A stretch of 61,497 nt of DNA, filler included. It is 3 parts of 3 records of this genome, joined end to end, with 100 filler letters (N's around TTAATTAATTAA, not from the genome) between each part and the next. Parts side by side here need not be neighbours in the genome. Positions count along the whole stretch, not along the records: positions 1 to 29,856 come from SRR22947725_392; 2 more parts are not named here. One strand, written 5' to 3'. Both the position numbers and the translations under genes were made by a program. The notes beneath the pieces are model-generated. The model saw only the letters and a list, made by a program, of their open reading frames with translations, ran no database searches and had not been told where the DNA came from. Shown here piece after piece: positions 1 to 61,497 of the stretch. Numbering within the stretch: position 1 is the first letter of the stretch; each line of letters begins with the position of its first letter.

Positions 1-42
1 GGATTTTGAATCCGGCGCGTCTACCAGTTCTGCCATACTCCC
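1..42 (-). tRNA. tRNA-Leu(CAA), 5' half; the rest lies outside the window
   Basis: Reverse complement reads GGGAGTATGGCAGAACTGGTAGACGCGCCGGATTCAAAATCC: acceptor 5' strand, D-arm with TGGTAGAC, and anticodon stem-loop CCGGA-TT-CAA-AA-TCC. Confidence 0.9.
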
Positions 43-164
43 ATATTGTTTATTTCTTTTACTTGGTTTTTATAGTTAAGTCTATTATCTTAAATTAGTA
101 ATTTAGACTTTAAAAGATTAGTAAAAGCTTTTTAAAAATTTATTAGTAATATTGTATGATTATT

Positions 165-905
165 TTAAAATTTAAAAAGTTTTAAAACAAATAAATAAAT
201 TATTAAGATTAGCATGTTTAAGGCTACTCTGAAAGATGAATAGAAGTTATAAGTTATTTTTGAATAACCAACTCGCCTTAAATAAAAAATTGGTATCTCG
301 ATTATTCTGCAATCATTTTGTATTAATCTTATCATTAATTCAGGTTGAAAATGCGATCCTTTTACTTTTAATTTATCAATTACTTCCTTAACCGCTTTTA
401 TTCTCATTGCTTTAAATGAACATCCTACATCTGTTAAACTGGGACCTTTAAATAAATACTCCAATATTTTAGCAACAATTATATTGCCATACCGTAAATA
501 AGAATACATTTTAGAACCAGTTTGTATCATAGATTTTGATGTTCTTGTGCCAAAAACACAGTCAAAATCATTAAGATATTCTATAAATTTAAAAACATCT
601 AAATGAGAAAAGGTAAGATCGGGTTCGCATGTTACAACTATATCTGCAGAGGCTTCCTTCATTCCTCTTATTAGTGCAGCCCCATAACCCTGTTCTTTTT
701 CTAAAATATATTTCGCATTTGTTTGTTTGATATAATCTTTAGTATTATCGGTACTATTGTTATCAACTACAATAATGCAATTAAATATTTTTAGAGCTTC
801 AAAATTTTCAATACATTTTTTTATTGAATTCTCTTCATTAAAAGCAGGGAGTACAAGATCAATAGTACCAGAAAACTTATTATTTAAATTAATTTTTTTT
901 TCCAT
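165..905 (-). CDS. Glycosyltransferase family 2 (polyprenol-phosphate glycosyltransferase/DPM1-like)
   Basis: VLPAFNEE, VVDNNSTD, GYGAAL and TDVGCSFK motifs; hydrophobic C-terminal tail. Confidence 0.85.
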   Translation of the reverse strand: MEKKINLNNKFSGTIDLVLPAFNEENSIKKCIENFEALKIFNCIIVVDNNSTDNTKDYIKQTNAKYILEKEQGYGAALIRGMKEASADIVVTCEPDLTFSHLDVFKFIEYLNDFDCVFGTRTSKSMIQTGSKMYSYLRYGNIIVAKILEYLFKGPSLTDVGCSFKAMRIKAVKEVIDKLKVKGSHFQPELMIRLIQNDCRIIEIPIFYLRRVGYSKITYNFYSSFRVALNMLILIIYLFVLKLFKF

Positions 906-1885
906 GTCTGTGGAGTTTTATCATTAATAATTTCTAATTCTAATTTATAATCAAATTCTTTTGGACCTCTATTTTTTATATATTCGTGTGTAAGTTCAAT
1001 CGATTTTTCAAGATTTACTTTTGTTTTATAGTCAAGAATTTTTCTAGCCTTATTTGCAGAGCAGGTTGCTAATTTTACCTCTTGAGGCCTATCTTTATGA
1101 AATATATGTTGAGAATTGAAGCCTGTAATATTTGCACATTTATCAGCTAATTCTCTTATAGAAATAAACTCTTCATCCGGCCCTATGTTTATTATTTCTT
1201 TTGAAGCTAGAGGATTCTCAATTGAATTCTCAATGCAATTTATACAATCATCAATATATGAAAAGCATCTTTTTTGAGAACCATCACCATAAATGATAGC
1301 AGGTTTTTTTAAGAGCATCCTATTTAAAAAAATTGACATTACATTTCTAAATGGATCATCATATTTTTGACGAGGTCCAACGATATTATGAGGAACTAAA
1401 ATTGTCCAATCAACATCATGTACTTCACATAGATTTATAAGTGTTTTTTCAGCTGCGACTTTAGCAATACCATAAGGGTCCTGTGGTAAAGTTTCCATAT
1501 CTTCTTTAAATGGTATTTGCTGTGCACCATATCTCGCCATTGATGAACAAAAAATAATTTTTTTAACTTTATTTTCTATTGCAGCAGAAAATGTTGATAC
1601 ACTTGCTTCATAAATATTTTTTGTCACAAAAGATGGAGAAAATACTGAAAGACCTTCATAAGCTGTCGCTGCACAATGAATTAAAATATCAGTATTTTTT
1701 GTAATTTCTTTCATTGATTTATAATCACAACAATCAGAGTTATAAAAAGTAAAATTATTATTTATATTATCTTTATAACCACCAATGAAATTATCATTAC
1801 CTTTAATATTGTGATTTTTTTTTAGAAGATGATGGGCTAAACTTGAACCTAGAAAACCAGCTATTCCTGTTATAAATATATTCAT
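884..1885 (-). CDS. NAD-dependent nucleotide-sugar epimerase/dehydratase
   Basis: GIAGFLG Rossmann motif and YGIAK catalytic motif; start re-assigned to ATG at 1885, which overlaps the upstream stop (ATGA). Confidence 0.85.
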   Translation of the reverse strand: MNIFITGIAGFLGSSLAHHLLKKNHNIKGNDNFIGGYKDNINNNFTFYNSDCCDYKSMKEITKNTDILIHCAATAYEGLSVFSPSFVTKNIYEASVSTFSAAIENKVKKIIFCSSMARYGAQQIPFKEDMETLPQDPYGIAKVAAEKTLINLCEVHDVDWTILVPHNIVGPRQKYDDPFRNVMSIFLNRMLLKKPAIIYGDGSQKRCFSYIDDCINCIENSIENPLASKEIINIGPDEEFISIRELADKCANITGFNSQHIFHKDRPQEVKLATCSANKARKILDYKTKVNLEKSIELTHEYIKNRGPKEFDYKLELEIINDKTPQTWKKKLI

Positions 1886-3783
1886 TGTATTTTTTCTTTT
1901 TTTATATTGATAAAAAAGTAAAGTGAAATAATCATTGAAGAAATCCAGAATACCCACATATATCTTGGACCAGGATTTAAAAAGAAAAAAAGAGCCAATT
2001 GTGAAATTGATACTATAAATAAAGGAATTAATTTTTGGTTTTTAATAAATTTAAGCCTTAAAGAGCAAATTAAACCTATAAGTATGAAATATTTATGAAT
2101 TTCAAATGGGTTAATGAAATTTTTTAACATTTCAATTAACATTAATAGTGTGTCTTTTTCGATACTAAGGGTTTTGATAATATTATAATAATCAAAGAGA
2201 CTTACTTTTATGTTAGCATCGGTGAAAGCAGCTGTTGTAAATAAAACAAAAACACCTCCATAAATATAGTTATGTATTAAAGGTAAAAATATTACTGAGC
2301 CACTAATACAATAAGTTATAGAAATTTTATATTCTTTATTTTTTAAAAGAAAGTAAAGGGGATAGATTAAAAGAAAAAAACTTGAAAAAGTTAAATTAGG
2401 TCTCATTATACATGAGGTTACAATTATTAAGCATGTTAAAGGTAGAGTCTGTAAAAATTTATTTTTATTATCATAAAAATAAATTAATCTTACTAAACCT
2501 ATAAAAAAAATTGTATAGGCAATAGGCTCACTAAATATTTTAGTAAAATATCTAAAAAATTGAAAATAACTAAATCCCATGTGGTGCATTAAAGGAACAA
2601 ATAAAAATGAAATCATCAAAATTATCACAACTTTTTCACTAAAATAAATACTTAGAAGTCTTTTAAATATATAAGGAAGAAAAGATAAAATTATTAAATG
2701 AAGATAATAGGCATTTCCAAAAATTATTTTTTCAATACCAACAAAATATCTCATACCAGGCATCCAATAAAAAACATCTGCCCCACCTCTAAAAAAATTA
2801 TAGAAGTTATTTTCAATAAATGCCTGATTGATTAAGTTACTCCAATATAAATATAGAAACCCATCTCCTCCAGGATATTGATACAAATATGTATTTAAAA
2901 AATTTATATTATTAGAAAATGAAATTATTATTAAAATCAATATGAGAGAAACAGGATAAAGAAGCTCAATACTTATTTTAAGTCTTAGAAAAAATATTTT
3001 TATAATAATTAAATAAAAAGAAAATAATAATAATATTGAAAAAAATGTTTTAAGAATAATTAATTTGATATTTTGATCTATAAACAGTCTGTAATTTTCA
3101 CCATTATTTATAAATTCAAAACTTTTTTTATTTTTATTAATTTTATGACATTCAAGATTTTTATTAAGATTTTCCCCACATACTTTTGAATCTTCAAATA
3201 TTTTTGGAAAATTTAAATTTATTATAAACGGATAATTTTTTTTATTAATGAATTTATTTTCAAAATCCATAGTTGTTCCAGGGGAATTAAATAAATTACT
3301 TCTTAATTCATTTAAGTTTTTTATATTTAGATAGTTTCTATAAAATTTTTGTTTAACTTCAGTATTTAAATTATTATTATTTTGTGTTTCTTTTCCATAA
3401 ATTAAATTATTTCTTTCCCCATCAATCCAAAAGCAATTTTCGCGTTTTTCATAACAAAATGGATATTCAGACTTATAGTATTCAACAGCTTTATCTGAAA
3501 TATTATTAAAATCAACATTACCAAAACTTTTGATCTCCATTTCAAACTTTAATGGAAGGATATTAATTATTAAAATTAAAAAAAAAAATATTGAAATTCT
3601 TATTAATAAAATTTTTTTTTTATAAAAGTTTTTTTTATAAGGTAACGTAAATATTAGAAAATTAATTAGTATAAAGATTATATACTTTATTGGTTGAGAA
3701 GCTGGAATTGTATTAATAAGAAATATAATTAATATTAATGAAATAAGGTAACTAAAAATTTTTTGGTTTCTTATAAATGGCAT
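1882..3783 (-). CDS. Polytopic membrane protein, probable GT-C-fold glycosyltransferase
   Basis: Many hydrophobic segments, a periplasmic loop, GGDG..Y, SEP and RPN motifs; co-oriented with GT2 and the epimerase. Confidence 0.5.
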   Translation of the reverse strand: MPFIRNQKIFSYLISLILIIFLINTIPASQPIKYIIFILINFLIFTLPYKKNFYKKKILLIRISIFFFLILIINILPLKFEMEIKSFGNVDFNNISDKAVEYYKSEYPFCYEKRENCFWIDGERNNLIYGKETQNNNNLNTEVKQKFYRNYLNIKNLNELRSNLFNSPGTTMDFENKFINKKNYPFIINLNFPKIFEDSKVCGENLNKNLECHKINKNKKSFEFINNGENYRLFIDQNIKLIILKTFFSILLLFSFYLIIIKIFFLRLKISIELLYPVSLILILIIISFSNNINFLNTYLYQYPGGDGFLYLYWSNLINQAFIENNFYNFFRGGADVFYWMPGMRYFVGIEKIIFGNAYYLHLIILSFLPYIFKRLLSIYFSEKVVIILMISFLFVPLMHHMGFSYFQFFRYFTKIFSEPIAYTIFFIGLVRLIYFYDNKNKFLQTLPLTCLIIVTSCIMRPNLTFSSFFLLIYPLYFLLKNKEYKISITYCISGSVIFLPLIHNYIYGGVFVLFTTAAFTDANIKVSLFDYYNIIKTLSIEKDTLLMLIEMLKNFINPFEIHKYFILIGLICSLRLKFIKNQKLIPLFIVSISQLALFFFLNPGPRYMWVFWISSMIISLYFFINIKKEKIQ

Positions 3784-4133
3784 AGAAAAAATATTAAAAA
3801 TATATTATTCACTATTTATATCTTTTTAAATTAAATTTTAAACTTTATTTTATTTGAACAAGTGTTTGATCTTTAAGCACTTTATAATTATTTTATTATC
3901 CTTAAAATTTTTCTAAACATTTATGCAAAAAATTAAGTTTGTTGCTTTAATGATTTACTTTTCATTTTTTATCGTAGTAGAATTTAAAAGAGTTTTGAAT
4001 GAAAATTTACTGACCTTGCTTTATAAATTCATCAATGTCTTCTTATATAACTTTTATTATTAAGAAAGATTGTGCCTATTCCAATCTTTTATGGGCACAG
4101 AGCAAAATGATGACTGGATATTTAACATGCTTT

Positions 4134-4168
4134 GCGTCTACCAGTTCCCCTATACTCCCTTATTGTTT
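4134..4168 (-). repeat. Degenerate direct repeat of the tRNA-Leu 5' end plus leader (att-like scar)
   Basis: gcgtctaccagttcccctatactcccttattgttt versus 17-51 gcgtctaccagttctgccatactcccatattgttt: 31/35 identical. Confidence 0.8.
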
Positions 4169-4234
4169 GTTATGGTATTAACTTGCTTTCTAATTGAAAT
4201 TATGTTTTTTTAATTTTATTACTATGTAACTTAA

Positions 4235-4789
4235 ATGAAAAAAATTTTACTTATTTTATTAGTGTTTTTCAATTCATTAGCATTCGCTCAAGAGGATATA
4301 AACATTTCTTTCACAGAAGAAAATGCAAAATATTGGCAATATATCAGTGACCAAACAATGGGTGGTTTATCAAGTGGTCAAGCTGTTCTTGATAAAGAGG
4401 GAGATATGGTTTTTGCAAGACTAACTGGTAATGTAAGCACTGCAAATAATGGTGGTTTTCTTCAAATACGTACAACTTTTTCTTTTGTAGATTTAACTAA
4501 TAACAACTATGAATTGAAAGGTGTGCGTCTCAAGACAAAAGGAAACGGAGAAATATACCATATATTTATTCGAACTAGTGAAACACGTTCTTACAGTGAT
4601 TTTTATTCAGCGACATTTGTTGCGAACAGCAAATGGGAAGTAGTAGATTTACCTTTTAGTAAATTTAAAAATAGATTTTTAAATAAACCATTAGATGGTA
4701 ATGATATTAAAACATTTGGTATTGTTGCTTATGGCAGAGATTTTATCTCTGATGTCTCTGTTTCAGAAATTAGTTTTTATTACCAGTAA
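4235..4789 (+). CDS. CIA30/NDUFAF1-family protein with signal peptide
   Basis: WQYISDQTMGGLS and GNVSTANNGGF motifs; N-terminal signal peptide (AFA). Confidence 0.8.
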   Translation: MKKILLILLVFFNSLAFAQEDINISFTEENAKYWQYISDQTMGGLSSGQAVLDKEGDMVFARLTGNVSTANNGGFLQIRTTFSFVDLTNNNYELKGVRLKTKGNGEIYHIFIRTSETRSYSDFYSATFVANSKWEVVDLPFSKFKNRFLNKPLDGNDIKTFGIVAYGRDFISDVSVSEISFYYQ

Positions 4790-4849
4790 ATAAGGTACCT
4801 CCCTCTGAGTGATATATAAAGAGAGGTATAATTTTTTTTTAATTTCTAT

Positions 4850-4921
4850 TTATGAAAAGACAAAGTATATAATTACAATTACGACAACAGCCGCGACAAC
4901 CCAAGTCCATTTATTATTCAT
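4850..4921 (-). CDS. 23-aa single-helix small membrane protein MNNKWTWVVAAVVVIVIIYFVFS
   Basis: Translated by hand; strong SD AAGGAGG just upstream (about 4927-4933); below the ORF-track cutoff. Confidence 0.6.
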   Translation of the reverse strand: MNNKWTWVVAAVVVIVIIYFVFS

Positions 4922-5083
4922 ACAAGCCTCCTTTGGTATAGATTGATGTTACTACTTTTTAGTTAAAAAGTAATAATTTGTTAAATTTTCAAGGAAAATC
5001 AGATAAAATTTAATTCAGATATTTTAACAATATAGAGTTTATTATGAAGTAGTTTTGTTTATCAAAAATAATAAACTTTATTT

Positions 5084-6517
5084 TTACTTCCATCCACTGA
5101 TGGACTTAACTTCTAAAAATTCTTCTATTCCCCATTTTCCGCCTTCACGGCCATTACCTGATTGCTTATACCCACCAAAAGGTGAGCCATCTGCAAAACT
5201 TGCACCATTAATTTCAACCATTCCAGATCTTAATTGTCTGGCAACTCGTTGTGCTTTTTTTGTATCATTAGTTTGAATATAATTGGTTAGTCCATAATCA
5301 GTATCATTAGAAATTTTAATTGCTTGTTCTTCACTAGAAAAAGGAATTATGGATACAACAGGACCAAATATTTCTTCTTTTGCAATTGCCATATCATTAT
5401 TGACATCAGAAAATACAGTTGGTTTTACAAAATAACCTTTCTTAAGATGAGATGGTCTATCTGGACCTCCTGCAACTAATTTTGCTCCTTCTTCGACCCC
5501 TCTTTTGATTAGAGTTTGAATTTTATCATACTGTATTTTAGATACGACTGGCCCAATGTGTCCCCCTTCTTTATTTGCTAGATCAACTTGAGTCTTTTCC
5601 GCCACTTCTACCGCTTCTTTAACTGCTCTTTCATAAATGGATTCTTCAACAAGTAAGCGGGTAGGGGCATTACAACTTTGTCCAGAATTATTAAACACTC
5701 TTCTTACTCCACGTTTCACTGCTTTTGCATCTGCATCAGCAAAAACTATATTCGCTCCTTTACCACCAAGTTCAAGTGAGACACGTTTAATTGTATCAGC
5801 AGCATTTTTAGTTATTAATTTTCCAGCACGTGTTGAACCAGTAAAAGAAACCATATCAATATCAGGATGGCTTGACAATTGTGTTCCTACACCTGGCCCG
5901 TCACCATTAACTAGATTAAATACACCATTTGGGAAACCTGCTTCATCTATCATTTCAGCAAACAACATTGCAGATAGTGGGGCTATTTCAGATGGTTTAA
6001 GTATCATTGTGCAACCAGCTGCAAGTGCTGGTAATACTTTTAAAGCAATTTGATTAATAGGCCAATTCCACGGTGTAATTAATGCACATACCCCAATAGG
6101 TTCATAAGAAATATAATTTCCTTGTTCTTCATTTAAATAATTTTCAAATTTAAATTTTTTATAATTATCAATAAATGTTTTAATGTGATCTTCCCCGGAT
6201 TTACTTTGCTCGTTTATAGACCAGTCTTTTGGTGCACCCATTTCTTTTGAAATTGCTAGAGCCATTTCTGCTGATCTATTTATATAGATCTTTAATAGAT
6301 TATTTAATAACTCAAGTTTTTTTTCTTTCGGAGTATTCCACCAATTCTCGAAAGAATTCTTAGCTGCTTTAACTGCATCATTAGTATCTTTTTCTGAGCC
6401 AAGAGAAATAACCGCACAAATTTCCTCAGTTGAGGGATCAACTACTTCTAGATCATTTGTTTGATAAGGTTTTACCCACTCACCATCAATATAAAAATCT
6501 TTTTTTTCTTCAATCAT
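5084..6517 (-). CDS. Aldehyde dehydrogenase
   Basis: ITPWNWP, FTGS, LELGGK, NSGQSC (catalytic Cys) and EEIFGP motifs. Confidence 0.95.
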   Translation of the reverse strand: MIEEKKDFYIDGEWVKPYQTNDLEVVDPSTEEICAVISLGSEKDTNDAVKAAKNSFENWWNTPKEKKLELLNNLLKIYINRSAEMALAISKEMGAPKDWSINEQSKSGEDHIKTFIDNYKKFKFENYLNEEQGNYISYEPIGVCALITPWNWPINQIALKVLPALAAGCTMILKPSEIAPLSAMLFAEMIDEAGFPNGVFNLVNGDGPGVGTQLSSHPDIDMVSFTGSTRAGKLITKNAADTIKRVSLELGGKGANIVFADADAKAVKRGVRRVFNNSGQSCNAPTRLLVEESIYERAVKEAVEVAEKTQVDLANKEGGHIGPVVSKIQYDKIQTLIKRGVEEGAKLVAGGPDRPSHLKKGYFVKPTVFSDVNNDMAIAKEEIFGPVVSIIPFSSEEQAIKISNDTDYGLTNYIQTNDTKKAQRVARQLRSGMVEINGASFADGSPFGGYKQSGNGREGGKWGIEEFLEVKSISGWK

Positions 6518-6533
6518 GATGGAATAGTTTATC

Positions 6534-8690
6534 TTAATTATTTTGTAATTTAAATTCTAATCTTCTACGATGTAAAATAGGTTCTGTATAACCTGATGGT
6601 TGATTTACCCCATCAAAAACAAGATCTTTCGCAGCCTTAAACGCAATAGAATTATCATTATCAGTCATAGGAATATAGTTTTTATCATTGGCATTTTGCT
6701 TATCTACCACTTTTGCCATCTTAATAAATGCCTTCAATACTTGATCCCTAGAAACTATTTCATGTTCAATCCAGTTTGCTAGAGCTTGTGATGAAATTCT
6801 GCAAGTTGCTCTATCTTCCATTAAGCCAATGTTATTAATATCTAAAACTTTAGAACAGCCTATTCCTTGATCAACCCAGCGAACAACATATCCTAAAATA
6901 CCTTGAGTATTATTTTCAACTTCGCGCATTATTTCATCTTCTGATAAATTTTGCCCCTTAAGTAGAGGTAAGGTAAGTAAGTCATCCAATGATCCTGCTA
7001 ATTCATTTTTAAGAATATTGTTTTGAATTTCTTTAACATCTACTTCATGATAATGAAGTGCATGTAAGGTAGCTGCAGTTGGACTTGGTACCCAAGCACA
7101 GTTTGCTCCAGATTTAGGGTGACCAATTTTTTGCTTCATCATTTCTTTCATTAAATCAGGCATTGCCCACATTCCTTTTCCTATTTGTGCCTTACCTTGC
7201 AAACCACAATCTAAACCAATTTTGACATTTCTCTTCTCATAGGATGAAATCCACGGTGCATTTTTCATATCAACTTTTTTTAAGAACGAACCAGCTTGCA
7301 TTGCAGTATGTATTTCATCACCCGTTCTATCTAAAAAGCCTGTGTTAATAAAAGCTACTCTTGATTTTGCAGCACGTATACATTCTTTTAAGTTAACACT
7401 TGTCCTTCTTTCCTCATCCATAATACCAATTTTTATTGTACTCTTTGGTAAATTTAATAAACTTTCAACTGCTGAAAAAAGTTGATCTGTAAATTCTACT
7501 TCTTCAGGTCCATGCATTTTTGGTTTTACTATATAAATAGATTTATGTTCTGAGTTTTTATTAGCTTCCTTTTTAAAATCATATGTTGCAATTAAGGTAG
7601 TAATAATTGCATCCATAATACCCTCACCAATTTCTTGATTATCTTTGTTTAAAATTGCTGGCGTTGTCATTAGATGACCAACATTTCTGATTAACATTAG
7701 TGAGCGTGTTTTTAAAAATTCTTCTGAACCTTTATTTGTAGTAAATTTTATATCTTTATTTAATGTTCTTGTGACAATTTGATTATTTTTCTTGAACTCT
7801 GCTTGAAGGTCACCTTTGACTAAACCAAGCCAATTTCTATATGCTAAAATTTTATCATCTGCATCTACAGTTGCAACACTATCTTCACAATCAAGGATAG
7901 TAGAGATTGCTGATTCAATTAAAATATCTGCAATATTAGCAGGATCATTTTTCCCAATAGGATCATTAGCATTAATTAAAATTCTGCAATGAAGATTATT
8001 TTTTAGTAAAATTAATTCTGTAAGTATAGACTTTTGATTTTTTCTCCATCCAATTATTTGATTATTATTTTCCAAATTAATATTTGAATTATTAGCACTG
8101 CTTAAAACAATTTTATTTTCAAGTAATTGAATTTTATTAATTTCACTCCACGACGCATTTAAAAGGGGAGCAAATTTATCTAAATGAGATTTTGCAAATG
8201 CGACAACTCTTGCACCTCTTTCAGATTCATAGTTATTTCCTTTAGGCATATCTCCTAAGGCATCAGTTCCATATAATGCATCATAAAAACTTCCCCACCT
8301 TGCATTTACAGCATTGAGGGCAAATCTTGCGTTTGTAATGGGCACCACAAGTTGTGGCCCACATATGGTTGATATTTCTTTATCAACATTAGAGGTTGTA
8401 ATTTTAAATTCTGGTCCTTCTTTAACAATATAATTAATTTCCTTTAAAAATTTTTTATATTCTTCTAGGTCAATATTTTTGCCTCTATGTGCAACATGCC
8501 ATTCATTTATTTTAGATTGTAAATTTTCACGACGATCTAAAAGATCATTATTTTTTTTATAATAAATATCGACAATATCAGAAAATCCATTCCAGAAATC
8601 TTCACTACTAATATGCAAGCCATTCAATACTTCCGTGTTAACGAAATTAAATAGGTTTAAATTAATTTTTATATTTTTCTGCTCAATCAT
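6534..8690 (-). CDS. glcB: Malate synthase G
   Basis: GPQLVVP, NARWGSFYDALYG, KPKMHGP, GIMDEERRTS and MEDRAT motifs. Confidence 0.97.
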   Translation of the reverse strand: MIEQKNIKINLNLFNFVNTEVLNGLHISSEDFWNGFSDIVDIYYKKNNDLLDRRENLQSKINEWHVAHRGKNIDLEEYKKFLKEINYIVKEGPEFKITTSNVDKEISTICGPQLVVPITNARFALNAVNARWGSFYDALYGTDALGDMPKGNNYESERGARVVAFAKSHLDKFAPLLNASWSEINKIQLLENKIVLSSANNSNINLENNNQIIGWRKNQKSILTELILLKNNLHCRILINANDPIGKNDPANIADILIESAISTILDCEDSVATVDADDKILAYRNWLGLVKGDLQAEFKKNNQIVTRTLNKDIKFTTNKGSEEFLKTRSLMLIRNVGHLMTTPAILNKDNQEIGEGIMDAIITTLIATYDFKKEANKNSEHKSIYIVKPKMHGPEEVEFTDQLFSAVESLLNLPKSTIKIGIMDEERRTSVNLKECIRAAKSRVAFINTGFLDRTGDEIHTAMQAGSFLKKVDMKNAPWISSYEKRNVKIGLDCGLQGKAQIGKGMWAMPDLMKEMMKQKIGHPKSGANCAWVPSPTAATLHALHYHEVDVKEIQNNILKNELAGSLDDLLTLPLLKGQNLSEDEIMREVENNTQGILGYVVRWVDQGIGCSKVLDINNIGLMEDRATCRISSQALANWIEHEIVSRDQVLKAFIKMAKVVDKQNANDKNYIPMTDNDNSIAFKAAKDLVFDGVNQPSGYTEPILHRRRLEFKLQNN

Positions 8691-8750
8691 TTAAGTAAAA
8701 AACTGATATAGGAAAAATTATAAAAGAGAATAAATATTTAATTAAAAGTA

Positions 8751-9173
8751 TTATTTTGATTTACTGTAAGCAGTTCCATATTCTTTAATTTTCATTAACA
8801 TTGAATATACACCGTTCCTTCTACCAGGAGTTAATAACGTATCTAAATCCAATGCTGATAAGAGCTCAAAATTTGCATTAGCTATTTCATTAGGCTTTCT
8901 CCCCCCATAGATTTCACATAGTATAGTGACCATACCTTTTGAAATAAATGCATCTGAGTCCGAATGAAAATAAAGTTTTCCTTCTTCAGTAAAAGGAACA
9001 AGCCAAACTTGAGCTTGGCAACCATCTACTTTAAAGCTTTCTTGTCTAAATTCCTCAGGAAATTTTTTAGCATTCTTGGCTTGATCAAGTAAATATTTAT
9101 ATTTATCCATGTCATCATCAAATAATTCTAAATTTTCCTTAAAATAATTTATTTTTTCTTCAATAGATGTCAC
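8751..9173 (-). CDS. sufE: SufE-family sulfur acceptor
   Basis: VDGCQAQVW, DSDA..KG and LTPGRRNG motifs. Confidence 0.9.
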   Translation of the reverse strand: MTSIEEKINYFKENLELFDDDMDKYKYLLDQAKNAKKFPEEFRQESFKVDGCQAQVWLVPFTEEGKLYFHSDSDAFISKGMVTILCEIYGGRKPNEIANANFELLSALDLDTLLTPGRRNGVYSMLMKIKEYGTAYSKSK

Positions 9174-10219
9174 GACATATACTTTCTAAGTTCCAATGCG
9201 GTTTCTTCAGGTAAGACATCCATAATAAATACTCCCGCCATAGACTCAGAACCTGCTAAAACTTTTGGTTTATCACCATGTCTTAAGGGTGGATAAAATT
9301 CCATATGAAAATGAAAGTTTTTATCATCAAGTTTAGGCGCTGCATGGAGGCCCATGATATATGGACATCTTCTTCCTAGAAAATTATCATACCCTGTAAC
9401 TACTTTTTGAAGAGCTTTTGCAAAAGAATTGTATTCTTCATCTGTAAATTGCCAGGGACCTGCAAGTTGTCTTTTTGGAATAATCCATATTTCATAAGCA
9501 TATCTAGCAAAAGGAGGCACAGCTGCAATAACGTTGTCGTCCTGATAAACAAAATATTTTGTTTCTAGATCATTCATTAATTTCAAAATAAAATTTTCTT
9601 TCTTAAAAGCATCAACTTCTTTTTGAATAACTGGTGGCACAAAAGGAAAGGCATAAATTTGACCATGAGGATGATGAAGGGTAACACCACATTCTTCCCC
9701 TCTGTTTTCAAATGGCATAACATAACTAATGTCGTCTCTATTTAGCAATTGCTTATAGCGATCTGACCATGCATTAAACAGAAGTTCTATTCTTTCTAAA
9801 GGCATTTGAGCTATCGTATCTAAATGATTAGAAGAATATACCACTACTTCACATTCTCCATTTGATGGTTTAACATTTAAGCCATCAACCAAGGTCTGAT
9901 CTTCACTTGTATTAAAACTCGCCCATCTATTAGGAAAAATAGCAACTTCAAAATTTTTAAAAGGAATTTCAGTCGGAAAATTTAATTCTGATCCGGGACA
10001 TAGGGGACAATATTCTTTTGGAGGAAAAGCAGTTCTTACTTTTCGTGTTGCAGAATAAGTAACCCATTCCTGCCTAGATGGATTCCATCGCATGTGTGGA
10101 CTAGGCGACGTTGTTATCTCAAGTTCTTTAGCAGCTTTTTCATTATGTTCTTCATAGCTAAAAAGAAGCAAATGTCTTTTATCATTTCTCTCAAACTCTC
10201 TTTTATAAATTTTTTTCAT
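9170..10219 (-). CDS. galT: Galactose-1-phosphate uridylyltransferase
   Basis: CPLCPG zinc site, FENRG, HPHGQ catalytic motif, LAGSE. Confidence 0.92.
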   Translation of the reverse strand: MKKIYKREFERNDKRHLLLFSYEEHNEKAAKELEITTSPSPHMRWNPSRQEWVTYSATRKVRTAFPPKEYCPLCPGSELNFPTEIPFKNFEVAIFPNRWASFNTSEDQTLVDGLNVKPSNGECEVVVYSSNHLDTIAQMPLERIELLFNAWSDRYKQLLNRDDISYVMPFENRGEECGVTLHHPHGQIYAFPFVPPVIQKEVDAFKKENFILKLMNDLETKYFVYQDDNVIAAVPPFARYAYEIWIIPKRQLAGPWQFTDEEYNSFAKALQKVVTGYDNFLGRRCPYIMGLHAAPKLDDKNFHFHMEFYPPLRHGDKPKVLAGSESMAGVFIMDVLPEETALELRKYMS

Positions 10220-11186
10220 CTATTTTCTTTTCCCACTCAACAGAAGTTTTAATAATTAATTTTAAATCATCAAATTTTGGTTTCCAATTTATATGTTGAT
10301 GAAGTTTATCAACATTAGAAATTAATTTTTCAGAATCCCCAGGTCTCCTTTTATCATATTCAAATATTATTTTATTATCATATATCTGATTAGCAGTATT
10401 AATTACTTCTAATACTGAGTAACCCTTTCCATATCCACAATTAAAAATATTACTAATTTTTTTTTCTAATAAATATTTTGCTGCCTCTAAATGAATACTA
10501 GCTAAATCACTCACATGAATATAATCTCTAATTGCCGTGCCATCTTTAGTATTATAATCATCACCAAATATTGAGATTTTTTCTCTTTTTCCTACAGCAA
10601 CTTCACTAAGAATTTTAATTAAGTGTGTTGGCGTATCTGAAATAAGGCCTGATCGTAATTTAGGATCAGCACCAGCAACATTAAAGTACCTTAATATAAT
10701 TGAATTATATTTATCTTTGTTGTTTAATAAATATTCTTCCGTTTTAACCTTTGATTCTCCATAGGGGTTGAGGGGGTTAAGAATTTCATCTTCGGTTATT
10801 GATTCATTATTGATAGGATTTCCATAAGCCGCTGCTGTTGAAGAGAATATAATATTTTTTAAATTATTTTTATAGCACGTTTCAAAAAGCTTAATGGCGT
10901 TATCAGTGTTATTTTTAAAATATTTATCAGGATTTTGAACAGACTCTTCTACTTTGATAAATCCAGCAAAATGAAGAAGGAGATCAAAATTTTCCTCTAA
11001 TAATATACTAGAGATTTTCTCTGCATCATTAATATTTGCATTAATCAACCGGATATTTTCAGGGATAAGACTTTTATTTCCTGTGGAAAGGTCATCAATT
11101 ACAACTACTTCATGTTTATTTTCTAAAATAGAAAGCAAAACATGACTTCCTATATATCCAGCACCTCCCGTTAAAAGAATTTTCAT
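10203..11186 (-). CDS. galE: UDP-glucose 4-epimerase
   Basis: GGAGYIGSH, YGESK, LRYFNVAGA and DGTAIRDYIHV motifs. Confidence 0.93.
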   Translation of the reverse strand: MKILLTGGAGYIGSHVLLSILENKHEVVVIDDLSTGNKSLIPENIRLINANINDAEKISSILLEENFDLLLHFAGFIKVEESVQNPDKYFKNNTDNAIKLFETCYKNNLKNIIFSSTAAAYGNPINNESITEDEILNPLNPYGESKVKTEEYLLNNKDKYNSIILRYFNVAGADPKLRSGLISDTPTHLIKILSEVAVGKREKISIFGDDYNTKDGTAIRDYIHVSDLASIHLEAAKYLLEKKISNIFNCGYGKGYSVLEVINTANQIYDNKIIFEYDKRRPGDSEKLISNVDKLHQHINWKPKFDDLKLIIKTSVEWEKKIDEKNL

Positions 11187-11270
11187 AAAAATAAATATTA
11201 TTAATTAAACTATGACATTACCTCTTATAGATAATCTTTACACAAAAAAAATTTATGTTAAGATCATAAT

Positions 11271-12122
11271 ATGATCAAATTATTAGATACGCACCAACAT
11301 TTAGTCTACCGTGATGTTGCTGGCTATAGCTGGGCTAAAGATATACCACCACTTGCTGAAGATAATTTTACTGTTGGAGATTATTTAAAACTTACTGAGG
11401 GTCTAGGAATAGGCGGAACTCTATTTATGGAAACAGGAGTTGATGATCCTGATTATCAAAGTGAAGCTAAATACGTCAAAGGTTTAGCTGAAGATCCTGA
11501 TAATAATATTAAAGGTTTAATTGTTTCTATTAGACCAGAAAATGAAAATGAATTTAATAGTTGGTTTGAAAAAACACTTGAAATGAATGTTTCAGGGTAC
11601 AGGCGCATATTACATGTTATGCCTGATGAAACCTCTCAAGGGCAAACATTTATAAATAACGTAAAAAAAATTGGTCAAGCTGGCAAGCCATTTGATATTT
11701 GTTATCTTCCAACACAATTGTCAATAGCTTATGATTTTGCAAAGAATTGTGATGAAACAAATTTGGTTTTAAATCACTGTGGTGTTCCTTCTATTGCTAC
11801 TGGGGAAATAGATCAGTGGGGCAAGGATATTAAAAAATTATCAGAATTGCCTAACGTTTTTTGTAAGCTTTCTGGGTTAATGGCTTATTGTGCTCCGGGA
11901 ACTTCCTCGCAAGAGACAATTAAACCTTATGTTGATCATGTGTTGGAGTGTTTTGGTCCTAACAAAATGGTTTGGGGTAGTGATTGGCCTGTTGTAAATC
12001 TTGGCAAAGGAATTCAAGAATGGATTTCTGTTACAAGAAATATTTTTTCATCACTGTCGGAAGATGAAGCAGTTGCAATTGGAAATGGAAATGCTAAAAA
12101 AATTTATAAAGTAAATATATAA
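11271..12122 (+). CDS. Amidohydrolase-2 family, probable sugar lactonase (L-fucono/L-rhamnonolactonase-like)
   Basis: DTHQH, RRILH, LNHCG.P, CKLSG and WGSDWPV motifs. Confidence 0.8.
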   Translation: MIKLLDTHQHLVYRDVAGYSWAKDIPPLAEDNFTVGDYLKLTEGLGIGGTLFMETGVDDPDYQSEAKYVKGLAEDPDNNIKGLIVSIRPENENEFNSWFEKTLEMNVSGYRRILHVMPDETSQGQTFINNVKKIGQAGKPFDICYLPTQLSIAYDFAKNCDETNLVLNHCGVPSIATGEIDQWGKDIKKLSELPNVFCKLSGLMAYCAPGTSSQETIKPYVDHVLECFGPNKMVWGSDWPVVNLGKGIQEWISVTRNIFSSLSEDEAVAIGNGNAKKIYKVNI

Positions 12123-12170
12123 AACTACCACTGATTTGCCTTGATTTGAAGCTGAGTTAAATACTCCTTT

Positions 12171-12944
12171 TTAGAAAGAGGATGATACTCCACCATCAAC
12201 GAGTAATGTTTGACCCGTTACATATTTACTATCTTCAGAGCAGAAAAAGTAAACAGCACCTGCTATATCATCTGGATTACCATATCTTCCCATTGGTAGT
12301 TTTTCATATTTTAAATAAACATCTTTAAACCAGTCAGTATCCCATTCAAGATTGCCATCTTTCATTACAGATAAAGGTGTGTTTATAAATCCTGGAGCTA
12401 CAGAGTTTACTAAAATATTTTTTTCTGCTAATTCAACCGCAAGCACTCTTGTCATATTTATTAATCCGCCTTTTGCGGTGTTGTAAGATATATTACCTTT
12501 ATACCCTCTAATTCCTTGTATTGATGTTATCATGACAATTCTTGGAGTTAGAGACTTTTTCAGAAGAGACAGTGCATACTTTGAGCACAAAAAAGGGGCA
12601 TCCATGTTGACTTTCATTGTCTTTCTGTAAGCCTCATATGTTTGATCAGCTAATGTATACCCATCTTCAATGCCAGCATTATTAATTAAAAAATCTAATA
12701 CTCCCCATTTAGTTTTTGTAAATTCCATTAATTTTTTTATTTCTTCTTCTTTTGACAGATCTGTTTGAAAAAAACTTATTTTATTCTTATCAAGTTTATT
12801 TATTAAATTTTCAGCTAATTCTTTTCTTATATCTGCTATAATAACTTCAGCACCTTCGTCATATAATCGTTTTACTATACCCTCGCCAATTCCTCTAGAA
12901 CCACCCGTTACAATTGCCTTTTTATTTTCTAATCTCTTATCCAT
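12171..12944 (-). CDS. SDR family oxidoreductase
   Basis: TGGSRGIG, NNAG and YNTAK motifs; start re-assigned to ATG 12944. Confidence 0.9.
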   Translation of the reverse strand: MDKRLENKKAIVTGGSRGIGEGIVKRLYDEGAEVIIADIRKELAENLINKLDKNKISFFQTDLSKEEEIKKLMEFTKTKWGVLDFLINNAGIEDGYTLADQTYEAYRKTMKVNMDAPFLCSKYALSLLKKSLTPRIVMITSIQGIRGYKGNISYNTAKGGLINMTRVLAVELAEKNILVNSVAPGFINTPLSVMKDGNLEWDTDWFKDVYLKYEKLPMGRYGNPDDIAGAVYFFCSEDSKYVTGQTLLVDGGVSSSF

Positions 12945-12948
12945 AATA

Positions 12949-13749
12949 TTAGTACATAATCTTTTTTTCAGATCTTGAGATAATACTTGCAATTAATAAT
13001 ACAAGAAAAGATGTTAAAATTAAAATTAATGTTACAGATGCATTAACTTGCTTAGAAAAACCAACTCTCATTTTGGCCCAAAGCTTTATAGGCCAAGTAG
13101 TATCATTTCCTATTAAGAATAAAGTTATAAGTGTTTCATCAAGAGATATAGTGAAAGCAAGAAGACCAGCAATGATTAGAGATAGCTTTATATTAGGAAG
13201 AAGTACATACCAGAATGCCTGAAATTTGCTTGCTCCTAAATCATAAGCTGACTCCATTAGAGAAGGCTTAAGTGTTTCTAGTTTGTTAAGTATAATTTTG
13301 AAAACAATAGCAAGAACGAAAATGGTATGTCCAATAACAACAGTGTTTAATGATCTCGGGAGATTAATTTCTCTAAAGAAAATTAAAAGTGATAAGCCAG
13401 TTATTATCGGTGGTAATAAAAAAGGTAAAAAAATTATGAACTGAAGAAATTCTTTCATCTTACTTTTGCTAGTATGATAATAATTTGCAAAATAAAAACC
13501 TATAACCACTGAACAAATTACTGTTACAACACCGACATAAATAGAGTTCATCAATGACTCAAGTATTTGTTTTTCAAAAATAAGCTTTGTATAAGGCTCA
13601 TAAGAAAATGATGTCCAATCAACTTTTCCTTTTCGTGTTTTATAAAAAGAATAAAAAATAGTTAAAAAAATAGGCGTATATAATGCAGCCACTATTAAAC
13701 CTGTCAAGATCGCCATTACGTATTTGGTATAATTTTCTAGCTTAGTCAT
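12949..13749 (-). CDS. PotC-like ABC permease
   Basis: LYTPI, EAA-like loop (ESAYDLGAS), FTISLDE. Confidence 0.85.
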   Translation of the reverse strand: MTKLENYTKYVMAILTGLIVAALYTPIFLTIFYSFYKTRKGKVDWTSFSYEPYTKLIFEKQILESLMNSIYVGVVTVICSVVIGFYFANYYHTSKSKMKEFLQFIIFLPFLLPPIITGLSLLIFFREINLPRSLNTVVIGHTIFVLAIVFKIILNKLETLKPSLMESAYDLGASKFQAFWYVLLPNIKLSLIIAGLLAFTISLDETLITLFLIGNDTTWPIKLWAKMRVGFSKQVNASVTLILILTSFLVLLIASIISRSEKKIMY

Positions 13750-14597
13750 GCCTTCGATTTTTCTGTTAAGCGGTTAGTAAATAAAATAATAATAACTGAC
13801 ACAATTAATAAAATGCTTGCAAGAGCCGCACCAAACGGCCAGTTAAATGCCATACCAAAATTACTATAAATTATTTTGCCATATGTAAAGCCAGATGTCC
13901 CGCCTACTAATTGTGGTGTAACAAAATCACCTAGTGCTAAGATAAATACAAAAATACTCCCAACTATTAAGCCTGGCAAACCAATAGGAAAAATAACATA
14001 TCTAAAAGCTTGAAATGGTTTACATCCTAAATCAAAAGACGCTTCAATGATGTTTTTTGGAATTTTTTCTAAAGATGTAAAAGTTGGAATTATTATTAAA
14101 GGTAAAAGAATAACAACGAGTGTTATTATTACAGCATTTTGATTCCATAAAAAAAACTCGAGTGGTTTTTCAATCACTCCTAACATTTTTAAAACTTTAT
14201 TAATTAAACCTGAGAAACCTAGTATTGATCTCATCATATATATTTTTATGATGTAGCTCATAAAAAGAGGAATAATTAACATCAATAATATTGAATACTT
14301 ATACTTACCAGCATATCTAGCTAAAAAATATGCAACTGGGTATCCAAGTAAAATACAAATAAACATTACAATTAAAGCAAGTAAAATTGTTCTAATAAAT
14401 GTTTTTATATATATTTCTCCAGTAAGAAACTCTTGGTAATTAAATAAACTAAACTCATGATTTATATCAGTCCCATCAACCGTAAAGAAAGAATAGGATA
14501 AAAAAGATCCTAGTGGAATTAGAATAAGGGATATGACAAGAACAAAACTTATAAGTGTCCAAATTGATGTCCTAAAATAATTAACTACTTGTCTCAT
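13746..14597 (-). CDS. PotB-like ABC permease
   Basis: GYPVAY, EASFDLG, GDFVTPQLVGG, NWPFGAA; start re-assigned to ATG 14597. Confidence 0.85.
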   Translation of the reverse strand: MRQVVNYFRTSIWTLISFVLVISLILIPLGSFLSYSFFTVDGTDINHEFSLFNYQEFLTGEIYIKTFIRTILLALIVMFICILLGYPVAYFLARYAGKYKYSILLMLIIPLFMSYIIKIYMMRSILGFSGLINKVLKMLGVIEKPLEFFLWNQNAVIITLVVILLPLIIIPTFTSLEKIPKNIIEASFDLGCKPFQAFRYVIFPIGLPGLIVGSIFVFILALGDFVTPQLVGGTSGFTYGKIIYSNFGMAFNWPFGAALASILLIVSVIIILFTNRLTEKSKA

Positions 14598-15663
14598 CTT
14601 TAAATATTGTTCCAACACCGGTATTAAGTTCTGCATTTATTACATCACCTTGTTGGAAGGATTGTGAGATATTTGAACTGATGTTTTGGATTTTTAAATA
14701 TTTTTCACTGTGCCTGCTCTTTACATTTAAATTTGAGGTAGACCCTCTAAATTCTACGTCTTTTACAATAACTTCAATACTATTTGAGTTACTCTGATCT
14801 AATATTTTGATTTCTTCAGGCCTAATGCCAAATGTTAACGAGTCGCCAATTGATTTATCTATACTCTGATTAATTAATAATTGACCAAATTCTGACTCAA
14901 CAACAATACTATCTTCTTTTTTATCAACTATTTTGCATGCTATAAGATTACACTCTCCAAAAAATTTTGCCATGTATATTGTTTTCGGACTGTAGTATAA
15001 ATCTTTTGGTGATCCAATTTGTTCAAATTTATGATTATTAAGTACGGCAATTCTATCAGATAAAAATATAGCTTCTTCTTGATCATGAGTGATAAAAATA
15101 AATGATATTTTAATTTTTTTTTGTATTTCTTTTAAAAATAGTTGCATTTGTTTTCTAAGTTCAGCATCAAGTGCTCCCAAAGGTTCATCAAGTAAAATAA
15201 TTTTAGGTTCGCAAATTATTGCTCTTGCTAAAGCGACTCTTTGTTGTTGACCACCAGATAATTCTTGTGGCATACGATCAGAAAAATTTTCAAGCCCTAC
15301 AATTTGTAAAACTTCTTGAACTTTCTCCTTTATTTTTAAGGTGTTAACATTTTTAATTTTTAATCCAAACCCAACATTGTTAAATACATTCATATTTGGA
15401 AATAAAGCATAATCTTGAAAGACAGTATTGAAAGGTCTTTCAAAAATTGGTTGCTCATTAATAATATTATTTTCATAAAAGATTTGACCTGAAGTTGGTT
15501 TTACAAAGCCACCAATCATTCTAATAATTGTTGATTTTCCAGAACCACTTGAGCCAAGTATTGTAAAAAATTCGTTATTATTAATTTTAAAATTAATATT
15601 ATCTAAAACTTTAGTTTCACCATAACTTTTGGAAATATTTTTAAGTTCTAAAATTTCACTCAT
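14581..15663 (-). CDS. PotA-like ABC ATPase
   Basis: GSSGSGKS Walker A, VFQDYALFP, LSGGQQQR, LLDEP, THDQEEA. Confidence 0.9.
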   Translation of the reverse strand: MSEILELKNISKSYGETKVLDNINFKINNNEFFTILGSSGSGKSTIIRMIGGFVKPTSGQIFYENNIINEQPIFERPFNTVFQDYALFPNMNVFNNVGFGLKIKNVNTLKIKEKVQEVLQIVGLENFSDRMPQELSGGQQQRVALARAIICEPKIILLDEPLGALDAELRKQMQLFLKEIQKKIKISFIFITHDQEEAIFLSDRIAVLNNHKFEQIGSPKDLYYSPKTIYMAKFFGECNLIACKIVDKKEDSIVVESEFGQLLINQSIDKSIGDSLTFGIRPEEIKILDQSNSNSIEVIVKDVEFRGSTSNLNVKSRHSEKYLKIQNISSNISQSFQQGDVINAELNTGVGTIFKDETSS

Positions 15664-15869
15664 TATTTATTCAATTGGTAGATGTATAAATTTATTTATA
15701 TAAAATATTTGCAATTTTTTATTTAAAAAGTCAATTTGTTCTTCATAAATACAAGGAATTTAATGTATTGAAAATTTTATATTTAAAAGTTTCATTCAAA
15801 TATCAAATTCAATATTTGACACCAATTATAAATACTGATTTATTGAATAAAATATTAATTGGAGGATTT

Positions 15870-16877
15870 ATGAAAAAATTAATTTATTCTTTTTTATCAT
15901 TTATTTTTATTTTCTCATTTACATTTTCTTCACATGCCGCAAGAGAATTAAGTCTTGGGTGTTTTGAAGGTTATGCTGAGCAAGAATGGATTGATGAATT
16001 TGAAGCAAAATATGACGTTAAGGTAAAAGTTAAATATGTAGGAAGTGTTGATGAATTATTTGCGTTAACTCAAGCTAGTAAAGGTGAAGATTTTGATCTT
16101 ATTTCTATAGATACAAGTTTATTTCCAAGATACCATGGTGCAGGCTTGCTTAAAGCATATGACAAAAGTCAACTTAGTAATTTTAATAATCTAATGCCAG
16201 CTTTTCAAAGTGTAAAAGAAGTTGAAATTGATGGCGGATATTATGGTGTTCCAATTTCTTGGGGTTCATTAGGCTTGATTTATGATGTTGATGAGTTTGG
16301 AGAGGGCGGAGTTGACTCTTGGTCAGTTATGCATGATCCTGCAAATGCAGGCAAGATGATTGTGCTAGATGATACTAATAACAACATTGTTAATACAGCT
16401 ATTTATCTAGGAATGGATAATCCATATAATTTATCTGAAGCAGAAATGGAGCAAGTTAAGCAAACACTTATTGATCAAAAAAAATTAGTGCTAACTTATT
16501 TTGCTGGTTTTGATGAAGGTAACCAGATTTGGGATAGTGGAGGAGTTTCTTTGATGTTCTCAATGGGAGAATTTCAAGAAGTTGCCCTTAAGGATATGGG
16601 TCACAATGTAAAATATATTATTCCTAAAGAAGGTGGAATTGGTTGGCTTGATACTTGGGCTATGACCTCAGGTGCGGATGAAGAACTGGCACACGCATGG
16701 GCAAATTTTTTCATTGAAAAATCTACTCAAGAAGTAATGAATAGTAGATATGGTTACGGAACTGTAACTCATGAATCACCTGGTCTTGATTATGCTGATC
16801 TTTTGAATTGGCTTCAGCCAGCTGAGGATTTTGAATGGAGAAATAGAGTTTGGAATGAAGTTAAAGCTTCAAACTAA
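15870..16877 (+). CDS. PotD-like (polyamine/opine-class) ABC substrate-binding protein
   Basis: Signal peptide after GGAGG SD (15861-15865); GVPISWGSLG and IPKEGGIGWLD motifs. Confidence 0.8.
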   Translation: MKKLIYSFLSFIFIFSFTFSSHAARELSLGCFEGYAEQEWIDEFEAKYDVKVKVKYVGSVDELFALTQASKGEDFDLISIDTSLFPRYHGAGLLKAYDKSQLSNFNNLMPAFQSVKEVEIDGGYYGVPISWGSLGLIYDVDEFGEGGVDSWSVMHDPANAGKMIVLDDTNNNIVNTAIYLGMDNPYNLSEAEMEQVKQTLIDQKKLVLTYFAGFDEGNQIWDSGGVSLMFSMGEFQEVALKDMGHNVKYIIPKEGGIGWLDTWAMTSGADEELAHAWANFFIEKSTQEVMNSRYGYGTVTHESPGLDYADLLNWLQPAEDFEWRNRVWNEVKASN

Positions 16878-16887
16878 ATTATTTTAT

Positions 16888-16908
16888 TTGGGGGCGATTA
16901 GCCCCCAA
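16888..16908 (+). terminator. GC-rich stem-loop after the SBP gene (terminator or mRNA stabiliser)
   Basis: TTGGGGGC-GATTA-GCCCCCAA. Confidence 0.6.
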
Positions 16909-16953
16909 TTTCTGCCTAACTTTTTAAATTAATTATCAGTAAGGTTTTTAAAA

Positions 16954-18123
16954 ATGAAAATAACTAAAATTGAAACATTCTCTTTATTAATTCCTGATTT
17001 TGACGCAGATGCTTGTAGCTCTGCCCAAGATAATTTGGTTGTAAAAATTTATACTGATAGCGGACTTTTTGGTATTGGAGAAACAGATACAAATCCGTGG
17101 GGTGTTAAAGCTACCATTGAGTCTCCAGGAACACATGCTATGGCAAGAAGTTTTAGCGATATACTGGTCGGTAAAGACCCAAGAAACGTGGAAGGTCTCT
17201 GGCATGAGATGAATGAAAAAACTTTGATGACATCAAGAAGAGGCTTGGGCATATGTGCAATTGGAGCAATTGATATGGCTCTTTGGGACTTGTGTGGTAA
17301 AATTTATAATCAGCCAGTATGGAAAATTCTTGGTGGTTCTAAAAAAAATTTTGTTACCCCATATGCTTCCCTTTTACCTGAAGGACATACTTTAGAAGAA
17401 TATTCAAAAAGTCTTGTAGAAAAAACGAAAGCTGCAAAGAAATTAGGATTTAAAGCAGCAAAGTTAGAAATATGTATAAAAGGTCCGTACTCTCATAATA
17501 ATTTACAAATTGATGATGATAGAGAATTTGCAAAAATGGTCAGGCTTTGTAGGGAAGCAGTTGGAGATGAGATGACACTTATGGCAGATGTTGCCTATGC
17601 ATGGCAAGATTGGAAAAGTGCAAAGAGGGCATTAGACATGTGTGAAAAAGAAAATTTATTTTTTATTGAAACACCTTTGCCAATTGAAGATTTAGAAGGT
17701 TTAAATAAATTATCTCAATCTGTGCAAACCAGAACCGCAACAGGTGAAATGTTACAAACTCGATACGAGTGTTTTGAAACAATTATTAGAGGTAATGTAG
17801 ATGTTATACAACCTGATGTTGGTAGAGTAGGTGGATTAACAGAAGCTAAAAGAGTTTGTGATTTTGCAGAAGATAAAGGTGTGTTAGTAGTTCCACATTG
17901 TTGGAAATCAGCTATTGGAATTGCAGCATCAGCACATTTATCTGCAACAACTACCGCATGTCCATACATAGAATTTTTACCTTCAGCACTTGCTGAGTCT
18001 CAATTACGTAAAGATCTAGTACTTAATGAATTACCAGTTGTTGATGGAAAGATTTATTTACCTGAGCAACCTGGTTTGGGTATAGAGCTTAATGAAGATA
18101 AACTTAATCAATATTTAATTTAA
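16954..18123 (+). CDS. Mandelate racemase/muconate lactonizing (enolase superfamily) enzyme 1, probable acid-sugar dehydratase
   Basis: IDMALWDL.GK; metal ligands D..ETP..GE; QPDVGR, PHCW and PGLG motifs. Confidence 0.9.
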   Translation: MKITKIETFSLLIPDFDADACSSAQDNLVVKIYTDSGLFGIGETDTNPWGVKATIESPGTHAMARSFSDILVGKDPRNVEGLWHEMNEKTLMTSRRGLGICAIGAIDMALWDLCGKIYNQPVWKILGGSKKNFVTPYASLLPEGHTLEEYSKSLVEKTKAAKKLGFKAAKLEICIKGPYSHNNLQIDDDREFAKMVRLCREAVGDEMTLMADVAYAWQDWKSAKRALDMCEKENLFFIETPLPIEDLEGLNKLSQSVQTRTATGEMLQTRYECFETIIRGNVDVIQPDVGRVGGLTEAKRVCDFAEDKGVLVVPHCWKSAIGIAASAHLSATTTACPYIEFLPSALAESQLRKDLVLNELPVVDGKIYLPEQPGLGIELNEDKLNQYLI

Positions 18124-18145
18124 TGATATTAAATTGATTTAAATT

Positions 18146-18577
18146 ATGAATATAAAATTTATTGACACCCCTAAGCCAATTGGTAATTTTACTAATGTAA
18201 GATTTTCTGGAAAATATGCATATATCTCTGGTCAAGGAGCATTTGATGCTAGTGGAAATCTTATAACGGGTAAAGTTGGCAAAGATTTAAATCTTGATGA
18301 AGGGTATGAAGCAGCTAGAAGGGTGGGCATTACAATACTATCAGTAATTAAAAATGATATTGGTTTTGATAAAGTACTAAAGGTTGTAAAAATTCTTGGA
18401 TTAGTAAATTGCACAAAAGATTTTTTATCACAACCTAAAGTTATAAATGGTTGCTCTGATCTCTTAGTTGAATATTTTGGTAAAGAGAAGGGTGTCCATG
18501 CAAGAAGTGCAATGGGAGTTTATGTTTTACCAAACAACATTCCTGTAGAGATAGAAGCTATTATTGAGTTAATTTAA
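18146..18577 (+). CDS. RidA/YjgF family imine deaminase
   Basis: YISGQG, VINGCSDLL, HARSAMGV and PVEIE motifs (catalytic Arg retained). Confidence 0.88.
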   Translation: MNIKFIDTPKPIGNFTNVRFSGKYAYISGQGAFDASGNLITGKVGKDLNLDEGYEAARRVGITILSVIKNDIGFDKVLKVVKILGLVNCTKDFLSQPKVINGCSDLLVEYFGKEKGVHARSAMGVYVLPNNIPVEIEAIIELI

Positions 18578-19777
18578 CCAGGATAACCAATCTTTATTTG
18601 ATTTAATAGAATATTCTTTTTGAGAAATATTATTTTTTAACTTTCTAGAATTTAGTTTTAGTATAGTTTTTTTTAACTCATTCATTACGACTTTTTCTTG
18701 TCCTTTTTTTAAATTACAAGTATCTAATTCAAAATGATTCAGGTGGATTAAATCATCTCTAACAAAAATTGCAGGATTATTTTTTTCTAAGTAATAGCTT
18801 AGTGATTGAATTGTAAATTTTGATATTTTAGAATCAACATGTACTCGAAGTCTATTTATTTTATTACCTGTTGGATCTGCTATAATCTCATAGGTAATAC
18901 CCTTAAATTTTTCTTTTGCTAGAAATGTCAACCAGACTTGTAAAATTTTATTTTGATTATTGATTTCTTTTTTCCAATTTCTTTTATACCAGTTTTCAAC
19001 ACCAATAATTGCTGCATAAATAGCTTCTTTACCCACCTTCATTCCTCTTCCAATGCCTAAATTTTGTAGATAAATATTTTTTACATATTTTTTCTTACCT
19101 GCCAAAATACCAGCAGTAAGTGAACCCATAAATTTATGAGCGCTAAAAATTACTATATCAGCACCAATCTTGAAGAATTCTTCCATATATTCTTCTGAAG
19201 CTGCATCTACTATTGTGGGTATCTTATATTGCTTACATAATTTTAAAAATTTTGAAATCTCTATTGCATTATAATCAGAGCAATGATGAGAAACAACATA
19301 CATTGCACAAGCAATATTTTTTTTATTTTTTGATAAAGATTTGTCTAATTGTTCTATTGAACATGAGTCTTTAAGACCACAAGTTAATATTTTAGCACCT
19401 GATAGCTCTATTCCTTGTCTAACTTCGGCACCATAATTTGTCAGATGTCCTCTTTGTATTAATACTTTGCTTTTCATTCCGTTAGTATTGGGAAGTTTAA
19501 AAACCTTTTTTAAATCATTCCCTGTCATCATGCTAGCAACACTCTCAGTCAAACCGCCAGCAGCTGAAGCAGTTATTACTGCTGATTCTGTATTAAAACA
19601 TTTTGATATTCTTTTTGAGGCAATAGCTTGTAACTCATCAATGTTAACAAAATTTGTAAAAATTTCATTTGCAGCTTTGATTGATTTTGGATTTGTTATT
19701 GAAGCGCCAATTTTTGTCATAAAACCACTGACATTTATTATTGGAGTCAAATTATTTTTTTTATAAAAATTTTTCAC
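18569..19777 (-). CDS. SelA-like PLP enzyme, DgaE (D-glucosaminate-6-phosphate ammonia-lyase)-like
   Basis: IINVSGFMTKIGAS, VDAASE, FSAHK (PLP Lys) and GRGMKVGKE motifs; GTG start. Confidence 0.8.
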   Translation of the reverse strand: MKNFYKKNNLTPIINVSGFMTKIGASITNPKSIKAANEIFTNFVNIDELQAIASKRISKCFNTESAVITASAAGGLTESVASMMTGNDLKKVFKLPNTNGMKSKVLIQRGHLTNYGAEVRQGIELSGAKILTCGLKDSCSIEQLDKSLSKNKKNIACAMYVVSHHCSDYNAIEISKFLKLCKQYKIPTIVDAASEEYMEEFFKIGADIVIFSAHKFMGSLTAGILAGKKKYVKNIYLQNLGIGRGMKVGKEAIYAAIIGVENWYKRNWKKEINNQNKILQVWLTFLAKEKFKGITYEIIADPTGNKINRLRVHVDSKISKFTIQSLSYYLEKNNPAIFVRDDLIHLNHFELDTCNLKKGQEKVVMNELKKTILKLNSRKLKNNISQKEYSIKSNKDWLSWLN

Positions 19778-19877
19778 AATTATTATTTATTATTTCAATT
19801 TAACTTATAGTATAATATTTTTTTAATGAATAAAATTATGGAATATTAAAAAAAAAAATTAACTCAAGGAATCTTTT

Positions 19878-21047
19878 ATGAAAATTATTGATGTTGAAAC
19901 TTATGTACTTCTAGCTGACAATTATGATCCAAGTTTAACATCATCAGCACAAGATACATGTTTGGTTATTATTAAGACTGATGAAGGTATAGAAGGGTAT
20001 GGAGAATGTGATACAAGTCCATGGGTAGCAAAAGCGTTTATTGAGTCTCCAGGGACACATACAATGGATCAATGTGTTAAAGAAATTCTTATTGGATCTG
20101 ATCCCCTTGAAATTGATTTACTGTGGGAAAAAATTTATGTTGGTACAGCAATGACAGGACGGAGAGGTGCTGGTGTGAATGCCATGAGTGCCGTTGATAT
20201 GGCATTATGGGATATTAAAGGTAAGGCTTTAAATAAACCAGTTTTTGAATTGCTAGGAGGAAAAGAACAAGATTTTGTTATTCCTTACGCCTCCTTACAA
20301 CCTGTTGGTCACTCTTTTGAAGAATATAGGGACTCTTTAGTGGCTTGGGCAGAAAAGGCAAAGAGCCTTGGATTTAAAGCTGTAAAATCTGAAGTTACAT
20401 TAAACGGACCTTACGCTCATAGTGGGCTCAATGAAAATGATGATAAAACAACTGAAGTAGTTGCTGCAGTAAGAAAAGCTTTAGGGCCAGATATTGAATT
20501 AATGATAGATGTACAATATCGATGGAAAGATGCAGAAGAAGCTTTGCGAACAGTAAAAGATTGGGCTGAATTTAATATTTATTTTTTAGAAACACCTGTG
20601 TGGACGGATGATATAAAAAGTTATGCAAGAATGCACGAAGAAGCCCCTATGAAAATAGCAGCAGGGGAATGGCTTAGTACCCGTTATGAGTTTGAAGATT
20701 TAATTTTAAATGGAAAAATTGATGTTGCCCAACCTGATGTAGGTCGTTGTGGAGGTTTAACAGAGGCAAAGAAAATCGCAAAATTTTCTCAGGAGAACAA
20801 TAGAATAATAGTCCCTCATTGCTGGAAAACTTCTGTTTCTATTTCAGCAACTGCTAACTTTGCTTTCAATACATCTAACTGTGCTTTTATTGAATATCTA
20901 CCCCCTCAATTATGTGTAGAAATTTTAAGAAAGGAACTTGCAACGGAAGGTTTTGATTTTGCTGATGGAAAAATATTACCTCCAACAAAACCTGGATTAG
21001 GAATTGAACTTAATAGAGATGCAATAAAAAAATATCAAGTTGCTTAA
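19878..21047 (+). CDS. MR/MLE enolase-superfamily enzyme 2 (paralog of 16954)
   Basis: Shares SSAQD, IESPGTH, PYASL, GPY.H, QPDVGR and PHCWK with enzyme 1. Confidence 0.9.
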   Translation: MKIIDVETYVLLADNYDPSLTSSAQDTCLVIIKTDEGIEGYGECDTSPWVAKAFIESPGTHTMDQCVKEILIGSDPLEIDLLWEKIYVGTAMTGRRGAGVNAMSAVDMALWDIKGKALNKPVFELLGGKEQDFVIPYASLQPVGHSFEEYRDSLVAWAEKAKSLGFKAVKSEVTLNGPYAHSGLNENDDKTTEVVAAVRKALGPDIELMIDVQYRWKDAEEALRTVKDWAEFNIYFLETPVWTDDIKSYARMHEEAPMKIAAGEWLSTRYEFEDLILNGKIDVAQPDVGRCGGLTEAKKIAKFSQENNRIIVPHCWKTSVSISATANFAFNTSNCAFIEYLPPQLCVEILRKELATEGFDFADGKILPPTKPGLGIELNRDAIKKYQVA

Positions 21048-21914
21048 TTAAAGCAGCCTAAACTCAACTGAAGATTCAAACTTTTTATTTTTTTTTAAAT
21101 TTCTTAAACCTGTGTATTCTTTTGAATATTTTTTTATTTGAAATGCATCACCTATGTTGGTTACGGGCTCAATACAAAAAAAACTTTCTTTTGGAGGAGT
21201 GTAAACATGTAAATTATTTAAATTTTTTTTATTAATAATTTCTAATGATATATCTTTATTTAATACAAGTTTTGATTTGCCATTCCAATTAAGAAAAGTT
21301 TTATCAATTTTATTTTTACCAAGATTTAATTGTTTAGCTAATGTAAGTTTTTTTTGTGTAAAATTATTTTTATTGTTTTCAATATAAGAAAAATTATTTG
21401 AGAAAATTTTTGATTCAGCACTGATGTTAAACCATGGATGAAAACCAATACCACAGTCAAAAGGTAAGTGATCTAAATTTGTAAGTCTTATAGAAATATT
21501 TAATGAAGTTTTATTTAAACTAAATTTTTGCCAAGCCTGGTATTTATGAGGGAAACTACTTTTCCCCTGATGTACATATATTAATTCAGCAGAAGTTTTT
21601 GTCCATTTTTTTACTTTCCATTTTTTTACCCAGCCTTCTCCATGGATAGTATCTGGCTCTAAAGGATGTGTTCTGGAAAGTTTGATATATTTATTTTTAT
21701 AGAAAAAAGTATTTTTGTGAATTACTCCAAAATATGGAATAGTTGCAAAATACCCTGAAAAATAACAGTTATTTTTTGTAATTTTTTTTGTTTCTGGAAA
21801 TGGTCTAAATATATCTTTGTTTTTTTTTCTATGAAAAAATTTTGTTATTGAGGCACCCATTTCAGGTGATATTTCGAGAAATAAATGTTTATTTTGCAAT
21901 GAAATTAAAGGCAT
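21048..21914 (-). CDS. Aldose 1-epimerase (galactose mutarotase-like)
   Basis: IHGEGW, GIGFHPWF and FFCIEP motifs. Confidence 0.85.
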   Translation of the reverse strand: MPLISLQNKHLFLEISPEMGASITKFFHRKKNKDIFRPFPETKKITKNNCYFSGYFATIPYFGVIHKNTFFYKNKYIKLSRTHPLEPDTIHGEGWVKKWKVKKWTKTSAELIYVHQGKSSFPHKYQAWQKFSLNKTSLNISIRLTNLDHLPFDCGIGFHPWFNISAESKIFSNNFSYIENNKNNFTQKKLTLAKQLNLGKNKIDKTFLNWNGKSKLVLNKDISLEIINKKNLNNLHVYTPPKESFFCIEPVTNIGDAFQIKKYSKEYTGLRNLKKNKKFESSVEFRLL

Positions 21915-21916
21915 TA

Positions 21917-22786
21917 TTATTGATTAAGATTGCTATAAGGTATTTTTTGCCCTGTAAAGTTTGTTTTAATTATAAAGGATGAACCAGAGTATCTGTATGT
22001 TTGCATCTGGGTTTTAGTAGTTTCAATTTTTGCAGAAGTTACAAAAATATGGTTAAGTTTTTTTCCAACAAAAGTTACACTTGTTATATTTAAAGCTGGT
22101 ATTTTAATTACAACATCGATTTTTTTTGTTTTTAAATTAATTCTTGAAATCTGTCCTCCAGCCCAATGAGCGACCCATAGGCCATTCTCTTTATCCAAAG
22201 CAATACCATCGGGAAAACCTTGATTTTTTTTAAATTTGTAAATCAATTTTTTCTTTAATGTTTTTAAATTGTATTGATAAATAGTAGAATTTAAAGAGTT
22301 AGAAAAATAAAGACTGTTTTGTTTTTCATCAATAGCCGGACCATTGGAGACTTTAAAACCTTGATCAAGTTTATTAAATTTGTTGTTCTGTAAATATCCA
22401 AAATATCCTAAGTTTTTAGTTTCTTTGATATGACTCAAACCAATCCATAGTTTTTTTTTTGTAATTGTACCATCATTGTAAGAAATTTTATGTAATTCAT
22501 CTGTCTCTCTTATATCTTGATAATATTTAATTGTTTTTTTATTACGATCATAAATATGCAAACCATCTAAGTTACTGATAATAAATTGACCATTATGCAT
22601 AGGATAAATATTACCTAAAGGTTTAGGTAAGTTTAATTTTTCTTTTGATAAAGTTTTGTTTGTTATAGAATAAAAAAAAACTGAAGGATTAAGAAGGTCT
22701 AAAAAAACAATTTCATTTGTTTTATATAAATAAAAACCACTCTCACCCAATAATGTTTTGCTATCCAAAATATCAAAATCAAACAT
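21917..22786 (-). CDS. SMP-30/gluconolactonase family lactonase
   Basis: LGES, NDG, SNGP and PDGIALD..GLWVAHW motifs. Confidence 0.85.
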   Translation of the reverse strand: MFDFDILDSKTLLGESGFYLYKTNEIVFLDLLNPSVFFYSITNKTLSKEKLNLPKPLGNIYPMHNGQFIISNLDGLHIYDRNKKTIKYYQDIRETDELHKISYNDGTITKKKLWIGLSHIKETKNLGYFGYLQNNKFNKLDQGFKVSNGPAIDEKQNSLYFSNSLNSTIYQYNLKTLKKKLIYKFKKNQGFPDGIALDKENGLWVAHWAGGQISRINLKTKKIDVVIKIPALNITSVTFVGKKLNHIFVTSAKIETTKTQMQTYRYSGSSFIIKTNFTGQKIPYSNLNQ

Positions 22787-22800
22787 TATAAAATTATTTG

Positions 22801-23955
22801 TTAAAAAACTTTTTTCTTATTGATATAAATATCTACATCAACTTTATATTGCTCTAGAGCTTTTTGATTTATTTTCATTCCATGACCAATCTCTTCAGGT
22901 ATGTTTATATTACCATCATTATCTAATGTAATGTGATTATCTGTTAAATCCCAAGCAAGTGATTTTAACTGCTGGGGAAATTCAGCAAAAAAACTTTTAG
23001 AAGAATTCGCATATGGTTGTAGCGATGCAGAAAGTTGCAAATGTGAAGTGAAAGTGTGATTAACATATTGAACTTCAGATTGTTCTGCAAAGTCACATAT
23101 TTCTTTTCCAGCAAGAATACCTCCTGCAATTCCAGCATCTATTTGTATAAATTTTACCTTTCCAAACCTGATCATATTTTTTGCTGATTCAATAGAATGG
23201 CATGATTCACCACCAGCTAGAGGTAGATTAGTTTTTTTATACAATTCACTATATTCAAAAAAAGCATCTGAATAAAATGGCTCTTCTAACCAAGTAATTT
23301 TAGCATTATTAAATATATTATTTCTTTTTACCGCTTCTTCAACATTAGTTCCCCAAATAGCTCCAACATCAACCATCAAGTGTAATTCTTGCCCAATAGC
23401 TTCTCTTGCAGCAATAAGATGCTCTTCATCTAATTGAAAATTTTTACCAAAATTTTGCCATCCAAATTTAATTGCTCTAAAATTTTTTTCTTTTATTAAT
23501 TTTCCTATATTAAAAGTTTCTTGAGGAGTTTTACCAAACAACACAGAGGCATAAGCAATTTTAGGTGTTGTTTTTTCATATCCCAATAATGAGTAAATTG
23601 GGGATTGTTCTTTTTTTCCAAGTAAATCTAATAGAGCTACTTCTATTCCAGAAAAAGTATGAGGCGTTTGAGCAATCATGAGTGATTTATGCTTTACCTC
23701 ATTAATAATTTTTTTTATGTCTTCTAAATTATTGATACTTTTATCTAGGATAGAAGTTATAATTGGATTAGCAGCAGAATGTGATTTTGGACAAATAAAA
23801 TTTGCAATTGAAGTTAGGGGAGAGGCTTCACATTCACCCCATCCAACAAAACCACCAGCTTCTACCTTAACAATTAGTGCGTCTTGACTTCCATCTGCCT
23901 CATCTAATATTTCTGGCATAGATAGGTAGTTTAGTTCTATATTGTCTATTTTCAT
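22801..23955 (-). CDS. MR/MLE enolase-superfamily enzyme 3 (distinct subfamily)
   Basis: DGSQD, GWGECEASP, KFGW, LMVDVG, WLEEP, AGGE and NHTF motifs. Confidence 0.88.
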   Translation of the reverse strand: MKIDNIELNYLSMPEILDEADGSQDALIVKVEAGGFVGWGECEASPLTSIANFICPKSHSAANPIITSILDKSINNLEDIKKIINEVKHKSLMIAQTPHTFSGIEVALLDLLGKKEQSPIYSLLGYEKTTPKIAYASVLFGKTPQETFNIGKLIKEKNFRAIKFGWQNFGKNFQLDEEHLIAAREAIGQELHLMVDVGAIWGTNVEEAVKRNNIFNNAKITWLEEPFYSDAFFEYSELYKKTNLPLAGGESCHSIESAKNMIRFGKVKFIQIDAGIAGGILAGKEICDFAEQSEVQYVNHTFTSHLQLSASLQPYANSSKSFFAEFPQQLKSLAWDLTDNHITLDNDGNINIPEEIGHGMKINQKALEQYKVDVDIYINKKKVF

Positions 23956-24024
23956 CAATTTCTCAATATTAATTTATTTAAGTAAATTTATTTCTATTTA
24001 ACTAAAATTTAATTTAACAAATCT

Positions 24025-24354
24025 TTAATCTAAATGAAATATTTCATCCATCATGACCCATGACTCATTATTTTCATTGTTTGGAAAGGGGTTAAAGCAA
24101 CTTATCATTAATTTAGTCCATTTATCAACAATAGGTATCTTTTGCATTTCAGCCATATCACTATCAAAATCATTCCCATCATATTCTAGGTAGCCAAACA
24201 TAAAATCTTCTTTTAGGTAAATACTATAGTTTTTAACATTAACTTTCTTAAGCTCTTCTAATACTTCTGGCCAAACAGCAGCATGGTTTTCAATATAGAA
24301 ATCCCTTTTTTCATTTTTAAGTCTCACTGCCATGGCATATCTCTGAGTACTCAT
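24025..24354 (-). CDS. rhaM: L-rhamnose mutarotase-family protein
   Basis: Y...H..VWPEV, NYSIYL, FGYLEY, W..M.EIFH. Confidence 0.85.
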   Translation of the reverse strand: MSTQRYAMAVRLKNEKRDFYIENHAAVWPEVLEELKKVNVKNYSIYLKEDFMFGYLEYDGNDFDSDMAEMQKIPIVDKWTKLMISCFNPFPNNENNESWVMMDEIFHLD

Positions 24355-24478
24355 TTTATTCCTTTCAGCTGTAAATTATAATACAATCGTAATAATAATT
24401 ATTATTATAAACAATATCTATTATTCAATTCAAATATAAAGTTTGATTTTGTATGTAAAAATATTAATGTAAAATTTT

Positions 24479-25567
24479 ATGACTCTATTTAATTCCAACG
24501 ATATTGCAAACCTTAACTCAACAATTCCTTTACCCAGTAAACCAAAAAAAATAGTTATTATAGGCGCTGGAGGAATAGTAAGTGACGCCCATTTACCTGC
24601 TTATAAAAAAGCTGGTTTTGAAGTATTAGGTATTTTTGATCCTCAAAAAGATAAAGCTACTAAGTGCGCTGAGATTTTTAATATTGAAAAAGTTTATTCT
24701 TCTGAAGATGAAGCGTTTTTAGAAAAAGATGTTGTCTTTGATATTGCAGTTCCACCTCAGGTATTGGCTGAGGTAGTAAAAAAAATACCTCAAGGCTCTG
24801 TATGCCAACTTCAAAAGCCGATGGGCAACAGCATGGAAGATGCTAGGTTAATAAAAAAAATAATTAAAGAAAATAAGATAATTGCTTGTGTCAATCTACA
24901 GCTAAAATTTAGTCCAATGATGATTGCTTTACGAGAAGCTATTAACAAGAATATGATTGGTGATATCAATGAGTTAGAGATTAGTTTAAGTGTCAAAACT
25001 CCCTGGCATTTATGGCCTTTCTTGGAAACATTGGATAACGTAGAGGTACCATTGCACTCTATTCATTATTTAGATTGGATACGTTCTGTTCTTGGAAATC
25101 CAAGAAGCGTTCATTGCAAATCTGTTAAACATCCAAGTGTACCAAAATTATCAGATGCACGTTCCAGCATTATACTTGAATATGAAAAAGATATAAGGTG
25201 TTGTCTTTCTATTAATCATACTCATAATACAGATATGCACGGAATGAAACATTCTCATGCATATGCAAGAGTTGAGGGGTCAAAAGGTGCGGCTTATATT
25301 AAATTTGGATTATTATTAAATTATCCTAAGGGTGAGCCAGAAGAAATTGAAATAAGTACGGAAGGTACAGAATGGACTAAGGTAAATAAGGTAGGAACAT
25401 GGTTTCCAGATGCTTTTATTGGAACGATGTCTAGTTTACAAAGATATGCATCAGGTGAAGAAAAAAATTTATTGCACTCAGTTGATAATGCCTATGAAAC
25501 TATGGCTCTTGTTTACGCTTGTTTAAAGTCAAATGAAACCTTAGGTACGTCAGTAGAATATAATTAG
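24479..25567 (+). CDS. Gfo/Idh/MocA family oxidoreductase (sugar dehydrogenase)
   Basis: IGAGGIV..AHLPAY, QKP, HSIHYLD and WFPDAFIG motifs. Confidence 0.87.
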   Translation: MTLFNSNDIANLNSTIPLPSKPKKIVIIGAGGIVSDAHLPAYKKAGFEVLGIFDPQKDKATKCAEIFNIEKVYSSEDEAFLEKDVVFDIAVPPQVLAEVVKKIPQGSVCQLQKPMGNSMEDARLIKKIIKENKIIACVNLQLKFSPMMIALREAINKNMIGDINELEISLSVKTPWHLWPFLETLDNVEVPLHSIHYLDWIRSVLGNPRSVHCKSVKHPSVPKLSDARSSIILEYEKDIRCCLSINHTHNTDMHGMKHSHAYARVEGSKGAAYIKFGLLLNYPKGEPEEIEISTEGTEWTKVNKVGTWFPDAFIGTMSSLQRYASGEEKNLLHSVDNAYETMALVYACLKSNETLGTSVEYN

Positions 25568-26383
25568 ATGAAAAAAAATAAAAAAAATTATAGTGCTCCC
25601 GCGCTTGAAAAAGGTCTAGATATAATTGAGCTTCTATCAGATACAAAATCAGGTTTGAGTCAAGCTGAGATTGCAAAAAAATTAAACAGAACAGTTAACG
25701 AAATTTATAGAATGCTTAATATTTTAGTTGCAAGAAATTATATTGAATTAGAAAATAGTACTGAACGCTATCAATTAACGTATAAACTTCTTCAAATTTC
25801 ATCGAGACATCAGCCAATAAAAGGTTTAATGCAAAAAGCAATACCAGTTATGCGAGAAATTGCTCAACTTACAAACCAATCTCTTCATTTATCAATTTAT
25901 TATGCAGGCAAATTATTAATAATAGGGCAAGTTGATAGCCCTTCAAAAACTAATTATTCTGTTCCCACTGGTTCAACTTTTGATTTGTTGGCAACTTCAT
26001 CAGGCAGAGTAATTTTAGCTTATCAAACAAATGAAGAGAGAAAAAGAAGATTAGAAAGAAGAAAACTTTTTCTTCAATATGAAGATAAAAAACTTGCTAA
26101 ATCAAAAGAGATTCATTCCTTGGAGAAAAAATTTACAACAAAAACAGTTCACGAAATAATTAAAAATAAATGTGAAGTTGTTAAAAGCTTACAAGTTGAT
26201 GGTGTAACAAATATTTGTGCTCCTGTCTTTGATCATACAAATCAAGCAATAGCAGCTATAACTATTCCTTATTTACATAAAATTAACAGAACAAAGAATG
26301 ATATGAGCATAAAAGATGCGACTAAATTGCTTAAAAGTAAATCTTTTATTCTCTCTAAAGGTTTAGGGTTAAATTCTGATTAA
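25568..26383 (+). CDS. IclR family transcriptional regulator
   Basis: YSAPALEKGLDIIE HTH, TSSGRVILAY, ICAPVFD. Confidence 0.9.
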   Translation: MKKNKKNYSAPALEKGLDIIELLSDTKSGLSQAEIAKKLNRTVNEIYRMLNILVARNYIELENSTERYQLTYKLLQISSRHQPIKGLMQKAIPVMREIAQLTNQSLHLSIYYAGKLLIIGQVDSPSKTNYSVPTGSTFDLLATSSGRVILAYQTNEERKRRLERRKLFLQYEDKKLAKSKEIHSLEKKFTTKTVHEIIKNKCEVVKSLQVDGVTNICAPVFDHTNQAIAAITIPYLHKINRTKNDMSIKDATKLLKSKSFILSKGLGLNSD

Positions 26384-26487
26384 TTAAACTCGTTATCAAA
26401 ATTTATAACTTAATTCTTATTTGTCTTTTCTTTTTTGTATCTTCTGTCTAATATATAAAAAATATATTAAAATTATGGAGGAAAATT

Positions 26488-27813
26488 ATGTTAAGAATAA
26501 TTCTTAGTTTTATTTTTGCCACTTCTTTGTTCGGTACTATTTCTGCTAAAGCAGAAACAGAACTTTGGGGAGACTATAACGGTGTTACCCTTAGAGTGAA
26601 GTTGATTGGTGGAGGTCAATACGAAAACTTATATAATGAAGTTATTCCTTGGTGGGAAGAAAATACAGGTGGAAAAATTGAAATTGTTACTCAAAAAAAC
26701 CACTTTGAATTGGATAAAGAAATTAAAAAAGATATCGCTTCTGGTAACCTTGATTTCTGTGTAGCTTCAAATCATACAAGTTTTGCTGCTCAATATGGAA
26801 GTATCTATACTGATCTGAATGATATTATGCCAGCTTCAGTTCTAGCTGACTATACGCCATTAATTTTAGATCACTCAACAGTTGATGGAAGACTTGTTCA
26901 AATGCCAAGACATAGTGATGTAAGTAGTTTGTATTATCAAAAAAGTTTATATGAAGATGCTGATAACAAAGCTAATTTCAAAGCTAAATATGGTTATGAT
27001 CTAACTCCACCTGATACATGGGATCAAGTTAAAGATCAGGCAATTTTCTTTTCTAATCCTCCTGATTTCTATGGAACTCAGTATGTTGGTAAAGAAGAAG
27101 CAATCGCAGGTCGTTTTTATGAGTTAGTTGTAGCAAATGGTGGTGCTTTATTTGATGAAGATTACCGACCAATATTTAACTCAGATGCTGGTATAGAATC
27201 ACTGCAATGGTTTATTGATTTATACAATGCAAAAGCTGTTCCTGAAGGGGTATTAAATTATCTTTGGGATGATACAGGTCTTGGATTTGCTAGTGGAACA
27301 ATTGCAATGAACCTCGACTGGGCTGGTTGGGCTGGTTTCTTTAATGATCCAGAAAACTCAAAAGTTGCAGGTGATATTGGTTTGATTAGAGCCCCTATGG
27401 GATCTGGAGGACTCAGAACAGGTTGGTCTGGTTCACATACTTTCTCTATGACTGAGTCTTGTCCTAATAAAGATGCTGCTGCATCTTTCATGTGGGCTTT
27501 AACAAGTAATAAAGCTCAAATGATTGAAGCAAGAGGGGGTTTATCACCTACTAGACCAGCTATCTGGGATGCTATTATTGCTGAAAAAGAGGCTGAAGGT
27601 GATGAATTTATGTTAATGGTTTTTGAAACTTTTAAACAATCATTATCATTAGACGCTTTTACTCCTCCACTAATTCCAGAGTGGATCGAGTTCACTAACG
27701 TGCTATATCCTGAACTTCAGGCTGCTATTCTTGGGGATAAAACACCTGAGCAAGCTTTAGAAACTGCTTCTAAAAAAGCTACTGAAATTATGGAAGATGC
27801 AGGTTACTTCTAA
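26488..27813 (+). CDS. CUT1 sugar ABC transporter substrate-binding protein
   Basis: Signal peptide, GGAGG SD, PPDTWDQ and GWSGSH motifs; followed by two permeases and a MalK-type ATPase. Confidence 0.9.
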   Translation: MLRIILSFIFATSLFGTISAKAETELWGDYNGVTLRVKLIGGGQYENLYNEVIPWWEENTGGKIEIVTQKNHFELDKEIKKDIASGNLDFCVASNHTSFAAQYGSIYTDLNDIMPASVLADYTPLILDHSTVDGRLVQMPRHSDVSSLYYQKSLYEDADNKANFKAKYGYDLTPPDTWDQVKDQAIFFSNPPDFYGTQYVGKEEAIAGRFYELVVANGGALFDEDYRPIFNSDAGIESLQWFIDLYNAKAVPEGVLNYLWDDTGLGFASGTIAMNLDWAGWAGFFNDPENSKVAGDIGLIRAPMGSGGLRTGWSGSHTFSMTESCPNKDAAASFMWALTSNKAQMIEARGGLSPTRPAIWDAIIAEKEAEGDEFMLMVFETFKQSLSLDAFTPPLIPEWIEFTNVLYPELQAAILGDKTPEQALETASKKATEIMEDAGYF

Positions 27814-27822
27814 AAATATTTA

Positions 27823-27852
27823 TCCAAGCTCTATTATATAATAGAGCTTGGA
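27823..27852. other. Perfect 30-bp palindrome between SBP and permease (likely mRNA-stabilising hairpin)
   Basis: TCCAAGCTCTATTATATAATAGAGCTTGGA is its own reverse complement. Confidence 0.65.
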
Positions 27853-27864
27853 AATTCCTTTCAA

Positions 27865-28752
27865 ATGAAAAAATTTCTTAATGGTCCATGGGTATTAATA
27901 TTACCAACAATCATAGTACTAACCTGTGTCGTTTTTTTACCGTTATTGCTCTCTCTCTGGACTAGTTTTACACCTTTCAAACTAACAAAGCCGGATACTC
28001 TTTATAGATTTGTTGGACTAAGAAATTATGAAAGATTAATCGGTGATTATGATTTTTGGGTTGCCTTTGGAAGAACAGTTTTATTTTTAACTATAGCTTT
28101 AAATCTCGAATTAGTGTTTGGATTAGGAATAGCTCTGTTAATTAATAAGATAACCTACGCTCAAAAAACTTTAAGAACTTTAATGATGTTTCCTATGATG
28201 TTTTCACCAATTCTTGTTGGCTTTCAATGGAAATATATTTTTAATGATAATATTGGTCTATTAAATAATTTTTTACGAGAGTTTGGGGTTATCAATCCTA
28301 TACCATGGTTAGTTGATGCAACTTTAGCTAATTTTTCAATAATGGCTGCTGAGATTTGGTCAAGTACTTCAGTTTTTGCTATTCTGCTCCTTGCTGGTTT
28401 AATGGGTATACCAAAAGATCCAATTGAAGCAGCTAAAGTGGACGGATGTAATTCTTGGCAAGTCTTTAAAAATATCACTCTTCCTTTTTTAATGCCATTT
28501 ATTTTTATTGCTATGACTATTCGATCATTAGATGTTGCAAGGGCCTATGATATTGTGCAAATGATGACTGGGGGTGGTCCAGCAAAAAGGACTGAATTAT
28601 TATGGACCTTGATTTCAAGAACAGGGTATGTTGATGCCAAGATGGGTATGGCAAACGCTATGTCATATATTTCTATTTTTTTATCAATAGCCTTCACTTT
28701 CTTTTTCTTTTATAAATTAATGGAGGCAAGAAAAATACTAAGCTATGACTAA
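27865..28752 (+). CDS. Sugar ABC permease (MalF/UgpA-like)
   Basis: FVGLRNY, EAAKVDG and MTGGGP motifs. Confidence 0.9.
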   Translation: MKKFLNGPWVLILPTIIVLTCVVFLPLLLSLWTSFTPFKLTKPDTLYRFVGLRNYERLIGDYDFWVAFGRTVLFLTIALNLELVFGLGIALLINKITYAQKTLRTLMMFPMMFSPILVGFQWKYIFNDNIGLLNNFLREFGVINPIPWLVDATLANFSIMAAEIWSSTSVFAILLLAGLMGIPKDPIEAAKVDGCNSWQVFKNITLPFLMPFIFIAMTIRSLDVARAYDIVQMMTGGGPAKRTELLWTLISRTGYVDAKMGMANAMSYISIFLSIAFTFFFFYKLMEARKILSYD

Positions 28753-29605
28753 AAAACAAATAAATAATATATTGATTTGGATTAGTGCAATTTTTTTAAT
28801 GCTATTAATCATGACACCAGGTTTGTGGGTTGTTCTAACTGCTTTTAGACCTCAAGTGGATATTATGGCTAAACCAGCTGTTTGGATTCCAAGAAATTTA
28901 AGTTTCAATCAATTTGAAACTATGTTGTTTGGGGGATCAGAAGGATCTATGGGAAGAAGTCCCGTTCCTGTGCTGAGTTATCTTCGTAATTCCCTAATTA
29001 TTTCTATTGTTAGTACATCAGTAGCAGTATTTATAGGTACTTTAGGTGGATATGCATTTGCACGTCATGATTTTAAGGGAAAAAATAGTTATTTTTTTTT
29101 AATTATGTTAACTAGGGCAATACCAGGTATCTCTCTAAGCTTGCCTATATTTATCTTATTTTCTAAAATTGGAATAATAGATACCCACTTTGGAATTATA
29201 ATCGTTTTTGTTGCTCTCAATGTTCCTTTTACTATTTGGCTTACAGATGGTTTCTTTCGACAAATACCAAGGGCAATGTCGGAAGTTGCTATGACGGATG
29301 GATGTACACGTTTACAGGCTTTTTGGCACATTGAATTACCTTTATCGAAGTCAGGTATAGCTTCTGCAGGTATTTTTGCTTTTTTAATTTCATGGAATGA
29401 ATTTGCTCTTGTTTCTAATTTAGCTAGAAGCACAGATTCAAAAACATTAACAGTTGGTTTAATGGATTTTACATCACAGTTTACAATTAATTGGCCAGGT
29501 ATGTGCGCATTAGCAGTATTTATAATTATTCCTGCACTTATTTTAACATTTATGGTTCAAAAACATTTAGTTTCAGGTTTAACATTTGGAGGAGTAAAAG
29601 GATAA
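28745..29605 (+). CDS. Sugar ABC permease (MalG/UgpE-like)
   Basis: NSLIIS, GYAFAR, WNEF and [15 protein letters not shown] motifs. Confidence 0.9.
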
Positions 29606-29856
29606 TGGCACAGGTAACACTTGAAAAAGTATCAAAATTTTATGGCAATGTTGAAGCTGTTAAGAAAATTAATTTAGACATCAAGGATAAGGAATTTTTA
29701 GTCTTAGTAGGCCCTTCAGGTTGTGGAAAATCCTCTACTCTGCGAATGATTGCAGGTTTAGAAGAAATTGATGAAGGAAAAATTAATATTGGTAAAAAAA
29801 CAGTTAATGAACTTGAGCCAAGAGAAAGAAATGTATCAATGGTTTTTCAAAACTAT
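29605..29856 (+). CDS. MalK/UgpC-like ABC ATPase, N-terminal part truncated by the contig end
   Basis: ATG at 29605 overlapping [18 protein letters not shown] and MVFQNY motifs. Confidence 0.9.
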
Positions 29857-29956
29857 NNNNNNNNNNNNNNNNNNNNNNNNNNNNNNNNNNNNNNNNNNNN
29901 TTAATTAATTAANNNNNNNNNNNNNNNNNNNNNNNNNNNNNNNNNNNNNNNNNNNN
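29857..29956. other. Artificial contig linker
   Basis: 44 N + TTAATTAATTAA (stops in all six frames) + 44 N. Confidence 0.97.
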
Positions 29957-30005
29957 GAAAATTGATCAAAAAAACATTAAAAATGGTTTTTTTTAAAAAA
30001 TTAAA

Positions 30006-30875
30006 TTAAGGCAATTTATGGCCTAAATAGGTTTCTAACATTCTAAACCAATCTATTTCGCTTAAATCAATACTTAAAGAATTTTTTGCAGCATTAATTC
30101 TTTCAGTTTTTACGGTTCCAATTACAGGATGAATTTTTGATGGATGTTTTAATATCCATGACAATAATAATTGATCTTTTGAAGCATTGTATTTTTTCAT
30201 AAGCTCTTCTAATAAAAAATGAATTTTTTTATTATTTTCATCCTTATCCTTAAATATCGTCCCTAAAGGGCTCCAGCTCATAGGAATTATATCATTAACA
30301 AACATATAGTCTAATGATGAATCAAACAAAGGTTTATTATGGGATAAAGAAAACTCTATCTGATTAGCACTAACCTTAGATTTAGTAGAAATTAAATCAG
30401 TTTGAATATCCGTAAAATTTGAAACTCCAAATGAATTTATTTTTCCTTGAGACAATAAAGTTTCAATAGCTTTAGAAATTTCGTCAGGGTGCATTAGAGG
30501 ACTAGGCCTATGTAACAAAAATATATCTAAATAATCTGCATTTAAATCTTTGATTGATTTTTCGGCACTAAATATTATATAATCCGAGTCATACTGATAG
30601 TGTTTGACTTTATTTAATCGAGTTTCTCCGACATATTGAATACCACATTTTGAAATTAACTGAACTTCTTCTCGTTTAATACTCGAATTTTTAAAAGCTT
30701 TACCAAACTCCATTTCAGTTGTATAATCTCCATATATATCGGCATGATCAAACGAAGTAATCCCTTTTTCTAAATTAAAATGAATTAATCTTTCCATTTC
30801 ATTTTGAGAAAGCGAACTTCCCCATTTGCCCCAGTTCATACAACCTTGTATAATTCTTGAAAAATTAGATTTCAT
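30006..30875 (-). CDS. Aldo/keto reductase (YdhF-like)
   Basis: FDHADIYG, SKCGI, LLHRP and GVSNF motifs. Confidence 0.9.
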   Translation of the reverse strand: MKSNFSRIIQGCMNWGKWGSSLSQNEMERLIHFNLEKGITSFDHADIYGDYTTEMEFGKAFKNSSIKREEVQLISKCGIQYVGETRLNKVKHYQYDSDYIIFSAEKSIKDLNADYLDIFLLHRPSPLMHPDEISKAIETLLSQGKINSFGVSNFTDIQTDLISTKSKVSANQIEFSLSHNKPLFDSSLDYMFVNDIIPMSWSPLGTIFKDKDENNKKIHFLLEELMKKYNASKDQLLLSWILKHPSKIHPVIGTVKTERINAAKNSLSIDLSEIDWFRMLETYLGHKLP

Positions 30876-30915
30876 TTGAAATTATTTTTTATTAAAATAC
30901 TAATTAAAACTGACT

Positions 30916-30923
30916 TACATTTG
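30916..30923 (+). promoter_or_regulatory. Bacteroidetes housekeeping -7 promoter box (TAnnTTTG)
   Basis: TACATTTG 16 nt upstream of the MATE start. Confidence 0.55.
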
Positions 30924-30939
30924 TGAAAATTTAAAAAAA

Positions 30940-32313
30940 TTGATTGCCAATTACACTAAAGAATTTCGCTATAATTTAAAATTATCATTTCCTGTAATGC
31001 TTGGAATGTTAGGGCATACATTTGTGGCGTTTGCCGATAATGTAATGGTTGGTCAACTAGGTACAGCAGAACTGGCTGCAGTTTCTTTGGGTAATAGTTT
31101 TGTGTTTATAGCAATGTCTTTAGGAATTGGATTTTCAACTGCTATTACTCCGCTTGTTGCTGAAGCTGATGCATCCAATAACATTTCAGAAGGCAAGAAT
31201 GCATTCAAACACGGTTTACTTCTTTGTACTATTTTAAGCGTTTTACTTTTTTTAATTATTATATTACTTAAACCTGTAATGTATTATATGGATCAACCCA
31301 AAGAGGTTGTAGAATTGGCTATTCCTTATTTAAACTTTGTTTCTCTTTCACTAATTCCTCTGATAGTATTTCAGGCATTAAAACAATTTTCTGACGGACT
31401 TTCTAATACCAAATACCCAATGTATGCCACAATATTGGCTAACGTAATAAACATAACATTAAATTACTTTCTAATATTTGGAACATTTGGTTTTCCTAAG
31501 TTAGGAATAACTGGAGCGGCTATAGGAACTCTTATATCAAGAATTATTATGGTTTATTTTTTATGGATGATTTTCAAGCACAAAGAAAAATTTAAACCTT
31601 ATATAACTGGATTTAATTTTAGAAAAGTTGAAAAAAAAATCACTAATAAACTATTTAATTTAGGATTTCCATCTGCTCTTCAAATGTTTTTTGAAGTTGG
31701 GATTTTTACTGCTGCTATTTGGTTAAGTGGAGTTTTAGGAAAAAATCCACAAGCAGCAAATCAAATAGCCCTAAACTTATCGAGTATGACTTTTATGATA
31801 GGAATAGGTCTTTCGGTTGCCGCTATGGTAAGAGTTGGTAATCAAAAAGGATTAAATGATTTTGTTTCGCTTAGAAGAATTGCGTTTTCTATTTTCTTTT
31901 TAACTTTTTTAATTGAAATTATTTTTGCATCATTTTTCTTGGTGTTCAGAGACTGGCTTCCAACATTATACTTAGATCAAAACACCCTTGTAAATATAAA
32001 TGACAATAAAGAAGTTATTATTATTGCTTCCAAATTATTATTAGTAGCTGCATTTTTTCAAATTTTTGATGGACTACAAGTAGCCATTTTAGGAGCGCTG
32101 AGAGGACTACAAGATGTTAAAATTCCTGCTTTTATTACTTTTGTATCTTATTGGATTATCGGTTTTCCAGTTTCTTACTTTCTGGGGTTACATACATCAC
32201 TTGAAAGTATAGGAATATGGATCGGACTTTTCACGGGTCTATTTGCAGCCTCAATTTTACTTTATTTAAGATTTAATTATTTAACAAAAAAATTAATTAG
32301 TAGCAAACCCTAA
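30940..32313 (+). CDS. MATE efflux transporter (NorM-like)
   Basis: DNVMVGQLG..ELAA, RVGNQKG and FQIFDGLQ..GALRG motifs; about 12 TM; TTG start. Confidence 0.9.
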   Translation: MIANYTKEFRYNLKLSFPVMLGMLGHTFVAFADNVMVGQLGTAELAAVSLGNSFVFIAMSLGIGFSTAITPLVAEADASNNISEGKNAFKHGLLLCTILSVLLFLIIILLKPVMYYMDQPKEVVELAIPYLNFVSLSLIPLIVFQALKQFSDGLSNTKYPMYATILANVINITLNYFLIFGTFGFPKLGITGAAIGTLISRIIMVYFLWMIFKHKEKFKPYITGFNFRKVEKKITNKLFNLGFPSALQMFFEVGIFTAAIWLSGVLGKNPQAANQIALNLSSMTFMIGIGLSVAAMVRVGNQKGLNDFVSLRRIAFSIFFLTFLIEIIFASFFLVFRDWLPTLYLDQNTLVNINDNKEVIIIASKLLLVAAFFQIFDGLQVAILGALRGLQDVKIPAFITFVSYWIIGFPVSYFLGLHTSLESIGIWIGLFTGLFAASILLYLRFNYLTKKLISSKP

Positions 32314-32678
32314 ATCCAAACATCGTTCTTAGCTGTTAAATTATTTGAATCTTCTTCGCCTGTATTAACAACCCCTTTTGGTTCAATTAACATAATTTGA
32401 GATTCTTCTTTGGACTTAGGTTTATGTTCAACTCCAGCAGGGACTACAAACATTTCTCCTTCTTTAATTTTAACAAACCCGTCTCTAAATTCGATCTCAA
32501 TTTCCCCTTTAATAACTATAAAAGTCTCGTCAGTTTCTTTATGACTATGCCAAATGAATTCACCTTCAATTTTTGCGATTTTAAATTGATAATCGTTCAT
32601 TTCAGCTATGACTTTTGGCTGCCATTGTTCACTAAATAATTTATACTTATTACTAATTTCTATCGAGTTGTAATCCAT
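32310..32678 (-). CDS. Cupin domain protein
   Basis: FIWHSH..TDE.F and VVPAGVEHKP motifs; real start ATG 32678. Confidence 0.85.
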   Translation of the reverse strand: MDYNSIEISNKYKLFSEQWQPKVIAEMNDYQFKIAKIEGEFIWHSHKETDETFIVIKGEIEIEFRDGFVKIKEGEMFVVPAGVEHKPKSKEESQIMLIEPKGVVNTGEEDSNNLTAKNDVWI

Positions 32679-32760
32679 AATCAATCTTTTTAAATAGTAT
32701 TTTTTTTTAAAGTTATAATTAAAATAAAAAACATTTTTTAAATTTGAAAAAAATATAAAA

Positions 32761-33519
32761 ATGAGAACACGCTCAATGCTTAGATCTGGAAATCCATCTT
32801 TAAATTCAAAAGTTTTTGAAAACCTGGAAAGACCAAAAAATGGGCCTCTAATTCGTGATGATGTGATGACCATTCAAGGAACTGTAGACAAAACAGGTAT
32901 TTCACTAGCGCTTCTAATATTTGCCGGTTACTTTGCATACGTTCCTAATGGATTAATGTTCATGATAATTGGAGGGTTAGGAGGGTTCATTGTCGCGATA
33001 ATAACAGTTTTCAAAAAAACTTGGGCGCCTATCACTGTTCCTTTATATGCAATGCTTGAAGGGCTTTTGTTAGGATCTATTTCTTATATGTATGGTCAGA
33101 TGTTTGAAGGTATTGTTCTAAATGCTGTAATCTTAACAGTTTCTATTTTAATCTCACTCCTATTTGTTTATAAATCAGGGCTTATTAAAGTGACTGAAAA
33201 CTTCAAACTTGGAGTTGCTGCTGCTACAGGTGGTATAGCGTTAGTTTATTTGTTTAGCATTATTGGAGGGTTTTTTGGGCTTAACTTTTCATTTCTAGAT
33301 TCAACTAATGGTTCTTTAATGAGTATAGGAATAAGTTTATTTATAGTAATAATCGCATCTTTAAATCTTGTAATGGATTTTGATTTCATTGAGGAAGGCG
33401 CAGAAAGAGGGGCTCCAAAATATATGGAATGGTATGGTGCATTTGGCCTTTTAGTTACGCTTGTTTGGCTTTACCTTGAGATCCTAAGACTACTTGCTAA
33501 ATTAAATTCAAGAAAATAA
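32761..33519 (+). CDS. Bax inhibitor-1/YccA family membrane protein
   Basis: LVMDFDFIE.G...GAPKYMEWYGAFGLLVTLVWLYLEILR. Confidence 0.88.
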   Translation: MRTRSMLRSGNPSLNSKVFENLERPKNGPLIRDDVMTIQGTVDKTGISLALLIFAGYFAYVPNGLMFMIIGGLGGFIVAIITVFKKTWAPITVPLYAMLEGLLLGSISYMYGQMFEGIVLNAVILTVSILISLLFVYKSGLIKVTENFKLGVAAATGGIALVYLFSIIGGFFGLNFSFLDSTNGSLMSIGISLFIVIIASLNLVMDFDFIEEGAERGAPKYMEWYGAFGLLVTLVWLYLEILRLLAKLNSRK

Positions 33520-33523
33520 TATA

Positions 33524-35713
<2,190 letters not shown>

Positions 35714-35780
35714 TTATAATGATAAAAATAAAATAGACGAATATAAAAACCTAATAATAAAAGTTAATTTTTTTTAAAAT

Positions 35781-36878
35781 ATGGAATTAAATTATTCGAA
35801 AATCATTGATAAAATTGAATCAATAGACCCTGTTAAATATTCACAAAATCGAAATTTTGTTGATGGTTCAGTAACTAAATTATCACCTTACATTTCAAGA
35901 GGAATGATTTCAACTAAATATGTATTTGAAAAAATTCTTGAAAAAGAAATTCCATTTTGGAAAATAGAAAAATTTATACAAGAATTATGTTGGAGAGATT
36001 ATTGGCAGCTAATTTGGAAACGTGAAGGAAGCCGAATTGATTCTGACTTAAAAACAACTCAAGTTGGAGTAACTAATCATTCAATTTCAAAGTCAATTGT
36101 TGATGCTAATTGCGGTATTGAGGCTATTGATGACAGTATAAATAAACTTTATAGAACTGGCTATATGCACAATCATAACCGAATGTATTTGGCCTCAATA
36201 GCTTGTAATGTTGCAAAAAGTCATTGGCTAAATCCCGCGAAATGGATGTACTTTAATTTGTTTGATGGGGATTGGGGAAGTAATGCTCTTAGCTGGCAGT
36301 GGGTTTGCGGAAGTAACAGTAATAAAAAATACTATGCTAATCAGGAAAATATTAACAAATATTGCTACACTGTTCAAAGAAACACATTTCTTGATACAGA
36401 TTATTCTAAGTTTGAATCACTACCAATTCCAGAGAATCTAAAAGAAACTGAAAATTTAAAACTATCAACCAAATTACCCGAAAATAAAATTTTAAAAATC
36501 GATAAAAACAATCCTACTCTAATTTATAATTACTACAATTTAGATCCTAAATGGAGACAAGAAAAAAACTATAACAGAGTTTTTCTTTTAGAACCTAAGA
36601 CCTTTGAAAAGTACCCTGTTTCTTCAAAATGTATAGACTTTGCAATTGAATTGTCCAAAAACATAAAAGGCATTCAAATATATGTTGGCTCATTTTTTGA
36701 TTTAGTTAAACAATATGATATCAAAAATACTTTCTATAAAGAACACCCCTTAAATAATTATCAAGGAATTGAAGATTCTAGAGACTGGATATTTGAAAGT
36801 CATGAAAATATAAAATCTTTTTTCAGTTATTGGAAAAAGTGTAAAAAAGAATTAAAAATTAAAAACATAATAAAATGA
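35781..36878 (+). CDS. Photolyase-like protein with the FAD-binding domain at the N-terminus (NewPHL-type inverted topology)
   Basis: LSPYI.RG near residue 34, FIQELCWRDYW, GYMHNHNRM..AS and DGDWGSN..SWQW; short alpha/beta-like C-terminal region. Confidence 0.75.
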   Translation: MELNYSKIIDKIESIDPVKYSQNRNFVDGSVTKLSPYISRGMISTKYVFEKILEKEIPFWKIEKFIQELCWRDYWQLIWKREGSRIDSDLKTTQVGVTNHSISKSIVDANCGIEAIDDSINKLYRTGYMHNHNRMYLASIACNVAKSHWLNPAKWMYFNLFDGDWGSNALSWQWVCGSNSNKKYYANQENINKYCYTVQRNTFLDTDYSKFESLPIPENLKETENLKLSTKLPENKILKIDKNNPTLIYNYYNLDPKWRQEKNYNRVFLLEPKTFEKYPVSSKCIDFAIELSKNIKGIQIYVGSFFDLVKQYDIKNTFYKEHPLNNYQGIEDSRDWIFESHENIKSFFSYWKKCKKELKIKNIIK

Positions 36879-37213
36879 AAAAATTAACTCTATTACTGTC
36901 ATTAATTATTGTCTCGTGTAGCTCATCTGATGAAGAATTTGAAGTTGCTGAAAGTACCCAGTTTAAATATATTAACTATATGACTTTAACAAACGAAAAT
37001 ACTGGTGGTGGATCCCAAAAAGCATATTTAAGCTCTGGAGTTACTGAGGAACAAGCTTTGTTTTGTTATTGTAATGAATTATGTTCTCGCGAAATAATTT
37101 CTGTTTATGAGATACAACGTAACGAAGGAACAAATGAAATTAGATATAAAATAAATCCATCAGACGATTACAAAACGATATCCTACAAAGATTGGTGTAC
37201 TAAGTACAATTAA
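36875..37213 (+). CDS. Hypothetical lipoprotein
   Basis: Lipobox IIVS-C followed by an acidic stretch (SDEE). Confidence 0.6.
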   Translation: MKKLTLLLSLIIVSCSSSDEEFEVAESTQFKYINYMTLTNENTGGGSQKAYLSSGVTEEQALFCYCNELCSREIISVYEIQRNEGTNEIRYKINPSDDYKTISYKDWCTKYN

Positions 37214-37230
37214 TTGTATCTTGAACTTCA

Positions 37231-37743
37231 ATGTCAAGACCAAAACAAGAGGAATATACTTCGTTTTTTAATAATTATATAAATCTAACAACAGGAAATA
37301 ATTACAATGAATTAATAAAAAATCATGATGAAATTATTTGCGATTTTTGGACTAAAATTCCCTTTGAAAAATGGATGTATTCTTATGCAGATCACAAGTG
37401 GTCAATCAAGCAATTATTTCAACATGTTATTGATACAGAAAGAATTTTAGCTTTTAGAGCGTTATCAATCGCTAGAAAAGAACCTCATCCTTTGATGAGC
37501 TTTAATGAAAATGAATATGCCAAAAATGGAGATGCCAAAAACAGAGATCCTTTATCAATGATTAATGAATTTCGTTTTCTAAGAAAGTCCACAAACCATC
37601 TTTATGATTCATTTAACAATAAAGAAAAAATATTAACAGGCAAGGTTGTTGACAAAATAATTTCAGTTAATGCTTTAGGATTTATTATAATTGGCCACTC
37701 TCTTCACCACATAAATGTTTGTAAAAAGCATTACGGCGTTTGA
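37231..37743 (+). CDS. DinB family protein
   Basis: YA..KWSIKQ..HVIDTERI.FRAL and GH..HH motifs. Confidence 0.85.
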   Translation: MSRPKQEEYTSFFNNYINLTTGNNYNELIKNHDEIICDFWTKIPFEKWMYSYADHKWSIKQLFQHVIDTERILAFRALSIARKEPHPLMSFNENEYAKNGDAKNRDPLSMINEFRFLRKSTNHLYDSFNNKEKILTGKVVDKIISVNALGFIIIGHSLHHINVCKKHYGV

Positions 37744-37749
37744 TTATTC

Positions 37750-38010
37750 TCAATTAAAAAAAGAAAGAACTAGTAATACTGAAAACGCCCAAATTAATAA
37801 TAACTGAAAACTAATTTTAATTTGTCTTTTTAAAACTTTGACCAAAAAATAAATTGAAATCCCTAATTGACCTAAAATACTTGGTAATAATACAAGCTCC
37901 CCAATAACGCCAACCATAACATAATCTAGCTTTAAATAAAAAGAAAGGTAAAACAGAGATATGATTAAAATCAGAAAATAATTTATATTTTTTAGTCCTG
38001 TCCTACTCAT
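37750..38010 (-). CDS. Small hypothetical membrane protein
   Basis: Three hydrophobic segments; ATGA-coupled to the upstream gene. Confidence 0.55.
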   Translation of the reverse strand: MSRTGLKNINYFLILIISLFYLSFYLKLDYVMVGVIGELVLLPSILGQLGISIYFLVKVLKRQIKISFQLLLIWAFSVLLVLSFFN

Positions 38011-38264
38011 ATATTATAATAAATTAAAAATAAAATTAAATAGATTAATAAATAAATTCTATAATAATCTCTTGTCTTTATGTAATTAGAATTTTCAGGG
38101 AACATATTTGAGAAAAGTGCAATTATTTCTTTAACAAACAATGGTTTAATATTAATTTTCCAATCGTTAGTTTGATATACAATTTTTCTAAACTTACTTC
38201 TAATAAAAGAGCTTGGTATCCCCCAAATAAATAATACTATCAATAAAACTGTTTTTAAGCTCAT
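38007..38264 (-). CDS. Small hypothetical membrane protein
   Basis: Two TM segments; ATGA-coupled. Confidence 0.6.
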   Translation of the reverse strand: MSLKTVLLIVLFIWGIPSSFIRSKFRKIVYQTNDWKINIKPLFVKEIIALFSNMFPENSNYIKTRDYYRIYLLIYLILFLIYYNI

Positions 38265-39187
38265 TTAAATAAATTAGGGAAAAACATATTTGTAGTCATT
38301 TGGTATTTTTTATAATCTGGCCTTTTAATTAAAGAATAATATTCTGAGGGTACAGCACCTGTTAAAAACACTAAAGTTTGATACATCAAGAAAGAAATAT
38401 AAATAAGAGAAATCAAAACTCCAATAAAAATATAGATTTCTTCACTGAATATAAGAGATGAAAAACTAGCCAGAATAAGGGCATTCCAAATCATCCACTC
38501 AGAAAAATAATTTGGGTGTCTTGTGTAATTCCATAAGCCCACATTACAAACTTTATTCTTTAAATTATTTTTTTTTGCATTAATCAAAAACGCTTGTTTT
38601 TGAATGTCTGCTATATGCTCCAATACAAAAAAAACTATCCATAAAACAAATCCAATAATTTCAAAAATTGAAAAATATTCATGACTATTATTAGAAATTA
38701 AAATTGCCGGGATAGCAAGAAAAGTTATGTTAGCAAAACATTGTAAAAGAATCTCAAATTGTATAGAAATTCTATTGTTTGTGAAACCTTTTTTTTTCCA
38801 TCTAATTCTTTGAAATTGATATCTAGGAAGTTCTTTGTCTAAATATCCTTTTTTTAATAAAACCAATGCTCCTAAACCCATTCTAAGTCCAGCTATTAAA
38901 TAAAGAGATGATATAATAATTTTTCTGGGCGTATAGCCTTCACCAAAAAATAATGCTATTATCCCAATTGATATTAATCCGAAAGGCCAAGCAATATCGA
39001 CATATGACATTCTTTTAGTTAGAAGAGCCGGAATACAAGCTGCAATTAAAAAAACAGAAAGTTGAGCTACGAAATTGACAATCAAGAAGTTTTGAAATTT
39101 TTCAATTTGAAAAAAAATAATAAATACAATTAAAAATAAAATACTAGGAATAAATCTAGATTTGAATTTGTTAAAATTTTTAGACAT
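38261..39187 (-). CDS. DUF1295 / steroid 5-alpha-reductase-like membrane protein
   Basis: VDIAW, E..AD.QK, GLW.YTRHPNYF.E and Y..YQ.TT..FFP motifs. Confidence 0.85.
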   Translation of the reverse strand: MSKNFNKFKSRFIPSILFLIVFIIFFQIEKFQNFLIVNFVAQLSVFLIAACIPALLTKRMSYVDIAWPFGLISIGIIALFFGEGYTPRKIIISSLYLIAGLRMGLGALVLLKKGYLDKELPRYQFQRIRWKKKGFTNNRISIQFEILLQCFANITFLAIPAILISNNSHEYFSIFEIIGFVLWIVFFVLEHIADIQKQAFLINAKKNNLKNKVCNVGLWNYTRHPNYFSEWMIWNALILASFSSLIFSEEIYIFIGVLISLIYISFLMYQTLVFLTGAVPSEYYSLIKRPDYKKYQMTTNMFFPNLFK

Positions 39188-39191
39188 AATG

Positions 39192-40061
39192 CTAATACTT
39201 TTTAAATTCGTGTTTTACCCAATCGACTTCCATAACCCATTCTCCTACCATTGGAGAATCAGTTATTTTAGCAAAATTTAAAATTGCAAACATAGCTTCT
39301 GGATATTCATCTCCTTGATCAATATTTCTATAAACTTCGTCTCCATTTAGCCTATAAACTAAGTCACTTTCTTCCCACTCTACTGAATAATCATTAAATT
39401 CATTTAAAGCTGTAGTCACTCCTGACCTTAAACTCCACCAATCCCCTTTGTCACAATCTCCTAGATTTTTAATTGCTCCTGTGGTGTAATGATCTTTTTC
39501 ATAATCACCGTGATGTTCAAAAATATCTATCTCACCTGAACCTGTCATAGGCCAACACACATTTTCATTTACTTCTTGAACAGGAGATTCGTTGTTCTGA
39601 GCTCCTAAAATCCACCATGCTGGAAACATACTAAGCTGGCTTTCACCCTGAATTCGAAGTCTAGCCGTCCATTTACCTTTCACAAATTCTTTTCTGTTTT
39701 TTGAAGCTAATCTACCGGCAACATACTGAGTATTTGGATGTTGTTTGCCAAACTTATCTAAATTATCACACTCCACTTTTTCTTCAAGATTAACTACTCT
39801 AATTTTTAGTGTACCTTCACTAACTTCTCTAGTATTGTAATCTCCGTTGGGAACGTAACACTGCTTTTCATTATTAACCCAAATCCTTTGATCTTGCCAA
39901 TTATTAGAATTAAAAGATTCAAAATTATCTATAAAATCCACTTCCCATAATTCATTAGTATTACTAATTTGATTAACTGAATTATTTGCAGTGTAAACTA
40001 TTAGTGCATATCCAGCAATACATATAATTAAAGTTAAAATCAATCCATTCTCCTTTTTCAT
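39192..40061 (-). CDS. Glycoside hydrolase family 16 (laminarinase-like)
   Basis: VNNEKQCY, PAWW and WP..GEIDIFE (ExDxxE catalytic motif); N-terminal anchor. Confidence 0.85.
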   Translation of the reverse strand: MKKENGLILTLIICIAGYALIVYTANNSVNQISNTNELWEVDFIDNFESFNSNNWQDQRIWVNNEKQCYVPNGDYNTREVSEGTLKIRVVNLEEKVECDNLDKFGKQHPNTQYVAGRLASKNRKEFVKGKWTARLRIQGESQLSMFPAWWILGAQNNESPVQEVNENVCWPMTGSGEIDIFEHHGDYEKDHYTTGAIKNLGDCDKGDWWSLRSGVTTALNEFNDYSVEWEESDLVYRLNGDEVYRNIDQGDEYPEAMFAILNFAKITDSPMVGEWVMEVDWVKHEFKKY

Positions 40062-40065
40062 ATTA

Positions 40066-41598
40066 TTATTTTACAAATTCCAGTTCAATTTCTTCTAATG
40101 ATTTACCTTTTGTTTCAGGAAGTATTTTCAAAAACAATAAAACTCCAGCTAACGCTATCAACCCATAAATTAAAAATGTTAGTGCACTACCTAAATTTGA
40201 CAATTCCCAAGGGAATATTTGTTGTATCGTCCAACTAGCAAAAGAATTTACAAAACCAATAACTCCTATAGCTAGTCCTCTAAACTTATTTGGAAATAAC
40301 TCTGAAAGCATTACCCACATAATTGGCCCAAGTGAGAATGCAAAGCACGCAATAAAACCAAGAATTCCAAGAAGTACTAAAGTTGAATTCATTTCTATAG
40401 CGGCCTCTAAAATTGAACCTTCATTTTTGGCATAAACTTGATTACCTATAGCAGATTTGATATCCTTTTTAAACTTTACATCACTATCGTATTCAATATC
40501 TTGAAATATTAAAAGTTTATCAGAATTAATTTCTGTTAATGACAAGATTCCCTCGTTTGAAAGTTTATATTTTGCTTGATTAAATCCATAAGCACATGTT
40601 AAAAGACTAATAGCAATTCCTGTCATTCCAATTAGTAATAATGGCCTTCTTCCCATTCTATCAACAAGATAAATAGCTATTAATGTAAATATAACGGTTG
40701 TAAAGCTTAGTAATACACCTGAAGAAAAGGCAGCATCAGTTCCAATTCCGGTTTGTTTAAAAATTGAAGTTGCATAAAAATATATTGCATTAATTCCAGT
40801 TACTTGTTGTAGTATACCAAGCAATAATCCTACTCCCATTATATAACGAAGTGCTGGACTAAATAAATCGCTAAAATTAGTTTTAACTTTTATATTATTT
40901 GATTCAATATTCTTTATAATTGACTTAGTTTCCGTTTCAGCTTTTTCTTCTCCGTGAATACTAATTAAAACTTCTTTTGCAAGATTTGGTTTATCATTAT
41001 TAAATAACCACCTTGGGCTTTTTGGAACAAAAAACATCAAAATAAAATATAAAATAGCTGGAATAAACTCTACTCCAAGCATCCAACGCCAAACATTTTC
41101 ATCACTTAAAAAAGCGCTAGATGAATTTATCTCATTGAAATAATAGTTACTCAAAAAAGCTGCAAAAAATCCTAGTACAATATTAAGTTGTTGAATAGAA
41201 ACTAGCTTTCCTCTGTTCTCAGAACTTGAAATTTCTGCAATATAAGTGGGAGCTAAAATTAGAGCAGCTCCAAACGCTAAACCGCCAATCATTCTAGCAA
41301 TGTACAGCGTTTCATAACTATAGGAATAGGCAGAAGCCAGTGCAGAAAAAGAGTATAGAAATGCTACAAATATTAATATTTTCTTTCTTCCAATTTGATC
41401 ACTTAATTTTCCTGAAATTAACATTGCAATCATAGCCGCAAACGATGGAGAGCTTACAACCCACCCAGTTTGAGTATCGTTTAAATTAAATTCTGGTCCC
41501 ACATACGACATTACTCCTGATATTATTCCAGCATCAAATCCAAATAAAAATCCTCCAAGAGAAACTACAAAAGCAATAAATATTGATTTTTTTGACAT
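40066..41598 (-). CDS. MFS sugar porter (XylE-like)
   Basis: GGFLFGFD.G, YIAEIS, RGKLVS, QQVTGINAI.YA and PETKG motifs; start ATG 41598. Confidence 0.92.
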   Translation of the reverse strand: MSKKSIFIAFVVSLGGFLFGFDAGIISGVMSYVGPEFNLNDTQTGWVVSSPSFAAMIAMLISGKLSDQIGRKKILIFVAFLYSFSALASAYSYSYETLYIARMIGGLAFGAALILAPTYIAEISSSENRGKLVSIQQLNIVLGFFAAFLSNYYFNEINSSSAFLSDENVWRWMLGVEFIPAILYFILMFFVPKSPRWLFNNDKPNLAKEVLISIHGEEKAETETKSIIKNIESNNIKVKTNFSDLFSPALRYIMGVGLLLGILQQVTGINAIYFYATSIFKQTGIGTDAAFSSGVLLSFTTVIFTLIAIYLVDRMGRRPLLLIGMTGIAISLLTCAYGFNQAKYKLSNEGILSLTEINSDKLLIFQDIEYDSDVKFKKDIKSAIGNQVYAKNEGSILEAAIEMNSTLVLLGILGFIACFAFSLGPIMWVMLSELFPNKFRGLAIGVIGFVNSFASWTIQQIFPWELSNLGSALTFLIYGLIALAGVLLFLKILPETKGKSLEEIELEFVK

Positions 41599-41766
41599 GA
41601 ACAATAGTTTATGATAATTGTCTAATTTAAGATAAAACAACAATTAAAAAAATAGCTTAAACTCTACAAAAACTTATTACAGTTGAAAATTATATCAATG
41701 AGTCAAAGCAAAATACTTAATTACAAATAAAAGAGTTATTTTTAATTAATTAACAATCATCAAGTT

Positions 41767-42645
41767 ATGAATATTCAAGAAAAGATAGATAATTTATTTT
41801 CAAAAATATTTTCTGAAAAAATAATTAAAAAATTTGAAAAATATATTCTTTATCTAGCATCTTTAGGCTTTGTAATTCACTTAAGTATAATTCTATTAAA
41901 TAACTATAATCTAATAGAACTGTCTGTTGTTGGAACCAATTTGTTTTCAAATCCAATTTCAGCATTGTACACTCCGTTTTCTTTTATATTAGTTTACGAA
42001 GCTTTTTTACTTATTTATTATATACCAAGGTCTTTTACAACTGCGGTTGGAAAACAATATCAAATAATGTCTTTAATAGTAATTCGAAAAATATTTAAAG
42101 ATATTCCTCTTGTTGACTTAAATGCAAATTGGATAGAAAATTTAAATAATCAACAGCTAGTTTTTGATCTTGTTGGAGTATTGATAATTTTCTTTTTGAT
42201 TTATTTATTTAAAATAACTAAAGAAAGACTCCCCATTAAACGTGTATCCGATAAACTAGATCGTTTCATTGCATCAAAAAAATTGGTCAGCATTGTGCTT
42301 TTACCGACTCTATTTGCAATATGTATTATGAGTTTTGTTAATTGGTTTAGTGGAGTATTTATAGAGGAAACATTTGACGAAAATTTAAACAATCTTTTCT
42401 TTAATGAATTTTTCACAATATTAATTTTAGCTGATGTATTTATACTTTTACTTTCATTTCAATACACTGAAAGGTACAGTCAATTAATCAGAAATACTGG
42501 ATTTATTATCTCAACAATTTTACTTAGACTTTCATTTTCAGTTTCTGGTTTAACCAGTATTCTTTTAATAATTTCAGGTATTATCTTTGGTCTACTTATT
42601 CTATTGATTTACAATGCTATTGAAAAAGACAATAAACTTGCATAA
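41767..42645 (+). CDS. Hypothetical membrane protein
   Basis: About 7-8 TM segments; long open frame. Confidence 0.7.
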   Translation: MNIQEKIDNLFSKIFSEKIIKKFEKYILYLASLGFVIHLSIILLNNYNLIELSVVGTNLFSNPISALYTPFSFILVYEAFLLIYYIPRSFTTAVGKQYQIMSLIVIRKIFKDIPLVDLNANWIENLNNQQLVFDLVGVLIIFFLIYLFKITKERLPIKRVSDKLDRFIASKKLVSIVLLPTLFAICIMSFVNWFSGVFIEETFDENLNNLFFNEFFTILILADVFILLLSFQYTERYSQLIRNTGFIISTILLRLSFSVSGLTSILLIISGIIFGLLILLIYNAIEKDNKLA

Positions 42646-42695
42646 TTAAATTATCAGTTTTTTTATACCTTTATTAGAAACCAAACTATTATAAT

Positions 42696-43244
42696 ATGAA
42701 AAAATTACTATTACTATTAATCGCAATAACAACTGTTAGTTGTAACAACACTCCTGAACCAGCTAAAGTTGTTGAAAGCACAGAAGTTGAGGTTAATTTT
42801 GCAACTGATCCAAACGATTTCGAGGAATTGAAAAGCCTTGAGGGTAAATGGGCAGGAACTCTTGAAAGAACAGACGGAAGTTCTGATGAATTTACTTTAG
42901 ACTACACAGTTACCTCTAATGGAAGTGCTATACTTGAAGAAAGTGACACTGGAGGAACTGAAATGTTGTCGATCTTTAATTTTCAAAACGATGAGGTGTT
43001 ATTAACTCACTATTGTGGGCTTCAAAACAAACCAATTTCTAAATTAACTGGAAATAATAATGGCGTTTTAAGTTTTGCAACTGATTCTGAAATGAGTGGA
43101 TTAACCCTTGAAAAGGATACTTATGTAACTTCCTGGGAAATTAATTTGTTGCCAGAAGACGAAAATCAACTTATGTATAAATATACTGTAAGCGGACCTG
43201 ATGGAGATGTCTTTACAGCAACTTCTATACTGTCAAGAATATAA
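42696..43244 (+). CDS. Hypothetical lipoprotein (beta-rich)
   Basis: Lipobox TVS-C; LKSLEGKW.G and LTHYC..N.P motifs. Confidence 0.7.
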   Translation: MKKLLLLLIAITTVSCNNTPEPAKVVESTEVEVNFATDPNDFEELKSLEGKWAGTLERTDGSSDEFTLDYTVTSNGSAILEESDTGGTEMLSIFNFQNDEVLLTHYCGLQNKPISKLTGNNNGVLSFATDSEMSGLTLEKDTYVTSWEINLLPEDENQLMYKYTVSGPDGDVFTATSILSRI

Positions 43245-43263
43245 AAATAATTTAGTTTATTAT

Positions 43264-43294
43264 AAATAAAACCCCTCATTGAGGGGTTTTATTT
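43264..43294. terminator. Bidirectional intrinsic terminator
   Basis: AAATAAAACCCCTCA-T-TGAGGGGTTTTATTT between convergent genes. Confidence 0.8.
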
Positions 43295-43295
43295 T

Positions 43296-43709
43296 TTAAT
43301 GAGGTAATTTATCTCTTACAACTCCATATGTAAAAGTTCCCAATAATGCACTTAAAATAACTGTTACATAAACAGCATACCCATTGCCTAACATTATATA
43401 CATTGGCCCTGGACAAGCGCCAGTTAAAGCCCAACCAAGTCCAAAAACAATACCACCAAATAAATAACGAGATATACTCAATTTTTTATCATTTATACAT
43501 ATAGAACTTCCATATATATTTTTCATGTTTTTTCTTTTAATAATTTGAACTAAAATTAAACCTGTGACAATAGCTGATCCTATAATTCCAAACATATGAA
43601 ATGATTGAAAACGGAACATCTCTTGTATTCTAAACCAAGAAATTATTTCTGATTTAGTCATAATTATTCCAAATAATATTCCTGTAAATAAAAACTTAAT
43701 GTATTTCAT
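43296..43709 (-). CDS. YeeE/YedE sulfur-compound transporter subunit
   Basis: GG..FGLGWALTGACPGP motif. Confidence 0.88.
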   Translation of the reverse strand: MKYIKFLFTGILFGIIMTKSEIISWFRIQEMFRFQSFHMFGIIGSAIVTGLILVQIIKRKNMKNIYGSSICINDKKLSISRYLFGGIVFGLGWALTGACPGPMYIMLGNGYAVYVTVILSALLGTFTYGVVRDKLPH

Positions 43710-43710
43710 A

Positions 43711-44274
43711 TTAAAAAATTAAAGGGAAGAATAAAAATGTCATTATTAGACCTCCAATAAAAAATCCAACTACAGCAATAAGTGATGGAATTTGTAAATT
43801 GGATAAACCACTTATAGCGTGTCCAGAGGTGCAGCCTCCAGCCCATCTGGCTCCAAAGCCTACTAAAAAACCCCCTATGATTATAATAAAAAATCCTTTG
43901 ACAGTTAATAAACTTTCCCAATTAAAAAGTTCATTTGGTATAATTTCGCCATTAAAATTAATTCCTAGTGCAGCCAAATCATTTATTGTATCATTGTTAA
44001 TCAATAAAGGCTCTGGGTTTTGAATGTAGGTAGAGGCCAGAAAGCCTCCAATAATAGATCCAAAAATAAAAATAATATTCCAAGTTTGACTTTTCCAGTC
44101 AAAATCAAAATAATTACTATGTTTTGATGCTCCACTCATTGAACAAATACTTCGTAAAGTTGAGCTTACTCCAAAGTTTTCACCTGTCCAAAGCAGTAAA
44201 AACATTACGATTGCTATCATTGGTCCAGAAACAAACCATGGCCAGGGATTACTTATAAATTCTATTAAAGTCAT
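43711..44274 (-). CDS. YeeE/YedE sulfur-compound transporter subunit
   Basis: GFGARWAGGCTSGHAISG motif. Confidence 0.9.
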   Translation of the reverse strand: MTLIEFISNPWPWFVSGPMIAIVMFLLLWTGENFGVSSTLRSICSMSGASKHSNYFDFDWKSQTWNIIFIFGSIIGGFLASTYIQNPEPLLINNDTINDLAALGINFNGEIIPNELFNWESLLTVKGFFIIIIGGFLVGFGARWAGGCTSGHAISGLSNLQIPSLIAVVGFFIGGLIMTFLFFPLIF

Positions 44275-44291
44275 ACTTAAATTATTTGAAA

Positions 44292-45701
44292 TTAAATTTT
44301 AGAAGGACATATATATTCTGTTGTTAACAACGATGTCTTTTCTAAGGCTTTGAATCCACCTTCTATATCAGTTAAATTATGAAATCCTCTAGATTTCAAG
44401 ATAGATGCTGCAATCATCGATCGATATCCACTTGCGCAGTGAATATAAAACCTATCCACAATTGGATATACATTTAAATATAAATTTATTTCAGAAAGAG
44501 GGGTATTATAAGAACTATTAATATGCTGCGATATAAACTCTGATTTTTTTCTAACATCAAAAATCTTATCTTTTTTTTCATTGAAATTATTTTGAAAATC
44601 ATCTGCAGAAATAGAAGTTACAGAGTCTGTCTCTTTTCCAGAATTTAACCAAGCCTTTAAACCTCCTTTTAGATAACCTTTAGTATTATCAAAACCTAGT
44701 CTTGATAAACGAGTAATAGCTTCTTCTACTCTGTTTTCTGGACAAATTAGAATTATAGGTTGTTCTAAATCAACTATAAGTTCGCCAACCCAGGGTGCAA
44801 AACTTCCATCGAGTCCAATAAAAATACTATTTGGAATATGGGACTTTGCGAACTCATAAGGTTTTCGAACATCTAACATCAAAGCCCCTTTTTCGTTTGC
44901 TGTTTTTTCAAAATCAAAAGGAGAAAGCTCTTGCAAGCCAGAGTTCATGACATCATCTATAGGCTTATAGCCTTCTTTATTTAGTTTTACATTATGGGGG
45001 AAATAATTAGGAGGAGGTAATAATCCGTCGGTTATTTCAAAAATAAACTCTTCTTTTGTCATGTCACTTCTCAAAGCATAATTAACTTTTTTTTGATTCC
45101 CTAAAGTATCTATAGTTTGTTTCATCATATTTTTTCCACAAGCTGAACCAGCACCATGACCAGGATAAATAATTATATCATCAGAAAGAGGCATTATTTT
45201 ATTTCTTAAACTATCGTAAGAATAGCCTGCTAAGTCTTTCATTGTTATATCATCAGATTTTTGAGATAAATCAGGCCTGCCTACGTCACCTAAAAAAAGT
45301 GTATCTCCAGTAAAAATAGAATGGTTTTTTCCATTTTCATCTGACAATAGATATGTTGTGCTTTCCATTGTATGACCAGGTGTATGTAATACAGAAATTG
45401 TCACATTTCCTAGCTTAAAAACATCCCCATCTTTTGCAATATGAGAATCAAAAATTGTATTAGCATTAGGGCCATAAATGATTGGGGCTCCAGTTTTTTC
45501 AAACAGAGTTACATGTCCACTAACAAAATCTGCATGAAAATGGGTTTCAAAAATATATTTAATTTTAACTCCATCTCTTGAAGCCCTATCAATGTATTGG
45601 TTTACCTCTCTCAAAGGATCTATTATAGCAGCCTCACCATTACTTTGAATATAGTATGCTCCTTGAGATAAACATCCAGTATAAATTTGTTCTACCTTCA
45701 T
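44292..45701 (-). CDS. MBL-fold persulfide dioxygenase fused to two rhodanese domains (CstB-like)
   Basis: ETHFHADF, HTPGHT, GDTLF.GDVGRPD, HGAGSACG and C-terminal HCASGYRS. Confidence 0.88.
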   Translation of the reverse strand: MKVEQIYTGCLSQGAYYIQSNGEAAIIDPLREVNQYIDRASRDGVKIKYIFETHFHADFVSGHVTLFEKTGAPIIYGPNANTIFDSHIAKDGDVFKLGNVTISVLHTPGHTMESTTYLLSDENGKNHSIFTGDTLFLGDVGRPDLSQKSDDITMKDLAGYSYDSLRNKIMPLSDDIIIYPGHGAGSACGKNMMKQTIDTLGNQKKVNYALRSDMTKEEFIFEITDGLLPPPNYFPHNVKLNKEGYKPIDDVMNSGLQELSPFDFEKTANEKGALMLDVRKPYEFAKSHIPNSIFIGLDGSFAPWVGELIVDLEQPIILICPENRVEEAITRLSRLGFDNTKGYLKGGLKAWLNSGKETDSVTSISADDFQNNFNEKKDKIFDVRKKSEFISQHINSSYNTPLSEINLYLNVYPIVDRFYIHCASGYRSMIAASILKSRGFHNLTDIEGGFKALEKTSLLTTEYICPSKI

Positions 45702-45708
45702 TATTTTA

Positions 45709-46503
45709 TTATTTTGTTAAAAACTCTATTATAAACATGAATATTGACATTGCTAAAATGAAATACCCAAACCCTTTTTTAAGTTTATTTCCATCAATAA
45801 AATTTCCAATATAAACTCCTAAAAAAATTCCTATAATTGTTATGCTTGTGAATACAATTAAAAAATTCCAATCAATTGACATTATTAAAGCATCTCCTAA
45901 AAAAAATCCCAAAATCGATTTTAAAGCAATAATTACTAGCGAAGTTCCAATAGCTTTTTTTATATCCAAATTAGTTAATACAACTAGTGCGGGAATAATA
46001 AGAAATCCTCCACCTGCTCCGACTAGTCCTGTTACTGTACCAACTATAAGCCCTTCAATTAATATTAATGGATAATTATAACTAATATCACCTGAACCAC
46101 CTTTTCTCGTGTTTTCCTTCAACATAGATAATGCTGCTGCTACCATCAAAACTATAAATACTCCAAACATTCCCATTCTTCTGGAAATTGCAAAATCTCC
46201 AACATCAAAAAGAACATCTGGAAGTTCAGGTATCACATAATGTCTAACAATCCAAACACCAATTAACGCAGGGATTCCAAAAACAACAGCAGTTATCCAA
46301 TCAACGTTATTGTTTATGTTTTGTTTTATTCCGCCAACTAAAGCTGCAAAACCAACAATAAATAATGAATATGCTGTAGCTACTTTTTCATCAAGTAAAA
46401 ACAAATAAGCTAAAACAGGAACAGCTAAAATAGATCCACCTCCTCCAAATAAACCTAAAGAAATTCCAATAAATAATGCCATTATATAACCAAGTAATTC
46501 CAT
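45709..46503 (-). CDS. TauE/SafE sulfite exporter
   Basis: GLFGGGGSIL.VP and GLVGAGGGFLIIP repeats. Confidence 0.9.
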   Translation of the reverse strand: MELLGYIMALFIGISLGLFGGGGSILAVPVLAYLFLLDEKVATAYSLFIVGFAALVGGIKQNINNNVDWITAVVFGIPALIGVWIVRHYVIPELPDVLFDVGDFAISRRMGMFGVFIVLMVAAALSMLKENTRKGGSGDISYNYPLILIEGLIVGTVTGLVGAGGGFLIIPALVVLTNLDIKKAIGTSLVIIALKSILGFFLGDALIMSIDWNFLIVFTSITIIGIFLGVYIGNFIDGNKLKKGFGYFILAMSIFMFIIEFLTK

Positions 46504-46521
46504 GCTAAATCATTAAAATTT

Positions 46522-46833
46522 TTAAATTAAATCACAGCTTTCCATACAATCAAATATGCTTAACAACTTGCGATCAGCAATACTATAAAAAACTTGTTTT
46601 CCTTTTTTTTCTGAAACAAGCACACCATTATCTTTCATTTTTGACAAATGATGAGACATCATAGATATTTCACAACCAATGCCAATTTTAGCACAAATTG
46701 AACCAACATCTAAAGGTTCGTTTGATTCTAAAATTTCTAATATCTCTAACTTTACAGGATGAGAAATTGTTTTAAGAATTTTTGCAACCTGTTGAAGCTT
46801 TGATATTGAAAATTGTCTTTTTGTTGATTTCAT
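46522..46833 (-). CDS. ArsR/SmtB family repressor
   Basis: LK.ISHP..L.IL, SHHL..MK and G..VFYS motifs; C-terminal CxxxC. Confidence 0.88.
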   Translation of the reverse strand: MKSTKRQFSISKLQQVAKILKTISHPVKLEILEILESNEPLDVGSICAKIGIGCEISMMSHHLSKMKDNGVLVSEKKGKQVFYSIADRKLLSIFDCMESCDLI

Positions 46834-46838
46834 TAAAC

Positions 46839-46874
46839 AAATATATGAATATTTTAATATATATTCATATATTT
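46839..46874. promoter_or_regulatory. Probable ArsR operator overlapping the -7 promoter box
   Basis: Perfect 14-bp inverted repeat AAATATATGAATAT-N8-ATATTCATATATTT; minus-strand TATATTTG at 46838-46845. Confidence 0.6.
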
Positions 46875-46881
46875 TAGTATA

Positions 46882-46914
46882 AATAAAGCTATACCTCTAT
46901 AGTATAGCTTTATT
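46882..46914 (-). terminator. Intrinsic terminator downstream of the SnoaL-like gene
   Basis: AATAAAGCTATAC-CTCTATA-GTATAGCTTTATT. Confidence 0.65.
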
Positions 46915-46924
46915 AAATTATTTA

Positions 46925-47428
46925 CTATAATAATCCTAACTGAGATAAAAATGAATGATTATCGAAAAAATCTTGTTCTTGTAATATTTTTCCATCCTTC
47001 ATTTTAACAATAGTGGTCCCGCTAATATCTAATTTGTTTCCAGTAGCAGGAATTCCAAACATTTCTCCGTCATGAGTGCCTTTAAAGTTCCAGTGTTTTA
47101 CTATGTTGTCTCCCTGTCCAAAAATATTTACAAAAGTAAATTCAGCATCAGAGAAGCCAGTCAAATAATTATTGTAATACCCCTTAAATGCATCTATTCC
47201 AGTAAGATTTCCTGTTGCAGTGACTACGGACACATTCTCGTCAAAACTATCAGAATTAATAAGATTTATATCTCTTTCTAAAAAAACCTTATCCCATACG
47301 GTTTTATAAGTTTTGATATCGTTTTGAATTTGGGCATTTGCTGTTTCTAAAGTTTGACACTCCTCACTTGCTTGTTGATTACAGCTGACAATTAAAAGGA
47401 TTGAAACTATAAATAATAATTTTTTCAT
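46925..47428 (-). CDS. SnoaL-like ester cyclase lipoprotein
   Basis: Lipobox IVS-C; GTH.GEMFGIPATG motif; TATATTTG box at 47454-47461. Confidence 0.85.
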   Translation of the reverse strand: MKKLLFIVSILLIVSCNQQASEECQTLETANAQIQNDIKTYKTVWDKVFLERDINLINSDSFDENVSVVTATGNLTGIDAFKGYYNNYLTGFSDAEFTFVNIFGQGDNIVKHWNFKGTHDGEMFGIPATGNKLDISGTTIVKMKDGKILQEQDFFDNHSFLSQLGLL

Positions 47429-47499
47429 TGATTTAAATTTTTTGGTTATTTAACAAATATAGAACGAATTGATTTAAAAAATTATATTTCAATTATTCA

Positions 47500-48213
47500 T
47501 TACCCAATAATCATAACTATTGCCATAACAATCATAATTGAATTTTCAATAAGGGTAGCCTCTGTCATTGGTAATTTCAATACAGTACCTAGACAAGCGC
47601 ATTGAATAGATTGTTTTTGTAATAATACTTTAGAAACCCCAATTGTAGTGATAACTAATAGAACTAAAGTCATTATTAAAGCAATATTAATTTCATATCT
47701 CATTAAAAACATTAAGCCTAATAATGTTTCGATAAAAGGATAAATCCGTCCATAAAAAGAAACACGTTTTGCTAATGGATCATACATTTTAAAAGATTGT
47801 AAGAATCCGTTTAAATCAAGCATTTTAAAAAAACTGAAAACTATAAAGAATAAACCCATAAAATCAAGCATAAACTCATTAAGATTCCAATTTTTAAAAT
47901 TTAGAAGCACACTTGCCGATGTTATATAAAATATAATAAGTAGTAATGGTTTAAACTGTTGGATTTTACTTTTACCTTCGAATTCTTTATCTATGGATTT
48001 TTCATTAAAATCCTTTTCTAATATTGTATACTTTTTAGGTATTAATTTTTGAACAGTTGAAAGCGCCAAACCTTCATTAGAAATTATAAATAACTCTTGT
48101 TTTTTAAAGTCAACTTTTAATTTGGTTATAGCTTCAAAGCTTTGTAGAGCATTTTCAATAGATGCTTTACATTTCAAACACGTCATCCCAGAAATCAAGA
48201 ATTTTTGATTCAT
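47500..48213 (-). CDS. HMA domain + MauE/DoxX-type membrane protein
   Basis: GMTCLKC, FSFFK..D..GF...F.MYD, YPFIE and CACLG motifs. Confidence 0.85.
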   Translation of the reverse strand: MNQKFLISGMTCLKCKASIENALQSFEAITKLKVDFKKQELFIISNEGLALSTVQKLIPKKYTILEKDFNEKSIDKEFEGKSKIQQFKPLLLIIFYITSASVLLNFKNWNLNEFMLDFMGLFFIVFSFFKMLDLNGFLQSFKMYDPLAKRVSFYGRIYPFIETLLGLMFLMRYEINIALIMTLVLLVITTIGVSKVLLQKQSIQCACLGTVLKLPMTEATLIENSIMIVMAIVMIIG

Positions 48214-48315
48214 AAGTTAAAGTTACATTAATAATTTTTGAGAAAATTTATAAAAATCAATTTATAATTTATTGTGATGAATTAAAAAAAAACAATTATT
48301 TTCGCGTTTTTAGGA

Positions 48316-48720
48316 ATGAATATAAAAACTATTACTTCTGACCACTTGGGTGTTTTTACAAGCGTTACTTGTATGCTACATTGTTTTGCAACTCCTTTAT
48401 TATTTATCACTCAGGCACAAAATTCTACATTAATCCACGAAGTTCCGTTTTTTTGGCAATCAATGAATTATTTGTTTATCGTAATCTCTTTGGCAGCAAT
48501 AACACGTTCAGTACAAAACTCAACTAATACATACGTTAAAATTCTTTTAATTAGCGCTTGGAGTTTACTTAGTTTTTTTATTATTAATGAAAGTTTTGAA
48601 ATCTATCACATTCCTGAATTTTTCACTTACTTAGCTGCTATCACTCTATCTGCTTTACACATTTACAATCTAAAGTACTGTACATGTAAAGATGAAGAAT
48701 GTTGTGTCCACAAAAAATAA
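48316..48720 (+). CDS. MerC-domain membrane protein
   Basis: D.LG..S..CMLHC..TP motif; Cys/His-rich C-terminus. Confidence 0.8.
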   Translation: MNIKTITSDHLGVFTSVTCMLHCFATPLLFITQAQNSTLIHEVPFFWQSMNYLFIVISLAAITRSVQNSTNTYVKILLISAWSLLSFFIINESFEIYHIPEFFTYLAAITLSALHIYNLKYCTCKDEECCVHKK

Positions 48721-48783
48721 GTTGAAATTTATTTCATATTCTTTTCGATAAATTCTCTTACTCATTATTTTAATTTATTACTA

Positions 48784-48799
48784 CGGCACAAAAGTTGTA
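48784..48799 (+). promoter_or_regulatory. Sigma54-like -24/-12 promoter
   Basis: CGGCAC-AAAAG-TTGTA about 24 nt upstream of ATG 48823. Confidence 0.45.
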
Positions 48800-48822
48800 T
48801 TATCTATATTAAAAATTTAGTT

Positions 48823-49023
48823 ATGAGAAAATTTATGGAATTCTGGGGAGTATATTACCCAATAATATTAGCATTCTTTTCGTTTGTTTATTCTGTAACA
48901 CTTTGGTTTTCAGGGGATAAACTTGAAGGAATATTTGTAGGAATATGGGTTCCTTCAATATTATCAGCCTCAGTCGCTTTAAGACAAAGAAGAAGCGACA
49001 ACCGTAATCTAAAAAGAAAATAA
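48823..49023 (+). CDS. Small membrane protein
   Basis: Two TM segments; S..LWF.G....GIFVG.WVPSIL. Confidence 0.7.
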   Translation: MRKFMEFWGVYYPIILAFFSFVYSVTLWFSGDKLEGIFVGIWVPSILSASVALRQRRSDNRNLKRK

Positions 49024-49181
49024 TGGAAAATATTGGAATGTTTATTATGGGGAGTATTGTTTGTGCTCTTTATCTTACAGGCTATCTATATATGATAAAG
49101 TATGCCAACGATTCCCACGATTCGGACTTAAAAAAAGATATTGAAAAGGCCAATAAAAACCGATCAAAAAATGGTAAATAG
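49023..49181 (+). CDS. 52-aa single-TM protein MENIGMFIMGSIVCALYLTGYLYMIKYANDSH...
   Basis: Translated by hand; TAATG coupling to the previous gene; TM helix followed by a charged tail. Confidence 0.6.
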   Translation: MENIGMFIMGSIVCALYLTGYLYMIKYANDSHDSDLKKDIEKANKNRSKNGK

Positions 49182-49314
49182 AACAATGTTTGATTTAACG
49201 TAAAAAAAAACATTATTCAATTTTAGATCTATAACAAAAATTATTTTCCTTAATTAATAGTAATAGTGATCTAAATTTTATTAATTTATAGAGTACAATA
49301 AATTATTACACAAT

Positions 49315-50382
49315 TTGAATCTTTTAATTCTTTATGCTATTTCAACAATAGCGCTTTCTTTCTTTTGTTCAATTTTAGAAGCTGTTTTATTAAGCGTAAG
49401 CCCAACTTTTCTTAAAATCAAGATAAGTGAAGGTAAAAAGTATGCTTTTAACCTTCAAAAAATGAAAGAAAACATTGATGAGCCTCTAATAATAATTCTG
49501 ACTTTAAACACTATTTCACACACTGTAGGAGCTATTCTTGTAGGAGTTCAAGCCAAGGAATTATACTCATCAATTAATAACAATTCTTACGATGTTTTTG
49601 GAATTCTCCTGACAGAAGATTTAGTTGTGGGAATTGTTTCTGGAATTATGACCATCTTAATTTTACTAGTTTCTGAAATAATTCCCAAAACATTAGGAGC
49701 AACGTATTGGCATAAACTTGTAAAAACTACTTCAATTTTTTTAAAAAATATTATCCCAGTATTTAAATATTCAGGAATATTATTTTTGCTTCAGTTTTTT
49801 ACAAAACTGATTAATAAATCAAAAAATACCAATTTATTTTCCAGAGAAGATTTTTCAACTATGGCTGAAATTGCTGAAGAAGAAGGTGTTATTGAGGAGA
49901 GTGAATCTGATATTATTAAAAATATGATAAAATTCAAAGATGTTAGAATTAGAAACATTATGACACCTTTTTCAGTTATGAAAATTGCATCTGAAAATAT
50001 TTCCATCGAAGAATTTTACAATAATAATCCTAATTTATCTTTTTCAAGAATTCCAGTTTATACAGGAAAAATGGATAACATTACAGGCTATGTTTTAAAG
50101 GATAATATTTTAGAATATATCGTAAAGAAAAAAGGAGATTTAAAACTTTCTGAAATAAAAAGAAAATCTGTAACCTCGGATTACGAATCCCCAATACCTA
50201 AAACTTTTGACAAATTAATTAAAGAAAGAGAACATATTTCTATAGTTTTAGATGAATATGGCACTGTAAGAGGATTAGTAACTATGGAAGACATAATTGA
50301 AACTCTTCTAGGTCGTGAAATTATGGATGAAACTGATCTTGTAGCAGATATGCAAGTATTGGCTAAGAATCAAAAGCTTTAG
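49315..50382 (+). CDS. CNNM/CorC-HlyC (DUF21 + CBS) transporter-associated protein
   Basis: SFFCSILEA, ILTLNT, SEIIPK, FSRIPVY and DEYG..GLVTMEDIIE motifs. Confidence 0.9.
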   Translation: MNLLILYAISTIALSFFCSILEAVLLSVSPTFLKIKISEGKKYAFNLQKMKENIDEPLIIILTLNTISHTVGAILVGVQAKELYSSINNNSYDVFGILLTEDLVVGIVSGIMTILILLVSEIIPKTLGATYWHKLVKTTSIFLKNIIPVFKYSGILFLLQFFTKLINKSKNTNLFSREDFSTMAEIAEEEGVIEESESDIIKNMIKFKDVRIRNIMTPFSVMKIASENISIEEFYNNNPNLSFSRIPVYTGKMDNITGYVLKDNILEYIVKKKGDLKLSEIKRKSVTSDYESPIPKTFDKLIKEREHISIVLDEYGTVRGLVTMEDIIETLLGREIMDETDLVADMQVLAKNQKL

Positions 50383-50436
50383 AGTCTAATGAATTAAATA
50401 AAGACAATATCACTTTATTGTATATTTTTTTGAAAT

Positions 50437-51159
50437 TTAACTGAGTTCTTCCTCTGAATAAATCTTAAGTAATTTATAAGATTGATCAAGTTTTTCTAAC
50501 ATATTTAAATACCTTTCAACTAAACTTTTCATTTGATTTAAATCGCCCAAAAATTCATTTGAATAATAATAATTTCTGTCTATTATGAAAGAAGTTGGAA
50601 CAAGGTCAGAATAAACGTATCCTTCCTGACTTTTTTCTTCTTAGGAAAAAAGAATTATTCTTTTATTAATTCGGGCAAGAGCTCTAAAAAAATAGTCATC
50701 AATTATTCTACTTACCGCCAAATTTCTTTGATTCAAATTGTTATATGTGTTTGAAAGTGCGTATCTAAAATTATCTGATTTAATTAGTCTTGTTGATCCA
50801 GTACTTTTTAATTCATCGTATAAACTGCTTTGAGAAAAAAACGAAACAGAGCCTCTTTCTGTTAATAATAACAGTTTTTCAGCAATTTGCTTATCACTTA
50901 AATCATTAGATTTATTTATAATATCAAAAATTAAGTCATCAGCCGCATTTCTACATCTTATTTGTAAATCTTTAATATTACTGATTTGAGTTCTTTCACT
51001 TTCAATTATCGACTGCAAATCTTTAACTATTTCATTTTTATAATTTGCATTTTGATTTTCAACTCTAATTGAATCAATATAAAAAGACATTAAAACACTT
51101 AATAAAACCACTAATGATTGAAGAATGTATTTTATGTTATCTTTAAAAAACTTATTCAT
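50437..51159 (-). pseudogene. About 240-codon hypothetical gene interrupted by an in-frame TAA at 50641-50643
   Basis: After the stop the same frame stays open for 67 codons (EEKSQEGYVYSDLVP...YSEEELS) to TAA at 50437-50439. Confidence 0.65.
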
Positions 51160-51190
51160 TACTTCAATATAAAATTTTAATTTTAAAAAT

Positions 51191-52003
51191 ATGAAGAAAA
51201 TATTAATAATTGCATGTTTGATTTTTTACTCAAATATTTTTTCTCAAGACTATGACCTTGTTGAAAACATACAATACCAATATGACCAAAATGATGAATA
51301 CTTTAATGAGCGTTCTAAGTTGGATATATATTATCCTAAAAATGAAAAAAAATTTGCAACCATAGTTTTTTTTCATGGTGGTGGATTAAGGAATGGCAAT
51401 AAATATATTCCTGATTTTTTAAAAGAAAAAAATATTTCTATAGTTGCTCCGAATTACAGATTAAATCCAAAAGTAAATGCTCCAAAATATATTGAAGATG
51501 CAGCTGCTTCAATTGCATGGGTTTTTAATAATATCGAAAAGTATGGAGGAGACAAAAAATTAATTTTTATTTCTGGAAATTCTGCTGGAGGTTACTTAAC
51601 AAGTTTAATCGGTCTTGATAAAAAATATTTAAATAAACACGGAATAGATGCTAACGACATTGCAGGGTTAATTCCCTTAACAGGACACGCAATAACTCAT
51701 TTTACCGTAAGAAGTGAAATGGGTATTGACCCTTTAAAACCTGTTGTTGATGATTTAGCTCCTCTATACCACGTTAGAGCTGATGCACCACCTATTCTCT
51801 TGCTTACTGGAAATAGAGAGTTAGAACTTTTAGGAAGGTTTGAGGAAAATGCCTACTTAATGAGAATGCTAAAAATTGCTGGACACAAAGAGGTTGAACA
51901 TATGGAGTTTGACGGATATGGTCACGGAATTTCAATTCCAGCAATGCCAATTTTATTAAAAAAAGTAAATGAATTAACAGCGAAAATAAAAAGTAATCAA
52001 TAA
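51191..52003 (+). CDS. Alpha/beta hydrolase (HSL-like esterase), secreted
   Basis: HGGG oxyanion motif, GNSAGG nucleophile elbow, signal peptide. Confidence 0.88.
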   Translation: MKKILIIACLIFYSNIFSQDYDLVENIQYQYDQNDEYFNERSKLDIYYPKNEKKFATIVFFHGGGLRNGNKYIPDFLKEKNISIVAPNYRLNPKVNAPKYIEDAAASIAWVFNNIEKYGGDKKLIFISGNSAGGYLTSLIGLDKKYLNKHGIDANDIAGLIPLTGHAITHFTVRSEMGIDPLKPVVDDLAPLYHVRADAPPILLLTGNRELELLGRFEENAYLMRMLKIAGHKEVEHMEFDGYGHGISIPAMPILLKKVNELTAKIKSNQ

Positions 52004-52045
52004 AAAAGTATTAAAGTTCATCATAGACTTTTTTAATATTATTAT

Positions 52046-52996
52046 TTAATAGCTGTTAAGAAAATTTAAAATCTGATGTTCTGACCAATAAAAATCTCCT
52101 TTTGAAATAAATCCTACATGGCCGCCGTAGCGTGGAGTCATTAGATTAAAGTTTAAGTTTTTTTTTGCCTCTGTAATTGGGAAACAAGATTCTGACAAAA
52201 AAGGATCATCCAATGCATTAATTAAAAGAGTTGGTTTTGAAATATTAGTTATAAATTGCTTGCTACTTGCTTTGGAATAATAATCCTGAGCATTTTTAAA
52301 GCCATTAATTTTACTAGTAAAATACTCATCAAAATCCGTTAACTTTTTTACAAGTTTCAATGCTTGTATATCCAAATCATCAGGAAATTGCTTGTGTTTT
52401 AAATACATTTTTTTTGATAAGGTTAGTAAAAAACGCCAGTTGTAGAGTGTGTTTTCACGTCGCTGCAATGCTATCGACGACCCCTTTAGATCAACTGGAA
52501 CAGAGATAGCTACACTAGCCTTAATTTTTGAACTTAAATTAAATAAGCCGTCTCCATTATATTTTAAAATTAAGTTTCCACCTAAACTAAAGCCTACTAA
52601 ATAAACAGAATCATAATTTGGTAGTACATAATTAATAACAGTATGTAGATCGTCTGTTTTACCACTATGATATGTGATCAACTGGCGATTAATTTCCCCA
52701 CTACAAAAACGATAATTCAACGCAGCAATTGAATAACCATTTTTAGATAAAATTTTAGCAGTAGCCTGAATATATTTAGAGTCACTACTGCCTTCAAGCC
52801 CATGACATAATATTACAATTTTTTTACTTCCATTCTCAATAAAGTCAATATCTAAAAAATCATTGTCTGATGTTTCTAAACGCTTACGCTTAAACGCAAC
52901 AGGTTTAATTCTTCTAAATAATGAACTGTAAATAGTATTAAAATGTCTATTCTTAAAAAGGAATGGAGGAGTATAATCAGTTGCTATTATAGGCAT
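52046..52996 (-). CDS. YheT family alpha/beta hydrolase
   Basis: HGLEGSS, GFSLGG, NALDDPF and GGHVGF motifs. Confidence 0.9.
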   Translation of the reverse strand: MPIIATDYTPPFLFKNRHFNTIYSSLFRRIKPVAFKRKRLETSDNDFLDIDFIENGSKKIVILCHGLEGSSDSKYIQATAKILSKNGYSIAALNYRFCSGEINRQLITYHSGKTDDLHTVINYVLPNYDSVYLVGFSLGGNLILKYNGDGLFNLSSKIKASVAISVPVDLKGSSIALQRRENTLYNWRFLLTLSKKMYLKHKQFPDDLDIQALKLVKKLTDFDEYFTSKINGFKNAQDYYSKASSKQFITNISKPTLLINALDDPFLSESCFPITEAKKNLNFNLMTPRYGGHVGFISKGDFYWSEHQILNFLNSY

Positions 52997-53030
52997 TGTG
53001 TTTAGTTATAAAATTGAAAATAAGATATTC

Positions 53031-53222
53031 CTATGATTTATTACGAGTAAAGTAATTGTTCTTCCAAAGAAAAAACATTATTAAAAAAGTAGCTGTAAAA
53101 TAGTATTGAGAGGGTTCATTAAATGGGTCTAGTAAATCAGTTTGGTCACTGTAATCTGAAACGCCTAAAAGAAATAAACAAACAGCTATAATAAAAGGTA
53201 AATGTTTTAATTGTCTTTTCAT
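53031..53222 (-). CDS. Small hypothetical membrane protein
   Basis: 63-aa ORF with two hydrophobic segments. Confidence 0.5.
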   Translation of the reverse strand: MKRQLKHLPFIIAVCLFLLGVSDYSDQTDLLDPFNEPSQYYFTATFLIMFFLWKNNYFTRNKS

Positions 53223-53320
53223 AAACTACGCTTAAGTTTAAAACTTAAGATGTAAAATTAATGATGAAATAAGTAATAGAAAAGTAATTAAAGAAGAAAT
53301 AGTGCGAATTAAATTTTAGT

Positions 53321-53348
53321 TTGACCTACTTACGTGGATCAGAATTTG
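53321..53348 (+). repeat. 28-bp direct repeat, copy 1
   Basis: TTGACCTACTTACGTGGATCAGAATTTG; 25/28 identical to 54181-54208. Confidence 0.8.
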
Positions 53349-53372
53349 CATAATTAAAATAAGAAGATATGT

Positions 53373-53525
53373 CTATTTCTTAGCTTTATCTAAAATCTTT
53401 TGTAAAGTTTCAACGAGTTTTATGTTTCTTCCATTAACTTTTTTAGATTCTTTTGAAATTGTAATAGATAAATTTTTTATTATCTCTTGTCTTTTTGGTG
53501 TCATCACATTTTTTTCTTTTTTCAT
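53373..53525 (-). CDS. 50-aa basic hypothetical protein MKKEKNVMTPKRQEIIKNLS...ILDKAKK
   Basis: Translated by hand; fills the gap between the repeat and the fasciclin terminator. Confidence 0.45.
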   Translation of the reverse strand: MKKEKNVMTPKRQEIIKNLSITISKESKKVNGRNIKLVETLQKILDKAKK

Positions 53526-53551
53526 AATTGTAAATTTTAAATCTTATTGAT

Positions 53552-53578
53552 AAAAAAACCCTGCTGATTGCAGGGTTT
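53552..53578 (-). terminator. Intrinsic terminator after fasciclin
   Basis: AAACCCTGC-TGATT-GCAGGGTTT with a minus-strand U-tract. Confidence 0.75.
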
Positions 53579-53602
53579 AATTTTATTTTGTTCTGACTGA
53601 AA

Positions 53603-54103
53603 TTATTTTGGCATTACAACAGAACTTATCACGTGGATAACTCCATTTGTACCTGCAACATCAGTTGCTATAATTTGACTCATATTTCCTTGTGAATCCT
53701 CTAAAAAGATCTTTCCATCTTTACTTCTAGCAGTAATAGTTTGGCCATTTAATGCTGTAAGTTTTGCCATTCCATTACCAGAATTTAATGCATTTACAAC
53801 ATCACTTGCCATTAGTTTTCCAGAAACTACGTGGTAAGTTAAAATGTTTGTCAAAGCTATTACATTTTCAGGTTTTAAAAGATTTCCTAAAGTTTCCGAA
53901 TCTATCTTAGCAAATGCGTCATTGTTTGGAGCAAATACAGTGAATGGACCTTCTCCAGAAAGTGCACCAACTAAATCGGCTGATTTTAATGCAGTTACTA
54001 ACGTTGAGAAATCTTTGTTTGATACAGCTGCTTCAACTATTGTTTGAGAGTAAACTCCAAAAGTGAAAGATAAAGCAACAAATGATAGTATAATTTTTTT
54101 CAT
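53603..54103 (-). CDS. Fasciclin (FAS1) domain secreted protein
   Basis: FSTLVTAL, GPFTVFAPNN.AF, ILTYHVV and NGVIHVI motifs; signal peptide from ATG 54103. Confidence 0.92.
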   Translation of the reverse strand: MKKIILSFVALSFTFGVYSQTIVEAAVSNKDFSTLVTALKSADLVGALSGEGPFTVFAPNNDAFAKIDSETLGNLLKPENVIALTNILTYHVVSGKLMASDVVNALNSGNGMAKLTALNGQTITARSKDGKIFLEDSQGNMSQIIATDVAGTNGVIHVISSVVMPK

Positions 54104-54127
54104 AATGTTTATTATAATTACACACAT

Positions 54128-54143
54128 TACAATATCGATGCCA
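54128..54143 (-). promoter_or_regulatory. Sigma54-like -24/-12 promoter
   Basis: Minus strand TGGCAT-CGATA-TTGTA about 25 nt upstream of the fasciclin ATG. Confidence 0.5.
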
Positions 54144-54180
54144 GAAATATAAAAATAAGTTTATTAACAAAAATTTAATA

Positions 54181-54208
54181 TTAACCTACTTACGTGGATT
54201 AGAAGTTG
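54181..54208 (+). repeat. 28-bp direct repeat, copy 2 (at the contig end)
   Basis: TTAACCTACTTACGTGGATTAGAAGTTG. Confidence 0.8.
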
Positions 54209-54308
54209 NNNNNNNNNNNNNNNNNNNNNNNNNNNNNNNNNNNNNNNNNNNNTTAATTAATTAANNNNNNNNNNNNNNNNNNNNNNNNNNNNNNNNNNNN
54301 NNNNNNNN
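54209..54308. other. Artificial contig linker
   Basis: 44 N + TTAATTAATTAA + 44 N, identical to the first linker. Confidence 0.97.
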
Positions 54309-54389
54309 GCTTTAAAGGAAGATGTTGATCTTCATAAAATAATGGTTAGCAAAATAAAACAAGCGGTTTGGAAGAAATATAACTATTAA
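54309..54389 (+). CDS. dnaQ: C-terminal fragment, probably DNA polymerase III epsilon
   Basis: ALKEDVDLHKIMVSKIKQAVWKKYNY* resembles the DnaQ tail (E...H...W); position upstream of Tim44 fits alphaproteobacterial synteny. Confidence 0.5.
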   Translation, partial: ALKEDVDLHKIMVSKIKQAVWKKYNY

Positions 54390-54418
54390 AATTTAAAAAA
54401 GTAATTATATAACAATTA

Positions 54419-55006
54419 ATGGTTTACGGGGACTTGCAATTTTTTGATATTATAATTTTCGCTGCAATAGCGGTTTTCATTATTTATCGACTTAGAAGCG
54501 TGCTTGGAAAAAGAACGGGTTTTCAAAAAAAAACAGTTGATCAACAGTTTGTAAAAAAACAACCCGCTCAAGAAACAGAAGAAGTTAAAATACCTCAATT
54601 AAGAGAAAACGAAAAAAAACTTGAAGATGTATATAAAAAAATACCATCATTTGACCATAAGGTGTTTTTAGAAGGTGCGAAAAAGGCTTTTGAAATTATT
54701 ATTACAGCCTTCAACAAAGGGGATAAAGACACTCTTAAAAACCTTGTTTCAAAAGATGTTTATAAAGCATTTGAAACCGCAATTAATGGAGGCTCAAATA
54801 ATCCCAAATCCCAATTTTATTCTTTAGTAATTGACGGCATTGCTGATGCAAAAGTTGAAAATGGAAAAATTACCATAGGGGTAGATTTTATAAGTGAACA
54901 AATCTTAAGTGACAATGAAGAAGATATAATAAAAAACAAAGATACATGGGTTTTTGAGAAGCCAGAAAATTCAAATGGACCAGCTTGGACGCTTGTCTCA
55001 ACCTAA
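54419..55006 (+). CDS. Tim44/TimA family protein
   Basis: LRSVLGKRTG, FLEGAKKAFE.I..AF, DTWVF and W.LV motifs. Confidence 0.9.
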   Translation: MVYGDLQFFDIIIFAAIAVFIIYRLRSVLGKRTGFQKKTVDQQFVKKQPAQETEEVKIPQLRENEKKLEDVYKKIPSFDHKVFLEGAKKAFEIIITAFNKGDKDTLKNLVSKDVYKAFETAINGGSNNPKSQFYSLVIDGIADAKVENGKITIGVDFISEQILSDNEEDIIKNKDTWVFEKPENSNGPAWTLVST

Positions 55007-55012
55007 AAAAAT

Positions 55013-55444
55013 TTGGGTTATCATAATTTAAAAGAAAGAATTAAATCAAACGAGGGTTTTTCTTCTAAACCCTACAAAGATCAGCTGGGATACTTAACAA
55101 TAGGCTATGGTCACTTAATTTTACCAAATGAAAATATTTTATTAAAAAAACAAATAAACAAAAAAGAGCTTGAAGAAATATTTGAAAAAGATTTTAAGAA
55201 GGCGCTTAGTAACTTTAATAACACATTTAAACCCTTCATTTTAAACGAAAAAGAATCCGAGCTCTTAATCGAAATGATTTTTCAGCTTGGAATAAAAGGT
55301 TGTTTAAAATTTAAAAACCTTATAAAAAATATAAAAAAAGGTAACAAACACCTTGTTTGTTTCGATATGATGGATAGTCTTTGGTATAAACAAACCCCTA
55401 ATAGGGTAAAAGCTTTAATCAAAACATTTTTAAACAATGAATAA
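55013..55444 (+). CDS. T4-type lysozyme (GH24)
   Basis: E14-D23-T29 triad with T4 spacing, TIGYGHL, M.FQLG and SLWYKQTPNR; TTG start. Confidence 0.88.
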   Translation: MGYHNLKERIKSNEGFSSKPYKDQLGYLTIGYGHLILPNENILLKKQINKKELEEIFEKDFKKALSNFNNTFKPFILNEKESELLIEMIFQLGIKGCLKFKNLIKNIKKGNKHLVCFDMMDSLWYKQTPNRVKALIKTFLNNE

Positions 55445-55979
55445 CAGCGATGATGTTTTTTTAAAACAAATGAAGGGCGTAAATCCAATAAAAAAAAATA
55501 ACAGAATAAAAAAGGAAGACCCTAAAACAAACCACAAATCTAGAAAAAAAAACATAACAAAACAAAAAAAAATTATAACACCAAACGTTAGTAAGCCTAT
55601 AAAAAACAGTGAATTTTTTTTAGAAAAAATAGATTTAAAAAAAGGGATTAAAAAAGGGTCTTTTCATATAGATAAAAAAATAGACTTTCATGGCAGGTCG
55701 CTTCTTCAGTCTGAAGACTTATTTAATAATACCATAATAGAAAGTTATAATAACAGACAAAGATGTTTGTTATTTGTAACAGGAAAAGGTCTTTATAAAT
55801 TAAAAAACTATGAAGAAAGGGATAAACCAAAACTATACCATGGTATTATCAGATCTTCTTTTGTTGAGTGGGCTAGGTCAAAAAAATTTTCCAAGTATAT
55901 TCTTTCATTTGAACAAGCTTCAATAGAGCATGGTGGTGACGGAGCTTTTTATGTTTATCTTCGAAAAAACAAAAATTAA
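55437..55979 (+). CDS. Smr domain protein
   Basis: IDFHG, VTGKG and HGGDGAFYVYLRK motifs. Confidence 0.9.
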   Translation: MNNSDDVFLKQMKGVNPIKKNNRIKKEDPKTNHKSRKKNITKQKKIITPNVSKPIKNSEFFLEKIDLKKGIKKGSFHIDKKIDFHGRSLLQSEDLFNNTIIESYNNRQRCLLFVTGKGLYKLKNYEERDKPKLYHGIIRSSFVEWARSKKFSKYILSFEQASIEHGGDGAFYVYLRKNKN

Positions 55980-56647
55980 TTTTCTTCTAACTTAAAAACC
56001 CTTCCATCAAAGTGAATATTTATTTTTATTGGTAGCAAAGCCTCATCTTTTTTTTCAAAACTGATTTGTTCAAATTTACTTCTTTTATGATCGGCCCATA
56101 GATTAGAGTAGTCAGAAATATTTATTACAGTTTTATTTTCTTTTTTATCAAACGTTGCACTCATAGTGTACGTTCTTCTGCCATCAACCACTAAAGAGCT
56201 AGTTTTACCCATTATAATTTCCAGAAAAGAACTAAGTGGATCTTTCGTTTTTTTGATATTGTATACATCTATCCTTAATTTTTCTTTTTCATACGGAGTT
56301 TGATCTAATGAACTAAGCATATTGTTTTTAAAACTAAGATTCATAGTCTTTTCTGCTTTATTTGTTTTCCAAACATGATTGTAGGTGTGAGGTGTTAGTT
56401 TGTTGTTTTTAACTATACCTTTTGAAAAATAATCACCCTCAAATGTATAAATTGCAGATAAAAAACCCTTACTTTTTAACTTTATATCGTTCGAATAATT
56501 ATCGTTGTCAATTTCTAGTTTCCAAACCAACTCACCAATTTTTAACCCAGAAACTTTTATAGAAAATTTTTTGTAAAAACTCTCAGCATACACAGGGATG
56601 CTTATAAATAACAAAAGAATTAAAAAATTATTTAAAATAAATCTCAT
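55976..56647 (-). CDS. Secreted DUF3108-like protein
   Basis: Signal peptide; GLKIG, DPLS and DGRR.Y motifs. Confidence 0.6.
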   Translation of the reverse strand: MRFILNNFLILLLFISIPVYAESFYKKFSIKVSGLKIGELVWKLEIDNDNYSNDIKLKSKGFLSAIYTFEGDYFSKGIVKNNKLTPHTYNHVWKTNKAEKTMNLSFKNNMLSSLDQTPYEKEKLRIDVYNIKKTKDPLSSFLEIIMGKTSSLVVDGRRTYTMSATFDKKENKTVINISDYSNLWADHKRSKFEQISFEKKDEALLPIKINIHFDGRVFKLEEN

Positions 56648-58010
56648 ACAATTTTAGCGGCTCAGAGCTAAACGGAACATCAAACTCTTCAATTAATTTG
56701 CTTTTTTTCTTATTCGTTAAGTAAGAGATATTACTTAGGTCTCCGAGAAGAAAAAAATCATTTTTTCTATCAACATTTAATGCTGAGCTCATTTGAAAAT
56801 GATTTGTAATCGAAGTACCTGTTTCGTACGGCATTAAAACTAAATTTTCTTTGTTACGAAACTGATATGCAATGTTTGAGAAAATAATCCGATCAGATAC
56901 AACAATATCTTTTTCTTTAATTATATCAAAAAGGTTGTTAGAAAATTTCCCCACACCAGTTATTCTGTCAAAAACTTTATTATCTGATGTATTTAAAATA
57001 GAAAAAAACAACAAAAACGCAATTAGATAATTAAAAATAAAATTTATTTTTAAAAGAGAGGTATTGTTCACTAATCTAAATAAAAATATAAAAATAGAAA
57101 TTAGCGCTGGAGCAGCCCAGTTAGCATTAGCTCTTACAAGAAAACTTTCTACCAAGACAATTAAGATTATTGGTAAAGAAAATATTAATAAAAACTTATT
57201 TTCATAATCTAAGCGAAAATTTTTGATAAAAAAAATAAAAAAAATAAACAGAAAAGGTCCCACCATTAAAACCTGTGATCCGAGAAATTTTATTGGCTCA
57301 TAAAGGTTTAGCTTTAAGTTTTGTAAATTCGCATTATCAGATGTGTGAGAGAGGGTTACCCACCCATTAGTAAAGTTCCATAAAATATTAGGCAATAAAA
57401 CCACAACAAAAGACAATAAAAAAACCACAACCCCTAAAGGGTTGTTTTTAAAACTTTTTAAGCTTGTTTTGTCAAAACACAACAATAACAAAAGACTTAA
57501 AAAAAAATAAATAGCAGCATATTTAGCCAGAAATCCTAAACCCAAAACCAAGCCTAATAAAAAAAAATCTGAGGTATGGTTAATTTGTATTACTTTTAAA
57601 AGCAGCACCATTGATATTGCCCAAAATAATAAAAGCAATAAATCTGTTGATATTAAAAAAGAAGACAGACTAGCCGCAGGAATAATTAGAAAACTTAAAG
57701 CACATAACTTTGCTTTTTTCTTATCAAATGATAAGTTTAAGCAAAGCTTATAAATTGCAAAAGAAATAAAAAAATAAATAACAATAGGGAATATTTTTAA
57801 GGAAACAAAGGAGTCACCAAACAAAATGGAATAACCACCTAAAAACCATGCAAGTAAAGGGGGTTTTGAATAATATCCTAAGTCAAGAGTTTGTGACCAT
57901 AACCAGTATTGGGCTTCATCACCATAAAGACTAAATTCTGTAAAATAAATAGCTACAATTTTAAAAACTATAAGAAAAAAAACTGCGAAACTTAATATTT
58001 TATTTGTCAT
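56628..58010 (-). CDS. ArnT/RgtA-like (GT39/GT83) lipid-linked glycosyltransferase
   Basis: DEAQYW.WS..LD.GYYSKPP, ISTD, LAKY, PN..WN and ANANWAAP motifs. Confidence 0.88.
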   Translation of the reverse strand: MTNKILSFAVFFLIVFKIVAIYFTEFSLYGDEAQYWLWSQTLDLGYYSKPPLLAWFLGGYSILFGDSFVSLKIFPIVIYFFISFAIYKLCLNLSFDKKKAKLCALSFLIIPAASLSSFLISTDLLLLLFWAISMVLLLKVIQINHTSDFFLLGLVLGLGFLAKYAAIYFFLSLLLLLCFDKTSLKSFKNNPLGVVVFLLSFVVVLLPNILWNFTNGWVTLSHTSDNANLQNLKLNLYEPIKFLGSQVLMVGPFLFIFFIFFIKNFRLDYENKFLLIFSLPIILIVLVESFLVRANANWAAPALISIFIFLFRLVNNTSLLKINFIFNYLIAFLLFFSILNTSDNKVFDRITGVGKFSNNLFDIIKEKDIVVSDRIIFSNIAYQFRNKENLVLMPYETGTSITNHFQMSSALNVDRKNDFFLLGDLSNISYLTNKKKSKLIEEFDVPFSSEPLKLYEIYFK

Positions 58011-59334
58011 ATAATTTTTTATATAAAACAAAAGACATCAAGATTGTAACAGTTACAATTATTTGAGAAAAAATTATATCACTAAAAAAATGCCCCCCTG
58101 CAGCAATTCTTATAAAACCCAATAAGGATCCTAAAACTAACCCTAAATAAAGATAAACATTTTTTTTTGTTATAAAATAAAAAACAACTAGCAAGAACCC
58201 CACGGAAGAATCACCAGATACAAACGAGCAATTGGAGGCACATGCATTACTAATTTTATACCACGGGGTAAAATCTTGAAAACCATTAAAATACGAAACA
58301 TCATTAGGCCTTGCTCTACCCCACATGTTTTTTAGAACAACATTCACAACTAACAACATTGTAACCGTTCCAGAAACCCAAATATAAACAATCTCTGACA
58401 GTGAAAACTTATAACCAAAATACATTTTTTGTAATGGTAAAAATCGCAAAACCAAAGGAAGAACAAAAATATATATTAATATGAGTGGAAGTAAAATTTT
58501 TCTAAAAAGAATTGAAACAGGAGAATAACTTTGAATCAAGAACTGTTTATCTCCATAATAAAAAAGGCTGCCCATATAAAGATCTAGTGAAGGACCAAAT
58601 GTTACAAAGGCAGCTAATATAAAAAAAACAATTAACACATTTGCTAACTTTGAAACTTTCGAAATTTTTAAATTTCCCCAGTGGAGGCTTGGGTAATTAA
58701 TCTTAATAAAATAATCAAATATTTTATAAACACCAATTGCAACTATCACCCCCCCAATAACATCAGTTAAAAAATGTGCCCCAACAACAGCCCTACTTAA
58801 TGCTATTAAAAAACCAAAAAAATAAAAAAAATATCTTAAATTAGGAATTATCAATGCCATAATTATGGTAATTGCTATAATTGTGGAGGAATGGCCTGAT
58901 GGAAAAGAGTGAAAAGAAGACTCAGTAGAAAAAAAATTAAACTCAAAACTACCATCTAATAGAGAATGGTTTGGTCTAGGCCTTCCTATTAGGTGTTTAA
59001 TTATTTGGGTAACAAGACCAACTAGAAGCAAATATGAAAAACTAAAAACACTAAATGTTTTTAAATAAAAATATTTTTCTTTATCTATTATGTTTAAGGT
59101 TTTTATTAAATAAGAAGAAAAGAAGATTAGAATAAAAAATAAAAAATACCACAATGAGTCACCTAAATCAGTTATTCCAATAAAAAAATCTTTTAGATAA
59201 ACCGATCCACCGCCATAATTAAATTTTGTGAAAAGACTGTTAACCCAAAGATCAAACTTGTTAGTAAATAAAACAGATATTAGTAAAAGAATAAATATAC
59301 TAAACTCAATCTGTATTTTTTTAATCACAAACAA
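58000..59334 (-). CDS. Tandem double PAP2 phosphatase (LpxE-like + LpxF-like)
   Basis: Domain 1: K...GRPRP, PSGH, SR...GAH..D. Domain 2: K..WGRARP, SFVSGD, R...GGHF.SD. Confidence 0.8.
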   Translation of the reverse strand: MFVIKKIQIEFSIFILLLISVLFTNKFDLWVNSLFTKFNYGGGSVYLKDFFIGITDLGDSLWYFLFFILIFFSSYLIKTLNIIDKEKYFYLKTFSVFSFSYLLLVGLVTQIIKHLIGRPRPNHSLLDGSFEFNFFSTESSFHSFPSGHSSTIIAITIIMALIIPNLRYFFYFFGFLIALSRAVVGAHFLTDVIGGVIVAIGVYKIFDYFIKINYPSLHWGNLKISKVSKLANVLIVFFILAAFVTFGPSLDLYMGSLFYYGDKQFLIQSYSPVSILFRKILLPLILIYIFVLPLVLRFLPLQKMYFGYKFSLSEIVYIWVSGTVTMLLVVNVVLKNMWGRARPNDVSYFNGFQDFTPWYKISNACASNCSFVSGDSSVGFLLVVFYFITKKNVYLYLGLVLGSLLGFIRIAAGGHFFSDIIFSQIIVTVTILMSFVLYKKLYDK

Positions 59335-59366
59335 TCGTTAGGTAAGGTTGATATTAAAATCAATCT

Positions 59367-60680
59367 TTAAAGTATGAATTTAGAAAGATCCTGACTTTTT
59401 ATTAAGTCGACTAGGTTGGTTTCAACAAATTTTTTATCTATTGTTATTTTAGTTGGCCCAATATCAGAAGCATTAAAACTTACTTCTTCCAAAAGCTTTT
59501 CCATGATTGTGTGTAGTCGTCTAGCCCCTATATTTTCAACATTTTGGTTTATTTCAGTAGCTAAAGAGGCAATTGAATCAATACCATCTTCTTCAAATTC
59601 TAAATCCACCTTTTCAGTTCCAAGAAGGCCAACATATTGTTTGATAAGGCTATTTTGGGTTTCAGTAAGAATAAGTTTAAAATCATCTTTTGATAAACTT
59701 TCAAGCTCAACACGTATAGGAAGTCTCCCTTGAAGCTCAGGCAACATATCGGATGGTTTTGATAAATGAAAGGCGCCAGAAGCAATAAACAAAATATAAT
59801 CGGTTTTAACCACACCGTGTTTTGTGGATACCGCAGTTCCCTCTATAAGAGGTAATAAATCTCTTTGAACACCCTCTCTAGATACATCTGCCCCACTTCT
59901 TTCACTTCTAGAGGTTATCTTATCAATTTCGTCTATGAACACTATTCCGTTTTGTTCAACATCATCCAAAGCCCTAGAGTTAATCTTATCTTGGTCTAAC
60001 AGTTTCTCCGTTTCTTCTTGAAGAAGATAATCATGAGATTCACTAACTGTCATTTTTTTCATTTTTTTTTGTTTGCCAAAACTTTTTCCAAACATATCAC
60101 CAAGGTTAATCATCCCCATTTGTGAGCCTGGCATACCCGGTATATCCATTGTTGGTAAATTCATTGATGCATTTGCTGCAACAGGAATTTCAACCTCATT
60201 ATCGTTTAGCTCTCCACTACGAAGCTTTTGTCTAAAACTATCTCTTGTCGACTCGCTTGACGTTTTAGAGACAAGTATGTCCAAAATCTTTTCCTCTGCA
60301 TTTTTCTCTGCTTTAGCTTTTACCTCTTTGCCCATTTTTTCTTTTGTGCTGTTGATACTAATTTCTACTAAATCTCTTATAATCTGCTCAACATCTCTTC
60401 CTACATACCCTACTTCTGTAAATTTAGTTGCTTCTACTTTTACAAAAGGAGCTTCTGCTAATTTTGCAAGACGTCGTGATATTTCAGTTTTACCACAACC
60501 AGTTGGCCCAACCATTAAAATGTTTTTAGGAACTATTTCATCCCTTAGTGATGGATCTAATTGTTTTCTTCGCCATCTATTTCTTAGAGCTACTGATACA
60601 GCTCTTTTCGCATTTTTTTGGCCAATAATAAACTTATCTAATTCAGAGACTGTTTCTCTTGGGCTAAAATTAGACTCCAT
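59367..60680 (-). CDS. hslU: ATP-dependent protease ATPase subunit
   Basis: [26 protein letters not shown] and NIGARRL motifs. Confidence 0.98.
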
Positions 60681-61207
60681 TATAACTCAATTGTTTCTGA
60701 TATTATGTTATGGTTGGTATAAATACATATATCTGCGGCAATATTTAAAGACTCAATAGCTATATCTTTAGCGTTCATCTCAGTATTTTTTAAAAGAGCT
60801 TTTGCAGCACTGTTTGCAAATGGACCACCCGATCCAATAGCCAAAATACCATCATCAGACTCAATTACATCTCCAGTACCAGACAACAATAAACTAACAT
60901 CTTTATTTGCTACAATCATCATTGCTTCCAACCTTCTAAGATACCTGTCGGTTCTCCAATCTTTTGCAAGCTCTACGCACGCTCTCATTAATTGATTCTT
61001 ATATTGATCAAGTTTGGACTCTAGTCTTTCAAACAAAGCAAATGCATCAGCTGTAGATCCAGCAAAACCTGAAATAACAGAGTCATCCTGACCCAACCTT
61101 CTTATTTTTTTAACATTCGGCTTCATAACAGTGTTTCCAAAGCTGGCTTGACCATCACCTGCAATAACCACTAAATTATCTTTTCGAATTCCTACAATAG
61201 TTGTCAT
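60680..61207 (-). CDS. hslV: ATP-dependent protease peptidase subunit
   Basis: N-terminal [16 protein letters not shown] and GSGG motifs. Confidence 0.98.
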
Positions 61208-61309
61208 TTTAACATTTTTTATTTTACTAATTTAAAAATGGCTACTTAATTCTTTTAATCAAGTGATTTGGCTAGAATATTTTATATATCACTGATATTA
61301 GGCGTTTTT

Positions 61310-61497
61310 ATGAGAACTGCAAAAGTAAACAGAAAAACTAAAGAAACAGATATTTTTTGTGAAATCAATTTAGATGGAACAGGTCAAAATGAAATTTCTA
61401 CAGGTATAGGGTTTTTTGATCATATGATGGAAATTTTTTCACATCATAGTCTTGTTGATTTAAAACTTAAAGCAGAAGGAGACATTCATGTAGATTT
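61310..61497 (+). CDS. hisB: Imidazoleglycerol-phosphate dehydratase, N-terminal part
   Basis: [15 protein letters not shown]...LDGTG...TGIGFFDHM...GDIHVD (translated by hand). Confidence 0.93.

Follow-up and report, generated by a model that had tools for sequence, protein, structure and literature searches.

The locus described here raises the question of whether a PotD-type ABC importer, a DgaE-like PLP enzyme, a Rid-family protein and a pair of enolases that are encoded side by side constitute one catabolic system. The window, by which we mean the whole 61,497-nt stretch of DNA analyzed, belongs to a low-GC marine alphaproteobacterium. An earlier note had delimited nine genes at 12171..21047, and all nine proved to be intact open reading frames, on the strands it gave and in families that agree with Pfam and NCBIfam; its borders, however, cut through a larger sugar-oxidation island spanning 11271-29605. 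We conclude that this 8.9 kb region is not one system: within the island it brings together two modules (A and B), each conserved on its own. The arrangement is not due to chance, since we found it, near-identical or shuffled, at 2 loci in genomes and 29 in metagenomes. Outside these borders, the island starts with a lactonase-like Amidohydro_2 protein (11271..12122, plus strand; PF04909, 115.7 bits), which scores 97.8 bits against the L-fucono-1,5-lactonase model NF052480 (cut-off 400) and is syntenic in the relative G002 with 75% identity. On the other side, Pfam assigned an aldose 1-epimerase with an SMP30-type lactonase (21048..22786, minus strand), a third enolase of the 2hzg type (PDB 2hzg, E 1e-104) with a RhaM mutarotase (22801..24354, minus strand), and a GFO/IDH/MocA dehydrogenase, an IclR regulator and a CUT1 sugar ABC system made of a binding protein and two permeases (24479..29605, plus strand). 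The reported absence of a PTS, a kinase and DgaF holds for the window: Pfam revealed no PTS, sugar kinase or aldolase in 65 of its 67 listed ORFs of at least 100 amino acids (the other two, 29089-29433 on the minus and 60073-60759 on the plus strand, overlap scanned ORFs of the opposite strand), and tblastn with PfkB, Eda and KDGP-aldolase queries gave zero matches. Nor does the window encode a deacetylase.

Module A comprises the PotD-type importer, a short-chain dehydrogenase (SDR) and two paralogous enolases of the 3sjn type. Its potA-potB-potC-SDR operon, on the minus strand, encodes a PotA-like ATPase with a TOBE domain (14581..15663; ABC_tran and TOBE_2; PotA model 360 bits, cut-off 482), a PotB-like permease (13746..14636; BPD_transp_1; PotB model 177 bits, cut-off 348), a PotC-like permease (12949..13749; BPD_transp_1; PotC model 132 bits, cut-off 326) that is 93-100% identical in marine relatives, and finally the SDR (12171..12944; adh_short_C2, 200 bits). 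The reading frame of the latter covers 12171-12992, but the ATG at 12944, 4 nt past the PotC stop, is its likely true start; identity is 86-89% in marine loci. The periplasmic solute-binding protein of the PotD/PotF class (15870..16877, plus strand; SBP_bac_8, 89.9 bits) has a signal peptide and an ATG at 15870 preceded by GGAGG. It reaches 60.5 bits against the PotD model (cut-off 582), its nearest solved relatives are of the PotD/PotF class, with 3ttl the best (E 4e-18), and it is 95-99% identical in marine relatives, while only 7 of 401 alphaproteobacterial genomes hold an orthologue. In each of the four runs examined, contigs from RNA libraries matched parts of it exactly. A binding protein of this class would suit an amine, which counts against the composite reading set out below. 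Directly 3' of its stop lies a GC-rich hairpin (16888..16908, plus strand; -16.5 kcal/mol, z -3.5), for which a consensus terminator scan made no call and which is possibly a partial terminator or an mRNA stabilizer. Enolase 1 (16954..18123, plus strand; MR_MLE_N and MR_MLE_C) belongs to the MR subgroup of the enolase superfamily; every named dehydratase model stays below its cut-off, and its best solved relatives (3sjn, 3mqt and 3mkc) have names without a specific function in the PDB table. Enolase 2 (19878..21047, plus strand), a paralogue with 45.5% identity to enolase 1, is 92-100% identical in marine relatives.

Module B comprises the PLP enzyme and a Rid1-type protein, whose genes overlap by 9 bp at their 3' ends. 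The former (18569..19777, minus strand), a SelA-like enzyme of fold-type I and a putative 2-amino-2-deoxy-aldonate ammonia-lyase, can be placed by sequence in the DgaE family: it matches PDB 7lc0 over residues 3-369 with an E value of 3.5e-48, and scores 276 bits with TIGR01437 (cut-off 385) and 221 bits with NF047797 (cut-off 600). All 20 aligned sequences keep its PLP lysine (Lys-215) and His-164/His-165, the two histidines being equivalent to His-162/163 of the DGL enzyme, described as the C3 proton donor (PMC9529869). The Rid protein (18146..18577, plus strand; PF14588, 48.5 bits), a putative enamine/imine deaminase, had been called RidA. The family was right, but the protein departs from the RidA archetype, with 31 bits for TIGR00004 (cut-off 106). 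Among solved structures, 3d01 and the Rid1 proteins PA0814 and ACIAD3089 come closest to it (E 3e-20 to 1e-14), and the arginine of its HARSA motif aligns with theirs. Rid1 proteins are reported to deaminate imines in vitro (PMC5619798).

The association of these two genes extends far beyond the window. At 68 of 80 genome loci of the lyase, a Rid homologue lies within 2.5 kb (35-56% identical, 75-85% in two near relatives), and the further neighbors are an IclR regulator (62 loci), an EF_0837/2ogj-type deacetylase (54) and a Dpp-type binding protein (53). Pfam confirmed this canonical layout (Rid, IclR, deacetylase and Dpp importer) in all four loci examined. The pair usually occurs without enolases, no match to which was found at 74 of the 80 loci. 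In marine relatives the constant neighbors of the lyase are Rid, aldose epimerase-SMP30, RhaM, GFO, IclR and the CUT1 sugar importer; GFO, IclR and CUT1 genes accompany lyase and Rid in L124, L125, L130 and L137, and among 25 informative metagenome loci the gene downstream of the lyase is aldose epimerase-SMP30 in 12, Rid in 8 and SDR-Rid in 5. The window and its marine relatives have neither the deacetylase nor the Dpp importer of the canonical cluster and the branch that carries their lyase clade is long, at 1.34 changes per column; the marine substrate and that of the Rhizobiales-type cluster may therefore not be the same.

Module A, for its part, occurs independently of the lyase, as two distant Alphaproteobacteria show. 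G236 and G312 both encode the binding protein (61% and 50% identical, respectively), PotB, PotC and two enolases of the Eno1/2 type (58-65%), together with PotA in G236 and an adjoining SDR (47%) in G312. The enolase 1 orthologue adjoining the binding protein in G312 is 58% identical, and enolase 2 orthologues (63-65%) adjoin it in both genomes; from this orthology, enolase 2 can be assigned to module A although it adjoins the lyase in the window. Within 20 kb of the module, neither genome has a lyase or Rid gene; the closest lyase homologue of G236 is 110 kb away, and the G312 genome has none at E <= 1e-20. That the PotD-type importer feeds a single nine-gene system is not supported, in view of these two genomes, the 74 enolase-free lyase loci and the constant marine neighbors of the lyase. 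Both modules share one island at all marine loci of sufficient length, and they may be functionally linked in this lineage; no link was found between the PotD-type importer and the lyase.

As for the substrate, gene context and one residue pattern suggest that the lyase probably acts, together with the Rid protein, on a non-phosphorylated 2-amino-aldonate, which favors this part of the earlier proposal. Besides the Rid pairing, no KDGP aldolase was detected by tblastn in 110 sequences (80 + 29 loci plus the window) and a PfkB kinase is present at only 3 of these loci. In one of them, L080, the cluster opens with a PfkB-Eda pair, which fits KDG as the lyase product. The phosphate cluster of DGL (Arg-301/332/346) was defined by manual docking and not from the structure of a complex (PMC9529869). 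The position of Arg-346 is occupied by Cys in all 11 sequences of the lyase's clade A (Cys-354 in the window) and by Arg in the 9 sequences of the sister clade B, in DGL and in 8t7j, and the same 11 clade-A sequences have Asn in place of DGL Arg-297; the other two phosphate-site arginines (Arg-309 and Arg-340 of the window lyase) are kept in all aligned sequences. The two clades separate with 100/100 support. Of six clade-B loci scanned, four have an adjoining KDGP aldolase, and an EF_0837-type deacetylase and a lactonase also accompany this clade.

We give about even chances to a composite reading, in which module B would serve to deaminate, in the cytoplasm, an unphosphorylated 2-amino-2-deoxy-aldonate of the D-glucosaminate type. 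Removal of the C3 hydroxyl by the PLP enzyme would release an enamine/imine, which the Rid protein would hydrolyze to a 2-keto-3-deoxy-aldonate (KDG-type) and ammonia. The amino-aldonate would most likely be made inside the cell from an imported amino sugar, by the neighboring mutarotase, GFO-type dehydrogenase and SMP30 lactonase, and the KDG-type product would be finished by a KDG kinase and a KDPG aldolase encoded elsewhere in the genome; such a pair was found in the genome of the relative only, G002, where PfkB and Eda are adjacent and lie elsewhere. Module A would be a separate uptake and conversion unit for a different acid sugar or lactone, with no need of the lyase.

A small but real chance remains with another D-beta-hydroxy-alpha-amino acid as substrate of the lyase and Rid (D-serine, D-threonine, or one set free from a peptide or an N-acyl-D-amino acid), the sugar island then being incidental or serving nitrogen scavenging. 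The dipeptide/oligopeptide-type importer and amidohydrolase of the canonical cluster, to which Variovorax adds an M81 peptidase, point this way, as do the acceptance of D-serine and D-threonine by the analogous deaminase OngC (PMC9537276) and the many amino-acid-derived imines among Rid substrates (PMC5619798). But the EF_0837-type deacetylase also accompanies clade B, beside KDGP aldolase and lactonase, which ties the deacetylase-lyase pair to sugar acids; sugar-oxidation genes are the constant marine neighbors, and L080 connects the cluster with PfkB-Eda. In chitinase clusters of natronoarchaea, a DgaE homologue is likewise placed, as a prediction, alongside glucose dehydrogenase, enolase-family dehydratase, IclR and RutC/Rid genes (PMC12343721).

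We consider it doubtful that all nine genes form an integrated pathway, in which the PotD-type importer would take up an amino sugar, amino-aldonate or sugar-amine conjugate, the enolases would act on it (for example by C2 epimerization to the D-form) and the lyase and Rid would deaminate it. Abstraction of the proton alpha to a carboxylate, the chemistry of the enolase superfamily, is in keeping with such a role, and the class of the binding protein, the location of Rid directly 3' of SBP-enolase 1 and the co-location of both gene sets in the window, G002 and the long marine loci (L115, L117, L121, L131 and L142) argue for it. Yet close relatives differ from one another in the order of the genes around the lyase, and only part of them keep Rid next to enolase 1; in G002, module A is separated from the lyase by a CUT1 ABC system and two Fe-ADH_2-like genes. 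The lyase-free module of G312 and the enolase-free lyase loci also speak against it, and no operator common to the divergent promoters was found (6 matches versus 4.55 expected). Very improbable is a true DgaE acting on D-glucosaminate-6-phosphate with its kinase or PTS encoded elsewhere: family membership is clear, two of three phosphate-site arginines are kept and the relatives' genomes hold several PfkB kinases, but the lyase falls under both NCBIfam cut-offs, has the invariant Cys for Arg-346, lacks KDGP aldolase, PTS and kinase in the window and at 106 of 109 related loci, and is separated from the aldolase-linked clade with full support.

Compared with known systems, the importer of module A shares its ABC architecture and class of binding protein with the spermidine/putrescine importers PotABCD/PotFGHI, but every component is far under the equivalog cut-offs and its conserved neighbors are enolases, SDR and lactonase instead of polyamine genes. 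Enolases 1 and 2 share both MR_MLE domains with acid-sugar dehydratases and cycloisomerases (galactonate dehydratase, GalrD-III 4ggb, and the 3,6-anhydrogalactonate cycloisomerases 5olc and 5xd7), galactonate and gluconate dehydratases being their best named models, though no named model attains its cut-off; pairing with a PotD-class importer is unusual in comparison. The lyase agrees with DGL in its fold, PLP lysine, His-His loop and two phosphate-site arginines, and is expected to follow the same chemistry, in which a D-2-amino acid loses its C3 hydroxyl by beta-elimination. It differs by its scores, by the replacements of Arg-346 and Arg-297, by a C-terminal extension of about 25-30 residues, by the lack of a nearby PTS or KDGP aldolase and by its Rid partner, DGL itself protonating the enamine through His-163 (PMC9529869). 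Calling the system undescribed was too strong as far as chemistry is concerned: the ong chitin-oxidation pathway of Pseudoalteromonas prydzensis (OngB deacetylase, OngC deaminase, RidA-family OngD and KdgK) converts free glucosaminate (GlcN1A) to KDG and NH3 with a genetically essential OngD, followed by KDG kinase (PMC9537276). The canonical clade-A cluster follows a like logic (importer, deacetylase, Rid, regulator and deaminase), but with a Dpp-type ABC importer for the SSS symporter and an EF_0837/2ogj-type amidohydrolase for the D-aminoacylase-type OngB, while the window has no deacetylase at all. OngC is a PLP enzyme of fold-type III (PMC9537276) and the window lyase of fold-type I, so the two are analogous and not homologous. 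Finally, the window Rid shares the HAR-motif arginine of PA0814 and ACIAD3089 (PDB 9bk9 and 9bkb) and of 3d01 from Agrobacterium. In the 2017 paper on them, Rid1 proteins had no known physiological partner (PMC5619798); here that partner would be a specific PLP lyase, with which Rid is paired in 68 of 80 loci.

Nine genes that the earlier note had listed, with their positions and strands, are all intact in the ORF list, and Pfam together with NCBIfam confirmed the family of each. The minus strand carries an SDR (12171-12992), whose true start is most likely 12944, four bases past the PotC stop, followed by the PotC-, PotB- and PotA-like components of an ABC importer (12949-15663). Next comes an SBP_bac_8 binding protein (15870-16877), which has a signal peptide and an ATG at 15870 behind GGAGG, then enolase 1 (16954-18123) and a Rid-family protein (18146-18577, plus strand). 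The gene of a SelA/DgaE-family PLP enzyme, the lyase (18569-19777, minus strand), converges on the Rid gene and overlaps it by 9 bp, and enolase 2 lies at 19878-21047. The two enolases belong to the MR_MLE enolase superfamily and are paralogues with 45.5% identity; the G+C content of the window is about 30%. The borders first drawn around these genes proved too narrow, as a larger island extends on both sides. By Pfam, it includes a lactonase-like Amidohydro_2 gene on the left, an aldose 1-epimerase, an SMP30 lactonase (21917-22786), a third enolase (2hzg-type) and a RhaM mutarotase on the right and, farther right, a GFO-type dehydrogenase (24479-25567), an IclR regulator and a CUT1 sugar ABC system. 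No PTS, sugar kinase or aldolase was found in the window, by Pfam on 65 of the 67 ORFs of at least 100 amino acids or by tblastn.

Three other regions of the window deserve mention. The ATPase gene of the CUT1 system is a remnant (29605-29856, in the ORF 29491-29904) that encodes only residues 1-84 of a protein of roughly 364 residues in two marine relatives (L001 and L002), and an aldo-keto reductase gene follows directly on the opposite strand; this sugar importer may rely on an ATPase encoded elsewhere, or may be defective. An ORF of 633 residues without a Pfam family (1882-3783) has a glycosyltransferase on one side and an NAD epimerase on the other, where the G+C content of the window is lowest (0.197 for 2001-4000); it may encode a surface-polysaccharide membrane protein. 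Upstream of the island, the genes of an aldehyde dehydrogenase and of malate synthase G (5084-8690) are syntenic in the relative G002 (79% and 67% identity); the two enzymes could consume glycolaldehyde or glyoxylate released by a non-phosphorylative route for sugar acids.

Contigs from RNA libraries cover part of this region. Parts of the SBP gene were matched exactly in 4 of 4 libraries, from four studies, and parts of both enolase genes were present in all four runs with 0 to 3 differences. One contig reaches from the last part of enolase 1 into the first part of the Rid gene, and another of 916 bases, with 16 differences, extends from the SBP gene into enolase 1. Cover of the lyase gene was faint or missing, in contigs that cannot rank genes and that prove neither transcription nor relative levels. 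The RNA runs are labelled freshwater, and the DNA runs holding the region are from seawater and biofilm. A GC-rich hairpin right after the SBP stop (16888-16908, stem of 8 bp, loop of 5 nt, -16.5 kcal/mol, z -3.5) may give more mRNA for the SBP than for the enolase and Rid genes that follow; the consensus terminator scan made no call there.

The binding protein is only distantly PotD-like (best structure match E 4e-18) and scores far below the polyamine equivalog cut-offs (PotD 60.5 vs 582, PotF 56.1 vs 636, YdcS 79.5 vs 725). It keeps the G-W-x-D stretch common to PotD and PotF, the other ligand residues not mapping reliably in local alignments, and an ESM Atlas search returned generic binding-protein clusters only. 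Within the island its conservation is the highest (95-99% identity in relatives whose lyase is 71-94% identical), and its orthologues are rare, being present in 7 of 401 sampled alphaproteobacterial genomes (E <= 1e-40). The two closest orthologues outside the marine group are those of G236 (61% identity), next to PotA, PotB, PotC and two Eno1/2-type enolases (63-65%), and of G312 (50%), next to PotB, PotC, two such enolases (58% and 63%), two SDRs (47%) and an SMP30 lactonase, PotA being undetected at that module. The enolase pairing proposed by the earlier note is thus a real conserved feature. Neither genome has a lyase or Rid gene within 20 kb of the module; the nearest lyase homologue of G236 is 110 kb away, and the G312 genome yielded none at E <= 1e-20. 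Since the pair is kept with the importer in both genomes, we conclude that the enolases belong to the importer and not to the lyase. Four more distant SBP orthologues (38-42%) keep PotABC and not the enolases. Enolases 1 and 2 have both the N- and the C-terminal MR_MLE domains (Pfam), and all named dehydratase models stay below cut-off with them (at best 193.6 vs 311 for enolase 2 and 180 vs 750 for enolase 1). Their nearest structures, 3sjn, 3mqt and 3mkc, are listed in the PDB table under names that specify no function, and at E <= 1e-90 the only enolase 2 orthologue among the 401 sampled genomes was that of G002.

Homologues of the lyase, by comparison, number in the thousands, and at least 579 stretches across Alpha-, Beta- and Gammaproteobacteria and beyond encode one. 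Neighbourhoods were examined at the best 80 of these at least 579 genome loci, with lyase identities of 36-86%. A Rid homologue lies within 2.5 kb of the lyase in 68 of these best 80 loci and within 200 bp in 34; none was found within 8 kb in 11, three of which have less than 1 kb of upstream flank. The same 80 loci frequently contain an IclR regulator (62), a 2ogj/EF_0837-type amidohydrolase (54) and a Dpp-type binding protein (53), a layout that Pfam confirmed in Brucella tritici, Rahnella and Thalassospira, and in Variovorax for the Rid, IclR and lyase part only. For the EF_0837-type deacetylase, a literature search with "cog3964" found no primary paper; a paper from the Raushel group reportedly deals with Atu3266/EF0837. 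An enolase-superfamily match is absent from 74 of the best 80 loci. Together with the Rid pairing, this absence indicates that the lyase and the Rid protein form an old and widespread unit which does not need the enolases.

The assignment of the lyase as a DgaE-like PLP enzyme was upheld: it is SelA-like, of fold-type I, and matches the Salmonella DgaE-type enzyme DGL (PDB 7lc0) with an E value of 3.5e-48, so far as sequence evidence goes a settled fold. It falls below the curated cut-offs of the family (TIGR01437, 276 vs 385.3 bits) and of the equivalog (NF047797, 221.3 vs 600). The PLP lysine K215 and the His-His loop H164/H165 are invariant in 20 of 20 aligned sequences. According to the excerpted text of PMC9529869, His-163 of DGL protonates C3, Arg-226 is close to the carboxylate, and Arg-301, Arg-332 and Arg-346 are where manual docking placed the 6-phosphate. 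This proposed arginine cluster is incomplete in the window lyase, which keeps Arg-309 and Arg-340 and has Cys-354 as the third residue. The pairwise alignment with 7lc0 and the 20-sequence alignment retain the equivalents of Arg-301 and Arg-332 throughout. At the position of Arg-346, all 11 aligned sequences of the clade that includes the window lyase (clade A; genomic context known for five) have Cys, and Arg is found in DGL, in 8t7j (a literature search with "8T7J" gave no relevant paper) and in 9 of 9 sequences of an enterobacterial sister clade (clade B). Clade A also has Asn at the position of Arg-297 and an additional C-terminal tail of about 25-30 residues, and the two clades split with 100/100 support. 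Clade B (355-387 bits on NF047797, cut-off 600) serves in this comparison as a stand-in for DgaE and is not DgaE itself, true DgaE above cut-off being reached by none of 151 sampled Enterobacterales genomes.

Gene context bears on the same question. Clade B adjoins a KDGP aldolase in 4 and an EF_0837-type deacetylase in 6 of the 6 loci scanned. A tblastn search for KDGP aldolase gave no match in the window, in the best 80 of the at least 579 genome loci or in 29 metagenome loci, and PfkB kinases are present in three of these 80 and 29 loci. Both PfkB and Eda were found in one of the 109, that of Inquilinus (L080, 139-1610), where a PfkB kinase and an Eda-type aldolase head the Dpp-Rid-lyase cluster, as would be expected if free KDG is the product. 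Taken together, the clade-specific Cys, the clade split and the aldolase and kinase context favour, without proving, an unphosphorylated substrate. The deamination of a non-phosphorylated amino-aldonate, as the earlier note had suggested, is therefore reasonable and now better grounded. Around clade B there is a second conserved cluster, in the Enterobacterales loci L097, L104, L105, L108, L111 and L113, with a DUF4310 membrane protein, the EF_0837-type deacetylase, the lyase, the KDGP aldolase and a 7-bladed lactonase; it resembles a phosphorylated route for N-acetyl-amino-sugar acids, separate from the dga operon of Salmonella.

A Rid protein would not be expected to form a complex with the enzyme it works with. 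The one in the window had been described as RidA; it belongs to the Rid family (PF14588, 48.5 vs 35) and not to archetypal RidA (TIGR00004, 31 bits vs 106.25). Among solved structures it is closest to 3d01 of Agrobacterium and to PA0814 and ACIAD3089, the latter two being Rid1 proteins by the subfamily names given in the consulted part of PMC5619798. The Arg of its HARSA motif aligns with an Arg of these three proteins. That part of PMC5619798 states that Rid1-3 carry the equivalent of RidA Arg-105, from which we infer that the HARSA column, in an alignment of Rid1-type proteins, corresponds to this residue; it also states that, in 2017, no phenotype was known for any Rid1-7 member.

The nearest named records among the matches listed are an uncultured alphaproteobacterial single-cell genome (L001, 86% lyase identity) and a MarineAlpha5 bin (L002, 71%), whose contig shows synteny with the window that starts at the aldehyde dehydrogenase and malate synthase G and runs on across the island; the genome-wide view was taken from the relatives G001 and G002. 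Lyases 69-94% identical to that of the window are held by 29 metagenome loci, and 13 DNA runs from five seawater and biofilm studies contain at least 90% of the sampled words of 14581-21047. Neither the deacetylase nor the Dpp importer is present in the window or its marine relatives. The gene order around the marine lyase is shuffled: downstream of it in the 25 informative ones of the 29 metagenome loci are the aldose epimerase and SMP30 (12), Rid (8) or another SDR followed by Rid (5), and RhaM, the GFO dehydrogenase, IclR and the CUT1 importer accompany the lyase in L124, L125, L130 and L137. In L002 (4665-9945), the one locus of this kind scanned with Pfam, a second CUT1 sugar ABC system, set between two Fe-ADH_2/DHQ-synthase-like genes, adjoins the lyase; the same CUT1 permease matches adjoin it in L116, L123 and L131, an arrangement absent from the window. 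The sugar islands of L001 (7264-8304) and L002 (18725-19762), and not that of the window, also contain a Meth_synt_2 gene, cobalamin-independent methionine-synthase-like, for a protein of about 345 amino acids with the catalytic domain only.

The simplest reading of the marine version would be an oxidative route. The mutarotase, the dehydrogenase and the lactonase would convert an imported amino sugar into a 2-amino-aldonate, which the lyase and the Rid protein would turn into a 2-keto-3-deoxy acid and ammonia, and enzymes encoded elsewhere would finish the 2-keto-3-deoxy acid. G002 has an adjacent PfkB-Eda pair, and a FAH-family hydrolase on the island contig.

Could the importer module and the lyase-Rid pair nevertheless be joined in one pathway in the marine lineage? 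Wherever a marine locus is long enough to judge, both lie in one island; against this, other genes separate the importer module from the lyase in G002, and no shared operator was found, and we consider such an integrated pathway unlikely. The divergent promoters (15664-15869, 19778-19877 and 24355-24478) have only short AT-rich words in common and unremarkable inverted repeats. Their only clean palindrome (15796-15819) has 6 matches in the window with up to 3 mismatches, vs 4.55 expected, a number reached by 31 of 100 shuffles, and the consensus promoter and terminator scan stayed at or below shuffle level (79 vs 80.8 and 2 vs 5.7, respectively). The null result of the operator search is silent on co-regulation, either way. 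Less probable again is a more specific form for the same lineage, in which the modules are joined, the PotD-class protein imports a nitrogen-bearing sugar acid and one 3sjn-type enolase acts on a 2-amino-2-deoxy-aldonate. That enolase could be a C2 epimerase feeding a D-specific DgaE-like lyase, or else a deaminating dehydratase, with an enamine product that would likewise depend on Rid; if true, enolase-superfamily enzymes would gain a new type of reaction, and PotD-type binding proteins a new class of ligand. A single system fed by the PotD-type importer, as the earlier note had it, is not borne out, since the importer module recurs without a nearby lyase and most of the best 80 of the at least 579 lyase loci lack enolases.

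The turnover of chitin and peptidoglycan releases amino sugars and their oxidised forms in abundance. Should the proposed role of the lyase-Rid pair hold, OngC would have its fold-type I counterpart in a large DgaE-like clade, encoded on at least 579 stretches, Rid1 proteins would have a physiological partner, and streamlined marine Alphaproteobacteria would draw carbon and nitrogen from these compounds by an oxidative, phosphorylation-free route. The PotD-type importer with its two enolases, rare yet highly conserved, ties the enolase structures 3sjn, 3mqt and 3mkc to a transporter whose ligands can be screened.

EC 4.3.1.9 is the old Pseudomonas glucosaminate ammonia-lyase. In the ong pathway of Pseudoalteromonas, as described in the part of PMC9537276 consulted, OngB deacetylates GlcNAc1A, OngC deaminates free glucosaminate to KDG and ammonia, KDG is then phosphorylated, and the RidA-family OngD is essential for growth, its role being left open. 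The chemistry, where the earlier note had seen a candidate for an undescribed metabolic system, is on this account already known; for this lyase clade and its Rid1 partner the functions are predicted ones. Natronoarchaeal chitinase clusters are drawn in the part of PMC12343721 consulted with a DgaE homologue, a glucose dehydrogenase, an enolase-family dehydratase, IclR and RutC/Rid, and a route from glucosamine to glucosaminate is predicted there, as a prediction only. The literature searched, largely outside subscription journals, contained no work in which a DgaE-like enzyme was assayed with free glucosaminate. The Salmonella dga operon has a PTS and the KDGP aldolase DgaF, whereas the window has neither. 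Compared with the one-cluster set of ong, the window has a Rid protein and a candidate deaminase of another fold, fold-type I and not fold-type III as in OngC, and lacks an Amidohydro_1 deacetylase and PfkB. The canonical clade-A cluster shares the logic of ong, with an importer, a deacetylase, a Rid protein, a regulator and a lyase; between its proteins and those of ong there is a distant relationship at most.
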